Assembly (NCBI GenBank): GCA_024408235.1
Contig: JAKSVF010000002.1
Span: 9,789-73,788 of the forward strand
Direction of reading: 5' to 3'
Origin: Bacilli bacterium
Lineage (GTDB): Bacteria > Bacillota_I > Bacilli_A > RFN20 > CAG-826
Length of the DNA stretch: 64,000 nucleotides
The translations under genes were made by a program, and so were the position numbers. Within the stretch, counting starts at the first letter, position 1. Each line of letters starts with the position of its first letter. Below, one piece after another: positions 1-64,000 of the stretch. Under the pieces are notes generated by a model. That model was not told the DNA's origin and searched no databases. It worked only from the letters and a program-made list of their open reading frames with translations.

Positions 1-19
1 GCAGAACGAAGATAAGACA

Positions 20-844
20 ATGACAAGCTATGGCGCTTATTCTCTCTGCTTCCCTTACTACATTGCTGGCAAAGGCTATTACGCAATGGTTTTGGAGTGC
101 CGAAATTCATCAAATACGTGCCAAGGTTTATTAAGACATGGCAAATGTACAATCAACTTCCTTCCATTCACAAAGAAGTCATTCACTGAACACGTTAAGT
201 TAGGATTCCCTGGAGATACACCAGCTGAGAAGATGAAAGACTTCAAGTTCACATCAGTCCCAACCCTTTCTAAGGAATTAGACCCAGAAGGTGATTACCC
301 AGAAATGCTTAAAGAAGCATGTCAGGTATTTGAGTGCACTTGGGTCAAGGAACTCGATAATGCTCAGGATGATAAAATCCAGGAAGAGTATCCAGGACCA
401 TATCACAACTTTAACGGTATTACATCTAAGTTTGGTGCTCACTTCATCTTAAAAATCGATCACATCCTTATGCAGGAAAAGTATTGGGATGCAATTGCTA
501 ACGGAGTCACAAGAAAGAACTTTATGCCAATCCCAACAAACTGGGGTTATAGAGATTCGAAGAACTTCTGGTGTTCAGACTATCAGAAGCCAATCGCTAT
601 CGGAATTCCTGATAGAGGAGTGGATGTTGCATCAGTCAGATACGCTGCTGATAGATTACAGACAGACGTTAAGTTCACAGATGATGCACTCGCAATGCTC
701 GTTAAGGTCCCAAGGCCTTTCTTGAAGCTTGTCTTAAACGGATGCGTTGATTGGGCAAATGAACACAATTGCAAACTCATCACCGAAAAGGAAATGAAAG
801 AAATCAACGATAAGCGTTCAAAAGAGAAGAAAGAGAAAAAATAA
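20..844 (+). CDS. Hypothetical protein, possibly a flavin-reductase-like split-barrel domain protein. The 5' end may lie upstream of the window.
   Basis: ORF of 274 aa. There is no in-frame stop between the window edge and the ATG at 20. The segment AEKMKDFKF..VPT..PEMLKEACQVFECTW...GAHFILKIDHILM resembles the core pattern of flavin-reductase-like domains. The tail is Lys/Glu-rich. A hairpin terminator follows. Confidence 0.45.
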   Translation: MTSYGAYSLCFPYYIAGKGYYAMVLECRNSSNTCQGLLRHGKCTINFLPFTKKSFTEHVKLGFPGDTPAEKMKDFKFTSVPTLSKELDPEGDYPEMLKEACQVFECTWVKELDNAQDDKIQEEYPGPYHNFNGITSKFGAHFILKIDHILMQEKYWDAIANGVTRKNFMPIPTNWGYRDSKNFWCSDYQKPIAIGIPDRGVDVASVRYAADRLQTDVKFTDDALAMLVKVPRPFLKLVLNGCVDWANEHNCKLITEKEMKEINDKRSKEKKEKK

Positions 845-851
845 CCAATTA

Positions 852-874
852 AAGCGGTTTAAACCGCTTTTTTT
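852..874 (+). terminator. Rho-independent terminator
   Basis: AAGCGGTTT/AAACCGCTT hairpin followed by a T7 run, immediately after the stop at 844. Confidence 0.8.
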
Positions 875-903
875 GGAGTTTAAAATAATTGTTGAGGAAA
901 CAT

Positions 904-3900
904 ATGTCTGAAGTAGTTAGTTTATCGCTTAGTTCTTTGCCAAATAAGACCTCGTATATTGAAGGCGATCATTTCGAGCCGTATGGAATGGTTGTGTTGG
1001 CTCATTACAATGATGGATCGGATAGCGTCGTGCCTTTTTACTCAATTAGCCCGAATGGCTCACTCAGAACCAGTGATACTAATGTCGTTGTCTCTGCCTT
1101 CAATTTAGACATAAGTGTGCCAATAACAGTTAGAACCGTCCCGACCTCTGGCTATTTTATCGATGTAAACCTTTCTTCCTCGGAGTATGGCGGCAATCCC
1201 GGAATTAACACAGCCGACGGCTCCATATTCTTCGAATGCTCCGAGATAACGGCTAGGTCTGGTCTGGCCTCTTTTGGAGTGGCAATCTGCTACAATTCGG
1301 GTATGACCGAGGTGGAGAGCGATTTGATAAAGGGACTCCCAAAGGGCTTTAGGACGACACTTCACCAATTCCTCATTCGGGATGGAGTCGATGATAGAGG
1401 CGATTCAACATATAAATATATAGATGACCTCGGATACGTTACGCGGTTCTTTAAGAGCGAGGACGGCTTCTATTATGACGGATGCGGGTTGAGGCTCAGG
1501 CTTGACGTCTACTCCAAAACAATAACAAATCCAATAGGCGACTCTATGTCGTTCGACCATGAGGGAAGGCTGACATCCATCAGGAGTGGGGCGAATCCTT
1601 TGAACGAGAAACTCATTACCTATAATGATGATGGCATCAGGACCGTCTATGACCAAAGATATCCTGATACTTACATAAAATTCTCATACCAGTTTGGATG
1701 GCTCAGGTGGATAAGAGTCTATCAGGATGGATCGCTATCGAGGCTTTACACCCTAATGGGTGTGCCGGGGCAGATATCCTCTATCGAGGAGGAGGCCTCT
1801 GGCCAATCAAGGACAATCTACCAGTTCAGCGTGAATGACAGGAACCTCATAAACAGGTTCGTAGACTGTATGACAAAGGACGCATACAGGTTGACATATG
1901 AGTTCGACACCGCGCTAAACGGCTACAGGTTCTCCTCCGTGAGGAAAGGATACATGGCCGACGGTGGGTTCCAGGAGAGGACCGGGCTGTTCTTCGCGGG
2001 CGCTTATTATAATCATTTGCATGATCGTGTGCTTTTTTCTCAGCTTCTTGTTGAAGATGAGAATGGCGTGATTCTTTCCATCATGTCCGATGACAAAGGG
2101 ATGCCTGTTTCCATATTGGAAAAAGATGCTAATTCGCAAAATGAGTATTACAGCATTAGAAGGGATTCAGGCATATGGCTGGGGGACACCGGAGGTTCTG
2201 GCGATTCAATTAACGGATCGAGGTCGATTTACGTTTGCGGGAATCGCTTTATAGCAAGCGGGCTATCATCTTCGGATCTTGGAGGGAAAAGAAATATTAA
2301 GCTCACTGGGTGGGCCAAGTTAGGTACTTTCAACGAAAAATCCGTCATCGGCGTAAGCGGTTCTGGGCTCGTTGCGGGATTTGTCGAGCTTAACTCATAC
2401 GCCGTGAATACCTGGCAGTATTTTGAGGTGGAGTTGTCGAGAGACTTAAACGACGAAGAGCCGATTCCGTTCAACTCGGTCGTTGTGTCTTCGAGAAATG
2501 GACTTGGACAACCTGTTGGTTGCCAACTTGCAAATCTGTATTTCGACAGATCGACAGGAAAAGAAACAATCTTCTTCTCTAATCACAACAATCCAGTCCA
2601 ATGGCGTGAAATAACCGAACTGAACCTTTGGTCGCAAACATATGGGGCGACATTAATCAATCTCCGGTTGGGTGATAGGGCGCTCAGTGAATCTGATTTC
2701 ATGGAGACCATAATATCATGGCACCTTTCAGGGAATGGTGGCGGGACCTTGTGGTTTTCGCGCGGCCTCCCTATCTCGTTTGAGGATTCTATGCTCTCAG
2801 GGAGTACGGATGGGGATGATTATCTAGGATTCATGGATGGCGATGTGACAAACTCTTCCATAGGGAACGGCAGGGATTGGTTCATAGCGACATCTGTGGA
2901 CGCGGATACAAAGAAGTACTTGATCTTGAGAGAGAATGGATATGAATTTTTAGTAAGGTCGAGAGATGGAGATGGTTACGTTGAGGAGAGATACGAATAT
3001 GATGCGAATAGGCGCCTTACAAGATATGTAAACAAAAAAGGCGGCTCCATCGAGTATGAATATTTCCTTGACGGGACGCTTAAAAAGAAAATTGCGAGGT
3101 GGAATGATGGGTCGGAGAGATCGGCTGTACTGTATCAGTCGGAAATGGACCAAGATGGGAGATTCTTTTCTCGCGAGAGTTCGGCCTCCAGAATCCGCTT
3201 GTATGAACAAAATAATGGGCTTTTGACCAAAACATCATTCCTCAGAGAAACTTTGAATGGTCAAGAAACGATAATGTCAGCAATTGAGTATGGATATGAT
3301 CCATATGGAACCGACATCACGTCTGTCGATTTCCTAGATGGTGAACGAGTTGCAGAGTCTCACTCGTATTCCAGGCCATCTGCCTCCTACAAGACGAACT
3401 ATTATACTGACGGAGTTTCATCACTCAGGGTCTGCAGGGATATCGAGTCCAATTCAGTCAAGGTCGGAGTCATGGGGGATGGAGCATATCGCGATGTTTT
3501 CTCGATGACTTCGGCAAATCTAATCCAGACATCTGTTTTTGACAACGGAACGGGTGACACCGCAAGAAGCGAGGACATAACGAAGGAATTTGACGAATAT
3601 GGCAACCTGAAGGATATCGCCCTTTGTGGGTCTCGAACGGTAGAGTTCCATTACTCAGGCAATTCATCGAGCGAATATGGAGCACTTCTTAGCTCCGTAT
3701 GCGATGGCATTTCTGGCAGAACCATCAATTTCGAACACGATGAGAGCAACCACTTAACCAGGATGAACGATGGAGACGTCGACATTCGCATTTCAGCAGA
3801 CGATGGCGGTGTGGCGGAGGTGAGGTTCCCGGCTGGAGATTCGTATTCATATGCGCTTGGTGAAGAGGGGGCAGCGTCAATTGCGACAGGAACCGCCAAC

Positions 3901-5478
3901 CGTCTTGCGGTATCGTGCTGGCATATCGAGAGGGACCAGCTTATGAGGGTGTCCTCAATAAAGAATCCGAATTATGATGAGAGCCTCAATCACTCATTTG
4001 AGTATTCCTTGGATGACCCGTCATTGATAACTTCGTACGATTTTGGCTCAGGAGCCTATTCGGAGTCGTACTCATACGTATCAGGCAAGATGTCGTCTAG
4101 GACGGCATCGTTCCTCAATTCGTCTTCCGGCGTTACGAGGACGTATTCCTGCCATTATTCATATGATGGGCTTGGCAGGATAATCCATGAAACGAACTCA
4201 AAACTTGGAATTTCAAGAGCATATGTTTACGACCAAAACGGGTATATGACATATTTCGGTGACAACGCAATAGCGTATGACGAATGCGGAAGAGTGTCGT
4301 CTTTTGGTGCCAATTCGTATTCTTATGACAACTACGGTAACAGGGTTTCGAGAAACGGGATGACTTACAGATGGGTCCGCGGGAACGTTCTCTCTGGTGT
4401 GGGTCCTTCTAGCTATTATTACGACTACGGAGGACGTAGAATCACGAAAGTCGACTCGATGAATCGTACCCACCAATACCATTATCTCTTCAATAAGCTG
4501 GTTGGTGAGGACGTTTCGGATGCTTTTGGCGTTGTCAGTAGAATCAGGTATTTTTACGATTCTCTTGGGCCGTGTGCAATGAGGACAATCGACTCTTATG
4601 GCGGGACAATCGACTACATCTACATTAGGAATGCGTCCGGTGACATAACCGGCCTTATGAATCAATTGGGAGTAATTGTCTGTATATATGTGTATGATGC
4701 TTGGGGTTCACATATTGTCTGTGATCGCGAAGGCAATGTGAACACGAGCGGTTCTTTCATCGGCAACGTAAATCCGTTCAGATACAGGGGATATTATTAT
4801 GATGTTGAGACAGGCCTCTACTGGTTATCCTCACGTTATTATGATCCAGAGATAGGAAGATTCATAAGTCCTGATAGTGTGGATTATCTTGATCCAACAA
4901 CTATCAGCGGTCTAAACCTTTATGCGTACTGTAATAACGATCCTATAAATTATTATGATCCTAGCGGACACATTGCGACAGAATTGATTGCAGGTGGTGT
5001 TGCAATATATTACTTGTTAGCTGGACTAGCTATCTTGGTTATTGGAACAGGCATTGTTATTGCTTCTCAAGGTGGATTTAAAAATATATCATTCGATGTG
5101 CCTTTTGAATGGCAAGTCACGTGGGATACTTTTAGTGATAATATTTCCAATGCATGGAATGATATTTCTCATTGGTGGAATGGTTTATTTGACAGAAATA
5201 CTTCGACCTCTTCTATTTCATATGGAACTAGTAATGATGTTGCAATTATGGAATATCAGAGAAAGAAAGCTGCTCCTAGAATTAAATGCAAATCAAGAAA
5301 AGAAGCGAAGCAAAAGGCTTTTTTAAAAGGCGGAAAACGAAAACCGATATTGCATTTTAACGGTCCTCATGGCCCTCATTTTCATCCTGACGACCCTAAA
5401 TTCAAGCATTGGCACTATTATTTTGGATGGTTGCTTTGGATGATGTTAAATGAAGAGGAGGATGAGTATGAATACTGA
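904..5478 (+). CDS. RHS/YD-repeat polymorphic toxin. It has an N-terminal Ig-like module, an RHS shell, a DPxGH core-end motif, and a C-terminal TM helix plus His-rich putative toxin tip.
   Basis: Uninterrupted ORF. I prefer the ATG at 904 (GAGGA at 894-898, 5-nt spacer) over the TTG at 889 in the ORF track. YD repeats include YEYDANRRLTRY, FDEYGNLKDI, YSYDGLGRII, YVYDQNGYMTYF, YSYDNYGNRVSR and YYDYGGRRITKV. The canonical core end is RYYDPEIGRFISPD...YAYCNNDPINYYDPSGH (DPSGH at 4957-4971). No signal peptide or lipobox is present. Confidence 0.9.
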   Translation: MSEVVSLSLSSLPNKTSYIEGDHFEPYGMVVLAHYNDGSDSVVPFYSISPNGSLRTSDTNVVVSAFNLDISVPITVRTVPTSGYFIDVNLSSSEYGGNPGINTADGSIFFECSEITARSGLASFGVAICYNSGMTEVESDLIKGLPKGFRTTLHQFLIRDGVDDRGDSTYKYIDDLGYVTRFFKSEDGFYYDGCGLRLRLDVYSKTITNPIGDSMSFDHEGRLTSIRSGANPLNEKLITYNDDGIRTVYDQRYPDTYIKFSYQFGWLRWIRVYQDGSLSRLYTLMGVPGQISSIEEEASGQSRTIYQFSVNDRNLINRFVDCMTKDAYRLTYEFDTALNGYRFSSVRKGYMADGGFQERTGLFFAGAYYNHLHDRVLFSQLLVEDENGVILSIMSDDKGMPVSILEKDANSQNEYYSIRRDSGIWLGDTGGSGDSINGSRSIYVCGNRFIASGLSSSDLGGKRNIKLTGWAKLGTFNEKSVIGVSGSGLVAGFVELNSYAVNTWQYFEVELSRDLNDEEPIPFNSVVVSSRNGLGQPVGCQLANLYFDRSTGKETIFFSNHNNPVQWREITELNLWSQTYGATLINLRLGDRALSESDFMETIISWHLSGNGGGTLWFSRGLPISFEDSMLSGSTDGDDYLGFMDGDVTNSSIGNGRDWFIATSVDADTKKYLILRENGYEFLVRSRDGDGYVEERYEYDANRRLTRYVNKKGGSIEYEYFLDGTLKKKIARWNDGSERSAVLYQSEMDQDGRFFSRESSASRIRLYEQNNGLLTKTSFLRETLNGQETIMSAIEYGYDPYGTDITSVDFLDGERVAESHSYSRPSASYKTNYYTDGVSSLRVCRDIESNSVKVGVMGDGAYRDVFSMTSANLIQTSVFDNGTGDTARSEDITKEFDEYGNLKDIALCGSRTVEFHYSGNSSSEYGALLSSVCDGISGRTINFEHDESNHLTRMNDGDVDIRISADDGGVAEVRFPAGDSYSYALGEEGAASIATGTANRLAVSCWHIERDQLMRVSSIKNPNYDESLNHSFEYSLDDPSLITSYDFGSGAYSESYSYVSGKMSSRTASFLNSSSGVTRTYSCHYSYDGLGRIIHETNSKLGISRAYVYDQNGYMTYFGDNAIAYDECGRVSSFGANSYSYDNYGNRVSRNGMTYRWVRGNVLSGVGPSSYYYDYGGRRITKVDSMNRTHQYHYLFNKLVGEDVSDAFGVVSRIRYFYDSLGPCAMRTIDSYGGTIDYIYIRNASGDITGLMNQLGVIVCIYVYDAWGSHIVCDREGNVNTSGSFIGNVNPFRYRGYYYDVETGLYWLSSRYYDPEIGRFISPDSVDYLDPTTISGLNLYAYCNNDPINYYDPSGHIATELIAGGVAIYYLLAGLAILVIGTGIVIASQGGFKNISFDVPFEWQVTWDTFSDNISNAWNDISHWWNGLFDRNTSTSSISYGTSNDVAIMEYQRKKAAPRIKCKSRKEAKQKAFLKGGKRKPILHFNGPHGPHFHPDDPKFKHWHYYFGWLLWMMLNEEEDEYEY

Positions 5479-5857
5479 TGATATTATAAGGAAATTCTGT
5501 GATTCTATCATTCTTGATGATAGAAAGGATAGAATGTATTATGAACTAACATCAAGAAAGCAAAAAGGTGTCGATAGATTTGATCACAATGCTGGATGTC
5601 TTATTAAGAAAGAAAAAATAATTCTACACGGTTCTTTGGATGAAATTGTTAAATATTTAAATGTAAATGTGAAACAGGATTCCGTTGTATTTATCGTCGA
5701 TCATTTTAACAAAACAGGAGAATGTCTCACAAAAGAAGAGTTTATTAAAAGACTAAACTCTGAGTATTTGGCTTTAATAGGAATAATATATCCGCATCTT
5801 GCGATAATCAAAGAAGAAAATCACTCAGGGAAATATATATATTTATTGAAAGTTTGA
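5468..5857 (+). CDS. Candidate cognate immunity protein for the RHS tip (small cytoplasmic protein, no recognisable family)
   Basis: The ORF overlaps the RHS 3' end. GAGGAGG at 5455-5461 lies 6 nt before the ATG at 5468, and in-frame ATGs also occur at 5450 and 5462. The product is 129 aa, with no TM segment or signal peptide. The position immediately after a polymorphic-toxin tip is the classic immunity slot. Confidence 0.6.
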   Translation: MNTDDIIRKFCDSIILDDRKDRMYYELTSRKQKGVDRFDHNAGCLIKKEKIILHGSLDEIVKYLNVNVKQDSVVFIVDHFNKTGECLTKEEFIKRLNSEYLALIGIIYPHLAIIKEENHSGKYIYLLKV

Positions 5858-6053
5858 AACGACTAAATGATTATTTGCAGAAAATTTGTCCATAATCCGG
5901 AAGACTAGAAGCAAACGAATATGTTCAACCTGGGTATCCCAATTGCTAAATATACGATGGCACAACCCACTGATGCAGATTGATGCCACTCTTATCTTGT
6001 TTACAAAATATTTGATTAATTTAAAGAAATTTTTGAAAAAATACGAACTTTTG

Positions 6054-6091
6054 ATACCTCTTTTTACCTATTAGGTGAGAGAGGTATTTTT
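6054..6091 (+). terminator. Strong rho-independent terminator that closes the RHS cassette
   Basis: ATACCTCT...AGAGGTAT outer stem with an inner ACCT/AGGT stem, followed by TTTTTAT. Confidence 0.7.
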
Positions 6092-6467
6092 ATATGATAC
6101 TAATTACTTTAAATGACGTTACGTATTGCATTACCAAAGGATCTATAGGAATTGATAAAACATAAGTATGTCTACACTTTAAATTTTTGGATATGGCTAT
6201 CATTCCATGAAATGTACCTTTCCCCAATCAGTCACTTAACTATCAGTCATATTTCCAACTATCGAGAATATATTCAAATGGTTGTACCTGATTTGTGGTA
6301 TCCAGAATCGGCTTAATCCAAGTGGGAAGAAATAAAGCGAGATGGATTCGTAATAGAAACGGGGGATCGGGTAAAAGTATGGTCGTTCTAAATTACAGTC
6401 CTATATTTACCAACGAGCTTAGCGTCTTTCTTTACTAAGCAACGACTCAAAGATGGAAGAAACAAAA

Positions 6468-6494
6468 TTAGCACTCAGTACTTGCGAGTGCTAA
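6468..6494. promoter_or_regulatory. CIRCE operator (HrcA binding site)
   Basis: TTAGCACTC-AGTACTTGC-GAGTGCTAA is a perfect match to the consensus TTAGCACTC-N9-GAGTGCTAA. It lies 47 nt upstream of the clpB ATG. Confidence 0.9.
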
Positions 6495-6509
6495 AATTGA
6501 TACTATAAT
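6482..6509 (+). promoter_or_regulatory. Putative clpB promoter overlapping CIRCE
   Basis: -35-like TTGCGA (6482-6487), 16-nt spacer, perfect -10 TATAAT (6504-6509). AGGAGGT RBS at 6527-6533. Confidence 0.5.
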
Positions 6510-6540
6510 GATGGTGTCGTTATGACAGGAGGTAACTCAT

Positions 6541-8661
6541 ATGCAAATGAATTATGAAAATGATGAGAACATCCTAGAGAAGTTCGGCAGAAATATTAAC
6601 GAAGCATGTAAATCAGGCAAGATTGATCCAGTTATTGGAAGAGATGAAGAAGTTCGTAAAGTCGTGCAGATTCTTGCTAGAAAAACAAAAAACAACGTTA
6701 TTTTACTCGGTGAACCTGGTGTTGGAAAAACCGCCATCGTTGAAGGCTTAGCCCAAAGAATCGTCAACAACGATGTCCCAAATACGTTAAAAGATAAAAC
6801 CATATATGAACTAGATATGGGCGCTTTAATAGCTGGCGCTAAATACCAGGGTGAGTTTGAGGAGCGTTTAAAGAACGTACTCAAAAAAATAAAGGACAGT
6901 GACGGAAAGATCATCCTCTTCATCGATGAGATCCACCTTATCGTCGGAGCGGGAAGGACAAGCGGTGCTCTCGATGCCTCAAACATGCTTAAACCAATGC
7001 TTGCGAGAGGTGAGATTGATTGTATCGGTGCAACCACTCTTAATGAATATAGACAATATATCGAAAAAGATAGAGCACTTGAACGTCGATTCCAGACCGT
7101 TATGATTGGCGAGCCTACAGTCTCTGACACAATCTCCATTTTAAGAGGGCTCAAAGAAAGGTTTGAATCATATCATGGTGTCCAGATAACCGATAACGCA
7201 ATCGTTGCCGCTGCAACATTATCAAATAGATATGTCACAAATAGATTCTTGCCAGACAAAGCTATTGATTTAATCGATGAGGCGTGTGCAGGAATCAAGG
7301 TTGAAGTTGAATCAATGCCAACTGAACTCGATGAGGTTGAGCGTAAGATTAGACAACTTGAAATCGAACGCATCGCTTTAGCAAAGGAGAAAGACGAAGC
7401 ATCTAAAATGAGGCTATTTGATCTTGATAAGGAACTTGAAGGGCTTAAAACCAATAGAGATTCTTTAACCGAGAAGTGGAAGAAAGAAAAAGAAGATATC
7501 AACGAGGCTAAGCGTTTAAAGACCGAACTAGAAAAAGCCAAGTTGGACCTTCAGACATATTTTGGAAACGGCAGCTATGAAAAAGCGTCTAAACTTCAAT
7601 ATCAGACCATCCCTGAACTGGAAGCAAAAATTAAAGAGATCTCCAATAAAGATGAAGGTGAGGCGCGCCTTATTGATGAGGTTGTTGATGAGGAATCAAT
7701 CGCAAAAATCGTTGCAAGAATGACGGGCATTCCTGTGTCCCGCATCGAAAAGGGGGATAGAGAGAAGGTCTTAACTCTTGAAGATACGTTAAAGAGACGT
7801 GTAATCGGGCAAAACGAAGCGATTTCTCTCGTTTCAAATGCAATTCTCCGTCAAAGAGCGGGTATTAAGAATCCAAACAAACCAATTGGTTCATTCTTGT
7901 TCTTAGGTCCAACCGGTGTTGGTAAGACTGAGGTCGCTAAAGCTTTGGCGGAAGCCTTGTTTGATAATGAATCAAACATCATTCGAATTGATATGTCTGA
8001 ATATATGGAGAAATATTCCGTATCTAGACTTATTGGAGCGGCGCCTGGATATGTTGGATATGAAGAGGGCGGACAGTTAACTGAAAAAGTAAGGCGTAAC
8101 CCGTATTCAATCGTCTTGTTTGATGAAATTGAAAAGGCTGACCCTGAAGTGTTCAATCTATTGCTCCAGCTTCTTGATGAGGGTAGATTGACTGATTCAC
8201 AAGGGCATCTCGTCGACTTCAAGAACACAATCATCATCATGACATCGAACCTGGGTTCTGAATTCATGCTGAACGGCGAGAAAGATAAGGTCGATTCCTT
8301 GCTTCACAAAGCGTTTAAGCCAGAGTTCTTGAACCGTATTGATGAAATAGTCTACTTCAATCCGCTTAATCGCTCAGTCCAAAGGTTAATTGTGGATAAG
8401 ATGCTCAAGGATCTTCAAATGAGACTTGCCGAGCAATATTTCATCTTCAATTTTACAGATGATTTAAAAGAAAAAGTCATTCAGGACGCTTATACGCCCG
8501 ACTTTGGAGCTAGACCACTTAAGAGATATATAGAAGACACTGTTGAAACGTATATTGCTAATCTCATCGTGAGACAGCAGGTTAAGCCTAATATCTCATA
8601 CATTGTTGGTGTTAACGGCGAAGGTTTGACATATAAATTCGACACGGCCGCAAACGCATAA
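6541..8661 (+). CDS. clpB: ATP-dependent chaperone/disaggregase ClpB, short form lacking the N-terminal domain
   Basis: There are two AAA+ modules ([15 protein letters not shown]; [15 protein letters not shown]). A long coiled-coil middle domain separates them. The motif [10 protein letters not shown] is present. At 706 aa the protein starts directly at the region preceding NBD1. Confidence 0.95.
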
Positions 8662-8667
8662 AAATGT

Positions 8668-8704
8668 ACCCCTTGTCCTAAATAAAAACTGGATAGGGGT
8701 TTTA
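8668..8704. terminator. clpB terminator hairpin, possibly bidirectional
   Basis: ACCCCT(T)GTCC ... GGATAGGGGT stem with one bulge, then TTTT on the + strand. The reverse reading ends in ACATTTTT. Confidence 0.6.
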
Positions 8705-8717
8705 AATACGCCAAAAA

Positions 8718-8765
8718 AGTATAACGAAGTATAACAAAATTCTTGAAGTATAACAGAGTATAACA
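8718..8765. repeat. Four direct copies of AGTATAAC(A/G), arranged as two pairs
   Basis: Copies start at 8718, 8728, 8747 and 8757. Spacing is 10 bp within each pair and 29 bp between pairs. On the minus strand three of the four copies read TGTTATACT, which resembles an extended -10. The array lies between two terminator hairpins in a convergent intergenic region. Confidence 0.85.
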
Positions 8766-8792
8766 AAAGTGGGCTTTTGTAATGAAAGCCTG
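8762..8792 (-). terminator. Terminator of the XRE-family gene (the hairpin is usable in both directions)
   Basis: GGCTTT-tgtaatg-AAAGCC stem 7 nt after the minus-strand stop (8797-8799). It is followed by CACTTTTGTT on the minus strand and TGCTTTTT on the plus strand. Confidence 0.65.
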
Positions 8793-8796
8793 CTTT

Positions 8797-9465
8797 TTAC
8801 TCAATTTCTGCGTATTTTCTTCTTCTGTTGAATCCGATGAATATAAATACGACCGTTAATGGGATGCCAAGGAACAATATAAACCAAAGTTCCCATCCTT
8901 TTTCTACGGACATTGACACTGTTGCGTAGATGGCGATTACGGTTGCCCATAATGCGACTAGAGATAGCGGTGTCCTTCTTGTGTATTTTCCCCATCTCCA
9001 GTTGTAGTAGAAGACGGTATATGAGGTGAATGGTAGAGCCCAAACAAATCCGATTGAGGCATAAAGGTATTTGGAATTATCCCCAAGGCCGAACATATCT
9101 TTGATTGGTGTGTCTTTTGATAGGACAAGTGCAGCGCTGAAGACGACTGCGGCAAGAGTCCAGAAGAAGACTGAGACTAACGCGGTGTTGATGAGTCTAT
9201 TTCTTCTTACGGCAGATGGGTCTTTTGAATGCTCCTCAATTACAGATTCTTCTGTATGGTGATGAGTCATGTAATCCATGGTGACACCAAAGAAGTCAGC
9301 GAGCTCCTGAAGGGTATTAACGTCAGGACAAACGTCACCATGCTCCCATTTGGAGATGGCCTTATCCGTATAGTTGAATCTTTCGGCGAGTTGTCCTTGA
9401 GTGAGTTTTCTGGCCTTGCGGAGGTTTGCTATGTTTTGTCCTACCGCTTCTGATACGTCTTTCAT
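8797..9465 (-). CDS. Membrane-anchored XRE-family (HTH_3) transcriptional regulator
   Basis: The N-terminus IANLRKARKLTQGQLAERFNYTDKAISKWEHGDVCPDVNTLQELADFFGV is a typical Cro/C1 HTH. The C-terminal half has about 4 hydrophobic helices. No SD precedes the ATG. Confidence 0.85.
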   Translation of the reverse strand: MKDVSEAVGQNIANLRKARKLTQGQLAERFNYTDKAISKWEHGDVCPDVNTLQELADFFGVTMDYMTHHHTEESVIEEHSKDPSAVRRNRLINTALVSVFFWTLAAVVFSAALVLSKDTPIKDMFGLGDNSKYLYASIGFVWALPFTSYTVFYYNWRWGKYTRRTPLSLVALWATVIAIYATVSMSVEKGWELWFILFLGIPLTVVFIFIGFNRRRKYAEIE

Positions 9466-9510
9466 AGTGGTATTAGTCTATAACAATAATTTCTAATTGC
9501 AACTTTATAT

Positions 9511-9524
9511 ATCCCTTTAGGGAT
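9511..9524. promoter_or_regulatory. Inverted repeat ATCCCT-TT-AGGGAT upstream of the XRE gene (candidate operator)
   Basis: Perfect 6-2-6 palindrome 46-59 nt upstream of the ATG at 9465. It is flanked by a direct repeat of TAGTCTATA (9475-9483 and 9537-9545). Confidence 0.35.
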
Positions 9525-9612
9525 TTATGGGCCAAATAGTCTATATGTGGCCCTTTATGCTTAAACACGCTTACTAAGCAATCCTTTTTGTTTAAATGGC
9601 TTAAAGACGGTG

Positions 9613-9645
9613 TTTTAAGAAAAAACGCCTTCGGATGAAGACGTT
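9613..9645 (-). terminator. Rho-independent terminator after the 445-aa lipoprotein gene
   Basis: The minus strand reads AACGTCTTC-ATCC-GAAGGCGTT followed by TTTTCTT. The stem overlaps the stop codon. Confidence 0.75.
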
Positions 9646-10981
9646 ATTTCGCGTTGTTGAATGTCTCTAGATATTTATCGAGTGATGGGATGCTCACTCC
9701 TCCGAAATCGACCATCGGAAGATACATCTCGTATGTATCGTGGTTGTATTCGAATACGTAGATGTAGGTGATGGTCGTGTCTTTAGAGGAATCGTCTCCA
9801 ATTTCATATAGAGGATCGATGTCGATATCCATGACGATTGCTTTAGGCTCAGCAACTTGGAAGATTGATCCATCTGGAGATTTGCTAGGGTTCAGCGAGA
9901 ATGCGTTTAAGATGTCATAAACATATGTTTTATTGGTGACGTAATAGACCTCGCCGTTATATTTGTAATCGCTCTTCAACTCGTAGTCGCCTTTGTTGAT
10001 ATATTGCATGTTGTTGAGCGTGGACATCCTAGAAGGGTAATTCATAAACTCAGCGATATCTGTTACATCCGATAACGGATTTGGGAAGAATCCGAGTTTT
10101 CCGTCTTGTATCTGGAACATGAAGCACCCTTTAACGTCATTATCTTCGGCGTTAGTTGGATCGCCATCGTGGTTCATCGCAACATATCCATATGTTCCGT
10201 TTGTGGTGAGCCAATAGTTTGGGTTTAACCACTCCTGGGCGTAGAAGGTCTCTTCAATGACGTCATATGAATTGATTTTGAAGTTGCTGCCTCTAATCAA
10301 AGCGCGCATATTTGCGAGATCTTCATCAGGTGTGAATGCGCCTGATTTTTGTCTGATCTGTTTTTCGGCATAGTCGATGGTAGAGGAGCCGAAATTTGTT
10401 GCCTCGTAGTTATAGACCATCTTCTTGTCGAAGAATTTAACCTCAAAGTTCAAAGTTCCTTCAAAGCTCGCTTTGATGTACTCAACATCGGCATAGCTTG
10501 TGCTTGCCATTCCGACCAATCCGAGGAATCCGAGTTTGAAATCCCTGTTCTTGATCGTTAGCTCTTTTGCGCCTTTATCGAAAACGACCTCATTTGTGTC
10601 GATGCCGTAAAGAGTGTTGATAATCTCGTTATTCCAGAGATCTGTTATGAATTTGCCTTCGGAATCGAGAATATACTCACTTTTGCGGTATGTATCTTCG
10701 AATCTGACGTTGTACATCCCCTTTCCTGAAACAAGGTAGATATCCATGCTGTCAAGATTGTGCTTGTCATAGCATCCAATTGCCCTTTCGGAAACGACGT
10801 AACGTTTTATGACATCACCATCTGCAATCTGATTGAGAGTGTAGTTCTTTGTCGATGTCATTAAATCAACCGCTTCGAAAAGAGATTCTGGGATAGTTTC
10901 CTTAGCGGATCCACATCCACTTAAAGTGGACATGGAGATAAGGAACAAAGATAGGTTTTTTAATGTTTGAGCATGTTTCAT
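9644..10981 (-). CDS. Lipoprotein of unknown function
   Basis: Signal peptide with a lipobox (LFLISMSTLSG-C-GS). No catalytic motif was recognised. The gene lies 2 nt from the upstream gene. Confidence 0.8.
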   Translation of the reverse strand: MKHAQTLKNLSLFLISMSTLSGCGSAKETIPESLFEAVDLMTSTKNYTLNQIADGDVIKRYVVSERAIGCYDKHNLDSMDIYLVSGKGMYNVRFEDTYRKSEYILDSEGKFITDLWNNEIINTLYGIDTNEVVFDKGAKELTIKNRDFKLGFLGLVGMASTSYADVEYIKASFEGTLNFEVKFFDKKMVYNYEATNFGSSTIDYAEKQIRQKSGAFTPDEDLANMRALIRGSNFKINSYDVIEETFYAQEWLNPNYWLTTNGTYGYVAMNHDGDPTNAEDNDVKGCFMFQIQDGKLGFFPNPLSDVTDIAEFMNYPSRMSTLNNMQYINKGDYELKSDYKYNGEVYYVTNKTYVYDILNAFSLNPSKSPDGSIFQVAEPKAIVMDIDIDPLYEIGDDSSKDTTITYIYVFEYNHDTYEMYLPMVDFGGVSIPSLDKYLETFNNAK

Positions 10982-10983
10982 TG

Positions 10984-13653
10984 TTATTTAATCTTGTCGA
11001 GTGCTTCCATGAGTGTGCATTCGTACTCATATCCATACTCTTCATCGCCCGAGACACCCCAGTCGCCAAATACAGCACCGGCATCATCAACACTGAAGTC
11101 TTTGTATGTGTAAAGAAGTGCTAAGCCAATTCTTCCTTCAGATGGTTCGATCATAAGATTCCAATTGTATTTGTTGAAATCCGCTTTGAGTTTGTATGAC
11201 TTGAGGTCAACGTTGGTGATCTTTGCGGTGATTCTACCGATGAGGTCTTGGCTATATTCGAATGTGTATGCGTCTGTGTACTGGAGAGTGCCTTTTGTGT
11301 CATACTGGCAATCTTTGATTGTGCCTGTTGCATCTTTGAAGTCGATCTGGATGTAATCCTGCAATGGGTTGTTCTCTTTATCAACGAAATATCCAGGAGC
11401 TGTTCTCCATGTTGTGTTAGCGACTCTAGCGTCATCGAATGTGTTAGGGCAGATAACGCATGTCAAAACTGTGGTGGATTTGTTCTCTGCATAATAATCT
11501 GACTGCATTGCAATGTAGACTGTTGTCTTCTCTGTCACTCCAGCCTTAGCCTTGATTGTAAGAGTTTCGTCTGTTCTTAAGAATTCGATTAAATCGGTAG
11601 CTTCGTTAACGACCTTGGTTTCATCAAATTCATCTTTGACCGTCTTTTTGACATATGCTTTTGGAGTGTAGACAACAGGAACGATTACTGAGTTATATCC
11701 AGAAACAGCTGTAGCCTTGACTGTGAATGAGTCTGTTGAGCCTGATAAGATTTCACATTCATCTGCTCTAGCTGTTCCGATGAAGTAGAACTGAGCGATT
11801 GATTTGCAGTATCCGATTGTGAGCTTCTTGTTGTATTTGACACCGCTGTTCTGGGTCTGGTTTGTGATGTTGACGTTTGTTTCACCAACCTTTGCAGCAA
11901 CGCCTTTTGTATAGGTGAAGTCTAAGAGGTTTTCAGAATCTCCGACAACTTCATACTGCCATGCATCTAATGCGGTTGATGGGGCATAGCTGAAGTTCTT
12001 TAATGCTTTTGAATCGCCGCCTTCAACTGTGTGGATTGAGACATAGTCTCCAAATCCGACATGGTCATCTCCGCCTGCTGCATCATTTGAGAATGTTATG
12101 TCGTTGATTGATGAGATGAAGTATTTATCGACGTCGAATGTTGGCTTTCCTGAGTTTGGATTACCGTATTCTGCTGTGTATGTGATCTTGGTTGTAACAC
12201 CGACTTTTGCAGTTGGCTGATGAGTTGTGAAATCCCACTTAGCCTTTGGATAAGAGGTGTACTTGTAGTTCATGCCAGTGACATTGCCTTCTTTGTTGAA
12301 ATTGAGGTCAATCTCATAGATCTTTCCGTCGTGCTCCTCGGTTTCGTTACCTGTGCCTGAACGGTTATTTTCAATAACAGAATTAACTTTGACGTTGAAA
12401 GCACCATCAGCCAATGGGGTTGAGACAACCTGATAGTCGACATAGCTTGCTGCGTTGATCACGGCAGTGGTGGAGTCGACTCTATAAGCCCACTTTATTT
12501 CCTGCTCTAAAGCGTTTCCAGCGTGCGCTGACCAGTTGACGTTTCTGATGCCGTATCTTTCGCTTGTGAGGTATCTAGATTCGTCGAACCATTTTCCGTC
12601 ACGGATTATTTCATCTTTCTGTAAGTCGCAGCGGTATGAGTATTCGTCTTTGCCTGCAGGATTTCTTAAATACTTGAAGTAATCGTTGTTTCCAAGTGAG
12701 TTTGGATATGTGTCAACGACTGTGAAGACGTCTTTTTCGAGGTCTGCTTGTTTATATGTGTAGTAGGTTTCCTCGTTCTGAAGGTCTTCAATTGTTGCTA
12801 ATGAGGTGTTGTTCTCGTATTTCTTGTAGTTATATGTGTAATTCAAGAACTCATCTCCGCTGCTATCAGTGACTGAGTAGGTTGAGTTTTTGAGGTTGAG
12901 AGGGTTGCATGTTTCATCACGCATTCCAGAACCTGCATCACCAGAGAAAAGTCTATATAAAGAGTCTGGGTCTGTTGGTAAAACATCAACGCTGGTTCTT
13001 ACAACTGAGAATGGGACTTCAGCCGCTGGATTATATCTGAATTCATATGTGCATCCTGTTGCAACGGCGAAGCCATATTCGGCAGCGCCTGGCCACTGAA
13101 TGTTGCCAAATGAATTAACATAGTCATAGCACTTGTAGTAATCCTGTTTCTGTCCCTGGACCATTAAGTTGAATTTGGCTACCTGTAAAGAGCTTGAAAC
13201 CTTTGCTGTTCCTCTGAATATTCCATCAGCGCCTTCGGTTAAGCTGCATGCAAAACCTTCGCCTTCGATTGTGATATCACCGGAAATTGTGTAGTTAACG
13301 GAGATTCTTGCGCCACCAAATGGCATTTTGAACTTATAAACGTTGTTTGTTCCTTCGATTGGGCTGTTGTTTACCAAGACTGCCTTGATTGTGAATGCTT
13401 CAGCAACACTTGTGAGTGTGAATGTGACTTCCTCATCGACTTCTGCCTCAGTTTTATCAATGGTGTATGTGATTCCGTCTGGTAAATTAGCAACGATGAT
13501 TTTGTATTTCTCAGCTGCCTGTGATTCTTGTGATTCTCCTACGTGGCTTGTGTTATCTCCGCCGTGTGAAGACTTATCGCCTTTTGGTCCGCATGCGCCG
13601 AGTAATCCGAGTACGAGGATTCCGCTTAAGACCAATAATGATTTCTTTTTCAT
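10984..13653 (-). CDS. Large lipoprotein (889 aa) of unknown function
   Basis: Lipobox LGLLGA-C-GP. The sequence is beta-rich and Asn/Thr/Tyr-rich. The start abuts the stop of the upstream gene, and an AGGAGG RBS lies inside that upstream gene's end. Confidence 0.85.
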   Translation of the reverse strand: MKKKSLLVLSGILVLGLLGACGPKGDKSSHGGDNTSHVGESQESQAAEKYKIIVANLPDGITYTIDKTEAEVDEEVTFTLTSVAEAFTIKAVLVNNSPIEGTNNVYKFKMPFGGARISVNYTISGDITIEGEGFACSLTEGADGIFRGTAKVSSSLQVAKFNLMVQGQKQDYYKCYDYVNSFGNIQWPGAAEYGFAVATGCTYEFRYNPAAEVPFSVVRTSVDVLPTDPDSLYRLFSGDAGSGMRDETCNPLNLKNSTYSVTDSSGDEFLNYTYNYKKYENNTSLATIEDLQNEETYYTYKQADLEKDVFTVVDTYPNSLGNNDYFKYLRNPAGKDEYSYRCDLQKDEIIRDGKWFDESRYLTSERYGIRNVNWSAHAGNALEQEIKWAYRVDSTTAVINAASYVDYQVVSTPLADGAFNVKVNSVIENNRSGTGNETEEHDGKIYEIDLNFNKEGNVTGMNYKYTSYPKAKWDFTTHQPTAKVGVTTKITYTAEYGNPNSGKPTFDVDKYFISSINDITFSNDAAGGDDHVGFGDYVSIHTVEGGDSKALKNFSYAPSTALDAWQYEVVGDSENLLDFTYTKGVAAKVGETNVNITNQTQNSGVKYNKKLTIGYCKSIAQFYFIGTARADECEILSGSTDSFTVKATAVSGYNSVIVPVVYTPKAYVKKTVKDEFDETKVVNEATDLIEFLRTDETLTIKAKAGVTEKTTVYIAMQSDYYAENKSTTVLTCVICPNTFDDARVANTTWRTAPGYFVDKENNPLQDYIQIDFKDATGTIKDCQYDTKGTLQYTDAYTFEYSQDLIGRITAKITNVDLKSYKLKADFNKYNWNLMIEPSEGRIGLALLYTYKDFSVDDAGAVFGDWGVSGDEEYGYEYECTLMEALDKIK

Positions 13654-14451
13654 TTACATTGCCTCCTTGAGTTCTGCTGGCTGAAATAATTCCAGTAAAT
13701 AGTAATTGTCGCTAACGCCTTTTTCTGCGTAGTAGATATAGATTCTATCAGCGCACTTGCTAACGTAGACTTCTTTGATGTCGTCTGATAAATCCGACTG
13801 AGTTTTATCGACATTACATGAGAAGAGGTAGAAGTGGCCATCAAACGCACCACCTTCTTCAACCCCTACGTATTCTAGGTCAAATACAGATTTTCCTGTT
13901 TTGCCTCCGTGTTCTCCGCCTGAGACAACCCCTGTTGAATACGTTTTGTAGACATCGGTTACCACGAATCTGTAGTTGCCGTATATTCCGGTTGATGTGT
14001 AGATATCGTAGCGGGCAACTGCCTTCATGATATTCTCTGCGGAATAAGGGGTTCTGACGTGCATAACCTTATTGAATGCGATCAGTCCGTCAGAATCATA
14101 GATGGTTAGGATAGAATCGCCAGCTTTATGGGTGATGACTTTGAATGAGTTCTTTCCAGTCATCTCAATTGTTGCGCTTTCAGGTCTAGAGCTTTTTACA
14201 TCGATTGTTGTGTCGGCTAAGCTTGTTGAGAATGTGCAAGGATATTCGCTTCCCGCTTCAAGGAATGCGTCGGTGCTGATCTCAATCATGTAGCCACCAA
14301 GATTTCCCGATGTTTTTTCCGTTGTTGAGAGCGTTACATAGCTTTCTTCAACCCATGGATCATCCGAGTGATTAGGTTTTGTTCCGCAACTGACAGTTAA
14401 TAGTGATAATGTCAGCAGTGGAAGCATCATTTTCTTTAATGATTTCGTCAT
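13654..14451 (-). CDS. Lipoprotein of unknown function with a Big_2-like Ig segment
   Basis: Lipobox LSLLTVS-C-GT. AGGAGG RBS upstream. The segment TIDVKSSRPESATIEMTGKNSFKVITHKAGDSILTIYD resembles a bacterial Ig-like fold. Confidence 0.8.
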   Translation of the reverse strand: MTKSLKKMMLPLLTLSLLTVSCGTKPNHSDDPWVEESYVTLSTTEKTSGNLGGYMIEISTDAFLEAGSEYPCTFSTSLADTTIDVKSSRPESATIEMTGKNSFKVITHKAGDSILTIYDSDGLIAFNKVMHVRTPYSAENIMKAVARYDIYTSTGIYGNYRFVVTDVYKTYSTGVVSGGEHGGKTGKSVFDLEYVGVEEGGAFDGHFYLFSCNVDKTQSDLSDDIKEVYVSKCADRIYIYYAEKGVSDNYYLLELFQPAELKEAM

Positions 14452-14528
14452 ATTTGAACCTCCTTAGGTTCCTTTGCTATCTATCTAAAATCCAATTATT
14501 GATTTGCTTGGACCGTATATTTTATCCA

Positions 14529-14547
14529 ATATTTATTGAATAAATAT
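14529..14547. promoter_or_regulatory. Perfect 9-1-9 palindrome ATATTTATT-G-AATAAATAT upstream of the three-gene lipoprotein operon
   Basis: Read directly from the sequence. It lies 78-96 nt upstream of the ATG at 14451. It is AT-rich, so a chance occurrence is not excluded. Confidence 0.3.
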
Positions 14548-14584
14548 AATTTATGGAACAATTATTGTGTGTTTGCAAGTAAAT

Positions 14585-14615
14585 TCATAAGAAAAGAGGC
14601 CTTATTAGACCTCTT
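14585..14615 (-). terminator. Terminator after the 702-aa lipoprotein gene
   Basis: The minus strand reads AAGAGGTC-TAATAA-GGCCTCTT (one internal mismatch) followed by TTCTTATG. It lies 16 nt after the stop. Confidence 0.55.
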
Positions 14616-14630
14616 TACCACATGTGTGTA

Positions 14631-16739
14631 TTAAAGTTTGAAGTCAGCACAGGTGAAGACGCTTCCCTTGAAGTTGTAAGCGTTATTATTTACCCAGTGA
14701 TCCTTGAAGGTGATCTTTCCGTCTTCCAAATACATTACGAACTGCTTTCCGATTTCTGGAGCTGTGTTTGCTGGTTTGCCCCAATAACCTCTTTCGACTA
14801 GGGTTGCGTTTAATGTGTTAGTTTTCTCGTCGAATGTAGCGGTGAAATCCCAATAATATTTGAAGTAATCCATGCCGACGATTTTCCCTGTGATGTTATC
14901 GTTTGAATCGCCGAATATGATCTGCGCTTTTACAGGGCTTCCATCATCGGAATAAGAACCTTCGAATACCTTGCCTGCAATATCGAGCGAGTTCCTTACT
15001 ATTTCTTCGTTGCTTACCACGACGAATTTCATGTCCGCCTTAAGCTGGATGACAACAATTCTAGAAGGCGAGGTCAGTTTTAGTGAGTCAGTTTCGACTG
15101 TTACTTTGTACTCATCTTCGTCAAAGAGAGCCGTTTCATTTGAAGTGAATAATAATGTGTGTTCGTCATTTGTGTACTTGTTCGCAAAAGAAGTGATTAT
15201 TGATCTATTGCCTTTTCCACCCCCATCAACATATCCAACTGAAACAAGTTTATCTTCGCCCTTGTAGACATCGTAAACCGCATTGTTGTCCTGAATGTTA
15301 ACACCATTGTGCATGACAACATTCGTGTCAGTGATGATCTTATTTCCGTCACTTGTTATGTAGCAAGATGCGTGGAGCGTATCTCCAAGATAGATGTTAA
15401 ATGATCCATAAGATACCGATCCAATAGTGAATATTTCATTCACCAAAGTGTAGTCTTCTGCCTTGGTGCCATCTTTAATCTTGAAGGCAACTGTAATGTC
15501 GTTTGCTCCATTTTGGAACGCGGTAGCGATTGTTGTTGCGTTGTTGCCATAAACAAGAATGTTGTTGCCTTTATACATATCAACGGTTGAGGTTCCGTTC
15601 AATGCCTTGATGACACCGTCAGTTTCTTCCTGCAAATAAAGTATGGTGGATGTGACGCCGGATCTTGAGGATGAATAATCAAACTTACCAGATGCGTCGA
15701 TGTCGATTGAGAAATCAGATATGCTATTAGCGTATGTTCCTGTTCCATTGAAATTGTAAGTTCTAATGACTGCGTATTTGCCTAATAAATCGCTATCAGC
15801 AAACGCAGAACCATCAATTTCGGTTACGGATAATCTGACGAGTTTATCTGAAGAGAATGGGCATTTGAACTGATATAAGTCTTCGGATTCAATGTATTTG
15901 AATTCAATCGTTCTCTTTGCGCCAGAAGTTACATCTGTGAGAGTGTATCCAGACAATTGTTTAACGATGTATCCATCGGTTGCCTCCGCTTTAACATAGA
16001 CAATGTCATCCATGTCGCATGTATCTATTTCGACTTTCTTTGTGTCGTTATAGACATGTAGTGCGATATGTGAGGAGTTATCGACTTGGATTTTGTATTC
16101 TTTTTCGGTTGGAGTGGTATCTTCCCAGGTTGCGACGATTTCCATCGTGGTGTCACCACTTGTGGCACTCATATTTTCTTCAGCAACAAAGTTGATATTA
16201 CCTTTAGCGTTGATTTTGTAGTTTGTTCCGTTGATTGTTGCGCCGGATGCGATGAAGAAGCCGTTGTCAGCCATTGCCATACGGATTTGAGCCCCGATGA
16301 CGAAGGTGTAGTAACCATCGCTTCCTTTTAAAACTTCCTCATATTCTCCGCCATCAACGGACATTGTTGGGTTGCCAACGAATAAATTATGCTCATCTAC
16401 TACACGAGCTTGCACTGTCTTAACGACTGGGGCAACAGAGGAACTTGAAGATGACTCAACATTGCTAGAAGAGGACTTTTCTTCGCTAGACGAAGATTTC
16501 TGTTCGCTAGAAGATGGTTTCTGTTCGCTTGATGAAACGATTTCGGAAGTAACTGGGGCCTCGCTTGTGGCTGATGTTTCTTCCTTTGAGGATTCTTTTT
16601 CACTTGTGATGACAGTTTCGCTTGTTGTCTCTGATGTCAATTCTTCAACTGAAGATTCTGATGTTATTTTAGGACCGCAGGCAACAATTGCTCCCGCTCC
16701 GATGATAGAAGCTAACACTAATAAAGGTTTTCTTTTCAT
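14631..16739 (-). CDS. Lipoprotein with a Ser-rich low-complexity stalk, unknown function
   Basis: I prefer the ATG at 16739 (MKRKPLLVLASIIGAGAIVA-C-GP), which has an AAGGAG RBS at 16744-16749. The 28-codon upstream extension in the ORF track has no support. The stalk reads SSSEQKPSSSEQKSSSSEEKSSSSNVESSSSSS. Confidence 0.85.
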   Translation of the reverse strand: MKRKPLLVLASIIGAGAIVACGPKITSESSVEELTSETTSETVITSEKESSKEETSATSEAPVTSEIVSSSEQKPSSSEQKSSSSEEKSSSSNVESSSSSSVAPVVKTVQARVVDEHNLFVGNPTMSVDGGEYEEVLKGSDGYYTFVIGAQIRMAMADNGFFIASGATINGTNYKINAKGNINFVAEENMSATSGDTTMEIVATWEDTTPTEKEYKIQVDNSSHIALHVYNDTKKVEIDTCDMDDIVYVKAEATDGYIVKQLSGYTLTDVTSGAKRTIEFKYIESEDLYQFKCPFSSDKLVRLSVTEIDGSAFADSDLLGKYAVIRTYNFNGTGTYANSISDFSIDIDASGKFDYSSSRSGVTSTILYLQEETDGVIKALNGTSTVDMYKGNNILVYGNNATTIATAFQNGANDITVAFKIKDGTKAEDYTLVNEIFTIGSVSYGSFNIYLGDTLHASCYITSDGNKIITDTNVVMHNGVNIQDNNAVYDVYKGEDKLVSVGYVDGGGKGNRSIITSFANKYTNDEHTLLFTSNETALFDEDEYKVTVETDSLKLTSPSRIVVIQLKADMKFVVVSNEEIVRNSLDIAGKVFEGSYSDDGSPVKAQIIFGDSNDNITGKIVGMDYFKYYWDFTATFDEKTNTLNATLVERGYWGKPANTAPEIGKQFVMYLEDGKITFKDHWVNNNAYNFKGSVFTCADFKL
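16440..16560 (-). repeat. Ser-rich tandem repeat (21-nt / 7-aa unit) within the lipoprotein gene
   Basis: TTTCTGTTCGCTAGAAGA (16497-16514) and TTTCTGTTCGCTTGATGA (16518-16535) are 21 nt apart. A more degenerate copy lies just upstream. They encode SSSEQK-type units. Confidence 0.7.
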
Positions 16740-16756
16740 AAAAAACTCCTTCTTAC

Positions 16757-16771
16757 TTAACGTAACGTTAA
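16757..16771. promoter_or_regulatory. Perfect 7-1-7 palindrome TTAACGT-A-ACGTTAA next to the lipoprotein gene RBS
   Basis: Read directly from the sequence. It lies 18-32 nt upstream of the ATG at 16739, in the divergent region shared with the PIN gene. Confidence 0.35.
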
Positions 16772-16916
16772 TTCGTACATATTTTGCATTAATAAATGAA
16801 TATTTAAAGAAAAAGATTAACAAAAAAATTTTTGTTAGCGGTTTTATAAGACAATAATTCGCAAAATCTTGAGTTTATGTGTACAATATCGGCCGTAAGG
16901 AGGTATGTGAAATTAC

Positions 16917-18590
16917 ATGTACATAGAGGAAACAAAACCCTCGAATCTTGCGAAGAACTTATTGATCTTCAACTATGTATTCGTGGACACTTGTTCCTTG
17001 ATGGAAGATTCGTTTCCGGCATTCATGGATTTACTCGTTAAATCTAGAAGCTATTGGAAAGGTGACTTAGAAGTCGTAATTCTTGGCGAAGTCCTTGATG
17101 AACTGAAGAAACATTCCGCAAATAGAGAAAAACCTGATTTGCGAGTATCGGCACTTCGCGCTTTGAAAATCATCAATCACGATAAGAGAAAATTATTCGG
17201 ACGAACATTCAGCATTTGGAAGTCCAAATCTGATGATGGGTTCGTCGATCACGCCTTATTCACGATTGTCTCAGATTTAAGAATTAAGAACAAAATCCTT
17301 GTTATCACACAGGATAAGACACTTGCTAGGGAACTCCGCAGCATGAATGACATGGAATCAACTAGAGGTAGATATATCATTATTGACCGAATCAATAGAG
17401 ATGGTGATCTCGAGGAGAATCCAGGCGAGAACGGATATAAACCAAATTCAAGGAAGATCGGTGCAGTTAACGCACCTAAACTGTTGACAGCATCTAAGGA
17501 GAGGAAACAACTACCTGCTCCAAAGGACGTAAAGGAGATTAAGGCTGCTCCTAAACTAACCGAGTCGTTAATGGCCATACAGTCGAACGACAAACGCATC
17601 AGCGCTAATATATCGAACCCAAACTATCCAGCAGATAGAAAAATTTCAGATATCAATAATCAGCTTGCTCTCATTAATAAAGAGAATAAGAAAGATATTT
17701 CCTCACTAAATCTTGCTTATGATGGTCAAAAACTCAGCGAAACCCTCAAAAAATTGAGTGCCAACGCTGATAAGAAGCCAGTAGAAGCAAAGAAGAAAGA
17801 GGAAGTAAAACAAGCGCAAAAAGCACCTAAAAAGGCAAAGCCAGAGCCAAAGGCATGGTTCGAGTTCGGGTTAAACCCATTCGAAGCGGCTATGAAGGCA
17901 TGCACAAATAGTTCAATCATTCCTCATAAAAAAGATATCGATTATGTGCGTGAGGTGCATGGTGAGGCTAACATCACAATCGAAGAATTACAGTCTAGAT
18001 TAGACAAGATCAACTTTGATAAGGTTGGAACCTGCCATGAACTGAGATTCAACACAGTTATCATTAAGGTCGAGAAAACTGAAAAGGACTACAAGGCTAC
18101 ATTGAACAAGGTTGAAGCTCAGAAAAAAGAGGCTAAACAAATAAAAGTAGAGCCTAAGAAAGATAAGGCTATCCAGGAAGTTAAAACGGTTGAAACATCT
18201 CCTGTAAAAGAAGAAGTCAAAACTGTGGAAGCACCTAAAGTTGATGAATCTAAAAAAGAAGAGCCAAAGCCAGTTAAAAAGAAAAAACAGGCTGCTCCTA
18301 AGAAAAAAGATGAAACGCCTCTAGAATCGCCAAAACCAGCGGAAAAGCCGGTTGAAGAAAAGGTTGAAGAGCCTAAAGCGGAGAAGCATTCTAAAGAACT
18401 CGAAGACGCTCTTGCTTCAGAGAAAGTTCTCAAATGCAACGCAAACAATCCTAATTATCCGGTTGAATCCAAGATTAAAGCTCTTGAGGCGCAGCTTGTT
18501 AAGGCGCGTGCTCTCAAAGAGAGTGATAGACGTAAACTTGGATGGGGAATCAGAGAACTTCAGCGTCGCTTAAGCGAACTCAAAAAATAA
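16917..18590 (+). CDS. PIN-domain protein with a long Lys/Glu/Pro-rich disordered region and a duplicated NPNYP motif
   Basis: The N-terminal ~150 aa carry PIN-like acidic residues (VFVDTCSL, LGEVLDELKK, GFVDHAL, VITQDKT). A strong AAGGAGGT RBS lies at 16897-16904. Two motif copies are present: SNPNYPADRKISDINNQLALI and NNPNYPVESKIKALEAQLVKA. Confidence 0.75.
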   Translation: MYIEETKPSNLAKNLLIFNYVFVDTCSLMEDSFPAFMDLLVKSRSYWKGDLEVVILGEVLDELKKHSANREKPDLRVSALRALKIINHDKRKLFGRTFSIWKSKSDDGFVDHALFTIVSDLRIKNKILVITQDKTLARELRSMNDMESTRGRYIIIDRINRDGDLEENPGENGYKPNSRKIGAVNAPKLLTASKERKQLPAPKDVKEIKAAPKLTESLMAIQSNDKRISANISNPNYPADRKISDINNQLALINKENKKDISSLNLAYDGQKLSETLKKLSANADKKPVEAKKKEEVKQAQKAPKKAKPEPKAWFEFGLNPFEAAMKACTNSSIIPHKKDIDYVREVHGEANITIEELQSRLDKINFDKVGTCHELRFNTVIIKVEKTEKDYKATLNKVEAQKKEAKQIKVEPKKDKAIQEVKTVETSPVKEEVKTVEAPKVDESKKEEPKPVKKKKQAAPKKKDETPLESPKPAEKPVEEKVEEPKAEKHSKELEDALASEKVLKCNANNPNYPVESKIKALEAQLVKARALKESDRRKLGWGIRELQRRLSELKK

Positions 18591-18594
18591 AATT

Positions 18595-18622
18595 AAGGTC
18601 TGAGTAATCAGGCCTTTTTCTT
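18595..18622 (+). terminator. Rho-independent terminator
   Basis: AAGGTCTGA-GTAA-TCAGGCCTT (9 bp including one G-U pair) followed by TTTTCTT. Confidence 0.8.
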
Positions 18623-18651
18623 ATAAAGAAAAGCCCAGCTTTCGCCAGGCT
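18620..18651 (-). terminator. Rho-independent terminator for the 588-aa lipoprotein gene
   Basis: The minus strand reads AGCCUGGC-GAAA-GCUGGGCU (with two G-U pairs) followed by UUUCUUUAU. Confidence 0.6.
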
Positions 18652-18669
18652 CACTTTTACTAGAATTGA

Positions 18670-20436
18670 TTAAGCAACGAATGCTGCGCTTGGGAAGAAT
18701 TCAGGTAATGTTGTTGTTCCAACGTTTCCGATTTCAACGATGAAGCGGACACCATAGTACTGGTTTCCAACTGCTGATAATCCATCAAGTGTTGTGTTGA
18801 TTGTGATTGTCTTTTCTGTTGGGTTGTAGACATATTCCTGTGTATCGAAGAAGTCATACCAGTGTGCTGATGGGTATGCTGAAGAGCTTAATGTGCTCAT
18901 CATCCATGCATAGCCGTTTCCGATCTGTGGGATTAATGCCATACCAAGTGCTAATGCGTGGCCCTCATCTCCATAAGGGGTAGCTGTTGCAACGATGTTG
19001 CCTGACTTGTCTGCTGTGACGCTTGACCAGTTGATAGATGCGAGCATCTCTTCTGTGTAATCGCCGATAGCGAATGCAGCGTGTGATGTATATCCCTGCT
19101 GATTCATTGATAAGTTGTTGACCCAGATTGATGTGACAACATCGCTTGTTGAAGCTTCTGCTTCCCATGTATATGTTCCCGCTTCTTCATCTGAGATTGT
19201 GCCATCGACATAGTAGAATGTGTCATCTTTCTTTGTGTAGCCAGAGATTGCGTTTGTTGCTAAGTCTTTTGAGTAGTATGTTTCGTCATCGACTTTGCAC
19301 TCATATGAAGCTGGTTCCATTTCGCCCCAGTTCTCATAGACGTCTGCTAAGACGGTCTTGTTATCTGTTGCGTGCCAGACATTTGTCTTGTCGTAGTAAC
19401 CGATTTCGATTGTGCCGTTGAGTGAGTAGTTCTTCTTCTCGATAGCTTCTGTCATTAATGAGTTGAAGCCTTCGAATGCGAGCTGCTCTGGTTCCTTCTT
19501 ATCAGCAATGAACTTTTCTACTGGAGCAAGTTTTGTTGTGCCGATGTTTGTGAGTGTAAGTGTGCAGATGTCTTTTGTCTTTGATGCAATTGCGATCTTA
19601 ACTTCGTTAGCAGTTTCATCATATGATGCATATAATGCTGAGATTGTTGTCTTAAGACCGTTCTCGATGCTCTCTGAATCAACGCCGCACCATATTGGAG
19701 CGAGTTTGTCGAAGTAATCGACGTCCATGATTAATTCTGGAGTATCTTCATCATCTGCGAATTCTTCGCCTGTTAACTCGAAGCCGCCACCTAAGACGAA
19801 GAGGTCTAATGATGGGTTGAGTCCTGGGAGGACGTTGAATGTTCCATCGACTGGGAGGAAGTCGTCATCGATTTCCCATGCGCCTGTGATTTCATATTCA
19901 GCGACGTGTCCTGCTGCTGTGTTGAATAAACCAGAGAGGAATGGTGTATTTGTGTCATCGAATGTAAGGAATCCGAAGTAGTCCTGGTCATGCCATGCGA
20001 TTGATAAGAGTTCTTCGCCGTCTGCTAAGACTGCTGTGTAGTTGCCCTTTTCGACTTCTGTCATAGCCTTCTTAAGCTTTGCTAAGTTGTGGGAGATGAC
20101 AACGCCTGAGTAGTTCTTTGGGAGTTCTGTAACACCAGCAAAGATTGTGACCTTGAATGCGCCAGGAGCTGTACCTGTGATCTTTGTGCCTTTGACTTTG
20201 ATGTTGCTTGTTTTAGCCTCAACTCTCCATTTTGCATCTTCTGGAGCGACTGTGACGAATTTAGCTAAGTCGATTGTTTCGCCAACTTCGATTTCAGTGA
20301 CTGCATCTCTTGAGAATTTGATGCCTGTAGCTTCAGTTGAACCCATAGAAGGTCCGCCGCAAGAAGCTACTGTTGTGATTGTTCCTAATCCGAGGAGTGC
20401 GGTAAGAGCAAGGACATAAATGTTATTCTTTTTCAT
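18670..20436 (-). CDS. Lipoprotein of unknown function with an N-terminal Big_2-like Ig domain
   Basis: Lipobox TTVAS-C-GG. The segment EIEVGETIDLAKFVTVAPEDAKWRVEAKTSNIKVKGTKITGTAPGAFKVTIFAG is Ig-like. The gene sits downstream of the M6 protease gene on the same strand. Confidence 0.8.
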   Translation of the reverse strand: MKKNNIYVLALTALLGLGTITTVASCGGPSMGSTEATGIKFSRDAVTEIEVGETIDLAKFVTVAPEDAKWRVEAKTSNIKVKGTKITGTAPGAFKVTIFAGVTELPKNYSGVVISHNLAKLKKAMTEVEKGNYTAVLADGEELLSIAWHDQDYFGFLTFDDTNTPFLSGLFNTAAGHVAEYEITGAWEIDDDFLPVDGTFNVLPGLNPSLDLFVLGGGFELTGEEFADDEDTPELIMDVDYFDKLAPIWCGVDSESIENGLKTTISALYASYDETANEVKIAIASKTKDICTLTLTNIGTTKLAPVEKFIADKKEPEQLAFEGFNSLMTEAIEKKNYSLNGTIEIGYYDKTNVWHATDNKTVLADVYENWGEMEPASYECKVDDETYYSKDLATNAISGYTKKDDTFYYVDGTISDEEAGTYTWEAEASTSDVVTSIWVNNLSMNQQGYTSHAAFAIGDYTEEMLASINWSSVTADKSGNIVATATPYGDEGHALALGMALIPQIGNGYAWMMSTLSSSAYPSAHWYDFFDTQEYVYNPTEKTITINTTLDGLSAVGNQYYGVRFIVEIGNVGTTTLPEFFPSAAFVA

Positions 20437-20525
20437 ATTTTGTTCCTTTCATAACTTTCGGTTAATTACGATACCGAAGAAATTACCTAATTTAAATAAT
20501 TATTTACCGATATATCAAATTTCGA

Positions 20526-22532
20526 TTATTTGATAGCGGCATTGTTGACGAAGTGGAGTGTGCATCCATTCTCGTCCTGTGATTCGACTGAGATTGTCCA
20601 GTTGAACTTTGATCCATCGTTCCAAACCATGTCATCATCTCCGTGCTTGAAGAAGTCTCTGACTCTGTAGTTGGAGTATGTATTTGAACCCTGCATGTAG
20701 CTGTAGTCGTGCTTTTCTGCCCATTCCTTTGTTCCAAAGAGGTTGGACTGGACACCGAAGAGGTTGTAATAAGATGTGCTTGTTAAACCATCGACGCCTG
20801 ATGAGAGGATTGCGCTGATTTCGCGGATGTTTCCATCGACTGAAACCTTGCCATTCTCATTGATGTATGCAGATCTTGAAGGGGTGTTGTCTGATAACCA
20901 GATTGGTGCGCCCATCCAAGTTCCATCTTCGTTGAATGTGTCTGTTTCTGGGATTGGGTCATCTGCAGTGAGGATTGGATCGAAGTATTCGTAGTTGCCT
21001 CTTGTGACGTTTCCGTTTGAATGTGTTCCGGTCTGAACAGCCATTCTTGCGTCGACGTGGAAGACCTGTAATCCTGCGTTCTTATATGGTCCACAGTTTG
21101 CAGATGTGTTGCTCATGTTCTCTGTCCATTCGCCATAGCCGTTGCAGTCTCCTGCATTTACGCCTGTTGGTGTGTAGTATTCGAGAACGAGGTATTCGTC
21201 ATATGGAGTCTTGTTCCATGGATCTTCTGTTGTGTTTCTAACAACGATCATGTCACCTTCGTCTGTGTATGAGTTGAGGTGGATTGTGAAGTTGTCGCTT
21301 GAACCATCGACGTTCATGACGTTAAGGCCTTTGCTGTTCTTGTCTTCACGTAACCAGTTGTAGAGCATCTTGGAGTATCCGTTGTGGTCTCCGACGTTCA
21401 TGTCCATCATGTCTGCACAACCTGCTGGAGCACCTGACTTAGCGCCCTGTGCATCGGTATCATATGAGTAGTAGTCATTTAAACCGATCAAGTGTCCATT
21501 TTCATGAACAAGTGTATGTGCATCAATAGATGGGTTTGGGTAGTAGCGGGTATTGACGAAGCTATATAAGCTCCAGAAATAACGCTGGACTGTTGGCTTT
21601 GCGACGTTTGGAGCTGATCCACAGACTGAGGTGTAGTTCCACCAGAAGTCTTTACCGCCGTCTGACTTATTCTGCTTTGTTGTCTTGTAGATGATGTTGA
21701 CGCCATCGACATATCCGTCGCCGTCATAGTCATAATCCTTTGTGGATAAGCCTTTTTTGTTGATATACCAGTTTGCAGCTTCTTTTACGATTGTTGCCGC
21801 TCCGATGTTCTCGGCCTGGTCCTGAGTGTATTTGCAGACATACTGCTCATCAGATACTTCACCTCCGATATCGAGGTTTCCATAGGAACTGCTGTAGTAG
21901 TATGACTTCAATGACTGCCAGCTTGTTTCTTCTGCTGTACCGAAGAATGCCTTCTTCAATAAGTCGATTTCCTCGGTTGTGTATTCATCTTTGCCGCCGA
22001 CCATATCCTGGAAGATGACTGGGATGACAATCATTTTTGGTGTTCCGTTTGAAGGGAATTTACCTGTGCCCAATGAACCACAGGCCTTGTGTTTCATGAT
22101 GGCTAATTTTTCGAAATCTTTTTTGTAATATGTTTTGTAGCCTTTGCCTTCTTCAGCTACTTCTGGATTACCGTTTGTTACTGTGATCTTAACTGTTGCT
22201 TCACGGTTTTTAACAACTGCGTGAGCTGTGTACTCGCCTTCTGGAAGTGCGTCACCGCCACCGAATGTGTTGCCTTTGTCGTCGGTAACAGAATAAGTGG
22301 TCATGTTCTTGTAATCTGTGTAGTTGTGCTCTGATCCGTCCTTATCGTGGTAAATGACTGTTGGGACGCATGAGTCGTATAAGGAACCTCCGGCAGGGAT
22401 GGTATTATGTTCGACTGTCATATCTGTCCACTTTTCACCAGCTGCGTGTGAGCTTGTTTTTTCACCGCTGGCACAAGCAGTCATTGACGAGATTGCGAGT
22501 AAGCTGAGCAATACTAACTTGTTCTTCTTCAT
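20526..22532 (-). CDS. M6/InhA-like zinc metalloprotease lipoprotein
   Basis: Lipobox ISSMTA-C-AS. The HExxH site is LVHENGHLIGLNDYY. The N-terminal block KMIVIPVIFQD...SLKSYYYSSSYGNLDIGGEV is typical of the M6 domain. AGGAG RBS present. Confidence 0.8.
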   Translation of the reverse strand: MKKNKLVLLSLLAISSMTACASGEKTSSHAAGEKWTDMTVEHNTIPAGGSLYDSCVPTVIYHDKDGSEHNYTDYKNMTTYSVTDDKGNTFGGGDALPEGEYTAHAVVKNREATVKITVTNGNPEVAEEGKGYKTYYKKDFEKLAIMKHKACGSLGTGKFPSNGTPKMIVIPVIFQDMVGGKDEYTTEEIDLLKKAFFGTAEETSWQSLKSYYYSSSYGNLDIGGEVSDEQYVCKYTQDQAENIGAATIVKEAANWYINKKGLSTKDYDYDGDGYVDGVNIIYKTTKQNKSDGGKDFWWNYTSVCGSAPNVAKPTVQRYFWSLYSFVNTRYYPNPSIDAHTLVHENGHLIGLNDYYSYDTDAQGAKSGAPAGCADMMDMNVGDHNGYSKMLYNWLREDKNSKGLNVMNVDGSSDNFTIHLNSYTDEGDMIVVRNTTEDPWNKTPYDEYLVLEYYTPTGVNAGDCNGYGEWTENMSNTSANCGPYKNAGLQVFHVDARMAVQTGTHSNGNVTRGNYEYFDPILTADDPIPETDTFNEDGTWMGAPIWLSDNTPSRSAYINENGKVSVDGNIREISAILSSGVDGLTSTSYYNLFGVQSNLFGTKEWAEKHDYSYMQGSNTYSNYRVRDFFKHGDDDMVWNDGSKFNWTISVESQDENGCTLHFVNNAAIK

Positions 22533-22578
22533 TTCGATTTCTCCTTTCGTTGACCTAAATAAAATACACTAGATTGAA

Positions 22579-22593
22579 AATCATTCAATGATT
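22579..22593. promoter_or_regulatory. Perfect 7-1-7 palindrome AATCATT-C-AATGATT in a divergent promoter region
   Basis: Read directly from the sequence. It lies 47-61 nt upstream of the M6 protease ATG (22532). Confidence 0.3.
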
Positions 22594-22687
22594 ACTTTTA
22601 TTATTTATTAAAGAAGTGTGTGTGCGTATAAGTGAGATATGTCAATTTTTTGTATCATTTTCACGGTCTTTAATATAGACTATCCGC

Positions 22688-23113
22688 ATGTTACCAAGAG
22701 CGAAAAAAGTATTGTTAAATTGGATAATCGCCAGCTTATTATTGACAATAATTTTTATTCCTGTTTTCCTTGCGAATTCAATTCCTTCTGGGTTTGATAA
22801 ATACATAGTATTAAGATCGCTTGGAGATGCGTTTTTTGCGGGTGCAGCAGCAACGCTTCTCGGCACTGTGTTGATACTTATTGGCAGGTCTGGGCTTTTT
22901 GATACAGCCGCTTTTGGATTTGTTGTTTTTGGTGAGAATTTCAGGAAAGACGGCAAGCACAAATACAAGGATGCATACGAATACAAAACTAGACAAATCG
23001 AAAGAAGAAATGTCAACAAACCGTTCCTTCTACCATATCTGATTATCGGTTCCTCAGCCCTCGTTTTAGCTGTAATCTTCACAGTTTTAAGTTTTTTGTT
23101 AATCTCAAAATAG
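22688..23113 (+). CDS. Small membrane protein, DUF3899-like
   Basis: Three to four TM helices and a central basic loop, FGENFRKDGKHKYKDAYEYKTRQIERRN. It looks more protein-like than the overlapping 176-aa antisense ORF. There is no obvious SD. Confidence 0.55.
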   Translation: MLPRAKKVLLNWIIASLLLTIIFIPVFLANSIPSGFDKYIVLRSLGDAFFAGAAATLLGTVLILIGRSGLFDTAAFGFVVFGENFRKDGKHKYKDAYEYKTRQIERRNVNKPFLLPYLIIGSSALVLAVIFTVLSFLLISK

Positions 23114-23164
23114 CAAAAATATATCGATAAATACTGAACTTCGTGTGCATACGCGAAATTAATA

Positions 23165-23193
23165 ATTGACATATTTGCGAATGAGTGGATAGT
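23165..23193 (+). promoter_or_regulatory. Putative opp promoter
   Basis: Perfect -35 TTGACA (23165-23170), 17-nt spacer, weak -10 ATAGTT preceded by TGG. Confidence 0.4.
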
Positions 23194-23239
23194 TAAAAGG
23201 CAGTTTTTTTACGCGCACAAAAGAAAGGAAACAAAAAAT

Positions 23240-25882
23240 ATGAATAAAAAGAACACAATATTAAGTTCAATGTTTGCTCTCTTCATGCTCGCTTCCTGTG
23301 GCGGACCTAAGCATTCTTCGGTCAAGCCATCTGGAGAAGAAGAAGAATACAAAGGTGCCAAAGCATCGGGTATCTATAATTTCTCAGGCGAGAGCTATGA
23401 AGAAAAGGCTAAGATTCTCGGACAGCTCGAAGGCTATGCGATGAAACACCACCTTGCAGGCATTCCACTTTATGATGACGCTGGTTACGAGTTGTTCTCA
23501 CCACGTATTCAGTTAGCATCAAACACATATGTTCCTAACTACGGTTTCGGTGTCGGTGAATCCTCACTCAACCCAACAGGAAACATGTTCAACAATCAGC
23601 CTATCGACGCTTCAAAGGTCTCAAACCCAACATATTTCCAGGCGTATGCAACGGAAGATTCAGGTACCTACAACTATTGGAACTCATCAGGTTCTGATGT
23701 CGCTGGTAAGAACGCTATGATTTCATCATCATACTTCTCAACCAGAATGAACGCAGACAAGACAGGTTATGAATGGGAAGGCGAGCTCGCTCGTGTCGAT
23801 GCTCCAATCGCTCTTGACGAAAACGGAAACGAAATCGACTCATCAAAGCCAGGTTTCACATCAAGATTCTGGAGAGTCCCAGTCTACACAGCTGACAACA
23901 GCGGATCTACAGGCAGAAAGTTCGAATACGCACTCTCTGAAAACTCAACACATTACACAAAATACAACGGACGCGGAATTAAACTCGAAGACTATTTAAC
24001 ACCTTTCAAGGTCATGCTCGACAATGGATATTCTCGTGCATCAGGTCTCATCGATGACGCATCTGGCTTCTATGGATGCTCAGACTATCTTTACGCATCA
24101 GACAGAAACAAAGATTGGGGTCCAACAACTAGAACCGCTCCAACTAAGGACGGATCATACTTCAACGGTGTTGGTATCAAACTCAACACAACCGAGAATT
24201 CAGTTGACTTCAAGTTCATCACTCCAATCACTCAGTTCTACGCTAAGTACAACACAGCATCATCTTTATACTCACCTATCCCAATGGATTTCTTAAATGA
24301 AATCGGTATTGCAAACTTTGGTTTAATCGGTAAGTCATCAGATCCATTCAAGAACGTCGACAACCTCATCTCTTGCGGTGCATATATCGTTGATTCTTGG
24401 GAACAGGTCAAAGAAACCGTTTATAAGAAGAACGCAACATACAACAGACAGGATAGAATCAAATTCGAAGGTTATGTCGAAACTGGATACCAGGATGAAG
24501 AAGCGGCATTCCAGGGCTTCTTAAATGGTGTCATCGATGAAATCACAGTTCCATCAAAGCATGTTGCAGAATATGCATCAAACCCTCTTGCTCGTAAGAC
24601 AGAAGGTACAACAGTCATCAAGATCAATGTCAACTCATGCACTCAGAGCCAGTGGGAGAAGTTCTTCGGTAAGAACGGAACAGCAAGCCCACACGCAAGT
24701 GAGAAGACATATTGGGATGTCAAGCCAATCATGTCAAATGACGACTTCCTCAACGGCTTATACTTCGCTATCAACCGTGCTGAGCTCGCTCAGAAGACTG
24801 GACACAACCCAGCATATGGCTACTTATCAAGCGCTTATAAGATCAACCCAGAAGAAGATTTAGCATTCCGTGACACTTCAGCTGGTAAAGCAGTCACAGC
24901 AGAGTACGAAGAAGTTTCCACAAACGGAATCAAGGGTTACTCACCTGCTATGGCTCAGCAGATGTTCGAAAAGGCAATCAAGACTCTCGTCGACGACGGA
25001 ACATACGATGAGGATGAAACAATCACATTGAAGTTCTGGTGGAGAAAAGACGAGGCTCTCAACAACCTTGGCACAACACTTAAAGGTTACATGGAAAAGC
25101 CATTCAATGACGCAGCTGCTAAACTCGGCTACGACATGAAGCTTGTCATCGACAACGCAGTCGCTGGCTCATCCTACACAGACGCATACTCCAAGATGGA
25201 CCAGGGCGAATTCGACTTCGCCGAAGGCGCAATCTCCGGAAACGTCTTAAACCCACTCTCATTCATGTCTGTCATCTGCACAAACAACCTCTCACAGGGA
25301 TTCACAACAAACTGGGGCGATGATACATCATTGGTCACAGCTAACGATCCAGTCATGTACAAGGGAGTTGCATGGTCATACGATGCTCTTCAGGTTGCTG
25401 CAAATGGTGCAGCTGTTGTTGAGCAGGGCCACAACGTTGAACCAATCAAGTCAACAAACCAGCCAACAGACGATGCTTGCTATGTTGATGGCAAGAACGC
25501 AGTCATCGGCTTCGAAGTTCCAGATATCCTTACAGATGAGGGCGAACCTGGAATCAAGTACACAGTCAAGTATGCATGGTTACAGTTCGCTAATGGCGGA
25601 TCAAACCCAGGCTACTATTACAACTATCAGCCAAAAGACTTCGACAAGATTGAACACACAATCGACGGATACTACGTCTTCACTCTAAAGAGTTCGTTGA
25701 TCCAGTCCTACGCTCAGAACATTTCAAATGCTGCTGGCATGGAAATCGATACATTCGTCTTATTGGTCGGATTCGATTGCTTCTTCATTGAGTCAGGTGT
25801 TGAAAAGTCAGTTCAGGCTCAAGTTTCTGTCAAACTTGAACAGATTGGCTGCGAACCTTGCTCACCAGATACCGGAAAATAA
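23240..25882 (+). CDS. oppA: Oligopeptide ABC transporter substrate-binding lipoprotein, enlarged (880 aa)
   Basis: Lipobox FMLAS-C-GG. It has family-5 SBP-like segments. It is the first gene of an oppBCDF cluster. Confidence 0.75.
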   Translation: MNKKNTILSSMFALFMLASCGGPKHSSVKPSGEEEEYKGAKASGIYNFSGESYEEKAKILGQLEGYAMKHHLAGIPLYDDAGYELFSPRIQLASNTYVPNYGFGVGESSLNPTGNMFNNQPIDASKVSNPTYFQAYATEDSGTYNYWNSSGSDVAGKNAMISSSYFSTRMNADKTGYEWEGELARVDAPIALDENGNEIDSSKPGFTSRFWRVPVYTADNSGSTGRKFEYALSENSTHYTKYNGRGIKLEDYLTPFKVMLDNGYSRASGLIDDASGFYGCSDYLYASDRNKDWGPTTRTAPTKDGSYFNGVGIKLNTTENSVDFKFITPITQFYAKYNTASSLYSPIPMDFLNEIGIANFGLIGKSSDPFKNVDNLISCGAYIVDSWEQVKETVYKKNATYNRQDRIKFEGYVETGYQDEEAAFQGFLNGVIDEITVPSKHVAEYASNPLARKTEGTTVIKINVNSCTQSQWEKFFGKNGTASPHASEKTYWDVKPIMSNDDFLNGLYFAINRAELAQKTGHNPAYGYLSSAYKINPEEDLAFRDTSAGKAVTAEYEEVSTNGIKGYSPAMAQQMFEKAIKTLVDDGTYDEDETITLKFWWRKDEALNNLGTTLKGYMEKPFNDAAAKLGYDMKLVIDNAVAGSSYTDAYSKMDQGEFDFAEGAISGNVLNPLSFMSVICTNNLSQGFTTNWGDDTSLVTANDPVMYKGVAWSYDALQVAANGAAVVEQGHNVEPIKSTNQPTDDACYVDGKNAVIGFEVPDILTDEGEPGIKYTVKYAWLQFANGGSNPGYYYNYQPKDFDKIEHTIDGYYVFTLKSSLIQSYAQNISNAAGMEIDTFVLLVGFDCFFIESGVEKSVQAQVSVKLEQIGCEPCSPDTGK

Positions 25883-25898
25883 TCCAAAAAATAGACTA

Positions 25899-25925
25899 GG
25901 GTCGGTAAAACCGGCCCTTTTTCTT
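25899..25925 (+). terminator. Intra-operon terminator/attenuator between oppA and oppB
   Basis: GGGTCGG-TAAAA-CCGGCCC (one G-U pair) followed by TTTTTCTTTC. Confidence 0.7.
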
Positions 25926-25987
25926 TCACTTGCGTACGCATATGTGATATATTCTTCATGGCAAGCTATTTGCTTGAGGGTATTTTT

Positions 25988-27052
25988 ATGTGGAAATATG
26001 TTTTGAAAAGATTGGGGTTATTGTTGATTACAACCTTCATAATCCTGTCGCTCACTTACATTCTTCTCCAGTGCTTACCTGTTGAGGTGCCTAGAGGAAG
26101 TAAGACGGCGATCGTTGAGTTCTACCAGACTCAAGTTGCTCTTGGTTACTACCAGAGAATAGATGAATCAATGGACATCTATAAGAGTTACATCACGGGA
26201 AATCTGACCGCGGACTATAAGTTCGCACCACAGACAGGTTCACCTGTTTTCTATGTCTCACTTCCTGTAATGGTCAGATATTTCAACTGGTTGAAGAATA
26301 TCGTTACTAAGTGGGACTGGGGAACATCAACCCAGATTTCCATTGGACAGTCAGCGATTTCTATCATCATGAGAAAACTTCCTGTTTCAATGAAATTGAA
26401 CATTATCTCAATGATCATCTCCGTTCCATGCGGTATCGGTCTTGGTATTTGGGCTGCATTAAAGAAAAACAAGATGACCGACCATATCATCTCGACTCTT
26501 GTCATGGTCTTTATTTCGGTTCCATCATTCGTCCTTATTTCGTTCTTGCTCATCTGGCTCGCTTACGGAACTGGATTCGTTAACTATCAGTGGCCTACAA
26601 TTCAGCAGGCGCAGAACTGGGTTGTCGCTCTTAAGGGCTACATCATTCCAGTCATGGCGTTGTGTTTCGGCTCAATCGCTGGCTTCGCGCGTTATACACG
26701 TGCAGAACTTTGCGAGGTCATGTCATCCGAGTTCTTGCTTTTAGCTAGAACAAAAGGTCTCACAAGGGGTCAGGCAGTCGTTAAACACGCACTCAGAAAC
26801 TCCATGGTTCCAATTGTTCCTATGATCATCGGTGAATTCGTCGGTATCTTATCCGGTTCCATGATTCTTGAACAGTTATATGGTATCCCAGGTATTGGAT
26901 CACTCTTCGTAACTGCATTAACAACTAAAGACTATTCCGTTGTCATGGTAGATATGGCTATCTACACACTCATCGGATTATTAGCAACACTCGTCGTCGA
27001 CTTATCTTATGGTATTGTCGATCCACGTATCAGAATGGGGGCAAGCAAATAA
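25988..27052 (+). CDS. oppB: Oligopeptide ABC transporter permease
   Basis: The N-terminus MWKYVLKRLGLLLIT is typical of OppB/DppB. The EAA-loop region is LLARTKGLTRGQAVVKHALRNS. GAGGG lies 7 nt before the ATG at 25988, so I prefer that start over 25958. Confidence 0.9.
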   Translation: MWKYVLKRLGLLLITTFIILSLTYILLQCLPVEVPRGSKTAIVEFYQTQVALGYYQRIDESMDIYKSYITGNLTADYKFAPQTGSPVFYVSLPVMVRYFNWLKNIVTKWDWGTSTQISIGQSAISIIMRKLPVSMKLNIISMIISVPCGIGLGIWAALKKNKMTDHIISTLVMVFISVPSFVLISFLLIWLAYGTGFVNYQWPTIQQAQNWVVALKGYIIPVMALCFGSIAGFARYTRAELCEVMSSEFLLLARTKGLTRGQAVVKHALRNSMVPIVPMIIGEFVGILSGSMILEQLYGIPGIGSLFVTALTTKDYSVVMVDMAIYTLIGLLATLVVDLSYGIVDPRIRMGASK

Positions 27053-29307
27053 TGAGTATCAAGAAAACCAAAGCTCAAGAGACCGTTATTGAAAACGTCT
27101 CCGACAGCAAGATCAAATTCGATGCATCAAAAGACTTTGAATACGTCCAGCTTGATTCATCCATCCACGATCAGAAATTCAAAACAAAACCAACAACATT
27201 CTTGAAGGACGCTCTGAAGAGATTCGTCAAGAACAAATCATCGGTTGTCGCAGCATCAATCTTAGGTGTTTTGATCCTTATGGCAATCATCGTTCCTGTC
27301 GCAGACAAGAACAACATCGACGCCAACAACGACATTGCAACATTCCTTCCACCAAAGTGGTTCAACAAATACAACGGTGGCTTCATGGATGGAACTGGCA
27401 AGGTTTCTAATGTTACATTAGACCCAACAACCGGCTATCCTGCAGCGGATGACAATGGCAACTACAAGTACAGAAAAGAAGGTGTCGTTGGAGGAAAAGA
27501 GGCAATCGTTACATCAATCGGTTATGCTGACTCCCCAACAAAAGTCGTTTTGACCTATGGCCAAGGCGGAACAGTATCATTAACAACAGATAAGGATCAC
27601 ACATCGGACACTTACATCGTCTCAGTACCGTTCCAGCTTGATTTAAGCGCAAATTATGACGTTTCATTCAAGCTTAACAAGGATTATTGCGAAGGTGAGG
27701 GTAACTATCCTGAATATTCATTCTGCGTTTTCTCTGACCAGAAGACAAAAGATGGCACAGGCATATTCCCAATCACCCCATTATCAACCGAATACGATGA
27801 AATTAGCGTTTCTGATTTGTCCGCTAAGATTCAGGCTGATCCAAACTACTCCTCATCAAACACATTTGAAAACGCATCAATCGGTTTCCTTTTAAAAGGA
27901 AATGTTGATGATATCAAGAAAACCTTATACATATCATCTATCGACATTAAGAAAGATGGCGCGCCTGTCACTTATATCGATTCAGAAACATCAGAAGTCA
28001 AGAACATCGGTTTCTTGGATGCAACAAAGGGCTATAGCTCATGGAAACAGTTCTACAGCTTAGTCGATTCAACAGTCGGCCTTTATCACTCAGAAATTGC
28101 AGTCGGCGCATTCACATACGATTATTATGCGGCTGCATATTGCAACGATGAGTCAGATTTCACTGAATCAGATTTAGATAAGTTCTTTGAACTCGGCTAT
28201 CTTGAAGTTCCATATGAGTGGTATAAAGTCGGCGCTTCTTCAGTGTCTAAATTCCCTGGAGATGTCAAGACTCCAGCAGTCTACTACACACAGGAAGAAT
28301 GCGATGCATTCAATGCGCAATACGGATTGTCCTTAGGCGATTATGGATATAAGACAACCTCTGACATCAAGGAAGAGGAAGTTCTCTACACATCATCTGA
28401 GTTATATCAGATCGCTGGAGAATATTGGGTCATCGACACTCTTGAAGTCGCCCCTCTTAAATTAACGGAAAAAGGCGAAAGAATGTGCCCAGCTGAAAAG
28501 GCATTAAGCGTCACGATGAACAAGTTCGGTTCATTCGAATCAAAATCCCTTACCTGTGAGAGAAGCCGCTACAAATACTTCTATTACATGGGTTACACAT
28601 CATCTTGCTCAAAGATTAACTATATCTTCGGCACAGATTCTCAGGGACATGACTTCTTCAAGGTCGTATTCGCTGGTCTTCTCACATCTCTTGAGTTAGG
28701 TATCCTCGCATCTGTCATCAACATCGTTATCGGTGTTGTCTGGGGCGCAATCTCAGGTTACTTTGGCGGATGGGTAGACGTCTTGATGGAGCGTTTCTGT
28801 GAAATCTTAGGCGGTATGCCATTCATCGTTCTCATGACACTCATCGTCTTACTCTTCGGCAAGTCGAACTTCTGGATCTTCTTGTTCTGCTTATGCTTAA
28901 CAGGATGGATGGGCACAGCTCATGTCACGCGTTCACAGTTCTATCGTTATAGAGGCCGTGAATATGTCCTTGCTTCAAGAACATTAGGCGCAAGCGACTG
29001 GAGACTTATCTTCCTCCACATCCTCCCAAACGGCATCGGAACAATTGTTACTTCAGCAGTCTTAATGATTCCTGGAGTCATCTTCTCAGAAGCTTCAATC
29101 TCCTACTTATTACCTGGCGCTCTCTCATTCCAGGGAGCTACATCCTTCGGTTTGACACTCTCAACCGCACAGGGATTCATCCAGTTATATCCATACATGA
29201 TCGTTTCATCATCAATCGTCATGTCACTCATCATGATTTGCTTCAACCTCTTCGGTAACGGCTTACGTGATGCATTCAACCCAACAACGAAAGGAGCGGC
29301 AATCTAA
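27052..29307 (+). CDS. oppC: Oligopeptide ABC transporter permease with a ~450-aa extracytoplasmic insertion
   Basis: ATGA overlap with oppB. An N-terminal TM helix is followed by a long hydrophilic domain. The canonical OppC core follows (ASRTLGASDWRLIFLHILPN). Confidence 0.85.
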   Translation: MSIKKTKAQETVIENVSDSKIKFDASKDFEYVQLDSSIHDQKFKTKPTTFLKDALKRFVKNKSSVVAASILGVLILMAIIVPVADKNNIDANNDIATFLPPKWFNKYNGGFMDGTGKVSNVTLDPTTGYPAADDNGNYKYRKEGVVGGKEAIVTSIGYADSPTKVVLTYGQGGTVSLTTDKDHTSDTYIVSVPFQLDLSANYDVSFKLNKDYCEGEGNYPEYSFCVFSDQKTKDGTGIFPITPLSTEYDEISVSDLSAKIQADPNYSSSNTFENASIGFLLKGNVDDIKKTLYISSIDIKKDGAPVTYIDSETSEVKNIGFLDATKGYSSWKQFYSLVDSTVGLYHSEIAVGAFTYDYYAAAYCNDESDFTESDLDKFFELGYLEVPYEWYKVGASSVSKFPGDVKTPAVYYTQEECDAFNAQYGLSLGDYGYKTTSDIKEEEVLYTSSELYQIAGEYWVIDTLEVAPLKLTEKGERMCPAEKALSVTMNKFGSFESKSLTCERSRYKYFYYMGYTSSCSKINYIFGTDSQGHDFFKVVFAGLLTSLELGILASVINIVIGVVWGAISGYFGGWVDVLMERFCEILGGMPFIVLMTLIVLLFGKSNFWIFLFCLCLTGWMGTAHVTRSQFYRYRGREYVLASRTLGASDWRLIFLHILPNGIGTIVTSAVLMIPGVIFSEASISYLLPGALSFQGATSFGLTLSTAQGFIQLYPYMIVSSSIVMSLIMICFNLFGNGLRDAFNPTTKGAAI

Positions 29308-30962
29308 TGGAAAACGCAAAGAAAGCTGTGGGAACAATTGATTACCCATATACAGTCGGTCCAGTTCCAGAAGGAAAAGACGTTGTCCTTTCAGTCAGAA
29401 ACTTAGCAATCAGCTTCGCAACAGATGATGGCTTTGTAAAAGCTGTCCGTGGTGTTGCATTCGACTTATATAAAGGCGAGACCTTATGTATCGTCGGCGA
29501 ATCTGGTTCAGGCAAATCCGTCACATCAAAGACAATCATGGGCATCCTTGCCGGAAACGCTCACATCGACTCCGGTGAAGTTACATACGAAGGCGAAGAT
29601 TTAACAAAGATCGCTGAGGATGAATTCCACCGTATCCGTGGTACTAAGATCGGCATGATCTTCCAGGACCCATTGTCATCACTTAACCCAATCAAGAAGA
29701 TTGGAAAACAGATTACCGAGGTTATGATCACCAACGGTAACAAGGTTAAGAAGATGTATGACAACATCATCAATGCAGAACTCATCAAATTGAAGAACGA
29801 CCAGAGACTTCTTCACCTTGCAAAGGATGAGATTTCATTCAAGAAAAAAGACAAGAACTCAACACCTGAGGACATCCAGAAGGCTGTTGATTTCTACAAC
29901 TCAGAAAAAATCAGATTAACCCCTATCATCGCTGCGGATAAAGTTGCTTTAGCCGCAAAGAAGAAAGAAGCAAAGAAGGCGACAGATGAATTCGTTAAGA
30001 CCGTTAAAGCTCGTCACAAAGAGAAAAAAGCGGCATTAAACGAAAACGTGAAAGCCGCAAAAGAGGCATATAAGGTTGCAATTGCTGAGGAAAACGCAAG
30101 ATTTGATAAAGAATTAGCTGAAATCAGCGCAAATCCAAATAATCTCCGCGAAATGGAGCTCTTAAACGCAAAAGACGTCGCAAAAGGCAATCATATTTAC
30201 AACCTCGGCTTAATCAAGGCTGAATTCCAGCCAAAGATTGACCAGTTCGCAAACTTCATCTCTGAAAGAAGACGCTACATCTCCGAACTCAAAGTCACAA
30301 ACAAAGAGGCAAAGAGAAGAGCGCTCAAGATCATGGCTGAAGTCGGTATCCCATATCCAGAGAGAAGATACGACCAGTATCCATTTGAATTCTCTGGAGG
30401 TATGAGACAGCGTATCGTCATCGCTATCGCTTTGACAGCTGACCCAGATGTCCTTATCTGCGATGAGCCAACAACAGCTTTAGACGTCACAATCCAGGCT
30501 CAGATCCTTGAACTTATCAACAGACTCAAAGTCGCAAGAAACATGTCAGTCATGTTCATCACTCATGACTTAGGCGTCGTCGCTAATATGGCGGATAGAG
30601 TCGTCGTCATGTACGCGGGTAAGATTGTTGAATATGGAACCGCGCAGGATATCTTCTATTCACCTGCTCACCCATACACATGGGCACTCTTATCATCCAT
30701 CCCAGACGTTGATTCCAAGGAAAAACTTGAAGCAATCCCTGGAACCCCGCCAAACATGCTCTTCCCACCGGAAGGAGACGCATTCGCACTCCGTTCTAAA
30801 TACGCCTTAGGAATCGACTTCAAAGAAGAACCAAAGATGTATCAGATTTCAGATACTCATTACGCATCAACATGGTTGCTCGACGAAAGAGCGCCTGAGG
30901 CAACTATGCCAAAGATCGTCTCAACACGTATTGAGAACTCACTAAGAAAGGCAGGTAAGTAA
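29307..30962 (+). CDS. oppD: Oligopeptide ABC transporter ATPase with a ~170-190-aa Lys/Ala-rich insertion
   Basis: Walker A GESGSGKS, Q-loop MIFQDP, signature FSGGMRQR, Walker B LICDEPTTALD. The long helical insertion lies between the Q-loop and the signature motif. Confidence 0.9.
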   Translation: MENAKKAVGTIDYPYTVGPVPEGKDVVLSVRNLAISFATDDGFVKAVRGVAFDLYKGETLCIVGESGSGKSVTSKTIMGILAGNAHIDSGEVTYEGEDLTKIAEDEFHRIRGTKIGMIFQDPLSSLNPIKKIGKQITEVMITNGNKVKKMYDNIINAELIKLKNDQRLLHLAKDEISFKKKDKNSTPEDIQKAVDFYNSEKIRLTPIIAADKVALAAKKKEAKKATDEFVKTVKARHKEKKAALNENVKAAKEAYKVAIAEENARFDKELAEISANPNNLREMELLNAKDVAKGNHIYNLGLIKAEFQPKIDQFANFISERRRYISELKVTNKEAKRRALKIMAEVGIPYPERRYDQYPFEFSGGMRQRIVIAIALTADPDVLICDEPTTALDVTIQAQILELINRLKVARNMSVMFITHDLGVVANMADRVVVMYAGKIVEYGTAQDIFYSPAHPYTWALLSSIPDVDSKEKLEAIPGTPPNMLFPPEGDAFALRSKYALGIDFKEEPKMYQISDTHYASTWLLDERAPEATMPKIVSTRIENSLRKAGK

Positions 30963-30963
30963 T

Positions 30964-32055
30964 ATGGCAAAAGAAGTCACATATCGCCCAGAATTAGCTG
31001 AGAAGAAGACAATTCTCTCTGTCGAACACTTAAAGCAGTATTTCGGATCAGGAAGCTTCGTCACCAAAGCGGTTGATGATGTCACATTCCAAATTCAGGA
31101 AGGCGAGTGCTTCGGCATCGTCGGAGAGTCTGGATGTGGAAAGACAACAACCGGACGTTCCATCATCGGCCTTTATGACATTTCGGGCGGCGAAGTCTAC
31201 TACAAAGGCACAAGAGTCTCAGCAGGAACCTGGGATCTTGAACAGCAGCTCAAGGTCGCTAAGAAAAACAAGAACGCCTCTAAAGTCGAAGAACTCCAAG
31301 CGGAAATCGCTGCAAGAAACTTCGACAACGCCCACAAAGACCCAAAACTCACAACCGAGATTCAGATGATCTTCCAGGATCCAGTTGATTCGCTTGATCC
31401 TCGTATGACTGTTGAAACAATCATCGAAGAAGGTCTTAAGATCCAGGGAATGAGAAATCCAGCTGAGAACCACGCAAGAGTCGCGGAAATTCTCGAAAAA
31501 GTTGGCTTAATTCCAGAATACGCCTCTCGTTATCCACACGAATTCTCAGGTGGTCAGAGACAGCGTATCGGTATCGCACGTGCCCTCGTCATGAACCCAA
31601 AGCTCCTAATCTGTGATGAGCCAATCTCCGCTCTTGACGTTTCAATCCGTGCTCAGATTCTTAACTTATTAAATGGCGTTAAGGAAGAGATGGGATTAAC
31701 AATGATCTTCATCGCTCACGACTTATCTGTCGTTAAGTACTTCTGCGATAGAATCGCGGTCATGTATTTCGGACATCTCGTCGAGCTTGCCTCATCAGAT
31801 GAGTTATTTGCTCACCCATTGCACCCATATACGAGAGCGCTTCTCTCCGCCATCCCAAAGCCAGATCCAATCAGCGAGAAGAACCGTATCAGAAAGGTTT
31901 ATAACCCAGCTACCGCTCACGATTACAAATTAGAGGGACCATCTCTTAGAGAAGTCGCTCCAGGACACTTCGTCTTATGTAACTCCGCTGAAGAAAAAGG
32001 ATATCAAGCAGAAATCGCCGCAATCGATTCTGAGAAAGGAGAAGCAAATGAATAA
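30964..32055 (+). CDS. oppF: Oligopeptide ABC transporter ATPase
   Basis: Walker A GESGCGKTT, signature FSGGQRQR, Walker B LICDEPISALD, and the C-terminal oligopeptide-ATPase motif HPYTRALLSAIP. Confidence 0.9.
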   Translation: MAKEVTYRPELAEKKTILSVEHLKQYFGSGSFVTKAVDDVTFQIQEGECFGIVGESGCGKTTTGRSIIGLYDISGGEVYYKGTRVSAGTWDLEQQLKVAKKNKNASKVEELQAEIAARNFDNAHKDPKLTTEIQMIFQDPVDSLDPRMTVETIIEEGLKIQGMRNPAENHARVAEILEKVGLIPEYASRYPHEFSGGQRQRIGIARALVMNPKLLICDEPISALDVSIRAQILNLLNGVKEEMGLTMIFIAHDLSVVKYFCDRIAVMYFGHLVELASSDELFAHPLHPYTRALLSAIPKPDPISEKNRIRKVYNPATAHDYKLEGPSLREVAPGHFVLCNSAEEKGYQAEIAAIDSEKGEANE

Positions 32056-32746
32056 TTCCAAGAAGAAATTAGACAACTTATCGCTTCTCGCTCTTGTCGC
32101 ATGCGCTTTGCTTGCCATCGTCACTCTTGCTTGCACAATCGCAGTTGCTAAGCAATTCACGACAAGCATCGAATACAAAGGTGCTTTGATGTCATATGTT
32201 GAGTACGTTAAGCTTCCAGCGATCAACACGTTCAACCAGGCTGTCTTGATGCTCATCATGATGCCGGTTGCAACTATCGCCAGCTTAGTTCTCTTCATCG
32301 ATACCTATCTTAGAAAAGAGGTATCACACATCGCTGCTACATGCACATGTGGAGCAGTGACATTCATCTATTTAGCTGCCAATGCAGTTGTCCAATTCAT
32401 GTCATCAGGAGAAGGCGCAGGAGTCTTCTTTGCGATCGGTGCGGTTGGCGCTGCAGCTATGATCTACTTCTTTGTTAATAAGATGCTAGACGGAGACGCC
32501 ACTCTCGGATACAAAATCGCTGGTGGCGCAACACTAATCGGCACATTATTCGGGGTGTGTTTTGCATACCCATTCCTCGATATGTACTCACACTCAACAG
32601 AATCAATTTTCTGGACAGGTGGATTCTTCGGAATCGCGATGATGGTTCTCATGTCAGTCGCATTCTATGTCTCCATCTCCTCAGATTATGATCCAAACCC
32701 AATCGAAATCGATGAGTTTGGAAATCCAATCGACAACGATAAATAA
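32048..32746 (+). CDS. Polytopic membrane protein of unknown function
   Basis: It overlaps the oppF end by 8 nt, and GGAG lies 7 nt upstream of its start. It has about 6 hydrophobic helices and no recognisable family. Confidence 0.7.
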   Translation: MNNSKKKLDNLSLLALVACALLAIVTLACTIAVAKQFTTSIEYKGALMSYVEYVKLPAINTFNQAVLMLIMMPVATIASLVLFIDTYLRKEVSHIAATCTCGAVTFIYLAANAVVQFMSSGEGAGVFFAIGAVGAAAMIYFFVNKMLDGDATLGYKIAGGATLIGTLFGVCFAYPFLDMYSHSTESIFWTGGFFGIAMMVLMSVAFYVSISSDYDPNPIEIDEFGNPIDNDK

Positions 32747-32748
32747 CA

Positions 32749-34275
32749 ATGAAGAAACGCACTCTCTTTAAAATCCTAGGATTCTTATCAGTTGCACTTC
32801 TAACTGCAAGCTGTGAGTTTTCTTTTGGTGGAGAGACTTCTTCCAGACCTATTATCAATACGGGAGATTATGTTAAAACCGAAAGTTCTAACACTCTCCA
32901 TGACTTGAACAAAGTCCGCGGAAAAGAATCATTCCTTCCTAAAGGAAAGAAGAGAATTCTTGTTCTCCCAATCACCGTTAAGGGATATGAGAGAAACGCT
33001 AGCGATTTAACGAAGGAAAACATTGAAAAAACTTTCTTTGGAGACGCTAACGAAACAGGATGGAATTCCGTATCAAGTTTCTATTACAAGTCCTCATACG
33101 GCCAATTTGAGCTTACCGGAACGGTTGCTGATTGGTATGAATGCGGATATACGGCCGAAGAGATTGTCGCGCTCGGAAATGAGAGCGATGCCTCAGGCAC
33201 AAGACGTATCTTAAATGCAGCTGTTGAGGCATATAAGACCGCCAATGACACAGACTGCTCCGAATTTGATTTTGATAAAGATGGGTACATCGATGGAGTG
33301 TGGATGATTTACTCCGCTCCAAACTACACCCACCTTTCTTCTCTTTCTAAAGAAACATTCTGGGCATACACATATTGGAACGGGGAGGATGCAAATCCAT
33401 CTAGCCCTGTCGCCAACGCTTTCTCATGGGCGTCTTACGACTTCATGTATGAAGGGTATGGATTATTTAAATTAGATGCGCATACCTACATTCATGAGAC
33501 CGGCCATATGTTAGGCGCGGATGATTATTACGACTACAACAACTGGGCATGCCCTATGGGTTGTATCGATATGATGGATTACAACATCATCGATCATAAT
33601 GCTTTCACCAAATTTGAGATGGGTTGGGTTAAACCGTACGTCATTACCACCGAAGGTGAACTCACACTGAGACCGTCTCAATCAACTGGCGATTGCGTGA
33701 TTATACCAACCACGAATGGATGGAATGGCAGCGTGTTTGATGAATACATCATGCTTGAATATTATTCCCCGACCGGACTCAACCTCAAAGATTCAACGAC
33801 CAGATATATGGGATATCCTCTCGGCTTTAGCGAATATGGTGTCCGCATTTATCACGTAGACGCAAGATTATGCAAGATTTCCGCTATGGGCATTTCCTAC
33901 ACGGATGAGATTGCTTCAAACCCTTCTCTAGTCGATTTCTATTTTACAGATATAGCCCATTCAAACACCCCTTCTTCAGTTGAAGGAGAATCGAGAAACA
34001 GATTGAACGATCAATATCGTCTCATTCAGGAAATCGATTGCACGAACAAGAGAAATTTCGGAAAGAAGAACCCTAATAACATCGCTGATAACTCAACCTT
34101 ATTCCAGACGAATGACGTGTTCTCATTTGAGACTTATAAAGATTCGTTTGCAGATATCAAAAAGATGAATGACGGCTCTGAATTCGATTGGTATGTTTCC
34201 TTTGGAAAAATGTCTGCCTCAGGCATTGAACTCAAATTCTCTCATGAAGTTTTGGAGGTTATGCCAAATGAGTAA
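32749..34275 (+). CDS. M6/InhA-like zinc metalloprotease lipoprotein (paralog 2)
   Basis: Lipobox LLTAS-C-EF. The HExxH site is YIHETGHMLGADDYYDY. The M6-type N-terminal block is ILVLPITVKGYERNASD...SSFYYKSSYGQFELTGTV. Confidence 0.8.
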   Translation: MKKRTLFKILGFLSVALLTASCEFSFGGETSSRPIINTGDYVKTESSNTLHDLNKVRGKESFLPKGKKRILVLPITVKGYERNASDLTKENIEKTFFGDANETGWNSVSSFYYKSSYGQFELTGTVADWYECGYTAEEIVALGNESDASGTRRILNAAVEAYKTANDTDCSEFDFDKDGYIDGVWMIYSAPNYTHLSSLSKETFWAYTYWNGEDANPSSPVANAFSWASYDFMYEGYGLFKLDAHTYIHETGHMLGADDYYDYNNWACPMGCIDMMDYNIIDHNAFTKFEMGWVKPYVITTEGELTLRPSQSTGDCVIIPTTNGWNGSVFDEYIMLEYYSPTGLNLKDSTTRYMGYPLGFSEYGVRIYHVDARLCKISAMGISYTDEIASNPSLVDFYFTDIAHSNTPSSVEGESRNRLNDQYRLIQEIDCTNKRNFGKKNPNNIADNSTLFQTNDVFSFETYKDSFADIKKMNDGSEFDWYVSFGKMSASGIELKFSHEVLEVMPNE

Positions 34276-35821
34276 GAAATACGCTATATTTCCTATATTA
34301 TTTGGGATGCTGACGCTCGCCTCATGCGAGATTCCATTCTTTTCTTTCCCAATGCCATCTTACGGTCCGATTGACCCATCGACTTCCGTGTCATTTGATA
34401 CAAGCAAGGAAGAGGTCAGCGGCACTTATCTATGCTCATCAAAATACACACAAAAACAGATTGGGGACACAACCGGTGAGTTCTGTTTGAATTCGCTGGG
34501 GAATCAGAATATGCTCGTCATCCCGGTTACTGTTAAAGGGTATGAGAGAAACGCCACGGAAAACAATAGAGCGCGATTAGAAAAAGCGTTCTTCGGGGAC
34601 TCAGATGAGACGTCTTGGGAATCGTTATCCTCATACTACAAGAAATCGAGTTTTGGCAGATTAAACATCAGCGGAACTGTCTCGGATTGGTATGAATGTG
34701 GATATACCGCAAATCAGATTGCGAGCTTGACTGGAGGCGGTCAGTACTCCGATGCATTTGATCCTACTTGGACGATTCTCGAGAAGGCTGTTGCTTGGTA
34801 TAAGCAAACTACCGGAAGTGACTGCAAAGAATTCGATAATGACGGAGATGGTTATATCGATGGTGTATGGCTTGTGTATTCAGCGCCAGATTATTCGAAG
34901 AACGCAACCCTTGATAGCAACGTCTTCTGGGCATACACATACGCCGATTATCAGATGGATCCTAAAGTGTCTTCTCCTGTCGGGTATCATTATTGTTGGG
35001 GTTCTTATGACTTCATGAATGAAGGATATGGATCCGGCGGCATTGATGCTCACACATTCATTCACGAGACGGGCCATTTATTGGGCCTAGACGATTATTA
35101 CGATTACAACGAAGTCGGTACCCCAATGGGTTATATTGATATGATGGATGGCAATATCATCGATCATTGCGCATATTCGAAATTCGCCCTTGGATGGATT
35201 GATCCATATGTTGTAACCGATAGCTGCGAGATTGTGCTAAAACCATCTTCCACAACCGGTCAGGCAATAATATTGCCAACGAACGGAGGATTTAACGGAT
35301 CCGCTTTCGATGAATATATCATGATGGAGTTCTACACTCCTGATGTGCTGAACGCAAAAGACACCGCTTCATCTTATACAAACGGTTTAAGAGGCTTTAC
35401 TGAAAGAGGCGTCAGAATCTATCACGTGGATGCGAGAATGGCTACAAGCCGCTATAACATGACCACAGGTTCCTGGAGTAATTACTCTTACACCGACGTT
35501 TTAAAGAACACGAATGTCGATGCAACCGTTGTTGCCCACTCGAACACGCCATCAACCATGAGATATGAATCGTACAACTATCTCAACCCTCAGTATAGAT
35601 TGATTCAGTTGATTGACTGTGCTGGTAGGAACTTTGCAAAATCTGGAAAAGTTGCAGACAATAACATCCTTTTCCAAAATAATGACACATTCTCATTTGC
35701 GAGCTATAAGTCACAATTCCCATCATCATCCGCAATGAATGATGGAACATCATTAAGTTACTCAGCGACGTTCAAAGAGATGACTGAAGAGTCGATAAAA
35801 GTAACAATTTCTAAGGCTTAA
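34268..35821 (+). CDS. M6/InhA-like zinc metalloprotease lipoprotein (paralog 3, tandem duplicate)
   Basis: I prefer the ATG at 34268 (MSKKYAIFPILFGMLTLAS-C-EI), which overlaps the upstream stop as ATGAGTAA. The HExxH site is FIHETGHLLGLDDYYDY. By eye it is colinear with paralog 2 along its whole length. Confidence 0.8.
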   Translation: MSKKYAIFPILFGMLTLASCEIPFFSFPMPSYGPIDPSTSVSFDTSKEEVSGTYLCSSKYTQKQIGDTTGEFCLNSLGNQNMLVIPVTVKGYERNATENNRARLEKAFFGDSDETSWESLSSYYKKSSFGRLNISGTVSDWYECGYTANQIASLTGGGQYSDAFDPTWTILEKAVAWYKQTTGSDCKEFDNDGDGYIDGVWLVYSAPDYSKNATLDSNVFWAYTYADYQMDPKVSSPVGYHYCWGSYDFMNEGYGSGGIDAHTFIHETGHLLGLDDYYDYNEVGTPMGYIDMMDGNIIDHCAYSKFALGWIDPYVVTDSCEIVLKPSSTTGQAIILPTNGGFNGSAFDEYIMMEFYTPDVLNAKDTASSYTNGLRGFTERGVRIYHVDARMATSRYNMTTGSWSNYSYTDVLKNTNVDATVVAHSNTPSTMRYESYNYLNPQYRLIQLIDCAGRNFAKSGKVADNNILFQNNDTFSFASYKSQFPSSSAMNDGTSLSYSATFKEMTEESIKVTISKA

Positions 35822-35826
35822 AATTG

Positions 35827-35846
35827 CTCTTCTTGATAAAGAAGAG
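35827..35846 (+). other. Intercistronic hairpin without a U-tract
   Basis: CTCTTCTT-GATA-AAGAAGAG, a perfect 8-bp stem 6 nt after the protease stop codon. It is followed by TGTTAC rather than a T run. Confidence 0.3.
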
Positions 35847-35889
35847 TGTTACTAGTAAGATATTAAAGCGTTATTTAGAGGTGCATTTT

Positions 35890-36357
35890 ATGAAAACAAA
35901 TAAATTAAACTCAATCTTAGCTGGCGTTTCTACATTAGCAATCGCCGCAACATTCTTATTCCTTATTGCAAATGCAGTTAGCTTCAATGGCATGGTATTC
36001 GCTCGTGGCTACGACTTAATGTTCGGTAACGATGCAAGCTTACCAACAAGAACTGCTGTCCCAGCATTCATCGCTGTCTTCGTCTTCCTCGTTGTCGGCG
36101 GAGTCTTCTCAGCATTATCAGCAGTCTTCAACTCACTCGGAGATGAAAAGACATCACACAAGTTCGTTTCATTCCTCTCAGTTGTTGGTGGTTTGTTAGC
36201 AGCAGCTTCAGCAGTCTTATTCTTCCTCGCTCCAATGTTCTTTGAATCTGTATTAGAAGCTTCACTCCAGTGGGGCGCAATCGCATCAGGTGCATGTGCA
36301 GCAGTCGCAGCAGTCGCTTCTCTCCTCGGCGGAGTTAAGGGACTTCTCGTTAAGTAA
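35890..36357 (+). CDS. Small polytopic membrane protein of unknown function
   Basis: I prefer the ATG at 35890 (MKTNKLNSILAGVSTLAIAATFLFL), with GAGGTG upstream. It has 4 hydrophobic Ala/Val/Phe-rich helices. A terminator follows. Confidence 0.65.
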   Translation: MKTNKLNSILAGVSTLAIAATFLFLIANAVSFNGMVFARGYDLMFGNDASLPTRTAVPAFIAVFVFLVVGGVFSALSAVFNSLGDEKTSHKFVSFLSVVGGLLAAASAVLFFLAPMFFESVLEASLQWGAIASGACAAVAAVASLLGGVKGLLVK

Positions 36358-36375
36358 TTTTAAAACAATTGAATT

Positions 36376-36400
36376 AGCCTTCTTCACGAAGGCTTTTTTC
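36376..36400 (+). terminator. Rho-independent terminator ending the opp-protease locus
   Basis: AGCCTTC-TTCAC-GAAGGCT followed by TTTTTC. Confidence 0.8.
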
Positions 36401-36418
36401 TTTATATAATAAGGATAT

Positions 36419-36883
36419 ATGAATAAGACTAATGTAATGAGACTGTTAGATGTCGGGAACGTGCGATATGAGCCTCATGAATACGATGAGAACATTGTTA
36501 ACGGTGAACAGGTCGCTTTAGCGGTTGGAGAGGATCCTAATGCCGTATTTAAGACGCTTGTTTGTTATAACGAGAAGAAGGAGCATTATGTTTTCTGTGT
36601 GCCTGTAAATGGCTCTTTGGACCTTAAAAAGGCCGCTAAAGTATCGCATTCAAAGTTCATCGATCTAATACCGCAAAAGGAACTGTTGCCGTTGACCGGA
36701 TATATTCATGGAGGATGCTCGCCAATAGGGATGAAGAAACAATTCATCACTTTCATTGACGAAACTGCTCAGCTCTTTGACACAATATATATTTCAGGCG
36801 GAAAACGCGGTCTGCAGGTTGAAATTAATCCATTAGAATTGAGCGAGTACGTGAAAGCGACTTTTGTGGATCTTCTGATCTAA
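36419..36883 (+). CDS. ybaK: Cys-tRNA(Pro)/Cys-tRNA(Cys) deacylase YbaK
   Basis: The 154-aa product has NVMRLLD...FKTLV...DLKKAAK...GYIHGGCSPIG...ISGGKRGLQVEI, typical of the YbaK/EbsC family. Confidence 0.85.
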   Translation: MNKTNVMRLLDVGNVRYEPHEYDENIVNGEQVALAVGEDPNAVFKTLVCYNEKKEHYVFCVPVNGSLDLKKAAKVSHSKFIDLIPQKELLPLTGYIHGGCSPIGMKKQFITFIDETAQLFDTIYISGGKRGLQVEINPLELSEYVKATFVDLLI

Positions 36884-36911
36884 ATTTACTGAAAACTTAT
36901 TGAGATTTTAT

Positions 36912-36940
36912 CGCGCTTTAGAGGCGCGTTTTCTTTTTTC
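36912..36940 (+). terminator. Rho-independent terminator
   Basis: CGCGC-tttagag-GCGCG followed by TTTTCTTTTTTC. Confidence 0.65.
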
Positions 36941-37117
36941 TGAACATCTAACTAATAGTTCGTGAAACTTTTATTAATAATAGATAAAAAAGTAAACTAT
37001 CTTAATAGTATAATATAAAAGCATACAAATCATAGTATATCCTTATACAACATATAACTTCATATTAGGTATAAATTGATATAGATACCAACGGAGAAAA
37101 ATGTAAGTTAGTATCTA

Positions 37118-37144
37118 TTAGCACTCCTTTCTATAGTCTGCTAA
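37118..37144. promoter_or_regulatory. Degenerate CIRCE-like inverted repeat in an orphan intergenic spacer
   Basis: TTAGCACTC-CTTTCTATA-GTCTGCTAA. The left arm matches 9/9, the spacing is exactly 9 nt, and the right arm matches 7/9 to GAGTGCTAA. Confidence 0.4.
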
Positions 37145-37210
37145 AAGTGTTTTCTTGTATTAAATAGCACATTTACTTAGAAAGTATAATAACTTATTAG
37201 TAAAATTTTC

Positions 37211-37237
37211 AAAAAAACCATCTTATTTGATGGTTAT
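37211..37237 (-). terminator. Terminator overlapping the M24 peptidase stop codon (the hairpin is usable in both directions)
   Basis: The minus strand reads AACCATC-AAATAA-GATGGTT followed by TTTTTTTG. The plus strand is followed by ATTTTTATTATTTT. Confidence 0.7.
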
Positions 37238-38407
37238 TTTTATTATTTTATCTTGTCTACCTGCAACGATTATTGGTCTTCCATTTTGGATTGATACGTT
37301 TGTCTCGCTCCTCATTCCAAAATCTGGTGCATATATACCTGGTTCTAATGAGAATGATGTTCCGCTGATTAATTGTCTTGTATCATGCGACTCGTAATCG
37401 TCTATGTTAGCTCCTGGTCCATGAGGGGATATATCGACAGAAATGTTATGGCCTGTTCTATGAGTGAAATAACTTCCATAGCCTTCAGATTCAATGTAGT
37501 CTCTGACAATTCTGTCCACCTCAAATCCCATTACAGGCCTTGTCTCGGAAGTGGTTTTTATAAATTCGAAACCTTTGTCTATTGCGGTTTTCAAGATCTC
37601 AAATCTTCTTTCCATTTCTTCTGGTATTTCATCTCCAATGTATGCCATCCAAGTGATATCTGCATATACAGCTTTTGGATGATCGTATTTAGCCCACATA
37701 TCAATCAAGACCAAATCGCCTTCATGAATCTTCGAGGAACATTCAGACGTTGGACCATAGTGTGGATTGGATGCGTTAGGGCCAATTGCAACAATCGGAG
37801 CATCGTCGTAAATCATTCCTTCTTCATGGAACCTATCACAGATGAACTGTTGGATTTCATATTCATCAGCCTCGCCATTCCTTGATATTAATTGCCCTAT
37901 TTTCTCAAAGGCCTCATCTTTTATTTTTAGCGTTGTCTCACACGCTTTTAGTTGTAGTTCATATGACTCTTCATCATATACGGCGTTGATGCACTGTAGA
38001 AGATCAGCGCTCGATACAACCTCGACGCCTTGCTTCTTTACGTAATCAACCGACCCATAGTCAGCCAAAGATACTCTTGGGAGTAATCCGTCTTCCGACA
38101 CATCCATCAATACGCGCGTATATTTATTCAATAAAGATGATTCGAGTTCTAACATTTCTTGCCAAGTGTTATAGACAAGCAATTCAAAGTCCTTTGTGAC
38201 GTCAGGTTCATTTAAGAACACCTTGTCGATTGAATGGCAGATTATAAAGGCCTTTTCTTTCTCGATAACAAAGACAATCTTCCTCGTTAGCATTTTCTTT
38301 CCGACAAAGAAAGGAACGGTTGGATTTCTATTCTCGTAATCGACAACAATCCAGGCATCAGCCTTTTTATTTATAAGTTCGTTTGAGATGATTAATGTGT
38401 TTTTCAT
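37223..38407 (-). CDS. M24-family Xaa-Pro peptidase
   Basis: The C-terminal catalytic domain motifs are DLVLIDMWA, HRTGHNISVD and SLEPGIY. Confidence 0.8.
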   Translation of the reverse strand: MKNTLIISNELINKKADAWIVVDYENRNPTVPFFVGKKMLTRKIVFVIEKEKAFIICHSIDKVFLNEPDVTKDFELLVYNTWQEMLELESSLLNKYTRVLMDVSEDGLLPRVSLADYGSVDYVKKQGVEVVSSADLLQCINAVYDEESYELQLKACETTLKIKDEAFEKIGQLISRNGEADEYEIQQFICDRFHEEGMIYDDAPIVAIGPNASNPHYGPTSECSSKIHEGDLVLIDMWAKYDHPKAVYADITWMAYIGDEIPEEMERRFEILKTAIDKGFEFIKTTSETRPVMGFEVDRIVRDYIESEGYGSYFTHRTGHNISVDISPHGPGANIDDYESHDTRQLISGTSFSLEPGIYAPDFGMRSETNVSIQNGRPIIVAGRQDKIIKITIK

Positions 38408-38453
38408 AATTTCTATTATTTATTGTATCATTATTTATATATAAGGTTTCTTT

Positions 38454-40202
38454 ATGAATTCGATTTTTACTTCAAGCGTTGATCTAGACAACCCATTTAA
38501 ACTGCATCCAAACCCATATTTTGAGCGAGATGATTTTATCATGCTTGATGGTTGGTGGGACTTTGAAATAAGCAAGAACAAAACGATAGAAAAGTATACA
38601 CAAAAAATAGTGGTCCCATTCTCCCCGGAAACACCTTTATCGAACATTGAAAAGCACATCAGTAAGGATGATTATTTGCACTATAAAAAAATAGTAAAAA
38701 TCGGACAGGAAAAAGCAGGGTCAAAAGCCATACTTCACTTCGTCGCAGTTGATCAGGAGTGCGAGGTATATTTTAACGGGAAAAAACTAGGAGAACATAA
38801 GGGTGGATACACATCATTCTCCTTCGTTGTTGAATCGTTATCTTGCGACAATGTTATAGAGGTTGTTGCAAGAGATGATACCGACTCTGAAATATACGCT
38901 AGAGGAAAACAAAACAACGATAGGGGCGGCATTTGGTACACTCCAACATCTGGCATTTGGGGCGATGTCTATCTAGAAATTGTTCCTGAGAGCTACATTA
39001 AGGAAATATCTGTAAAACCCTCATGGATTGAAAAAATGGTTCGGATTTCCTGCGAAAAAACCTCAAATTCACCTGTTATATGCGAGATTTACGGTAAAAA
39101 TGGACTAATAGCTACCAATCTGATTCCAAATAAAGGGTCTGTTGAAATTGACCTTTCAGCACAATTTGCGGAATGGTCTCCAGAAGAGCCTAATCTATAT
39201 TGTGCTGTTTTCAAGATGGGCGATGATAAGGTAACTACAAGATTTGCCTTTCGTCACCTTGAAGCTAGAGAGATTAACGGAATCAAATACTTATTTTTGA
39301 ATAACAAGCCACTTTTCTTATCATCACTATTGGATCAGGGATACTGGCCTGACGGAGGCTTAACCGCTCCTTCATATGAGGCCATTTCATATGATATCGA
39401 CAAGATAAAAGAGGCTGGTTTCAATTGCCTCAGGAAGCATATAAAAGTTGAATCGATGAGATGGTATTTCGAATGTGACAAACAAGGTGTTTTGGTCATG
39501 CAGGATTTAGTCAATTCTGGGTCAAGATATTCAAAGCTTTTGATTAATACAAGAGCGTTCATCAATTACAACATTAATGACATCGATAACAAAATTCTCG
39601 GAAGGGGCAATCCTGACTCGATGCTCCGGTATGAAGAAGATATGTATGAGACCGTCAAACAATTATCTAAGCCTGCTTGCATTTGCATCTGGACATTATT
39701 CAATGAAGGGTGGGGCCAATTTAGAGCTGTTGAAATGTATTCTAAACTGAAATCATGTGTTGGCGACTGCCTGATAGATGCTACATCCGGTTGGTATGAC
39801 AAAGGAGTGGGGGACTTCAACAGCAGGCATATCTATTTCAGGGCACCAAAACCAAAGACAGACCACAAACGCGTCCTATCTTTATCTGAGTTTGGAGGAT
39901 ATTCTCTTCCATCGGACGGACATATGTTCACCAAAAAGACGTTTGGATACGCAACATACAAAGATAATTCCAAATTGAACAAAGCAATTGAGAAAGTCTA
40001 TAAAAGGGATTTAGTTAAAGCCATTAAGAAAGATGGTCTTTCGATCGCGGTATATACTCAACTTTCAGATGTTGAAGATGAGATTAATGGTTTAATGACT
40101 TACGATAGGGCAATATTTAAGCCGGATATCGAATTAATTAAAGAATGCAACAAGTCGCTATACGAGGCTTATGAGCAATCTATTAAAGATAAAGAACAAT
40201 AA
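38454..40202 (+). CDS. Glycoside hydrolase family 2 protein
   Basis: The GH2 sugar-binding segment is FVAVDQECEVYFNGKKLGEHKGGYTSFSF. The TIM-barrel segments are FNCLRKHIKVE and WTLFNEGWGQ. Confidence 0.75.
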   Translation: MNSIFTSSVDLDNPFKLHPNPYFERDDFIMLDGWWDFEISKNKTIEKYTQKIVVPFSPETPLSNIEKHISKDDYLHYKKIVKIGQEKAGSKAILHFVAVDQECEVYFNGKKLGEHKGGYTSFSFVVESLSCDNVIEVVARDDTDSEIYARGKQNNDRGGIWYTPTSGIWGDVYLEIVPESYIKEISVKPSWIEKMVRISCEKTSNSPVICEIYGKNGLIATNLIPNKGSVEIDLSAQFAEWSPEEPNLYCAVFKMGDDKVTTRFAFRHLEAREINGIKYLFLNNKPLFLSSLLDQGYWPDGGLTAPSYEAISYDIDKIKEAGFNCLRKHIKVESMRWYFECDKQGVLVMQDLVNSGSRYSKLLINTRAFINYNINDIDNKILGRGNPDSMLRYEEDMYETVKQLSKPACICIWTLFNEGWGQFRAVEMYSKLKSCVGDCLIDATSGWYDKGVGDFNSRHIYFRAPKPKTDHKRVLSLSEFGGYSLPSDGHMFTKKTFGYATYKDNSKLNKAIEKVYKRDLVKAIKKDGLSIAVYTQLSDVEDEINGLMTYDRAIFKPDIELIKECNKSLYEAYEQSIKDKEQ

Positions 40203-40222
40203 CTTTGTTATAATCCCTGAGT

Positions 40223-41002
40223 ATGATAATTAAGATTGCGTTTTTTGATATTGATAACACCATTTACGATGGGTTTAACAAACGTTATAACGAGAGAACG
40301 ATACGTGCTCTAAAAAAGGCCCAGGAGAATGGACTTAAGATCTGCGTCTGCACTTCTAGACCTAATGACTCGATGAGGGATATTGGGACCTTTGATTTGG
40401 GCATTAAATGGGATGCCATAATCGGAAGCTCAGGTGGAACTGCAAAAGTGGATGGCAAGTTTATTAGATCGTTCACCGTTAATGAAAGTGTATCCGCAAG
40501 ACTATTTGATTATTTAGTATCAAAACACATCACTTTTGAGATGATTGGTTTAGAAACTAGGTGGATTTGCGGTGATTTTAACGATTCTGCGAAGAAATTT
40601 TACGATTTGTTCCTCGAAAAACACCCAGCAACCAGCACAGTTTTAAAGAATGATTTAACCCAATATCACCTTTTCTGCAGTGATGAGTATGACGATGAAA
40701 TTATTAGATTATTCCCAGAGATTGTCTTTAGTAGATACCTCCCTTTTGCTGTGGATGTTGTTCCTGTTATGTACAAGAAAGGCGATGGTATTGACGATGT
40801 TCTTGATTATTTCGGATTAACAGAGGATGAAGCTATTGGATTTGGAGACGATCTCCAGGATATTTCAATCGCGGATCACGTTAAGGAATTTGTTGCAATG
40901 GAGAACGCTAAAGAAGAAGTTAAAGCAGTGGCTACATACATTACCGGCCATTGCTCATCTGATGGCATTGAAACGGCCTTGGAACATTTTAATTTGATTT
41001 AA
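40223..41002 (+). CDS. HAD-superfamily hydrolase, Cof-type (IIB)
   Basis: Motif I is FFDIDNTIY, motif II is VCTSRP, and the C-terminal motif is GFGDDLQDISI. Confidence 0.8.
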   Translation: MIIKIAFFDIDNTIYDGFNKRYNERTIRALKKAQENGLKICVCTSRPNDSMRDIGTFDLGIKWDAIIGSSGGTAKVDGKFIRSFTVNESVSARLFDYLVSKHITFEMIGLETRWICGDFNDSAKKFYDLFLEKHPATSTVLKNDLTQYHLFCSDEYDDEIIRLFPEIVFSRYLPFAVDVVPVMYKKGDGIDDVLDYFGLTEDEAIGFGDDLQDISIADHVKEFVAMENAKEEVKAVATYITGHCSSDGIETALEHFNLI

Positions 41003-41041
41003 CACTAACGGTTTACAAACCGTTGCTATATACTTTCGGCT

Positions 41042-41680
41042 ATGACGTTTGAAATCATTATACAAATCATATTAATGGGCATCGCTCTCTCAATGGATGC
41101 ATTCGCCGTCGCTGTAACCGATGGCCTCACATATACAGACATCAACAAGAGAAAAAGTTTCTTTATTGCTGGCGTGTTCGGTGTGATGCAGGCTGTTATG
41201 CCTCTTATTGGATATTGGCTTGTTGAAGGTATACAAGTGATTGTCGGATCCGCTTCGGCTGGACAAGCTGGAGAGGTTATGGCAACAATCGTAACTTGGG
41301 TTGCGTTCGATCTCTTGATGTTCATCGGTGGTAAAATGCTTATTGAAGGCATCCAAGATACAAAGAAACCTGTTGAAGAGAGAACCCCTAAACAGTTCTC
41401 GATAAAAGAAGTCCTTGTGTATGGAGTTGCAACTGCAATCGATGCTTTAGGAACAGGCGTTGCTTTGCACGCTGGTACCTTGTCAAATAATGGAACTATT
41501 TTCCTTCATGCCGCAATCATCATGGTTTGCACATTCATAATCTCGCTCATTGGATTGTTTCTTGGCAATAAGATTGAAAAACTGTTTAAAGGCCGATATG
41601 AAATCACTGCAATCATCGGAGGAATTATTCTCCTGTTGTTAGGCGTTTGGATAGTCCTCGGCCATTATCTTGGCATCTAA
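41042..41680 (+). CDS. mntP: Manganese efflux pump MntP
   Basis: The duplicated DUF204 pattern is GIALSMDAFAVAVTDGL and ATAIDALGTGVAL, with 6 TM helices. Confidence 0.8.
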   Translation: MTFEIIIQIILMGIALSMDAFAVAVTDGLTYTDINKRKSFFIAGVFGVMQAVMPLIGYWLVEGIQVIVGSASAGQAGEVMATIVTWVAFDLLMFIGGKMLIEGIQDTKKPVEERTPKQFSIKEVLVYGVATAIDALGTGVALHAGTLSNNGTIFLHAAIIMVCTFIISLIGLFLGNKIEKLFKGRYEITAIIGGIILLLLGVWIVLGHYLGI

Positions 41681-41691
41681 TCAAAACATAA

Positions 41692-41716
41692 AGGCGCATA
41701 AGCGCTTTTTTGTTTT
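41692..41716 (+). terminator. Rho-independent terminator (short stem)
   Basis: GGCGC-ATAA-GCGCT followed by TTTTTTGTTTTGTTTT. Confidence 0.55.
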
Positions 41717-41767
41717 GTTTTATTTATTATGTAGTAGTTTTCGCTTCATCTTTGATAGACTATAGAC

Positions 41768-42829
41768 ATGAATAGAAATGACAAAAAGACAAGAAAACCT
41801 GCTGTGAATAAAAATAAGGGCAAAATTGACCCTAACAAAACAAAGACATTTGTCGTTCATCATGAGACGTCTTTGATAGATTATCTTTGCGAAAAACTAC
41901 CTGGTCAGTCCAGAAGAAATGTCCAAAGAATTATTGCTAACCACCAGGTTGCAGTCGGCGGTTCACCTACGTCCTTATTCACGTTTCACCTCTATCCTGA
42001 AGATGAAGTTACTTTGTCATGGACTAGAATTCAGAAGAGACAGAGAAAAGATCTTCCAATTATTTTCGAGAATAATGACCTTATCGTAATCAACAAACCA
42101 TCAGGCTTGTTATCCGTTGCAAGTGATAGAGAAAAAGGCAGGACCGCTTATAGATTGGTTCAAGAGTATATTTCTCAGACCGATAGAGATGCTAGGATAT
42201 TCGTTGTTCATAGACTGGATGAAGATACTTCAGGCGTTTTGATGTTCGCCAAGAATTATGCGACAAAAGAAATCCTTCAAAAGAATTGGCAGGATATTGT
42301 TAAAGATAGAGCCTATTATGCAATTGTTGAGGGCGAAGATATCAGCGATGAAGGCCATTTAAAGGATTACCTTGCAATGAGTGATGTCACGCAGCTCATG
42401 TATGTCACAAAGGATAGAAATCGCGGAAAACTCTGCATTACCAATTACAAGAAAATGGCGTCCAAGAACGGAATGTCATTGCTTGATGTCCATATTGATT
42501 CCGGAAGAAAGAACCAGATTCGTGTCCAACTCGGAAATATCGGTCATCACGTCATCGGCGATGATAAATATGGTGAGCCAATAAATCCTATTAAGAGACT
42601 TGGCTTACACGCTTATGAACTCGTATTCACCGATCCGCTAACCGGGAAAGTTTACGACTTCAAAGCTCCGCTCCCTGACGAATTTAAGAAATTATTTTGG
42701 AAGACACATCAGCAGATAAAAGATGAGAAATTAGCAGAGGAATTGAAGAAAAAACCTTCAAAACCCGTATCTAGACCTAAAAGGGAGGCTCAATGGCAGA
42801 AGCAGTCCAAGAAACCAAAACGTCGTTAA
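41768..42829 (+). CDS. RluA-family 23S rRNA pseudouridine synthase (RluD/RluC-like) with a basic tail
   Basis: An S4-like N-terminus is present. The catalytic motif is HRLDEDTSGVLMFAK, and the motif GRKNQIRVQL also occurs. Confidence 0.85.
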   Translation: MNRNDKKTRKPAVNKNKGKIDPNKTKTFVVHHETSLIDYLCEKLPGQSRRNVQRIIANHQVAVGGSPTSLFTFHLYPEDEVTLSWTRIQKRQRKDLPIIFENNDLIVINKPSGLLSVASDREKGRTAYRLVQEYISQTDRDARIFVVHRLDEDTSGVLMFAKNYATKEILQKNWQDIVKDRAYYAIVEGEDISDEGHLKDYLAMSDVTQLMYVTKDRNRGKLCITNYKKMASKNGMSLLDVHIDSGRKNQIRVQLGNIGHHVIGDDKYGEPINPIKRLGLHAYELVFTDPLTGKVYDFKAPLPDEFKKLFWKTHQQIKDEKLAEELKKKPSKPVSRPKREAQWQKQSKKPKRR

Positions 42830-45800
42830 GCGAATATCGCAAGATAAAAATCAAGACATCAACACGGAAATGGCTTGAAACAAGGTTCCCATTCTTGTTT
42901 GATATCAACTCGCTTTTCTACTTCGGACTATTTATGTTCGTTGTCGCTTTTGCGTGGTGTGGATATACATTCTTCTTCAATGGTGCTGCAGCGATATATG
43001 GATGGGATTACTCATCTCAATACGTTTCAATGTCCTATACCTTCTGGGATAACTGGCATGAATTATTTACTACTGGCCATTTCCCAATGTATAGCACTAA
43101 CACATATTTAGGAACTGATAATATTGGCTCCAACTCCTATTACGGATTATTCGATCCTTTCCTTCTTTGGACGTTCATTTTCCCTAGAAACTGGATGCCT
43201 CAATTGTTTGTCTTTGCATCGATGGCAAAAGGCGTGTTCTCTGCTTTTGCTCTAAGGGCATATTTGAAGTATATGGGCATTTCCGAGAAGTCCTCTAGAG
43301 TCGGTGCTGCCGCTTTTGCGTTCTGCGGATACATCAACTTCATGGTTGGCTTCCCATCATTCATGTCCATGGCTTGCACAGTGCCTTTAATCCTTCTAGG
43401 AATCGAGCTTGTCATCAAAGAGCAAAAACCACTTTGCTTAGTTGTATCGATATTCCTTCTTGGCATCATATCTTTCTTTTTCCTCATCGTGTTGTGCGTA
43501 TGGGGAGTTCTCTATGCTATGTGGCGTTACTTCTGGACCATTAAGAGTAGGGATGTTGCAAAGAACTTCGCTGTTATTGGAATGGGCGTCGCCTCATTTG
43601 CAGCGGGCATTATGATGTCTGCCCCAATCCTTCTCCCATCATTAAGAGAAACGATGCTTTCCGGAAGAACGGCATCTGGTGGCATGGCATATCTTGGCGT
43701 TTTAATCTCTTCAATCAAATCATTTGATATCAAAACCTTCTTTAAATACATGTTTATGCCTGTTGGAGGCAATACAGGCCGCGAATTGCAGGGCTTATTT
43801 GGTTTCTTCTATCCAACATGTAACTACTTATGGCTGCCTCTTGCTAAAGGAACCATGAATGGCGGAAGCTATACATACGATTCATGGACTGCATCATTAT
43901 TCTGTTACACTCCAATCACTATATTGATGTTCTGCTCCCTGATTAGAAGCGTAAGAAAGAAACAATTCCAGTCATTGATCGTCTTTGCCTTATGCTCTTA
44001 TTTGTTGCTCACCAATTTCGCTTATTATTTCTTCTTCTGTTTTTCGGGAGATGGATATGGTAGATGGTATATCGTCTTGGTCCCTTCAATCATTTATCTC
44101 GCCGCTAAGGAACTTGATGAGATTAAAGATACGCCTAGATGGGAATTGCCAATGGGTTCTTTGTTGACCCTCGCACTGACTTTCATGACTTGGGTTCTCG
44201 CGGTCAAGTTGCTCAAGAACAAGACAATCTCATACATCCCTGTTGATGGTTATTCTAAGAACGAATACTTCATTCCAGCAGAAGTTGATTGGGATGGCGT
44301 CAAGAGGACACTCTTATGGCTTGTCTATTATCAAATGGGCATGGTTGTCGTCGAGAGCTTAGTCATCATATTTATGAGCAAGAAAAACATATTGCACCAA
44401 GCGCTTTTCGGTTTCATTGCTTTAGAAACCGCAATATCTGGCAACCTTTCATTCATCTATGGATATTCAAGCGATGTTAAATGGTTTAACGGTGGACTTC
44501 CATATGTCACAACCTCCACAAACACCTTTAAACAGTTAGAAAAACAGGAAGGCGGATACTACCGTATGTATTCGGATTCTGATTTTGAATCTAACATGGG
44601 TATGGCTTTAGGCTACAACAACGCTTCGACTTTCCATTCCTTATTCAACTACGATGTAGCTGATTTAACACGTTATAGCTACATGACAAACAACGAATAC
44701 ACGAGAAAAGATGTCTATGGTCAAAATATCATCGGCAAATCCTGGTCAGGCTACTATAACAACAAGCGTTTTGGATTTGATACAGCAATGGGTTATCAAT
44801 ATTACGCAATCGAAAATGAGGGTTATTATCACTACAACGATTATCGACCAAACGTTCCATTTGGATCTGAAGTTGTTTTAAAGAACGACACTTGGACGAT
44901 TTACAAAAACCCATATGCGTCGGCGATGCCTTTAGGACACGCTGTCGATAACATCTACGCTGAGAATCTCGTCGATGAGGCCGATGTTAGAAACACAAGC
45001 GATTGGTTCCACGGATTCGGTTCAGGAGGCAGTGCTACCTCAGAGCTTTTAAGAAACGAACAGGTCTATTTGGACGGTGCCATTTTTGAAGACGATGACA
45101 TTACAAATGTCTATAACGAACTTAAGGAGAAAAACCCATCTGCCGACCCTATTGCTGTGGCCCCAGACCGCGCTATATACAGCGCCGGTTTATCAACGGC
45201 CTTATTCAAAAAGAAATATATTGAGACCTCACATAGTGATGGCAAGTACTATGGTTTCTTCATGCACTTAAGCGATGATGAATCTTATTCGCCATCAGCG
45301 TTCTTAAGTGACCCTGCTGCAACAGATCCATCACAGATTGCATCATCAAAACTCATCTCGGCAGTCAATGACTCATACGACTGGAGTACTCCTGTTTTAA
45401 GAAGCTATGGAAAAGTGGTTCTCTATCCTCAGTCTGGCTACGGAAATTACTTCAATATCTCTAAGAATGGCTCATATTTCGTAATAGACTTCACGGGGGC
45501 ATCATATCTTGATAGTGAATTATATGGCCTCTGCGAAGCTCCACGAATCTATTTCGTTGGAGATAGATATGACGACCCAGATAACCCTGATTTAGTGACA
45601 GAGAGCGACACAATTCTCGCTTACGAGTACAAGAGCGTTCGTAACTGGAAGAACAATCACGTAAATACTTCTGGAGGCGTATTCGGCTTCTATCCTGAAG
45701 GCAGAGTAAAATACATCGTCTGCTGCTTTAAGGGAGATGGAAACACTAGACTCGGCAAGTTTAACCTTTACTATGAAACTAGAGACAGACTTGAGGATTC

Positions 45801-46185
45801 TATCGCCAAGTATCTAACTTCTGACTATAACTTGACCGACGTTACTTATAAAACTGATAAGTTCACGTTCAAATCTAGTTTCCCAACAGGGAAAGTGGTA
45901 ACGACGAATATCGGCTATGACGCAGGTTGGAAACTCGTCGCCAAAAACGTGGCAACGGGGGTCACATCGACTCCAAACGTATATCGCGCTAATGGAGGCG
46001 TTGTATCTTTTGTTGCTTCATCCGGTGAATATGAGTACACACTCAAATACACAACCCCATACTTGAAAGAAGGATTTGTGATATTCCTCGGAGGTTTCTC
46101 GATGCTCGCCGTGTATGAGGGAATCACCTTAGCCATAAAACACAAAAAGAAAACGAGACCGGAAGAAGAACCAGCCTCGCTCTAA
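42793..46185 (+). CDS. yfhO: YfhO-family polytopic membrane protein (putative glycosyltransferase)
   Basis: The 1130-aa product has about 13 N-terminal TM helices, a large extracytoplasmic domain and a C-terminal TM anchor. AGGGAGG lies 6 nt before the ATG. It overlaps the upstream gene by 37 nt. Confidence 0.7.
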   Translation: MAEAVQETKTSLSEYRKIKIKTSTRKWLETRFPFLFDINSLFYFGLFMFVVAFAWCGYTFFFNGAAAIYGWDYSSQYVSMSYTFWDNWHELFTTGHFPMYSTNTYLGTDNIGSNSYYGLFDPFLLWTFIFPRNWMPQLFVFASMAKGVFSAFALRAYLKYMGISEKSSRVGAAAFAFCGYINFMVGFPSFMSMACTVPLILLGIELVIKEQKPLCLVVSIFLLGIISFFFLIVLCVWGVLYAMWRYFWTIKSRDVAKNFAVIGMGVASFAAGIMMSAPILLPSLRETMLSGRTASGGMAYLGVLISSIKSFDIKTFFKYMFMPVGGNTGRELQGLFGFFYPTCNYLWLPLAKGTMNGGSYTYDSWTASLFCYTPITILMFCSLIRSVRKKQFQSLIVFALCSYLLLTNFAYYFFFCFSGDGYGRWYIVLVPSIIYLAAKELDEIKDTPRWELPMGSLLTLALTFMTWVLAVKLLKNKTISYIPVDGYSKNEYFIPAEVDWDGVKRTLLWLVYYQMGMVVVESLVIIFMSKKNILHQALFGFIALETAISGNLSFIYGYSSDVKWFNGGLPYVTTSTNTFKQLEKQEGGYYRMYSDSDFESNMGMALGYNNASTFHSLFNYDVADLTRYSYMTNNEYTRKDVYGQNIIGKSWSGYYNNKRFGFDTAMGYQYYAIENEGYYHYNDYRPNVPFGSEVVLKNDTWTIYKNPYASAMPLGHAVDNIYAENLVDEADVRNTSDWFHGFGSGGSATSELLRNEQVYLDGAIFEDDDITNVYNELKEKNPSADPIAVAPDRAIYSAGLSTALFKKKYIETSHSDGKYYGFFMHLSDDESYSPSAFLSDPAATDPSQIASSKLISAVNDSYDWSTPVLRSYGKVVLYPQSGYGNYFNISKNGSYFVIDFTGASYLDSELYGLCEAPRIYFVGDRYDDPDNPDLVTESDTILAYEYKSVRNWKNNHVNTSGGVFGFYPEGRVKYIVCCFKGDGNTRLGKFNLYYETRDRLEDSIAKYLTSDYNLTDVTYKTDKFTFKSSFPTGKVVTTNIGYDAGWKLVAKNVATGVTSTPNVYRANGGVVSFVASSGEYEYTLKYTTPYLKEGFVIFLGGFSMLAVYEGITLAIKHKKKTRPEEEPASL

Positions 46186-47037
46186 TTATTTGATACTCAG
46201 ATAAAGGTCGTAGACTCTATTCTTGGCTACGCCTTTTTCTTTTACTATCTTTGAGATAGCATCTTTCGACCTCATGTCTTTTGTGTATTCTTTTAATAAC
46301 TCAACGATTTCATCGTCCGACAGTTCTTTGCTCGATTGAGGGGCCTTGTCCACAATGATGACCATTTCACCTTTGAGTGTTTCCGGGTCAAGCTCGCATA
46401 AAGCGTTGAAATCGCCTCTTATGAACTCTTCGAACGCCTTTGTGAGTTCTCTTCCGATACACGCGCGTCTAGAGCCTCCAAAAGCCTCTTTCATCGATTT
46501 TAGTGTGGCATCTATTCTATGTGGTGCTTCATAGAAGATCATCGTGTCTTCTCTAACTTTGAGTTTTGAAAGTTCTTTTTCTCTCTCCGATGGTTTCGAT
46601 GGGAGAAAGCCGTAGAAGTAGAAGTGGTTGGTTGGAAGTCCCGAGCACACAAGCGCGCACAATGCAGCGTTGCTGCCGTTCACACAAGACACCTTGATGC
46701 CTTCCTCTATGCATCTAGCAACAAGTCTTTCTCCTGGGTCTGATATAGCTGGATATCCAGCATCAGACATATAGGCGATTTTCTTGCCTTCCTTTAATAA
46801 CGAAATTATTTTCGTAGAAGCCTCTTCCTCATTGTGCTCATGACACATGATGAATGGTTTCTTAATGTTGAATTTAGAGAGAAGGGAACCTGAATTTCTA
46901 GTATCCTCTGCAGCGACGAAATCGATGCCGTTAAGGACCTCGATTGCGCGTGGAGAAAACTCATCTAGATTACCGATTGGGGTTGAGATGAGATATAGAA
47001 GTGGGCTATTGCCTTTAAAATTGAGCTCTCTATCCAT
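46186..47037 (-). CDS. rsmI: 16S rRNA (cytidine1402-2'-O)-methyltransferase
   Basis: LYLISTPIGNLDEFSPRAIEVLNGIDFVAAEDTRNSGSLL is a typical RsmI N-terminus. Confidence 0.9.
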   Translation of the reverse strand: MDRELNFKGNSPLLYLISTPIGNLDEFSPRAIEVLNGIDFVAAEDTRNSGSLLSKFNIKKPFIMCHEHNEEEASTKIISLLKEGKKIAYMSDAGYPAISDPGERLVARCIEEGIKVSCVNGSNAALCALVCSGLPTNHFYFYGFLPSKPSEREKELSKLKVREDTMIFYEAPHRIDATLKSMKEAFGGSRRACIGRELTKAFEEFIRGDFNALCELDPETLKGEMVIIVDKAPQSSKELSDDEIVELLKEYTKDMRSKDAISKIVKEKGVAKNRVYDLYLSIK

Positions 47038-47039
47038 AA

Positions 47040-47885
47040 TTAATTACGTCTATCCCTTGCCGCTGGTTTAGAACTCTTCTTTTCGATTGCTTTATATTCG
47101 TTGAGCGGGATGAATTTTAAGTTATCCTGGCTAACTAGTTTGACGGTTCTTGATAAGATGTTATAGCCATCGACTTTATATTCTTCCCCATCAATCTTTA
47201 CGACCGCTCCAAATTTAGGGAAATCCTTCTTGGCTTCGGTATACATATCATCTTCAAAAAGTAGGCAGCAGATGAGTTTTCCGCAGTGACCCGAGAGCTT
47301 TGGAATATTTAGGGTTAACATTTGGTTCTTTGCTCTAGAGATGGAGATTCCGTCGAATTGGTTAAGGAATGTCGCACAGCAAAGTGGCAAACCGCAGATT
47401 CCTATTCCTCCGATCATTTTTGCCTTGTCTCTTGCGGCGATCTGGTGGAGTTCGATTCTGCATTTAAGCTGAGGTGCAAGAACCTTTAAAAGATCTCTAA
47501 AGTCCACTCTTCCCTCGCTTGTGTAGGTGATTGTGACTTTTGATCCATCAAGCGTGTAGAAAGCGTCGATGAGGTTCATGGATAAACCCAATTTCTCGAC
47601 TTCTTTTCTCGTGATTTCTAAAGCTTCTCCAGCCTCTTTTATTCCTAACTGATATGCAGCCATATCATCCTTGTTTGGGCGTCTGATGATAGGTTTTAAA
47701 GCGAGATTTGAAGTGTATTTTGACATATCCTGCAATTCGGTGCAGACTTTTCCAATCTCATAACCAGCGATAGTTTCAACAACTACGAGGTCATCAATCT
47801 TCAAATCATCTATTGTTGTCGAGAAATAATAGGATTTTATAGTGCCGGCGAATCTTATGCCGATGAAGTACTGTTTTTCTTCCAT
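47040..47885 (-). CDS. ricT: PSP1-domain protein YaaT/RicT
   Basis: The PSP1 C-terminal domain with a Cys cluster (GICGLPLCCATF, SGHCGKLICCL) is present. The gene sits downstream of holB, as in Bacillus. Confidence 0.85.
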   Translation of the reverse strand: MEEKQYFIGIRFAGTIKSYYFSTTIDDLKIDDLVVVETIAGYEIGKVCTELQDMSKYTSNLALKPIIRRPNKDDMAAYQLGIKEAGEALEITRKEVEKLGLSMNLIDAFYTLDGSKVTITYTSEGRVDFRDLLKVLAPQLKCRIELHQIAARDKAKMIGGIGICGLPLCCATFLNQFDGISISRAKNQMLTLNIPKLSGHCGKLICCLLFEDDMYTEAKKDFPKFGAVVKIDGEEYKVDGYNILSRTVKLVSQDNLKFIPLNEYKAIEKKSSKPAARDRRN

Positions 47886-47889
47886 ATGA

Positions 47890-48870
47890 CTACCTTCCTT
47901 TCGTTATGTAATTGGCCACATGCTCAAGAGCAAGGGCTGGGCTGATGTTTAAGTCTAACTGACTTCTTACTTTCATTATCTCAATGAGGGACTCTTCTAT
48001 GTGATTGAGCTTGCTTGACAGAGGTTTAATGAGTGTCGAGTACTCGCCTAGTTTTACTATCTGGTTTTCTTTATAGGCAACGATGTCTTTGAACGCTAAG
48101 GCAAGCATATCCAAGAAGTATTTTGCCTCTGATTTCTTGGACACTTTCGAGATGATGTCTTTTTCAAACGCATATAGAGCGTATGAAGAAGTTTCATTGA
48201 GTGACTCCAAAGCGATTTTAAACGATTCCTTTGCGTTTTGATATTCATCGCTTTCGACTTGTTCAAGTATTAGTTCTCCCGAGTTCACAAAGTAGGCTAA
48301 TAACTCCGCATCTTCTTTCGGGACGTTTAGCATTGCGGCCTCGTCGAGAACGGTTGAACGAGGTGCGAGTGTCATTCTAATGGTCTCGCATCTCGAAATG
48401 ATTGTCGGGAGGATCCTAGCCTCATTCTGAGTGGTTAGAATCGCATATGTGTTTTTTCCTGGTTCCTCAAGAAACTTAAGGAGTGAGTTTATGGATTCGA
48501 CGGTCATATTCTCAACTAGATGAATTACATAGATGAGAATTCCTTTCTCCTCAAGTGGGGTCTTGGAGAATCCGGCAACGACTTCTTGAACGTCATCTTT
48601 TTTAATGGACTCGTTAGAGCCATCAAGCATAAAGAAGTCTGAATAGGTTCCGTGCTCAATTCTTCTACAAAATCTGCATTCTTCATCCGCCAAAGGGTTG
48701 GGATTTGCACATAAAATTGACTTAGCGAGGAACAAAGCGGTCTCTTTGAGAGGGACTCCTGATTCGCCGCTCAATAAATACGCATGGTTGATCTTATCCA
48801 TCGCTAGAGCGTTGGAGAAGGTCCTCCAGAGTATTGGCTGTCTATTTTGTAGATATGTTGAAAACTTCAT
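47890..48870 (-). CDS. holB: DNA polymerase III delta' subunit
   Basis: INHAYLLSG is present, together with a Cys-rich module and the SRC motif (TIISRCE). A TAATG overlap joins it to tmk. Confidence 0.85.
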   Translation of the reverse strand: MKFSTYLQNRQPILWRTFSNALAMDKINHAYLLSGESGVPLKETALFLAKSILCANPNPLADEECRFCRRIEHGTYSDFFMLDGSNESIKKDDVQEVVAGFSKTPLEEKGILIYVIHLVENMTVESINSLLKFLEEPGKNTYAILTTQNEARILPTIISRCETIRMTLAPRSTVLDEAAMLNVPKEDAELLAYFVNSGELILEQVESDEYQNAKESFKIALESLNETSSYALYAFEKDIISKVSKKSEAKYFLDMLALAFKDIVAYKENQIVKLGEYSTLIKPLSSKLNHIEESLIEIMKVRSQLDLNISPALALEHVANYITKGR

Positions 48871-49490
48871 TATTTATTCAAAACTTTTTCGATTTCTTGG
48901 AACGCTGCATTAAAGACCTCATCTGGTCCTTTTGATGCATCGATTATTCTGAATCTCTTAGGGAACATTGCTGCGACCTTGTGGAAAGATTCACGAACTT
49001 TGTGATGGAACTCAAGCTTCTCAACGTCGAGTCTATTTACTTCTCTTCCCGCATTAGCCGCGATGCGTGCCAAGCCGAGTTCTGGCTCAATATCAAAGAG
49101 GAATGTGATATCTGGTTCGAATCCCTCTGTTGCATACAGGTTGACGTTGAGGATTTCCTCAATGCCGAGATTTCTTGCTCCGCCTTGATATGCTAAAGAC
49201 GAATCTAAGTATCTATCACATAAGACGACTTTGCCCTCTTTTATCGCAGGGAGAATTTTTTCTACGAGATGCTGTCTTCTTGAAGCCGCATACAAAAGAG
49301 CTTCCGTTCTCGGATCCATTGCTGTGTTCGCTTTATCCAAGATAACGTTTCTTATCTGCTCTCCGATTGGGGTTCCGCCAGGTTCTCTAGTCAAGATGAC
49401 TTCATATCCTCTTGATTCGAGTTCAGCGATTATTCTTTTGATGGCAGTGGTCTTTCCAGAACCCTCTCCGCCTTCGAATGTGATGAACAT
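48870..49490 (-). CDS. tmk: Thymidylate kinase
   Basis: The P-loop is FITFEGGEGSGKTT, and the DRYLDSSLAYQG motif is present. Confidence 0.95.
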   Translation of the reverse strand: MFITFEGGEGSGKTTAIKRIIAELESRGYEVILTREPGGTPIGEQIRNVILDKANTAMDPRTEALLYAASRRQHLVEKILPAIKEGKVVLCDRYLDSSLAYQGGARNLGIEEILNVNLYATEGFEPDITFLFDIEPELGLARIAANAGREVNRLDVEKLEFHHKVRESFHKVAAMFPKRFRIIDASKGPDEVFNAAFQEIEKVLNK

Positions 49491-49492
49491 AC

Positions 49493-50089
49493 TTAAATCT
49501 TCTTTCTTCCCTCAAACGCTTTAGCTAGCGTTAAGGAATCTGCGTAATCCAATGATGCGCCCATTGGTAAGCCGTAACCTAATCTTGTGACGGTTACATC
49601 TAGTCCTTCAAGCAACTTGGCGACGAACATCGCGGTTGTCTCTCCGTCTAATGTTGAGCTTGTTGCGAGGATTATTTCTTTAACTCCGCCGCTTTTAACC
49701 CTGTCTATCAAAGCGTCGATTGATAATGAATCTGCGCCTTTTCCTTTGGATATGGCGATGACTCCGCCTAGGACGTGATAGACTCCGTTGAAGGAATTCA
49801 TCTTCTCCATGGCGAGAACGTCTTTTGGGTCAGAAACGACACAGATTAAGGAGTGGTCTCTAGTCTCATCGCTGCAGATGTCGCATGTCTCGTCTTCGGT
49901 ATAAACTCCACAAATAGGACATTTATGGATGTTTTCCTTAACTTTTATCATCGCATCTGTGAATTCAGCGACATCCTCATCACACATGCCTAAAACAGCG
50001 TAGGCCATACGCTCTGCGCTCTTCACTCCAACGCCAGGGAGCTTGGAGAAAGAATTGGTTAATTTTGTGATTGAGGTGAGTTCTTTCAT
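49493..50089 (-). CDS. recR: Recombination protein RecR
   Basis: An HhH motif (LPGVGVKSAERMA), a C4 zinc finger (CPICGVYTEDETCDIC) and a Toprim domain are present. Confidence 0.95.
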   Translation of the reverse strand: MKELTSITKLTNSFSKLPGVGVKSAERMAYAVLGMCDEDVAEFTDAMIKVKENIHKCPICGVYTEDETCDICSDETRDHSLICVVSDPKDVLAMEKMNSFNGVYHVLGGVIAISKGKGADSLSIDALIDRVKSGGVKEIILATSSTLDGETTAMFVAKLLEGLDVTVTRLGYGLPMGASLDYADSLTLAKAFEGRKKI

Positions 50090-50388
50090 TAGAAGCCCTT
50101 TGTCTGACCTGTGATTCTCTCATCAACAGCGTCATGTGCGGCCTTGATTTCAGCAAGCGCCTCATTGACCGCCATCATGATTGTCTCTTCGATCATGTCC
50201 TTATCGTCTGGGTTCAAAGCTGCCTCATCGATATTGATTGAGACGATTTCTCTAGTTCCCTTTACTTCGACTTCGACGATTCCGGCCTTCTTAACTGTGA
50301 AGACTTCTGCGTCGACTTGTGCGTGTGCTTTTGCAAGCTCGCGCTGCATGCGCTGTGCCTGCTGCATCATTTGCTGCATTGGATTCAT
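50089..50388 (-). CDS. ybaB: Nucleoid-associated protein YbaB/EbfC
   Basis: The 99-aa product has MQQAQRMQRELAKA...VEVEVKG. It sits in the conserved dnaX-ybaB-recR order. Confidence 0.9.
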   Translation of the reverse strand: MNPMQQMMQQAQRMQRELAKAHAQVDAEVFTVKKAGIVEVEVKGTREIVSINIDEAALNPDDKDMIEETIMMAVNEALAEIKAAHDAVDERITGQTKGF

Positions 50389-50399
50389 GTTTGTAACTC

Positions 50400-52118
50400 C
50401 TATTTAATAAAATCTAATGTGATATCTTTTTTGTCTGGTAATAAACCGATTTGCTGCTTGCTCATGAAATCTCTTATGATTCCGTTCTTCTCATTTGGGT
50501 CAATCGCATAGATGAACACCCTTCTTCCGAGCAATGTCTCAACCATATCCTGCATTGGCTTCTGATTTGCGATGATATTCGCTTTTTTGCTGAGTTTTGA
50601 GAAGTTATACGCAAGGATTAAGCATTCCTGGCATAAGCAGAACGGATGTCCTTCTGACAGGAGAGTGGCAAGGTTTCCTAAATTTGGATCGTCTTTTAGC
50701 GAATTGAGTCTTTCCCAATTCTTGACGAGCTCAACTCTCTCGTTTTTATTGGCGAGGACCATCACCTTGATGACGTCTTCAGCGGATAGCTGTGTCATCT
50801 CGCCTTCAGTTGCTATAGCTGGAGTGCCAACTCTAGATGTATCAATTGGAGCAGGTGCTGGTTTTTCTTCAACCACTGGTTCCTGGACAACCGGCTTCAC
50901 TTCTTCAACGATGACCGGCTCAGGTTTTTTAACTTCAACCGCCGGCTCGGATTCTTTAACTTCAACTACCGGCTCAGGTTCTTCGATGACTGGGGCAGGA
51001 GCAGCTTTCTTAGGTGTCGGTTTTTCCTCGATCTCGTCATGCACATTGGAGGAAGCCATTCTCAAGAGTGATAACTCAAAGAGAGATCTCACGTCATTGA
51101 TGTTCTTTAAATTGTTCTGCGCTTCGATGAGTGAGGAGACCATCGTGTTGCATAGGCTTGGCCTGATGCTCGCCTCTAAATCCTTAGCCTCTTCTTCGTC
51201 TATATCTTCGAGTAAATCAGCAAGCTTGGTTCTTTCATAGATGAGGAGGTCTTTTAGGATGCCAATCAACTCTCTTAACAGTCTTCTAACATCTATGCCC
51301 GCTGTTAAATATGTCTCACTCTTGGATACTACCGTTTTGACGTCGCCTTCAGCGATAGCTTTAAGTAGTGAAATCTTTTCATCAACACTAGTTAAGCCAT
51401 AGATTGTCAAGACGTCATCGTTTGTGATTGTGTTTCCGCTATAAGCGAGAATCTGGTCGATGATGGAATATGCATCACGCATGCCTCCATCGGCAAGAGA
51501 TACGACGGTCTTTAATCCTTCGTTATCGTATGAAGCGCCTTCTGTTGCCAAGACTTCCATCAACTTCTCTTTCATCTCTAAATCGCTGATTCGAGAGAAA
51601 TCGAATCTCTGGCATCTTGAGAGAATGGTTGGGAGAACTTTGTGAGGTTCTGTTGTGCAGAGAATGAAGATGACGTTTTCCGGTGGTTCTTCCAGCGTCT
51701 TTAACAAGGCGTTAAATGCGCCTGTTGACATCATGTGGACTTCGTCGATGATGTAGACTTTGTATTTTCCTCTCAGAGGAGCGTATCTGACTTTTTCAAT
51801 CAGCTCTCTGACCTGATCAACACCGTTATTTGAAGCCGCGTCGATTTCAACGATGTCAGGGTGGGTGCCTTCGGTGATAGATGTGCAGTTTATGCACTCA
51901 TTGCATTGGCAGCCAAGTCCCTGCTCGCAGTTGAGGGCTTTTGCAAAAAGTCTAGCCATTGAAGTCTTGCCAGTTCCTCTAGGTCCAGCGAATAGATAAG
52001 CGTGTCCAATCTTGTCCTTGCTTATTGCGTTTTTGAGTGTTCTGACGATGGCTTTTTGGCCTGCGACCTCTTCGAATCTTTGAGGTCTATAAGTTAGATA
52101 AAGTGCTTTGTATGACAT
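50400..52118 (-). CDS. dnaX: DNA polymerase III subunit tau/gamma
   Basis: Walker A is GPRGTGKTS. A zinc module (CEQGLGCQCNECINC) and the SRC motif (TILSRCQRF) are present. A Pro/Glu/Val-rich linker carries tandem repeats. Confidence 0.95.
   Translation of the reverse strand: MSYKALYLTYRPQRFEEVAGQKAIVRTLKNAISKDKIGHAYLFAGPRGTGKTSMARLFAKALNCEQGLGCQCNECINCTSITEGTHPDIVEIDAASNNGVDQVRELIEKVRYAPLRGKYKVYIIDEVHMMSTGAFNALLKTLEEPPENVIFILCTTEPHKVLPTILSRCQRFDFSRISDLEMKEKLMEVLATEGASYDNEGLKTVVSLADGGMRDAYSIIDQILAYSGNTITNDDVLTIYGLTSVDEKISLLKAIAEGDVKTVVSKSETYLTAGIDVRRLLRELIGILKDLLIYERTKLADLLEDIDEEEAKDLEASIRPSLCNTMVSSLIEAQNNLKNINDVRSLFELSLLRMASSNVHDEIEEKPTPKKAAPAPVIEEPEPVVEVKESEPAVEVKKPEPVIVEEVKPVVQEPVVEEKPAPAPIDTSRVGTPAIATEGEMTQLSAEDVIKVMVLANKNERVELVKNWERLNSLKDDPNLGNLATLLSEGHPFCLCQECLILAYNFSKLSKKANIIANQKPMQDMVETLLGRRVFIYAIDPNEKNGIIRDFMSKQQIGLLPDKKDITLDFIK
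50914..50990 (-). repeat. 27-nt tandem repeat (about 2.8 copies) in the dnaX linker
   Basis: ACCGGCTCAGGTTTTTTAACTTCAACC / GCCGGCTCGGATTCTTTAACTTCAACT / ACCGGCTCAGGTTCTTCGATGAC. These encode EPEPVVEVK-type 9-aa units. Confidence 0.75.
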
Positions 52119-52232
52119 ATTTCGAGATGATTATACTCAAAAATCCATCTTCTCACTAGTGAGAATACTTATCATTGTGTTTAGACTATCCAACTACATC
52201 GTGATATAATCGCCACGCCGGAGGAGATTTTT

Positions 52233-53312
52233 ATGGAAGAAAGCATGCGCAAAAGGCTTGAGGCCACCAAAATTAGATGTGAGGAAATAGATGCCGAATT
52301 GGCCTCACCTGACATCTCAAATGATATTCAGAAATTAACATCACTTTCTAAAGAAAGAGCAGGCTTAGACACTCCTTATCAGAAATTTTTACGCTATTTG
52401 AAAATCGAGTCAGATTTAAAAGAGCTCATCGAGACATTAGGCATTGCTGATGAAGAAATGGCAGAAATGCTTAAGGAAGAGAGAAAGACAATTGAAGCTG
52501 AGATGGCAAATCTTGAGGAAACTCTCAAGGTTGATTTAATCCCAGTTGATCCTAACGACAGCAAGAACATCATTGTTGAAATAAGAGGCGCAGTCGGCGG
52601 AGATGAGGCAAACATCTTTGCGGGTGACCTCTTAAGAATGTATGCACGTTATGCTGAAGAGCAGGGCTGGAAACTTCAGTTCCTTGATGGGGTTGAAGGT
52701 TCTTCAGGCGGCTACTCATACGTGTCATTCATGGTTAAGGGTGAAAACGTCTATTCAAAACTCAAATTCGAGTCAGGCGCTCACCGTGTCCAGAGAGTCC
52801 CAAAGACTGAATCGCAAGGACGTGTTCACACGTCATGTGCAACAGTTCTCGTTATGCCAGAAGCAGAAGAAGTTGATATCGAAATCAACCCAACAGACTT
52901 GAAGATTGATACATACCGTTCCCAGGGTGCTGGCGGTCAGAACGTCAACAAGACCGAGTCGGCCGTTCGTATCACTCACATTCCAACAGGACTTGTCGTA
53001 TCTTGTCAGACCGAGAAAGCGCAGCTCCAGAACAAGGAAATCTGTATGAGAATGATCCGTGCAAAAGTTCACGATTTCTATCAGGCTCAGCAGGATAATG
53101 AGAGAGCTAACGAAAGAAAACTTAAAGTTGGAACAGGTGAAAGATCCGAAAAGATCAGAACCTACAACTATCCGCAAAACCGCGTAACTGATCACCGTAT
53201 CGGATTCACAGTTAACCAGCTTGACAGAATCATGGAAGGTGAACTCGACTCAGTCATCGACGCCCTAGTCCACTATGACCAGGAGATGAAGATGCTCGAG
53301 GAGGCAAAATAA
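52233..53312 (+). CDS. prfA: Peptide chain release factor 1
   Basis: The GGQ motif (SQGAGGQNVNKTESAVRITHIPTG) and the PxT-type decoding region are present. A GGAGGAG RBS lies upstream. Confidence 0.95.
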   Translation: MEESMRKRLEATKIRCEEIDAELASPDISNDIQKLTSLSKERAGLDTPYQKFLRYLKIESDLKELIETLGIADEEMAEMLKEERKTIEAEMANLEETLKVDLIPVDPNDSKNIIVEIRGAVGGDEANIFAGDLLRMYARYAEEQGWKLQFLDGVEGSSGGYSYVSFMVKGENVYSKLKFESGAHRVQRVPKTESQGRVHTSCATVLVMPEAEEVDIEINPTDLKIDTYRSQGAGGQNVNKTESAVRITHIPTGLVVSCQTEKAQLQNKEICMRMIRAKVHDFYQAQQDNERANERKLKVGTGERSEKIRTYNYPQNRVTDHRIGFTVNQLDRIMEGELDSVIDALVHYDQEMKMLEEAK

Positions 53313-54158
53313 GTGCCAACCATCGACGAAGCTCTCAAATCCGCTTACGCCGAATGTAAGCCATTTGATATTCTCGCAAGGGATTTGCGAGTTTTAATCA
53401 TGGCCAACGAAGGATTCCACGACCAGATCGACGTCATTTTCTATAAAGATAAGGAAATGAAAAAATACGATTTATTCCGTTCCCAGGTTGAGCGTTTGAA
53501 GAATAATGAGCCAGTTGAATATGTCATTGGAGAAGCGGAATTCCTTCAGCATAGGTTATACGTTGATAATAGAGTCCTCATCCCTCGCGGGGAGACTGAG
53601 GAATTAGTCTCTTTAATCAGCGAGAGGATCTCAAATTATTTTGAGCCCCGCCAGTATCTTGTTGCCGCTGACATTGGAACGGGCAGTGGATGCATAACAA
53701 TCGCTTTGAAGGAATCATTCAAGAACTGGATGATTTACCCAACTGACATATCCCCTGATTCGATGGAAGTCGCAAAGATAAACTTCGCGAAAGAAGGAAC
53801 TAGATGCGAGCCGTTAATCGGCGATGCTCTTGAACCGTTTATCGAGAAAAAGATGAATCTCGATATCATTGTGTCCAATCCGCCTTATATCCTCAATGAA
53901 GAAGATGCGCAGGACTCAGTTAAGGACTTCGAGCCTGCTAGAGCGCTTTGGATGAATAAAGAGAAAAATGTATACAAGTCGATATTTGAGAATTACAGAA
54001 AAGTTAAGAAGGGCTGCCTTTTCATGGCTTTTGAAATTTCACCCGATATCGTCGATTATTTAACTGATTTAATGAAGAAAAACCTCAGCGATTATGAGTA
54101 TGAATTCGTTAATGATCTTAACGAATTAACAAGATTCTTAATCGTCTTCTGCAAATAA
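53313..54158 (+). CDS. prmC: Release factor glutamine N5-methyltransferase
   Basis: GTG start directly after the prfA stop. The SAM motif is DIGTGSGCI and the catalytic motif is VSNPPY. Confidence 0.9.
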   Translation: MPTIDEALKSAYAECKPFDILARDLRVLIMANEGFHDQIDVIFYKDKEMKKYDLFRSQVERLKNNEPVEYVIGEAEFLQHRLYVDNRVLIPRGETEELVSLISERISNYFEPRQYLVAADIGTGSGCITIALKESFKNWMIYPTDISPDSMEVAKINFAKEGTRCEPLIGDALEPFIEKKMNLDIIVSNPPYILNEEDAQDSVKDFEPARALWMNKEKNVYKSIFENYRKVKKGCLFMAFEISPDIVDYLTDLMKKNLSDYEYEFVNDLNELTRFLIVFCK

Positions 54159-54162
54159 AAAA

Positions 54163-54774
54163 ATGGCTATTTTACAAGAAAAAGATATTAAAAACGCTGC
54201 AAAAGTTCTCCAAAACGGAGATGTTTTGGCATTTCCAACAGAAACCGTGTATGGCGTTGGAGTAATTTACGACAGTGAAGAGGCGTTCAACAAACTCGTC
54301 GCGTTAAAGAAGAGACCTCCTAATAAGCCGTTTGCCTTAATGTGCTCATCGGTTGAAGAAGCAAGCAACTACATTGTTGTAGACGAGAAGACGAAAAGAC
54401 TCATGTCTCACTTCCTGCCTGGAGAAATCACGTTCCTTGTCAAATCAAGGAGCGATTTACCTACTTGGGTAACACTAGGAACAGACACAATCGGAATTAG
54501 AGTTCCCGCTTCAGATTTTTGCGTGAACTTATTTAAGGAAGTAGGTAAGCCGTGTTTAGTCACGTCTGCGAATATGTCTGGAGAACCTACCCTTAGATAT
54601 TTTGAAGAGGTCAAAGCTCAATTCGATGGCCAGGTTGGAGCCATAGTTCAAGGTGAATGCACATCTTTAACACCAACAACTATTGTCTTAATTTTAGATA
54701 GTGGTATAAAACTTGTGAGAGAAGGACCAGTTCCTTTTGAACAAATAGAACATTATTGGAAGGAGAGTTGCTAA
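54163..54774 (+). CDS. tsaC: L-threonylcarbamoyladenylate synthase (YrdC-domain only, TsaC type)
   Basis: The YrdC/Sua5 motifs are AFPTETVYGVG, KKRPPNKPFALM, IGIRVP and TSANMSGEP. Confidence 0.85.
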   Translation: MAILQEKDIKNAAKVLQNGDVLAFPTETVYGVGVIYDSEEAFNKLVALKKRPPNKPFALMCSSVEEASNYIVVDEKTKRLMSHFLPGEITFLVKSRSDLPTWVTLGTDTIGIRVPASDFCVNLFKEVGKPCLVTSANMSGEPTLRYFEEVKAQFDGQVGAIVQGECTSLTPTTIVLILDSGIKLVREGPVPFEQIEHYWKESC

Positions 54775-55199
54775 TGAAAGTTGCAATTGGAAGCGATCAC
54801 GCTGGATTTAACTTAAAAGAGGCTATCAAAAACGATCTCATCGCAAGAGGATACGATGTTGTCGATGTCGGAACACATTCCCCAGAAAGAGCGGATTACC
54901 CAGTCTACGCAAAGGCGTGCGCTCAGGAAATCCTGAACGGTAATTGTGAATTCGGAATCCTTTGTTGCGGAACAGGAGAAGGCATCTCCATCACCGCAAA
55001 CAAGATCAAGGGCATCAGATGTGGAATCGGATATGATGATGAAGTATCCGCTTTGACACGTAAGCACAACAACGCAAACATGATTGCTTTCGGCGAAAGA
55101 TTCATGAAGCCAGAGGACGCAATCAGAAGAGCAAACATCTTCCTTACAACCGATTTTGAAGGCGGAAGACACGCTGACAGAGTCGGAATGATGGAATAG
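54774..55199 (+). CDS. rpiB: Ribose-5-phosphate isomerase B
   Basis: I prefer the ATG at 54774 (TAATG overlap, GGAGGAG RBS). The motifs are MKVAIGSDHAGF and CCGTGEGISITANK. Confidence 0.9.
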   Translation: MKVAIGSDHAGFNLKEAIKNDLIARGYDVVDVGTHSPERADYPVYAKACAQEILNGNCEFGILCCGTGEGISITANKIKGIRCGIGYDDEVSALTRKHNNANMIAFGERFMKPEDAIRRANIFLTTDFEGGRHADRVGMME

Positions 55200-55220
55200 T
55201 CGCACTTTTTCAAAATTTTA

Positions 55221-55246
55221 AGCAGACATTGTCTGCTTTTTTCTTT
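55221..55246 (+). terminator. Rho-independent terminator
   Basis: AGCAGAC-ATT-GTCTGCT followed by TTTTTTCTTTTT. Confidence 0.75.
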
Positions 55247-55295
55247 TTGTAAAAATTGTAGGTAAAAAATCAGACAAACTCGTCTATTTATTAGT

Positions 55296-56462
55296 GTGGA
55301 GTCCAGAATTTTTAAATCCTTTATATGCCCGAGATGTGGGAATACCGATGAGAGATACTTTGGCTACAGGCCACCTTATGGGGATGTCTATTGTAGGAAA
55401 TGTGTCTCATTCATCGGGTCTTCTGCGAAAAGAGCCTCCTCTGGCCCACACGAGGTGGACCTTCTGCTTCATTACCCGCTAACTGCTGAGCAGAAGGCCA
55501 TCTCTTCTAAGATAATAAAGAACTATAAAAATAACATAGATACGCTTGTGTACGCCGTGTGTGGCGCAGGTAAAACTGAGCTTTCATATGGAGTCATCAA
55601 ATATGCTTTGGAGCAGGGGTATCAAGTTGGTTTTGCACTACCAAGAAGAGATGTTGTAATAGAGCTATATTGGAGGCTTAAAGAGGCGTTTCCGAAATCA
55701 AAGGTTACCGCTGTATATGGCGACCATTCATATCAGCTTGAAGGCGACATCATCATCCTCACAACGCATCAGCTATATAGATATGAGCATTATTTTGATT
55801 TGATTGTCATGGATGAGATAGATGCATTTCCGTACAAAGGCAGCGATGTTCTAGAGGCTATGTTCAATCGTGCTAGAAAGGGGCCATGTGTCCTCATGTC
55901 AGCCACACCAAGCGATGAAGTGATAAGTGAATTTAAGAAAGAGAATCACGATATAGTGGAGTTGAGGACAAGGTTCCACAAAAAGGAAATACCTGTCCCT
56001 CAAATCCATACAGATTCGGACCTATTTCAACTCGCCTTTGTTATAAGAAAACTAATCAAATATAGGAAAAACGGCAAGAAATGTTTGGTTTTTGCTCCAA
56101 CGATAAACGAATGTGAGGAAGTGTATTCAAAGGTTAAATCCTTCATTCCAAAAGGTTCGTTTGTCCATAGTAAATGTGCGAATAGAGAGGAAGTCATAAG
56201 TGATTTTAAGAAAGGCAATCTGGACTACCTAATAACGACATCTGTCCTGGAAAGAGGGGTCACTATAAAAAATCTTCAGGTCATCGTGCTCAACGCTGAC
56301 AATGAGAAGATATATACCTCAGCCACCCTGATTCAAATCGCTGGAAGAGCAGGGCGTAAGATTGACGCTCCAGAAGGCGATGTTTTCTTCCTTGCTAAAA
56401 AAGAGACCAAATCCATGAGAAAGGCCATAGATGAAATTAGATATTGCAACACATATCTGTAA
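55296..56462 (+). CDS. comFA: ComFA-like DEAD/DEAH-box helicase (competence)
   Basis: GTG start. The N-terminal zinc finger is CPRCG...CRKC. Walker A is CGAGKTE, the DEAD-like box is VMDEID, and the motif QIAGRAGR is present. Confidence 0.8.
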   Translation: MESRIFKSFICPRCGNTDERYFGYRPPYGDVYCRKCVSFIGSSAKRASSGPHEVDLLLHYPLTAEQKAISSKIIKNYKNNIDTLVYAVCGAGKTELSYGVIKYALEQGYQVGFALPRRDVVIELYWRLKEAFPKSKVTAVYGDHSYQLEGDIIILTTHQLYRYEHYFDLIVMDEIDAFPYKGSDVLEAMFNRARKGPCVLMSATPSDEVISEFKKENHDIVELRTRFHKKEIPVPQIHTDSDLFQLAFVIRKLIKYRKNGKKCLVFAPTINECEEVYSKVKSFIPKGSFVHSKCANREEVISDFKKGNLDYLITTSVLERGVTIKNLQVIVLNADNEKIYTSATLIQIAGRAGRKIDAPEGDVFFLAKKETKSMRKAIDEIRYCNTYL

Positions 56463-57093
56463 GGTATGCTTTTCTCCCATTAGAGAAGAATCGTTTGCCT
56501 CCATGTTCTCGCCTTCAACGCCAATATGTGCCAGGTGTTTTAGGAAACTAAACCCGCATATGGAAACAATTAAGCTCAACAATGGAGTAGAGGGGTTATC
56601 TTGCTATGACTACACAGAAGATATAAAAGGTATTTTATTCAATTTCAAAGCATGCTTTGATTATGAACTAAAGGATGTGTTTTTCTTTTATCAAAGAGGG
56701 TATTTTAGGCTGAGATACAGGAACTATGTTTTAATCCCTGCACCAAGTTTCAAATCAAAGGATCAGGAAAGAGGTTTTAATCATGTCATCGCGATGTTTC
56801 AGTGCATTAATCTACCGATAATTAAGGCGATAGAGAAAACTAGTGATGTAAAACAAGCAGATTTAACTAAGGCTGAGCGTGCTGAGGTTGGCAGATATTT
56901 ATCCTGGGTCAAGGGTGTAAATATAAGAGGCAAAAATATACTTTTCGTTGACGATGTATTGACAACAGGTTCAACAGCGGTAGCCTGCACGAATTTGATA
57001 AAAGCCAACGGCGCTAAAAAAGTAAGATTTCTTGTCATGTCTCACACAAAAAATCCAAACGAATTGAGCCAAAAGGCTCCCTTAAAGCGTTAG
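56431..57093 (+). CDS. comFC: ComFC-like phosphoribosyltransferase-fold protein
   Basis: The Cys pairs are CKVC...CARC. The PRTase motif is ILFVDDVLTTGST. It overlaps comFA by 32 nt. Confidence 0.8.
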   Translation: MKLDIATHICKVCFSPIREESFASMFSPSTPICARCFRKLNPHMETIKLNNGVEGLSCYDYTEDIKGILFNFKACFDYELKDVFFFYQRGYFRLRYRNYVLIPAPSFKSKDQERGFNHVIAMFQCINLPIIKAIEKTSDVKQADLTKAERAEVGRYLSWVKGVNIRGKNILFVDDVLTTGSTAVACTNLIKANGAKKVRFLVMSHTKNPNELSQKAPLKR

Positions 57094-57102
57094 TCCGTTG
57101 CT

Positions 57103-57130
57103 TACCATTATTTTTAATGGTATTATCTTT
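57103..57130 (+). terminator. AT-rich hairpin, possible weak terminator before secA
   Basis: TACCATTA-TTTT-TAATGGTA followed by TTATCTTT. Confidence 0.35.
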
Positions 57131-57153
57131 AGCGACTTTCAGGAGGATATATC

Positions 57154-59748
57154 GTGGCTAATTTTATTGAAAAATTATTCCGTCTCGAGGAAAGAGAACT
57201 TAACAAATATGCTAGAGAAGCAGATAGAGTTCTCGCCTATGACGAAGCTATGACAGCTTTAAGTGATGATGAATTAAAGCACAAGACCGTTGAGTTCAGA
57301 GAAAGACTCGCAAACGGAGAAACGTTAGACGACATCAAATATGAGGCATTCGCTGTTGCAAGAGAAGCCGGTTGGAGAGTTCTTCACCAGAAACCATTCA
57401 AGGTTCAGATTATTGGATCATTGGTTCTTCATGGCGGCAACGTCGCTGAGATGAGAACCGGTGAAGGTAAAACCTTAACCGCTACAATGGCGGTTTACCT
57501 CAACGCATTAGAGGGCAAGGGCGTTCACGTCATTACAGTTAACGAATACTTAGCATCTCGTGACGCTGAGTGGATGGGTCAGATCTATCGTTGGTTAGGC
57601 CTCACGACAGGCGTTAACCTCGCTTCCAAGAGCACGATGGAGAAGAGAGAAGCATATAAGTGCGACATCACTTACACAACCAACTCAGAATTAGGATTCG
57701 ACTATCTCCGTGACAACATGGCACCAAACCTTGAAGGCCGTGTTTTAAGAGGACTCAATTTCGCTGTTGTCGATGAAGCTGACTCAGTCTTAGTCGACGA
57801 ATCAAGAACCCCTTTAATTATTTCTGGTGGCGCTAGATCAGCTGCTTCACAGTATCAGGTTGCGGACCGTTTCTGCAAAATGTTGAAGAAAGATGTCGAC
57901 TTCACAATCGATATCAAAGATAAAGCCTGCTCATTAACCGAATCAGGAAACGATAAGGCTGAGAGATTATTTGGTGTTACAAACCTCTACAACCCAGAGA
58001 ACAACGATCTCGTTCACCGTATCCACCAGGCATTAAAAGCAAACTACATCATGGCTCGCGACGTCGAGTACATGGTCGACAAAGATCACACAATTCAGCT
58101 CATTGACCAGTTCACAGGACGTGTCATGCCTGGACGTGAATATAACGATGGTCTTCAGCAGGCAATTCAGGCTAAAGAAGGCGTTGAAATCAAACAGGAG
58201 ACAGTTGTCATGGCAACTATCACCTATCAGAACTTCTTCCGTCTTTACACAAAGCTTGCTGGTATGACCGGTACAGCAAAAACAGAAGAGGAAGAATTCA
58301 TCACAATCTTCAACATGAAGGTTATTGTTATTCCTACCAACAAGCCAATTCAGCGTATCGATGACCTTGACCTCATCTTCGCTACGCACGACGCAAAACT
58401 AAAAGCGCTCGTTCAAGCAACAAAAGAGAGACACGAAAAGGGCCAGCCAGTCCTTATCGGTACAGTCTCAGTTGAATCAAACGAAGAAATCTCAGCTCTC
58501 TTAACCGCTGCTGGTGTCCCACACGAAGTTTTAAATGCTAAGAACCAGGCTCGTGAAGCCGAAATCATCTCTCACGCTGGTGAACTTGGAGCAGTCACGC
58601 TTGCTACCAACATGGCAGGACGTGGTACCGATATTAAGATCACACCAGAAGTTGAAGCTGTTGGTGGATTATGTGTCTTCGGCACAGAAAGACATGAATC
58701 CCGTCGTATCGACAACCAGTTACGTGGACGTTCAGGACGTCAGGGTAACGTCGGTTATTCAAGATTCTTCGTCTCATTCGATGATGATCTCATGAGAAGA
58801 TTCGCTCCAGAGAACATCCGTAAACTCTTCACAGAGCAGTTGCAGGAAGAATCATATGAAAACAAAATGCTCATGAACGCTGTTACCAACGCTCAGAAGC
58901 AGATTGAAGGTAGAAACTTCGATACACGTAAGAACTTGAAAGATTACGATGACGTCTTGGCTAAGCAGCGTGACATCATCTATAAGAAGAGAGACTCAAT
59001 CCTCTATGCAGAGGATATCGTCGATCTCGTTCACGATTTCTTCAAGACGTGCGGTATGTATATCGCTGAGAGATCAATTGATACATCTACAGCCGAGGAA
59101 TTAATCTCAGGCGACCTCTTAAAGAAGAATGTCGAGCCTGCATTTATGGCTCCAGGCACAATCAACTCACAGGCATTTGACGGTGCGTCAGTTGAAGAAG
59201 CCGGCGAAGATTTAGGCGAAGCTCTCTATGAGTTATACATCGAAAAGAGAAAAGGATGGTCATCGCAGGAAGCTGACCAGGTTGAAAGATATGTTGCCTT
59301 GAAGGTCATCGACCAGAACTGGCAGGTCCATATCGATACAATGTCTCACTTACGTGACGGTATCTCATTACGTTCATACGCACAGACAAATCCTCTTCAG
59401 GACTACGTCAACGAAGGCTATGACCAGTTCAAGCAGATGAACGACAAAGTCGCTCATGATACATGTTTGAACCTCTTAAACGTCAGAATCCAGAGAAAAG
59501 CACCAGAGCCAGCTCCAGCTCCAGTTGAAGCTCCAAAAGCACCAGAGCACGCTCCAATCGATCATTCAAACGTCTTAGCAGACGATCCAAATGAAGTCAT
59601 CAAAGCACATGCTGCTGAAATCAGAGCGGCATTAAAGGAAGCTGAGCCAAAAGAAGAACACTGCTGCCATGATTGCGAAGGCGAAAAGTGCGAATGCGAA
59701 GGTGGTGAGTGCTCTTGCGAAAAGCACAATCCAGACGAAGCAAAATAA
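57154..59748 (+). CDS. secA: Preprotein translocase ATPase SecA with an atypical Cys-rich tail
   Basis: GTG start with an AGGAGG RBS. The motifs are MRTGEGKTL, VDEADSVLVDE and TNMAGRGTDI. The tail is HCCHDCEGEKCECEGGECSCEKH. Confidence 0.95.
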   Translation: MANFIEKLFRLEERELNKYAREADRVLAYDEAMTALSDDELKHKTVEFRERLANGETLDDIKYEAFAVAREAGWRVLHQKPFKVQIIGSLVLHGGNVAEMRTGEGKTLTATMAVYLNALEGKGVHVITVNEYLASRDAEWMGQIYRWLGLTTGVNLASKSTMEKREAYKCDITYTTNSELGFDYLRDNMAPNLEGRVLRGLNFAVVDEADSVLVDESRTPLIISGGARSAASQYQVADRFCKMLKKDVDFTIDIKDKACSLTESGNDKAERLFGVTNLYNPENNDLVHRIHQALKANYIMARDVEYMVDKDHTIQLIDQFTGRVMPGREYNDGLQQAIQAKEGVEIKQETVVMATITYQNFFRLYTKLAGMTGTAKTEEEEFITIFNMKVIVIPTNKPIQRIDDLDLIFATHDAKLKALVQATKERHEKGQPVLIGTVSVESNEEISALLTAAGVPHEVLNAKNQAREAEIISHAGELGAVTLATNMAGRGTDIKITPEVEAVGGLCVFGTERHESRRIDNQLRGRSGRQGNVGYSRFFVSFDDDLMRRFAPENIRKLFTEQLQEESYENKMLMNAVTNAQKQIEGRNFDTRKNLKDYDDVLAKQRDIIYKKRDSILYAEDIVDLVHDFFKTCGMYIAERSIDTSTAEELISGDLLKKNVEPAFMAPGTINSQAFDGASVEEAGEDLGEALYELYIEKRKGWSSQEADQVERYVALKVIDQNWQVHIDTMSHLRDGISLRSYAQTNPLQDYVNEGYDQFKQMNDKVAHDTCLNLLNVRIQRKAPEPAPAPVEAPKAPEHAPIDHSNVLADDPNEVIKAHAAEIRAALKEAEPKEEHCCHDCEGEKCECEGGECSCEKHNPDEAK

Positions 59749-59760
59749 GAAGGGAATAGA

Positions 59761-60877
59761 ATGAAAGAGCTATGGGAATTAAAACAAGACTCTCAGAGTA
59801 TTGGGAAGCTTGTTACCCAGCTCGGTGATTCTCTTTGACCTCGATAAGCTAAACAAGATAGTCTCCGAGTTGGAGGACAAACAGAACGAAGAGGGTTTCT
59901 GGAACGATCAGAAATCCGCTATCGCTGTCGTTAACAAATTAAACGAAACCAAAGGTAAAGTTACCTCATATACGAAAATAGTCCAGGATTACAAAGATCT
60001 ATTGGACCTTTTCGATATGCTTGAACCATCAGACACTGAAATGATGGAGTTAATTGAATCAACTGAAGCTGATTTGAATAAAAATATCCAGGAATTGCGC
60101 AATATTTTGCTATTTACAGGTGAATATGACGCTTTAAATGTCACACTCGAAGTTCATCCTGGTGCCGGTGGAACAGAAGCCATGGACTGGGCTGAGATGC
60201 TATTAAGAATGTATCAGAGATGGGCTGAGCGCCATAATTTCAAATGGCAAGTCCTTCTTTATGAATCGGGTGAAGAGGCAGGTTGTAAATCTGCCGCCGT
60301 AAAGATTTCAGGCCATAACGCTTATGGTTTGCTTAAAGGTGAGAAAGGCGTCCACCGTTTAGTCCGTATCTCCCCATTTGATGCGAACGCAAGAAGACAC
60401 ACGTCGTTTGCTTCGGTAAACGTCGTTCCTGAATTCGGTGCGGTCTCTGATGTTGTAATCGATCAAAAAGATTTAAGAGTAGATACTTTCCGAAGCGGTG
60501 GCGCTGGAGGCCAGAACGTCAACAAGGTTTCTTCTGCCGTCCGAATCACCCACATTCCAACAGGAATTGTTGTCTCCTGCGAAGTTGAACGTTCTCAGCT
60601 ATTCAATAAGCAAACATGCATGGAGATGCTTGCCGATAAACTCATGCAGAGAAAAATCGAAGAACGTGAAGCCAAGATGAAATCGATCGTTGGCGAGCAA
60701 AAGAACATTGAGTGGGGTTCGCAGATTAGATCATATGTTTTCTGCCCATACACGATGGTGAAAGACAATAGATCTGGCTATGAGACCTCAGATGTCTTTG
60801 GCGTAATGGATGGAGATTTGGATAGACTTCTTTTCTCATATTTAGAGACGGAGGCATATAACCATGGCCATGAATAA
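59761..60877 (+). CDS. prfB: Peptide chain release factor 2, requiring a programmed +1 frameshift at 59836
   Basis: Frame-1 leader MKELWELKQDSQSIGKLVTQLGDSL ends at CTT TGA C (59833-59839). The +1 frame continues as DLDKLNK... and carries SPF (RISPFD) and GGQ (SGGAGGQNVNK). The ORF track shows only the downstream frame, from 59801. Confidence 0.9.
59824..59839 (+). promoter_or_regulatory. RF2 recoding site: internal SD-like GGTGAT + TCT + CTT TGA C
   Basis: GGTGAT is complementary to the conserved 16S rRNA 3' end. Its 3-nt spacing to the CTT slippery codon is the same as in the E. coli prfB site. Confidence 0.8.
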
Positions 60878-61814
60878 GCTTTTTGTGGATAAAAAACAGA
60901 CGAAGCGCTTCTTCATCGACTTGATGCTAGTCACGCTTGGTTGTTTTCTTGTCGCCGCTGGCTCCGCATTATTTATTGAGCCTGCTGGCTTAGTTGTTGG
61001 CGGAGTTACATCCATATCACTTTTGATTAATAGCGCAATTGAACCGTTAGTTGGCTTTGATTGCGTTGATATTATCGTTTGGGGAGTTGAAATCGTTTTC
61101 TGGCTGATTGGACTTCTCGTTCTTGGCAAGAAGTTTGCCTTAAACACGTTAATGGCAACTCTTTTATATCCTTTATTTAATACATTGTTATACCGCTTTG
61201 TTGTTCCTTATATTGGCCTTGATGTGCTAACTAGTGCGTCCGGCGATATTGCATCGATGACACTCGTTGCTGTTTTCGGGGGTGTTTTTATTGGTGCTGG
61301 CGTTGCCGTCTCTTACTATGGAAACGGATCGACTGGTGGAGTTGATGTTTTGATTTCCATCATCGGAAAGTTCACAAGCATAAAAGAGAGCGTTGCTAGC
61401 TTCTTGATTGACGGCTCTCTTGTTTTAGTCGGAATATTCGTGTTTGGCGATGTGGTCAAAGGTCTTATCGGCGTTTTGTCAGCTGTTATCTGTGCCATCG
61501 CAATCAAGTTCATTTACGTCGAAGGCCATGCTCACGTTGTGTTCGACATAATCTCCGAAAATATGGATCCTATAAAGGAATATGTTGAGAAGACAATGGA
61601 ACATGCGACCACGATTATAGATGTGACGGGCGGATATACCAACACCCCTAGAAAGATGCTCAGGTGCGTTGTCTATTATAGAGAGACAGAAGAATTGAAA
61701 CGTGTGATAGCTCACAATGACCCAAAGGCTTTCGTCGTTATTACAACCGCTAACGCCATCAAGGGGCAGGGTTTTGACCCATTAATCTTCTCAACAAGAA
61801 AAAGAAAAAAATAA
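60864..61814 (+). CDS. YitT-family membrane protein (DUF2179 C-terminal domain)
   Basis: GGAGG lies 8 nt upstream of the start. There are five to six TM helices containing GGVTSISLL and GGVDVL. A soluble C-terminal domain is present. The gene overlaps the prfB end. Confidence 0.75.
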   Translation: MAMNKLFVDKKQTKRFFIDLMLVTLGCFLVAAGSALFIEPAGLVVGGVTSISLLINSAIEPLVGFDCVDIIVWGVEIVFWLIGLLVLGKKFALNTLMATLLYPLFNTLLYRFVVPYIGLDVLTSASGDIASMTLVAVFGGVFIGAGVAVSYYGNGSTGGVDVLISIIGKFTSIKESVASFLIDGSLVLVGIFVFGDVVKGLIGVLSAVICAIAIKFIYVEGHAHVVFDIISENMDPIKEYVEKTMEHATTIIDVTGGYTNTPRKMLRCVVYYRETEELKRVIAHNDPKAFVVITTANAIKGQGFDPLIFSTRKRKK

Positions 61815-61816
61815 AT

Positions 61817-63793
61817 ATGGATTATTCGCACCCATTCAAAATCGTATCTAAATATAAGCCTACTGGAGACCAGCCTGAAGCCATTAAGAAAGTGGTGGAA
61901 GGTGTAAAAGAAGGCAAAAGACTCCAGGTTATTTTAGGTGCGACTGGAACTGGTAAGACATTTACGGCTGCAAATATAATTGAAAAACTAAATAGACCAA
62001 CATTGGTCTTGGTCCACAACAAGACATTAGCCTCTCAGTTATACGGAGAGTTCAAGGAATTGTTCCCAGAGAATAGAGTTGAGTATTTCGTCTCAAACTT
62101 CGACTTTTATCAGCCTGAGGCATATGTCCCTAAAACCGATACATACATCGAAAAAAACGCCGTCATGAACGATGAAATCGAAATGATGAGAACGAGTGCG
62201 GTCAACTCTGTTATTGAAAGACGCGACACAATTGTCGTTGCCTCAGTCGCTGCTATATATGGCTTAACCGATCCAGATGAATATCGAGGACTCGTCTTTG
62301 AATTAAGAGTGGGCGAGACAATCGATAGAAAAGCCCTTTTTGCAAAGTTAATCGAATCTCAGTACACGAGAAATAATTTCGATTTGAACCCAGGAAACTT
62401 CAGGGTTCACGGAGATATCATCGACATCGCACCAATAATCACCAATGAGTATTTTGTTCGTGTTGATTGCTTTGGTGATGAGGTTGAGAGAATTTTAGTC
62501 GTAGATAAATTAACTGGTGAGGTCAGACAATCGTATAAGTCATACCCTATCTATCCAGCATATGACCACGCTTCAACTAGAAAGCGCATTGAAGAAGCGT
62601 GCGTAACCATCTCTGAAGAGCTTGAAGAAAGACTCCATTATTTCAAAGAAAACGGAAAGCTCTTGGAAGCAGAGAGGCTTGAATTAAGAACTAGACAGGA
62701 CATGGATTCCATGAAAGAGTTCGGAAGATGCCCTGGAATCGAGAACTATTCACGTCATATCGATAAGAGAAAACCAGGTCAAAGACCGTGGACTCTTTTG
62801 GATTATTTCCCTGACGATTATTTACTATTGATAGACGAATCACACGCTACCTTCCCTCAGCTTCACGGAATGTACAATGGCGACAGGTCAAGAAAACAGA
62901 CTTTGGTGGAATATGGCTTCAGACTTCCTTCCGCTTTAGACAATCGACCTATGAAGTTTGAGGAATTTGAAGAGAAGATGCCTTCAAGCGTAATTTGCAC
63001 ATCCGCAACCCCAGGAGATTATGAGCTCGACTTATGCAACCATGACGTTGCAGAACAGATCATTAGACCAACGGGCTTGCTAGATCCAGTGGTGGAAGTT
63101 AGAAAACCTTTAGGTCAGATTGATGACATCATGCATGAGATTAGGGAACGTGTTGAGAAACACGAGAGAGTCATGCTTGTAACATTAACGATTAAAATGG
63201 CCGAGGATTTAACAAGTTATCTCAAGAGCGAAGGAATTAAGGTCACATATCTCCATAGCGAGACCAAGACTTTAGAGAGAACAGAAATCGTCTATCAATT
63301 AAGAAAAGGCAAATACGATGTTCTTGTCGGTATCAATCTTCTAAGAGAAGGATTGGATATCCCTGAAGTATCGCTTATATGCATTTTGGATGCTGATAAA
63401 GAAGGATTCTTGAGAAACACGAGATCCCTTATCCAGGTCATTGGCCGTGCCGCTAGAAACGCTAACGGTAAAGTTATCATGTACGCTGATAAGATCACGG
63501 ATTCTATGAGGGAAGCCATAAGCGAAACAAACAGACGCAGAAGCATTCAGATGGCCTATAACGATGAGTATGGAATCGTCCCAACAACAATCATCAAAGA
63601 AATCCGCGCTCCGCTCTCTAACGTCGGGAATGATGAAGATACACCTATATTCAAAGGAAAGGCCTCAAAAACCGAAATTGAGCGCAAAATCAAAGAACTC
63701 GACAAAGAGATGCGTGCCGCCGCTAAAGTCTTTGACTTTGAGAGAGCAGCAGAGCTACGTGATATAATATTTGAGTTGAAAGCGAGCTTATAA
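61817..63793 (+). CDS. uvrB: Excinuclease ABC subunit B
   Basis: The motifs are GATGTGKTFT, a beta-hairpin region, DESHAT and GRAARN. The C-terminal UVR domain is FERAAELRD. Confidence 0.97.
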   Translation: MDYSHPFKIVSKYKPTGDQPEAIKKVVEGVKEGKRLQVILGATGTGKTFTAANIIEKLNRPTLVLVHNKTLASQLYGEFKELFPENRVEYFVSNFDFYQPEAYVPKTDTYIEKNAVMNDEIEMMRTSAVNSVIERRDTIVVASVAAIYGLTDPDEYRGLVFELRVGETIDRKALFAKLIESQYTRNNFDLNPGNFRVHGDIIDIAPIITNEYFVRVDCFGDEVERILVVDKLTGEVRQSYKSYPIYPAYDHASTRKRIEEACVTISEELEERLHYFKENGKLLEAERLELRTRQDMDSMKEFGRCPGIENYSRHIDKRKPGQRPWTLLDYFPDDYLLLIDESHATFPQLHGMYNGDRSRKQTLVEYGFRLPSALDNRPMKFEEFEEKMPSSVICTSATPGDYELDLCNHDVAEQIIRPTGLLDPVVEVRKPLGQIDDIMHEIRERVEKHERVMLVTLTIKMAEDLTSYLKSEGIKVTYLHSETKTLERTEIVYQLRKGKYDVLVGINLLREGLDIPEVSLICILDADKEGFLRNTRSLIQVIGRAARNANGKVIMYADKITDSMREAISETNRRRSIQMAYNDEYGIVPTTIIKEIRAPLSNVGNDEDTPIFKGKASKTEIERKIKELDKEMRAAAKVFDFERAAELRDIIFELKASL

Positions 63794-63795
63794 TC

Positions 63796-64000
63796 ATGAA
63801 ACAGTACAAGTTATACATATTCGACTTCGATGGGACGTTGATGGACTCATATCCAACAATGCTCGACATTTTCAATTCATCATTTAGGATGATCGGACAG
63901 ACATGCACGCCTCAACAAGTCATGCATTATATGCGTGGCTCTCTAATTGCCGTGATTGGGGAAAGAGGATTGAGCGATTCACAGACTAATCTATTCGTCG
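63796..64000 (+). CDS. HAD-superfamily hydrolase (phosphatase-like), 3' end outside the window
   Basis: Hand translation from the ATG at 63796 gives MKQYKLYIFDFDGTLMDSYPTMLDIF... (DxDGT motif I). The frame is open to the window end. It is absent from the ORF track because it is truncated. Confidence 0.7.
   Translation, partial: MKQYKLYIFDFDGTLMDSYPTMLDIFNSSFRMIGQTCTPQQVMHYMRGSLIAVIGERGLSDSQTNLFV

Follow-up and report, generated by a model that had tools for sequence, protein, structure and literature searches.

How do very large toxins that lack a leader leave the cells that make them? The answer is only now emerging, with work on T10SS lysis in the case of Tc toxins and on TcdE in that of the C. 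difficile toxins. Both the leaderless, RHS-containing Tc toxins and the large clostridial toxins TcdA/B are known to be released through holin- or T10SS-type lysis (PMC10847048, PMC12150058), and for Tc toxins leaderless release by lysis is documented (PMC10847048). Some TLPs, too, are devoid of signal peptides and 'may utilize alternative mechanisms' (PMC13018210). Judged from its sequence, the locus presented here is a functional two-gene cassette, consisting of an RHS polymorphic toxin and its immunity protein, and belongs to a distinct clade in uncultured, small-genome gut and rumen Bacilli. A preliminary description of this DNA had portrayed it as a stand-alone RHS toxin/immunity cassette, leaderless and partnerless within 64 kb, an account that we bear out and extend to the clade. 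The same description had proposed an undescribed mode of delivery; this is possible and unproven, lysis- or holin-based release of leaderless toxins being documented already.

The RHS gene (904–5478, plus strand, like all features below) lies in the 64-kb window, that is, the whole stretch of DNA analysed, and encodes an intact protein of 1524 aa, as described before (ORF 889/904–5478; supported by Pfam, NCBIfam and the family alignment). By direct reading, a Shine-Dalgarno sequence (GAGGA, 894–898) sits 5 nt 5′ of the ATG at 904, and RHS genes of relatives are preceded by the same kind of SD-plus-ATG layout. Since an in-frame TAA occupies positions 886–888, an N-terminal extension is ruled out; this stop, together with a start that is kept in every full-length relative, excludes truncation or mis-start of the gene. 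Upstream, a flavin-reductase-like gene (20–844) is closed by an intrinsic-terminator-like hairpin (845–877; core stem 851–870), of which 845–876 folds at −16.4 kcal/mol before a run of seven U, and the spacing from this terminator to the RHS ATG is 26 nt. The downstream terminator hairpin (6053–6093) folds at −17.9 kcal/mol over 6053–6088, is followed by U5 and falls within a conserved 145-bp right flank. RNA folding thus upholds both of the flanking terminators proposed earlier, each with its U-run. Compared to the ortholog at locus L001, the RHS gene has a dN/dS of 0.19, and its body is under purifying selection. Together, the RHS and immunity genes are a genuine, selectively maintained toxin-in-a-cage cassette with its antidote.

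What does this protein carry in place of a leader? Residues 1–85 (904–1158) form a Big_3 Ig-like domain that begins at residue 4: only three residues precede the first Ig strand, and the N-terminus is all-beta from there. The Ig-like start reported earlier is confirmed both by the profile, which, with the N-terminus scanned alone, scores 22.0 bits where the gathering cut-off is 21.2 (Big_3, PF07523), and by AF2, which models residues 1–78 as a beta-sandwich with strands spanning 4–77 (pLDDT ~80). This segment has a dN/dS of 0.07 relative to the L001 ortholog and is ~50% identical to that of the 39% relatives; the Big_3 profile also retrieves thousands of multi-Big_3 proteins. No signal peptide is present, with a maximal Kyte-Doolittle value over 15 residues of 0.57 within the first 70 residues, no K or R and a single acidic residue among the first ten, nor does the RHS N-terminus contain a Cys lipobox. 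LXG, PAAR, WXG and MuF domains were absent from the RHS protein in Pfam and NCBIfam searches, and scans for a hidden trafficking domain against Pfam, NCBIfam, PHROGs and PADLOC (whole protein and separate segments, E up to 10) returned Big_3, RHS_repeat and Rhs_assc_core as their sole matches. Hydropathy and profile searches therefore agree with the previously noted lack of signal peptide, lipobox, LXG and PAAR.

The assignment to the RHS family, originally made from YD repeats and the core end, is secured by matches to RHS_repeat (Pfam, E 1.1e-7) and Rhs_assc_core, and the family alignment displays YD-type columns, many of them invariant. Such invariant columns mark the start of the shell/plug and the first YD repeats (residues 86–424; 1159–2175), a region for which the AF2 model is weak: for residues 1–700 the mean pLDDT is 59, with poor values over 86–424 and the rest of the shell absent from the model. 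The top Foldseek hits of this poor model were Rhs, Tc and TLP/teneurin shells, all at TM <0.2 and with 5kis and 6h6g among the best; because of the model's quality, the search points to a shell-like fold and nothing finer. At the shell start, the stretch GINTADGSIFF...ICYNSGM looks by eye like a DUF6531-type Rhs N-terminal motif. A family-specific insert interrupts the shell (residues 425–668; 2176–2907) and is modelled (pLDDT 69) as a CBM/galactose-binding-like beta-sandwich plus a helix-containing subdomain. Its Foldseek matches comprise RBD1 of CDTb (9mui_A, TMt 0.51), iota Ib, CBM16, CBM61, MAM and BoNT Hc, at probabilities of ~1.0 yet E ~1e-3, and with TM-scores of 0.4–0.5 on small targets; Pfam and PDB sequence searches gave no match. 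As modelled, then, the insert weakly resembles receptor-binding or CBM domains.

The shell is followed by the RHS-associated core domain (residues 1264–1356; 4693–4971; TIGR03696, NCBIfam Rhs_assc_core, E 3.4e-23), which ends in ...YAYCNNDPINYYDPSGH and contains the motifs R1311, ...SPD1324 and ...D1352-P-S-G-H1356. R1311, D1324, D1352, P1353 and G1355 are invariant across the family alignment, and the core is predicted to be an aspartyl autoprotease with a bipartite DPxG motif at the toxin junction. Directly after the predicted cleavage site lies a TM-like hydrophobic helix (residues 1357–1388; 4972–5067), the sole TM-like segment of the RHS protein. Most of 12 family members possess an equivalent hydrophobic segment right after the core end, and in all 12 TM-like segments are confined to the variable tip. 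In the present copy, helix and linker lead to a novel, basic, His-rich toxin module of ~57 aa (residues ~1451–1507; 5254–5424), in which H1492, H1494, H1502, W1503 and H1504 are invariant. All 15 homologs of this module are short ORFs; among ten inspected, those with N-terminal context start with RHS core-end sequence, and none of the ten contains another trafficking domain. Neither single-sequence nor profile searches matched the module to Pfam or PDB.

The cognate immunity gene (5468–5857; 129 aa) is preceded by the Shine-Dalgarno sequence AGGAGG (5456–5461) and shares 11 nt with the end of the RHS gene. While the overlapping small ORF of the preliminary description is hence real, its best start is the ATG at 5468 rather than the one at 5450, and homologs begin with the same MN.... 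The product has neither TM helix nor signal and belongs to no Pfam, PADLOC or PHROG family; other carriers of the same toxin module are immediately followed by homologous ORFs of 128–137 aa, which match it over their full length (pairwise E 2e-7 and 2e-8). In relatives, Gly-zipper tips are multi-TM and paired with membrane-type immunity ORFs, whereas the immunity protein here is soluble. Toxin tip and immunity gene make up a swapped module (4950–5970), unrelated to L001 between two conserved flanks: blastn against that locus yields 93.9% identity over window positions 4–4950, then a gap up to the 145-bp block at 5971–6115 (95%). Past DPSGH, identity falls from ~57% to <10%, and GC content is 36.6% in the tip and 28.5% in the immunity gene, compared to 46.2% in the RHS body. 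Recombination at the core end has replaced tip and immunity gene together, and their GC content is foreign. The gap at 5858–6540 holds no orphan toxin or immunity remnants.

All 12 close family members are leaderless, as are 16 of the 17 wider relatives. Signal peptides, in turn, occur in 97 of 133 (73%) non-RHS Big_3 proteins retrieved with the same profile, and classical ones are found in the majority of outgroup RHS proteins. As the trait is conserved clade-wide, over 17 loci without a shared partner, it is a real biological property and not an artefact of annotation or truncation; the lack of a signal has demonstrably evolved and been conserved. Several wider relatives start with a charged N-terminal helix, for example MKNQEKIKEILERIRSKK and MTKDEIKELFEKIKSKR. 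The only conserved neighbour across the 17 loci is the variable downstream immunity ORF, and all-versus-all ORF clustering, over nine and then 17+ loci, revealed no conserved partner gene; to this collection the metagenome scan contributed four short loci only. The RHS loci are set among housekeeping genes (ATP synthase operon, EF-Tu, ClpB). Fourteen nucleotides upstream of one relative (P0109, locus L013) is a holin-like ORF, which matches a PHROG holin at E 4e-4 and Pfam Holin_LLH at E 1.6e-3, the latter below the gathering cut-off; by tblastn it has no match in the window or other loci, and holin and endolysin genes are absent from the window and 16 of the 17 loci. Carriage by phage or eCIS found no support: IMG/VR contains no relatives on viral contigs, and a viral fold search produced generic Ig- or tail-fibre-like matches at low TM-score.

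Across the 40 ORFs of the window we detected no T6SS, T7SS, Tc or holin families, in line with the earlier finding of no T6SS, T7SS or Tc partner in 64 kb; a T6SS is not expected in monoderm Bacilli. At least eight neighbouring proteins bear lipoboxes, as had been remarked. Also present, as reported, are a short ClpB (706 aa) behind a perfect CIRCE element (TTAGCACTC-N9-GAGTGCTAA, 6468–6494) and giant Opp components (OppA, 880 aa; OppC, 751 aa; OppD, 551 aa). RF1 and RF2 are both encoded in the window, so UGA is a stop codon. The Mollicutes-like character attributed to this lineage holds only in part: CIRCE and the short ClpB behind it, the many lipoproteins encoded nearby and the contig sizes of relatives (1.0–1.6 Mb) fit with it, but UGA as stop does not, and the relatives' taxonomic labels say Bacilli only, with ClpB homologs deriving from Bacilli/Firmicutes bacterium MAGs.

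How, then, might the RHS cage leave the cell? With a clade free of Sec, lipoprotein, LXG and PAAR signals and of any partner in cis, a Sec-independent, non-adjacent exit route is probable. The reading we favour, with modest confidence, is that of an RHS cage/immunity cassette with Sec-independent exit, for which lysis- or holin-type release has the best precedent, followed by surface binding and TM-helix insertion. In this scenario, the shell would fold in the cytoplasm of the producer around the autocleaved hydrophobic tip, and the cage would probably leave by a Sec-independent route encoded away from the cassette. By analogy to Tc and large clostridial toxins, this could be lysis, or holin-type permeabilisation, of a subpopulation. 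Once released, the cage may attach through its Ig and CBM-like modules to a ligand on the surface of a related cell, its target, whereupon the TM helix of the tip would insert into the target membrane and take the His-rich module to its cytoplasmic side. In kin cells, the soluble immunity protein would neutralise that module.

Export could alternatively depend on a dedicated secretion system encoded elsewhere, most plausibly a T7SSb, that recognises Big_3 or, in relatives, the charged N-terminal helix. T7SSb has been linked to the Rhs toxin LrhA in Bacillota (PMC10327511), and the strong conservation of the Ig segment as well as the charged helix of several wider relatives would suit such a role. 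However, LrhA-type recognition requires a helical N-terminus, WXG100-like genes and essC, all three (PMC10327511), while our RHS protein has neither LXG nor a helical N-terminal domain, leaving just those three residues before the first Ig strand. Furthermore, WXG100-like small helical ORFs are absent upstream of the RHS gene in 12 loci, and essC and other ess genes are missing from the window and the relatives' loci. We regard this route as unlikely, albeit with some appreciable probability. Slightly less probable in our view is an undescribed, Sec-independent and apparatus-poor form of delivery in small-genome, possibly wall-less gut Bacilli. Here, the Big_3-first N-terminus (in relatives, the charged helix) would be the trafficking determinant, the post-cleavage TM helix would drive transfer across a single target membrane, and the cargo would be a new metal-binding His-rich fold. 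Less probable again is that the RHS protein is displayed instead of released, and passes by contact (membrane fusion, nanotube-like contacts or vesicles) between possibly wall-less cells. That hydrophobicity is confined to TM-like segments, which in most of the 12 family members come straight after the cleavage site, that many tips are multi-TM Gly-zipper proteins with membrane immunity ORFs, and that the small-genome, lipoprotein-rich host lineage has Mollicutes-like traits would all be compatible with contact transfer. Yet, an N-terminal shell of ~150 kDa that is already folded cannot be carried across a membrane by a TM helix at the C-terminus, and the solved structures of RHS, Tc and TLP proteins show the tip enclosed by the shell (PMC13018210).

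Does the cassette have to act outside its producer at all? A toxin-antitoxin, addiction or abortive-infection module that is never exported would explain why export signal and secretion partner are lacking and why the antidote gene is so tightly coupled downstream; a PIN toxin-antitoxin pair does lie beside the cassette in L001, and orphan toxin/immunity modules adjoin recombinase and transposase genes. We nevertheless deem this very unlikely, as the PADLOC defence models match neither the RHS protein, the immunity ORF nor the upstream gene, relatives do not occur on viral contigs, and extracellular-type modules (Big_3, the CBM-like insert) are under purifying selection, Big_3 being found elsewhere mainly on signal-peptide proteins. 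Tip polymorphism and the arrays of orphan immunity-like ORFs at L013 and L010 likewise speak against it. Polymorphic tips accompanied by orphan immunity arrays are a hallmark of intercellular competition systems. Finally, the RHS gene might be a functionless, 5′-truncated or decaying remnant of a signal-bearing gene, of the kind seen in the truncated 5′ stubs of family genes at L009 and L017 and in the orphan tip modules. This idea is largely refuted and retains hardly any probability: all 1524 codons are intact behind a good SD, from the start common to every full-length relative, an in-frame stop lies directly upstream, after the terminator, the catalytic residues are invariant and dN/dS is low.

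What, then, does this clade contribute? It offers a compact, two-gene and chromosomally scattered leaderless example in abundant, uncultured gut and rumen Bacilli, and its leaderless trait contrasts with the Sec-exported proteins that usually bear the same Ig module. Should release be lysis-based, the altruistic-release model would extend to commensal Bacilli; should the export route be new, the polymorphic-toxin repertoire would gain a delivery mode. Several of its parts are cheaply testable in heterologous hosts: the CBM-like shell insert as a possible receptor-binding module, the recurring tip design that opens with a TM helix, and the uncharacterised ~57-aa His-rich toxin module together with its immunity family.

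With the T6SS Rhs effectors (PAAR/prePAAR-Rhs: RhsA, Tre23-Rhs 7pq5, 8qja) the cassette shares the shell fold, the predicted core-end autoprotease, the swapping of tip and immunity gene and the presence of TM helices as putative membrane-translocation aids. In those effectors, however, the TM helices of prePAAR proteins sit at the N-terminus and depend on Eag chaperones, whereas here the TM helix starts the C-terminal tip; PAAR/prePAAR, VgrG, Eag and EagR are absent from the RHS protein and the window ORFs in Pfam and NCBIfam searches. LrhA of Listeria is a leaderless Bacillota Rhs protein too, comparable in length (1656 aa) and followed by an immunity gene, but has a helical N-terminal region as well as three WXG100-like genes and essC8 immediately upstream, none of which exist here (PMC10327511). 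TLPs (BiTLP, PDB 9ifo; PMC13018210) resemble our protein in having a YD shell and bacterial Ig-like domains at the N-terminus, as well as a CTD (~15 kDa) that is polymorphic and has its immunity gene next to it, and the Pfam domain TEN_YD-shell is recorded on RHS relatives. Yet TLPs mostly carry SPI or SPII signals, and neither NHL beta-propeller, FN-plug nor TIP was detected in the present protein, whose mid-shell insert is instead modelled as a beta-sandwich.

The BC cocoons of Tc toxins (TcB-TcC: YenTc, TcdB2-TccC3) are, like the cage proposed here, leaderless RHS shells around an autocleaved toxin; 5kis and 6h6g are among the shell matches, and the one holin-like ORF upstream of a relative is a further parallel. 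Differences are the absence of SpvB, TcdB_mid_N and beta-propeller from our RHS protein, of a TcA partner from the window, and of a lysis cassette from the window and 16 of 17 loci; SpvB, TcdB_toxin_midN or beta-propeller domains do occur in distant matches (P0034, P0039, P0047). The immunity gene, moreover, suggests that the likely targets of this toxin are bacteria. With WapA of Bacillus subtilis and Streptococcus suis, finally, the cassette has in common a monoderm RHS shell, a predicted autoprotease at the core end and a C-terminal toxin that is polymorphic and followed by its immunity gene, in addition to the layout of a stand-alone chromosomal gene with adhesion-type N-terminal modules. 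The cleavable Sec signal and the wall-binding repeats of WapA-type proteins are both missing from the present clade, whose RHS protein also differs by its CBM-like shell insert and by the TM helix at the start of its tip.

Does the RHS gene of the feature at 904–5857 encode a working toxin, and if so, how could a protein without a leader reach its target? The reading frame (889..5478, forward strand) is real, as the preliminary description had proposed: it yields 1524 aa from ATG 904, behind a Shine-Dalgarno GAGGA at 894–898, and matches RHS_repeat (Pfam, E 1.1e-7, alongside a weak Big_3 match) and the RHS-associated core domain (NCBIfam, residues 1264–1356, E 3.4e-23), which ends in ...YAYCNNDPINYYDPSGH. 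An in-frame TAA read at 886–888 rules out a longer N-terminus. The Ig-like start holds as well, with Big_3 reaching 22.0 bits against a gathering threshold of 21.2 when the N-terminal 161 residues are scanned alone, and residues 1–78 forming a confident beta-sandwich in the AlphaFold model. A typical Rhs-shell start (...GINTADGSIFF...ICYNSGM) lies within residues 86–165 and YD repeats run from about residue 165 onward. Together with the downstream gene, this is a functional, selected toxin/immunity cassette of a leaderless RHS clade, whose variable C-terminal toxins (tips) are swapped at the core end.

Is the missing leader a truncation or a trait? The highest 15-residue hydropathy within the first 70 residues is 0.57, residues 1–10 hold one acidic residue and no K or R, and Pfam and NCBIfam scans of the protein at permissive thresholds returned no LXG, PAAR, WXG, MuF or other trafficking family, bearing out the suspected lack of an export or trafficking signal. 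A homolog search found one relative at 94% and five at ~39% identity; all six open with M-[SA]-[DE]-[VL]..PNKT[ST]Y, which places the first Ig strand at the very N-terminus, and one family variant carries two Ig domains. None of 12 members (homologs plus proteins encoded in fetched loci) has an N-terminal hydrophobic segment. A profile of residues 1–700, run exhaustively with HMMER, added ~25 RHS relatives, which are Ig-first, carry 2–3 Ig domains, have an N-terminal extension of 180–340 aa or start at the shell without an Ig domain, and a leader is missing from 16 of the 17 RHS-type relatives scored. Classical signal peptides, in contrast, occur on 97 of the 133 non-RHS multi-Big_3 proteins matched by the same profile, as well as on most outgroup RHS proteins from the homolog search. 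The missing leader is therefore conserved biology of the clade rather than truncation. The Ig segment itself is ~50% identical among distant members, versus 38% for the whole protein, with a dN/dS of 0.07. In the wider-clade relatives P0075, P0081, P0109, P0107 and P0202, which have N-terminal extensions, a similar short, highly charged N-terminal helix (MKNQEKIKEILERIRSKK, MTKDEIKELFEKIKSKR, MDKNKLQEYIKKLRMK, among others) precedes an unassigned beta-rich domain of ~150 aa and then an Ig domain; this helix could be an unrecognised targeting element.

The shell contains a family-specific insert at residues 425–668. Modelled alone, it adopts a jelly-roll beta-sandwich (pLDDT 69) whose best structural neighbours are receptor- or carbohydrate-binding modules (probability ~1.0, E only ~1e-3), including C. 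difficile CDTb RBD1 (TM 0.51 on target), iota-toxin Ib, CBM16, CBM61, MAM and BoNT Hc, a likeness that is suggestive, not proof. The model of residues 1–700 was poor overall (pLDDT 59) and matched Rhs, Tc and teneurin shells at low TM-score only. The family keeps R1311, D1324 and D1352-P-x-G, the residues of the autoprotease, without variation, and the protein's sole TM-like segment (residues 1357–1388) lies directly behind DPSGH. In all 12 members such segments are restricted to the variable tip, in most starting a few residues past the core end; otherwise the tips are unrelated.

In the present tip, the TM helix is followed by a linker and a very basic, His-rich module at residues ~1451–1507 (RKKAAPRIKCKSRKEAKQKAFLKGGKRKPILHFNGPHGPHFHPDDPKFKHWHYYF). 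Its 15 database homologs are all short ORFs; among the ten inspected, those with N-terminal context begin at an RHS core end and carry a TM helix ahead of the module. It contains four invariant His and one invariant Trp, and had no match in Pfam or the PDB sequence library. A metal-dependent activity at the cytoplasmic side, e.g. as a nuclease, is a guess only. The small overlapping downstream ORF noted earlier exists (5468–5857, forward strand): ATG 5468 is its likeliest start, given an AGGAGG 6 nt upstream and homologs that share the initial MN..., which makes for an 11-nt overlap with the RHS stop codon. Two independent carriers of the His-rich module are orphan ORFs that consist of a core end and a tip, and directly 3′ of each lies a 128–137-aa ORF homologous over its full length to 5468–5857 (pairwise E 2e-7 and 2e-8). 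This recurrence establishes the pairing of toxin and immunity, with 5468–5857 as the cognate immunity gene of the tip. Its product has neither a TM helix nor a signal; downstream of relatives with multi-TM Gly-zipper tips, the ORFs encode membrane proteins or lipoproteins. At L018:6001–7094, L020:6001–6944 and L021:2803–3746, an RHS core end, a TM segment and the His-rich toxin make up an orphan ORF (181–225 aa) that lacks an RHS body and is accompanied by its cognate immunity homolog. Serine recombinase and transposase genes lie nearby in L020 and L021, and the orphan ORFs are probably reservoirs for tip replacement.

The swap is visible against L001, which comes from "Bacillales bacterium UBA1744" and is syntenic. 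The window matches this contig at 93.9% identity over nt 4–4950, the endpoint falling at about residue 1349, within NNDPINYYDPSGH; beyond, the two are unrelated up to a 145-bp block (5971–6115, 95% identical) with the terminator inside. In composition the swapped module is foreign: GC content is 46.2% (GC3 51%) in the body, 36.6% (GC3 28%) in the tip and 28.5% (GC3 22%) in the immunity gene. The RHS body (904–4950 vs L001 10001–14047) has a dN/dS of 0.19 and a dS of 0.11, whereas dS reaches 1.76 in neighbouring clpB (6541–8661 vs 16248–18368); lipoprotein genes share only 67–73% nucleotide identity with UBA1744. The dS difference implies that the RHS gene, along with the flavin-reductase-like gene upstream of it, moved between the two lineages much later than their core genes diverged. 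In UBA1744, a pair made up of a PIN-domain toxin and a small antitoxin separates the cassette from clpB (L001:15473–16143); the window counterpart (6116–6466) is ~350 nt of unrelated, AT-rich and apparently non-coding sequence. Elsewhere, Ig-only stubs (L017:4017–4349, residues 1–87; L009:10001–10189, residues 1–46) look like deletion scars indicative of presence/absence polymorphism, the former occupying the spot of a full cassette in syntenic L005. Several genomes (L011, L012, L016 and L013:7912–16092) hold two family RHS genes at most 6–10 kb apart. Downstream in L013 come ~12 small ORFs, and four of them group with C-terminal fragments of RHS proteins; this is the typical orphan toxin/immunity array.

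Could the neighbourhood supply an export machine? The cassette is bounded by terminators, as described before (hairpins of -16.4 and -17.9 kcal/mol, each with a U-run), and Pfam annotation of 40 window ORFs revealed no T6SS, T7SS, Tc, holin or eCIS component, in agreement with the claimed absence of partner genes within 64 kb. These ORFs comprise housekeeping genes (including SecA, RF1, RF2, UvrB, DnaX and RecR), YfhO, many family-less lipobox proteins and an Opp system with oversized components (23240–32055; OppA 880 aa, OppC 751 aa, OppD 551 aa). In OppC, ~450 additional residues separate the N-terminal TM domain from the permease domain, and the OppD ABC-domain match spans residues 48–390, implying a large insertion. 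At 32749–34275 (with a lipobox) and 34169–35821, two neighbouring ORFs, both Peptidase_M6-like (immune inhibitor A type), overlap by ~107 nt; they may represent tandem paralogs, a start being miscalled, or a single gene with a frameshift. ORF clustering across 17 family loci, whose flanks include an ATP synthase operon, EF-Tu, ClpB and sugar-utilisation genes, found no recurring neighbour beyond same-species synteny; no relative lies on a viral contig, and PADLOC returned no match. The only candidate release factor adjoining any member is a 109-aa ORF with one TM helix (L013:2035–2364), 14 nt upstream of the leaderless RHS gene P0109. Two holin families match this ORF over nearly the full length, one from PHROG (E 4e-4) and Pfam's Holin_LLH (E 1.6e-3, below cut-off), and it has no homolog in the window or the remaining loci.

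The suggested Mollicutes-like host stands in part. A perfect CIRCE repeat (6468–6494; TTAGCACTC-N9-GAGTGCTAA) precedes a 706-aa ClpB, and a -10-like TATAAT lies upstream as well. All top 120 ClpB homologs measure 700–722 aa, making the short form a lineage-wide trait; the named ones are Bacilli/Firmicutes MAGs, some on contigs of 1.0–1.6 Mb, which fits a small-genome, Mollicutes-like life. UGA, however, is a stop codon, since RF2 is present. Named relatives of the RHS protein are all MAGs labelled "Bacilli bacterium", with horse faeces, rumen or omasum as their source.

Taken together, we propose that the shell, folding while still in the cytoplasm, encloses an autocleaved hydrophobic tip and that the cage would leave by a Sec-independent route without cis-encoded machinery. 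Lysis or holin-type release would be the best-precedented exit, documented for leaderless RHS-containing Tc toxins (PMC10847048) and, via TcdE, for TcdA/B (PMC12150058); the holin-like ORF of L013 hints at the same here. Outside, the Ig and CBM-like modules might bind the target, whereupon the tip's TM helix would enter its membrane and the His-rich module reach the cytoplasmic face. Export by T7SSb or another machine encoded in trans is the least improbable rival, albeit unlikely: LrhA is defined by a helical N-terminus, WXG100-like partner genes and an adjacent essC (PMC10327511), all of which this RHS protein lacks. We consider transfer by contact, fusion or vesicles in a wall-less host rather improbable, and action solely inside the producer, as a TA or Abi module, still more so, as the extracellular-type modules are conserved. 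That the gene is a pseudogene is essentially excluded. A new delivery mode for the clade, whose hosts are uncultured, is unproven.

How does the cassette compare with known systems? It is real, and sharper than in the preliminary description. Every testable feature that defines RHS polymorphic toxins is present, yet the protein lacks the signal peptide of WapA-type toxins, the PAAR of T6SS Rhs proteins, the LXG/WXG100/essC of T7SSb, the SpvB/TcA of Tc toxins and the NHL/FN-plug/TIP of teneurin-like proteins. Leaderless cages are an acknowledged problem, given the remark in the TLP paper that some YD-shell toxins without signal peptides "may utilize alternative mechanisms" (PMC13018210), and our literature search found no paper combining Big_3 with Rhs. 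Against this background, the family forms an RHS clade of its own, leaderless and Big_3-first, with a CBM-like insert in the shell, a TM-first tip and a new toxin and immunity family.

What the first reader, a model, noticed from the sequence alone, without database searches (positions are those of the whole stretch)
4972..5478. Unassigned C-terminal toxin tip: a TM helix directly after DPxGH, a Trp-rich segment, and a His-rich motif
The 168 residues after the RHS core-end DPSGH (4957-4971) do not match any toxin domain I can name with confidence. They begin with a ~27-residue hydrophobic helix (LIAGGVAIYYLLAGLAILVIGTGIVIA, about 4984-5064). A Trp-rich stretch follows (FEWQVTWDTFSDNISNAWNDISHWWNGLF). 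Next comes a basic segment, then a His cluster (SRKEAKQKAFLKGGKRKPILHFNGPHGPHFHPDDPKFKHWHYYF, His motif at 5353-5424) and an acidic tail (EEEDEYEY). The pattern of S-R-K-E-A..A....G followed by spaced His residues is loosely reminiscent of HNH/EndoVII-fold (GHH-like) polymorphic-toxin nucleases, but the match is weak. A membrane-spanning helix at the very start of an RHS-encapsulated tip is unusual. It could be a translocation element or indicate a membrane-acting toxin.
Basis: partly seen in the sequence, partly recalled or inferred. Interest (0 to 1): 0.7.

Follow-up and report, generated by a model that had tools for sequence, protein, structure and literature searches.

The report
Unannotated histidine-rich RHS toxin tip
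The end of this large RHS "cage" protein carries a membrane-inserting helix followed by a small, very basic, four-histidine domain that matches no described toxin family and is paired with its own antidote gene, so it looks like a new cargo for a well-known bacterial weapon.

Summary
After the RHS core end (DPSGH, 4957-4971) come a strongly hydrophobic 27-residue helix, a Trp-rich amphipathic helix, a Ser/Thr/Asn linker, a basic His-rich module and a hydrophobic/acidic tail.

The conserved unit is the last ~60-75 residues. It defines a small family: 84 cluster representatives among 1.84 billion proteins, mostly gut Firmicutes. No Pfam, NCBIfam or PDB sequence search gave a significant match.

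AlphaFold2 models the module confidently (pLDDT 85.6) as beta-alpha-beta-beta-beta. HxH motifs sit on strands 3 and 4. Foldseek finds no significant match, and the model is not a His-Me/HNH finger, so the "GHH-like" idea is not supported.

The module also occurs after PT-HINT domains without any TM helix, and once with a signal peptide plus LysM. It is always followed by a soluble immunity gene, either a new ~130-aa family (here 5468-5857) or ankyrin repeats. The module is therefore the toxin and most likely acts in the cytoplasm.

The TM helix is frequent in this family (46/55) and in other tips of related RHS proteins (25/34). Published precedents exist (Tse5, BiTLP). It is probably a membrane-insertion/translocation leader.

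The enzymatic activity is inferred only; a nuclease or phosphodiesterase is most likely.

The parts
904..5478 (+). RHS polymorphic-toxin gene. The ORF is listed from TTG 889; ATG 904 with GAGGA 8 nt upstream is the likelier start. There is no signal peptide.
   Evidence: RHS_repeat PF05593 E=1.1e-7; weak Big_3 at the N-terminus; terminator-like hairpin at 851-870 just upstream.
4693..4971 (+). RHS repeat-associated core domain, ending in DPSGH (4957-4971). This is the predicted autoproteolytic boundary that releases the tip inside the cage.
   Evidence: TIGR03696, 81.9 bits (cutoff 32.5), profile positions 1-76 of 76, aa 1269-1361. Cleavage itself is inferred from what is known of RHS/Tc proteins.
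4984..5064 (+). TM-like hydrophobic helix, the first element of the tip.
   Evidence: KD19 up to 2.38. AF2 helix at tip residues 2-32. A comparable segment is present in 46/55 family members, conserved in position but not in sequence.
5104..5190 (+). Trp-rich amphipathic helix, a probable interfacial membrane-binding segment.
   Evidence: hydrophobic moment ~0.5, 5 Trp in 29 aa; helix at residues 51-73 (pLDDT ~63-65). It is shared only with P0001. Trp-rich flanks next to TM helices recur in unrelated tips.
5191..5241 (+). Ser/Thr/Asn-rich, variable, probably disordered linker.
   Evidence: unaligned and variable in homologues; pLDDT <50 at tip residues 74-87.
5242..5424 (+). Conserved toxin module (61 aa, pI 10.4). 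Elements: beta1 RIKC, helix RKEAKQKAFLK, beta2 ILH, beta3 HFH, beta4 HYYF. Key residues: R13 (5278-5280), K20 (5299-5301), H46 (5377-5379), H48 (5383-5385), H56 (5407-5409), H58 (5413-5415).
   Evidence: 84 representatives at E<1e-3; invariant A26, H46, H58; AF2 pLDDT 85.6, pTM 0.69.
5425..5475 (+). Subfamily-specific tail: short hydrophobic helix (GWLLWMML) followed by an acidic end (NEEEDEYEY).
   Evidence: present in the close subfamily. Distant members lack it and end at ...HDHYYYPK. The modelled helix is low-confidence (pLDDT 69 falling to 51).
5468..5857 (+). Cognate immunity gene, about 129 aa. The ORF is listed from ATG 5450. Homologues start at the MN corresponding to ATG 5468, with GGAGGA at 5456-5461. 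The start overlaps the RHS stop codon.
   Evidence: homologous gene directly downstream of the module in L001, L004, L007-L011, L013, L014, L016 and L021. Invariant residues R28, E32, K37, H46, E123. No TM segment or signal peptide. No Pfam, NCBIfam or PDB match.

Best explanation
The tip is a two-part cargo of an RHS cage toxin.

Part 1 is residues 1-90 of the tip: a TM helix, a Trp-rich amphipathic helix and a linker. It is a membrane-insertion leader. While in the producer it is shielded inside the RHS shell. After release at DPSGH it partitions into the target's cytoplasmic membrane and helps pull the unfolded cargo across, or tethers it at the inner face.

Part 2 is the last ~61-78 residues. 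It is the actual toxin: a previously unannotated, very basic beta-alpha-beta-beta-beta domain. Two HxH motifs on neighbouring strands, plus a conserved Arg and Lys at a strand-loop-helix N-terminus, form a His-lined and probably metal-binding active site. It acts in the target cytoplasm, most probably by hydrolysing nucleic acid or another phosphodiester substrate. The soluble protein encoded immediately downstream blocks it by direct binding.

Shown here: family membership, conservation, fold prediction, synteny with immunity genes, and the modularity of carriers.
Inferred: autoproteolysis, membrane translocation, cytoplasmic site of action, metal binding, and the nuclease/phosphodiesterase chemistry.

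My confidence by step: toxin-immunity pair with the module as toxin ~0.85; cytoplasmic action ~0.65; nuclease/phosphodiesterase ~0.35. The overall figure of 0.5 is for the whole chain short of the specific chemistry.
For: - The RHS core ends exactly at the tip.
- GC falls from 44-51% in the RHS body to 35-37% in the tip and ~30% in the immunity gene, as in swapped toxin/immunity cassettes.
- The module is the only part conserved across the family.
- The module is carried by RHS cores. It is also found after PT-HINT without any TM helix (P0073, P0061, L020) and with a signal peptide plus LysM (P0071). It is therefore a portable toxin cassette and does not need the helix to exist.
- Every locus examined has a co-oriented downstream gene of one of two families. 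One is the ~130-aa family found here; the other is ankyrin repeats, in L012, L017, L019 and L020. All lack TM segments and signal peptides. This is the usual signature of a cytoplasm-acting toxin (Zhang et al. 2012, PMC3482391).
- The model is confident (pLDDT 85.6). HxH motifs lie on strands 3 and 4, with aromatic residues between them pointing the other way.
- The module has pI 10.4, with 16 K/R against 3 D/E.
- There is precedent: small, basic, novel-fold polymorphic toxins with essential His residues (PT1, PT7) proved to be metal-dependent DNases (10.1101/2021.10.19.465003).
Against: - No homology or structural match supports any specific chemistry. The Foldseek best hit has E=0.42.
- An all-His site with no conserved acidic residue is atypical for Mg-dependent nucleases.
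- The immunity proteins are neutral to slightly basic (pI 7.6-8.7), unlike the acidic inhibitors of many nucleases.
- I could not inspect the model coordinates, so the clustering of the four His residues is inferred from strand register only.
- The close subfamily has hydrophobic segments at both ends, which would also suit a membrane-resident toxin.
- A LysM fusion in one or two members hints at a cell-wall context.
- The RHS protein has no signal peptide, so its export route is unknown.
Confidence: 0.5

Rival explanations
1. Membrane-acting toxin. The TM helix, the Trp-rich amphipathic helix and the C-terminal hydrophobic tail insert into the target membrane and depolarise or permeabilise it, as Tse5-CT, EsxX or the B. 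inaquosorum TLP CTD do. The basic His module would bind anionic lipid head groups or gate the pore.
For: - There is a strong TM segment (KD 2.38) and an amphipathic Trp-rich helix.
- A hydrophobic segment is present in 46/55 family members.
- The module is rich in basic and aromatic residues.
- RHS/YD-shell tips that are membrane toxins are documented (PMC9637101, PMC10684867, PMC13018210).
- Other tips in related loci are wholly hydrophobic glycine-zipper sequences (L008 +3959, L009 +129).
- A cytosolic immunity protein can coexist with a membrane-depolarising toxin (EsxX, PMC12744356).
Against: - The TM sequence is not conserved, whereas the soluble module is.
- The module occurs with its own immunity gene but no TM helix, after PT-HINT and in L019.
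- All immunity proteins are soluble (max KD19 no higher than 1.35) or ankyrin repeats. By contrast, Tsi5 has two TM regions (PMC9637101).
- Neither the tip nor the module profiles (A2, A5) gave a significant hit in PDB sequence searches; Tse5, whose cryo-EM structure was published in 2023, should be among the solved chains searched, but I did not verify that.
Confidence: 0.2
2. A highly divergent, miniaturised His-Me finger (HNH/EndoVII, GHH/EHHH-like) DNase.
For: - There is a weak, sub-threshold match of 'GEHGPHFHP...HDHYYF' to the C-terminal half of Tox-HNH-EHHH in 3 of 67 members (E 0.25-4.8).
- A beta-hairpin bears His residues, and in the window's subfamily it is followed by a short helix.
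- Ankyrin immunity proteins are known partners of the HNH-type Tox-AHH (PMC3482391).
- The module is basic.
Against: - No Pfam HNH-clan or Tox-GHH/GHH2/GH-E/SHH/HHH hit was found at E<=10 in 67 members.
- The PDB profile search and Foldseek returned no His-Me nuclease.
- Most members terminate right after strand 4, so the metal-binding helix of the beta-beta-alpha-Me motif is missing.
- The His at the end of the first hairpin strand (H38) is not conserved.
Confidence: 0.1
3. Extracytoplasmic, cell-wall-directed metalloenzyme (LAS-type HxH zinc peptidase-like), or a non-enzymatic nucleic-acid or metal binder.
For: HxH motifs on beta-strands are typical of zinc hydrolases. One family member (P0071) has a signal peptide and a C-terminal LysM domain, and P0144 also carries LysM.
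Against: - Immunity proteins lack export signals.
- There is no HxxxD or ExxH partner motif.
- No peptidase family appeared in any Pfam scan.
- LysM may simply be a targeting module.
Confidence: 0.07

Closest known systems
RHS/YD polymorphic toxin systems (WapA, T6SS Rhs effectors, TcC; Zhang et al. 2012, PMC3482391)
   Same: RHS repeats are present. The RHS-associated core ends in DPxG-x. There is a variable C-terminal tip and an immunity gene immediately downstream. GC drops at the core/tip junction. Orphan tip+immunity cassettes occur elsewhere (L001, L004, L017).
   Different: Neither the toxin module nor the immunity protein has a described family. The protein has no signal peptide, PAAR, LXG or other recognisable export domain.
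Tse5-CT of P. aeruginosa and the B. inaquosorum teneurin-like CTD (RHS/YD-shell-encapsulated membrane toxins; PMC9637101, PMC10684867, PMC13018210)
   Same: A hydrophobic TM segment begins directly after the autoproteolytic DPxGx site and is shielded inside the shell.
   Different: Those tips are hydrophobic throughout, and Tsi5 is an integral membrane protein. Here there is a single TM helix followed by a conserved, soluble, basic domain, and the immunity protein is soluble.
prePAAR/TMD-assisted translocation of T6SS Rhs toxins (summarised in 10.1101/2025.10.28.685041)
   Same: A TM segment attached to an RHS effector is proposed to get a cytoplasm-acting toxin across the target membrane.
   Different: There the TMD is N-terminal, outside the cage, and needs Eag chaperones. 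Here the helix is part of the encapsulated, cleaved tip in a Gram-positive lineage.
PT1/PT7 novel-fold polymorphic-toxin DNases (10.1101/2021.10.19.465003)
   Same: Short, basic C-terminal toxin domains of new fold with essential His residues and unannotated immunity partners.
   Different: The PDB searches, which should include their deposited structures, found no sequence or structural relation. Activity here is untested.
His-Me finger toxins (Tox-GHH, Tox-GHH2, GH-E, Tox-HNH-EHHH; PMC5714182)
   Same: Small, His-rich, basic toxin tips on RHS proteins. There is a weak local resemblance around GPH[YF]HP...H[DW]HYY.
   Different: No profile or fold match. The topology is beta-alpha-beta-beta-beta, without the C-terminal metal-binding helix.
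VOC (glyoxalase/bleomycin-resistance/FosA) beta-alpha-beta-beta-beta modules
   Same: Same secondary-structure order. VOC proteins make up most of the top Foldseek PDB hits.
   Different: The hits are not significant (best E 0.42, TM 0.39). There is a single module instead of a pair. The metal ligands would be at different positions. No VOC toxin is known to me.

Membership tests
RHS polymorphic toxin-immunity system | RHS/YD repeats forming the shell | tested here: met
   PF05593 E=1.1e-7, two stretches. The ORF is 1529 aa.
RHS polymorphic toxin-immunity system | RHS repeat-associated core domain ending in the DPxG-x motif, directly before the variable tip | tested here: met
   TIGR03696, 81.9 bits against a cutoff of 32.5, full length, aa 1269-1361, ending at DPSGH.
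RHS polymorphic toxin-immunity system | Cognate immunity gene immediately downstream and co-inherited with the toxin domain | tested here: met
   A homologous ~130-aa gene lies downstream in 11 further loci, and ankyrin-repeat genes in 4 others.
RHS polymorphic toxin-immunity system | Autoproteolytic release and encapsulation of the tip; toxicity neutralised by the immunity protein | not testable with these tools
   Requires biochemistry.
His-Me finger / HNH-EndoVII toxins (Tox-GHH, GHH2, GH-E, HNH-EHHH, SHH, HHH, AHH, LHH, WHH) | Profile match at or above the curated threshold | tested here: not met
   The window tip has 0 families at E<=1. The 16 close and 67 diverse members show only Tox-HNH-EHHH, in 3/67, at E 0.25-4.8 (8 bits against 25).
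His-Me finger / HNH-EndoVII toxins | Beta-beta-alpha-metal topology: hairpin followed by a helix carrying a metal ligand | tested here: not met
   The AF2 model is b1-a1-b2-b3-b4 (pLDDT 85.6). Most family members end 2-5 residues after b4. This rests on a prediction, not a solved structure.
His-Me finger / HNH-EndoVII toxins | Invariant catalytic His at the end of the first hairpin strand | tested here: not met
   H38 is not among the columns conserved at >=90%. It is replaced by N, D, G or P in several members.
His-Me finger / HNH-EndoVII toxins | Structural similarity to solved His-Me nucleases | tested here: not met
   No such hit among 138 Foldseek PDB matches at E<=10 (top 50 inspected). 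The PDB profile search was empty.
RHS-encapsulated pore-forming tips (Tse5-CT type) | Tip made mostly of TM and amphipathic helices | tested here: inconclusive
   One TM helix and one amphipathic helix occupy about 40% of the tip. The rest is a linker and a soluble basic domain.
RHS-encapsulated pore-forming tips (Tse5-CT type) | Integral-membrane immunity protein | tested here: not met
   Max KD19 is 0.92-1.35 in six immunity homologues. The alternative immunity is an ankyrin repeat protein. Tsi5 has two TM regions (PMC9637101).
VOC superfamily | Beta-alpha-beta-beta-beta module | tested here: met
   AF2 secondary-structure order.
VOC superfamily | Significant sequence or structure match; paired modules forming a metal site | tested here: not met
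   Best Foldseek E 0.42, probability 0.35, TM 0.39. No Pfam glyoxalase hit. There is only one module per chain; dimerisation could not be tested.

The most novel reading that the evidence does not exclude
The module is a new catalytic class of interbacterial toxin. It would be a minimal single beta-alpha-beta-beta-beta unit, possibly dimerising like VOC modules, whose four strand-borne histidines build an all-His metal centre. It would be delivered by a cage-shielded TM/Trp-rich leader that lets Gram-positive RHS cargo cross the target membrane on its own. This would be a self-contained answer to the open question of how Rhs C-terminal domains reach the cytoplasm.
Probability: 0.2. Interest if true: 0.7.

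Novelty: new variant of a known kind. Interest (0 to 1): 0.45.

Why it matters
RHS cages are generic delivery vehicles, so what is new each time is the cargo. This cargo and its antidote belong to families with no Pfam, NCBIfam or PDB sequence match and no significant Foldseek match to a solved structure. The family is confined mostly to gut and soil Firmicutes.

A ~60-residue, four-histidine domain that kills cells would be among the smallest enzymatic toxins known and would be easy to study. The cargo-linked TM leader inside the cage is a tractable model for how RHS toxins cross the target membrane, a step the field still calls undefined (10.1101/2025.10.28.685041).

If the activity turns out to be an ordinary DNase, the finding is one more entry in the long list of polymorphic-toxin domains.

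Tried and rejected
- Pfam and NCBIfam scans of the tip, the module, 67 family members and the immunity proteins gave nothing significant. The isolated sub-threshold names have no support: DUF5633 (best E 0.0057 in 3/67; the matching members could not be re-found in two follow-up scans), DUF2188, Luciferase_3H and Ntox28.
- PDB sequence and profile searches returned only low-complexity TM matches for the tip (AgcS, and the hydrophobic heads of Nhe/MakA at E 0.7-0.9). For the module they returned an NDUFS4-like strand-helix match at E 0.22. I rejected all of these as chance.
- Foldseek against PDB and BFVD found nothing at E<=0.001.
- tblastn of the module against plasmid and phage collections found no match.
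- The AF2 model of the whole 168-aa tip has pLDDT 60, so I used it only for helix positions.
The closer alignment worked.
- I first read the TM helix as a generic feature of all tips in this RHS clade. I weakened this after finding same-locus tips with other cargo that lack it. The 25/34 background sample is also biased towards short proteins.
- The model coordinates are not exposed, so I could not measure His-His distances.
Full report
**Observation.** The + strand ORF 889..5478 encodes a 1529-aa RHS protein. It carries RHS repeats (PF05593, E=1.1e-7). A full-length RHS repeat-associated core domain (TIGR03696, 81.9 bits, cutoff 32.5) covers aa 1269-1361 and ends exactly at DPSGH, 4957-4971. 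The real start is probably ATG 904: GAGGA lies 8 nt upstream and a terminator-like hairpin at 851-870 closes the previous gene. There is no signal peptide.

They contain a hydrophobic helix at 4984-5064 whose Kyte-Doolittle 19-residue mean reaches 2.38. A Trp-rich stretch follows at 5104-5190, with 5 Trp in 29 residues and a hydrophobic moment of ~0.5. Then come a Ser/Thr/Asn linker, a basic His-rich segment and an acidic end.

**What is conserved.** A search with the tip found 15 relatives, and every one aligns over the last ~70 residues. A profile of that segment, run against 1.84 billion representative proteins, found 84 at E<=1e-3 and 35 at E<=1e-10. This is a small but real family.

In a 67-sequence alignment, A26, H46 and H58 are invariant (module numbering from window 5242). 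R13, K20, A22, G30, P35, G44, H48, P49 and H56 are conserved in at least 90%. The family signature is ..P.a.RI+..S+KEA.e.A...GgGk.PI.H..g..GPH[YF]HP....H[DW]H[YF][YF][YF].

Distant members end 2-5 residues after this signature (...HDHYYYPK). The hydrophobic/acidic tail (GWLLWMMLNEEEDEYEY here) is therefore a subfamily addition. The Trp-rich stretch is shared only with the closest relative, P0001.

Hosts named in genome records are Erysipelotrichaceae, Clostridiales, Ruminococcaceae, Lachnospiraceae, Anaeroplasmataceae, Metabacillus and Sporolactobacillus. The window's own genome is not in that collection; the best match is 65-70% identical.

**No described family fits.** The tip, the module, 16 close members and 67 diverse members gave no significant Pfam or NCBIfam hit. 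The only HNH-type name to appear, Tox-HNH-EHHH, scores 8 bits against a cutoff of 25 (E 0.25-4.8) in 3 of 67 members. Tox-GHH, Tox-GHH2 and GH-E never appear. Sequence and profile searches of the PDB are empty apart from chance matches. No source gives any family member an informative name.

**Fold.** With the 67-sequence alignment, AlphaFold2 models the 78-residue C-terminal segment at pLDDT 85.6 and pTM 0.69. The order is strand (13-16), helix (19-29), strand (36-38), strand (46-48), strand (58-61), then a low-confidence helix in the tail. H46/H48 lie on strand 3 and H56/H58 on strand 4. In each pair the intervening residue is aromatic or variable, so both His of a pair should point to the same face. 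I infer a four-His cluster on the face of the sheet not covered by the helix, but I could not check this on coordinates.

Foldseek found nothing at E<=0.001 in the PDB or BFVD. The weak top hits (E>=0.42, TM<=0.45) are mostly single beta-alpha-beta-beta-beta modules of VOC/glyoxalase proteins, which share only the topology. No His-Me nuclease appears.

Most family members lack any helix after the hairpin, and the His at the end of strand 2 is not conserved. The defining beta-beta-alpha-metal architecture of HNH/EndoVII toxins (PMC5714182) is therefore not met.

**The module is the toxin, and it has its own immunity genes.** The ORF overlapping the RHS stop codon runs 5450/5468-5857 and probably starts at ATG 5468. 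It is 24-31% identical to the gene immediately downstream of the module in L001, L004, L007-L011, L013, L014 and L016 (19-20% for the two most divergent of them), and matches L021 at E=2e-10. R28, E32, K37, H46 and E123 are invariant.

In Metabacillus (L012), Sporolactobacillus (L017), L019 and L020 the downstream gene is instead a 257-295-aa ankyrin-repeat protein. Ankyrin repeats are a known class of immunity protein (PMC3482391). None of these partners has a TM segment or signal peptide; the maximum KD19 is 0.92-1.35. None matches Pfam, NCBIfam or the PDB.

The module is carried by RHS cores. It also occurs after PT-HINT domains with no hydrophobic segment (P0073, P0061, L020), and in one secreted protein with a C-terminal LysM domain (P0071). 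GC content falls from 44-51% in the RHS body to 35-37% in the tip and ~30% in the immunity gene. All of this is the behaviour of a portable polymorphic-toxin cassette whose toxic unit is the His module. Soluble immunity proteins point to a cytoplasmic site of action.

**The TM helix.** I could locate both the RHS core end and the module in 55 family members, counting the window. Of these, 46 have a 19-residue segment with KD>=1.6 between the two, and 41 have KD>=1.9. The helix is conserved in position but not in sequence.

The helix is not unique to this cargo. I collected 120 relatives of the window's RHS core, none of which carries the module. Of the 34 with at least 30 residues after DPxGx, 25 start with such a segment, often flanked by Trp-rich sequence. 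That sample is biased towards short proteins. In the fetched loci, tips with other cargo can also lack the helix (L012 +2402 and +9028, L019 +1438) or be entirely hydrophobic (L008 +3959, L009 +129).

Published precedents exist. Tse5-CT is an RHS-encapsulated TM pore former whose immunity protein has two TM regions (PMC9637101, PMC10684867). The CTD of a Bacillus inaquosorum teneurin-like protein has a predicted TM region and permeabilises cells from outside (PMC13018210). A TM helix at the start of an RHS tip is therefore not unusual.

The module exists and keeps its immunity gene without the helix. I therefore read the helix and the Trp-rich amphipathic segment as a membrane-insertion/translocation leader, hidden in the cage until release. 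This is analogous in role to the N-terminal prePAAR TMD of T6SS Rhs effectors (10.1101/2025.10.28.685041). This reading is inference.

**Mechanism proposed.** The steps are as follows.
- Autoproteolysis at DPSGH (inferred from the family).
- Release of the unfolded tip at the target.
- Insertion of the leader into the cytoplasmic membrane.
- Passage and folding of the basic module (pI 10.4; 16 K/R against 3 D/E) on the cytoplasmic side.
- Attack on a phosphodiester substrate by the His cluster, helped by R13 and by K20 at the strand-loop-helix N-terminus.
- Blockage in kin cells by the soluble immunity protein.

A nuclease is the most likely activity. Small, basic, novel-fold polymorphic toxins with essential His residues have repeatedly proved to be metal-dependent DNases (PT1 and PT7; 10.1101/2021.10.19.465003). 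Nothing here demonstrates it. The lack of conserved acidic residues and the non-acidic immunity proteins are mild arguments against.

**Rivals.**
- A membrane-depolarising toxin (0.2).
- A very divergent His-Me nuclease (0.1).
- A cell-wall-directed HxH metalloenzyme or a non-enzymatic binder (0.07).

**Verdict.** This is a genuine RHS toxin-immunity locus. Its cargo and antidote belong to undescribed families, and its leader helix is a common, already documented kind of feature. Interest is moderate. New polymorphic-toxin domains are found often, but this one is very small, confidently modelled, unmatched in fold searches and easy to test. The cargo-linked leader also bears on an open question about RHS delivery.

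Noticed in passing
window 4600-6400: GC drops stepwise at the RHS core/tip junction: 44-51% in the RHS body, 35-37% in the tip, ~30% in the immunity gene and the following intergenic region. This is as expected for a recombined toxin/immunity cassette.
   Followed up: partly
window 851-910: The RHS gene most likely starts at ATG 904 (GAGGA 8 nt upstream) after a terminator-like hairpin at 851-870. The product has no signal peptide, PAAR, LXG or other recognisable export domain, only a weak Big_3 match. How this Gram-positive-type RHS protein is exported is unexplained.
   Followed up: partly
window 5450-5478: The immunity ORF overlaps the RHS 3' end. Homologues begin at the MN that corresponds to ATG 5468, with GGAGGA at 5456-5461. 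This gives an 11-nt overlap with the RHS stop codon and suggests translational coupling.
   Followed up: partly
L012 6231-7085; L017 6226-7089; L019 3465-4238; L020 3272-4159: One toxin family has two unrelated immunity families. In these four loci (Metabacillus L012, Sporolactobacillus L017, and two metagenome contigs of unnamed origin, L019 and L020) a 257-295-aa ankyrin-repeat protein replaces the ~130-aa immunity protein. These are the distant ...HDHYYYPK members of the toxin family.
   Followed up: partly
L017 8747 and 10846 (+); L001/L004 6001-7100; L007 5741-6234: Orphan or decayed cassettes. L017 has two extra tips with the same TM helix but truncated modules. L001 and L004 hold short RHS-end+tip+immunity cassettes; in L004 the cassette lies next to recombinase and transposase genes. 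The L007 tip is split by a frameshift.
   Followed up: no
L008 3959 (+), L009 129 (+): Neighbouring RHS tips of 157-199 aa are hydrophobic throughout and rich in glycine-zipper-like GxxxG runs. They are probably membrane-disrupting cargo of the same RHS clade.
   Followed up: no
P0148-P0267: Many unrelated tips of related RHS cores begin with Trp-rich sequence directly flanking a TM helix (for example EWWKFWEWDWQLIGVVV..., AWWNWLLGALTTVV...). This is a recurrent Trp-plus-TM pre-toxin element that I have not seen described.
   Followed up: partly
window 6541-8661: The ClpB-like AAA+ protein is only 706 aa. No Clp_N domain is among its listed Pfam hits. Such N-terminally short ClpB is, to my knowledge, seen in Mollicutes-like lineages.
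   Followed up: no
window 9644-22532: A run of large ORFs (445, 889, 265, 730, 557, 588 and 668 aa) has no Pfam match at all. At least two have lipoprotein-type N-termini (…LSGCGS, …LGACGP). They are probably lineage-specific surface lipoproteins.
   Followed up: no
P0112: A family member is filed at NCBI under Histomonas meleagridis, a eukaryotic parasite, as an RHS core domain protein on a 1.7-Mb contig. This is probably bacterial contamination of that assembly.
   Followed up: no
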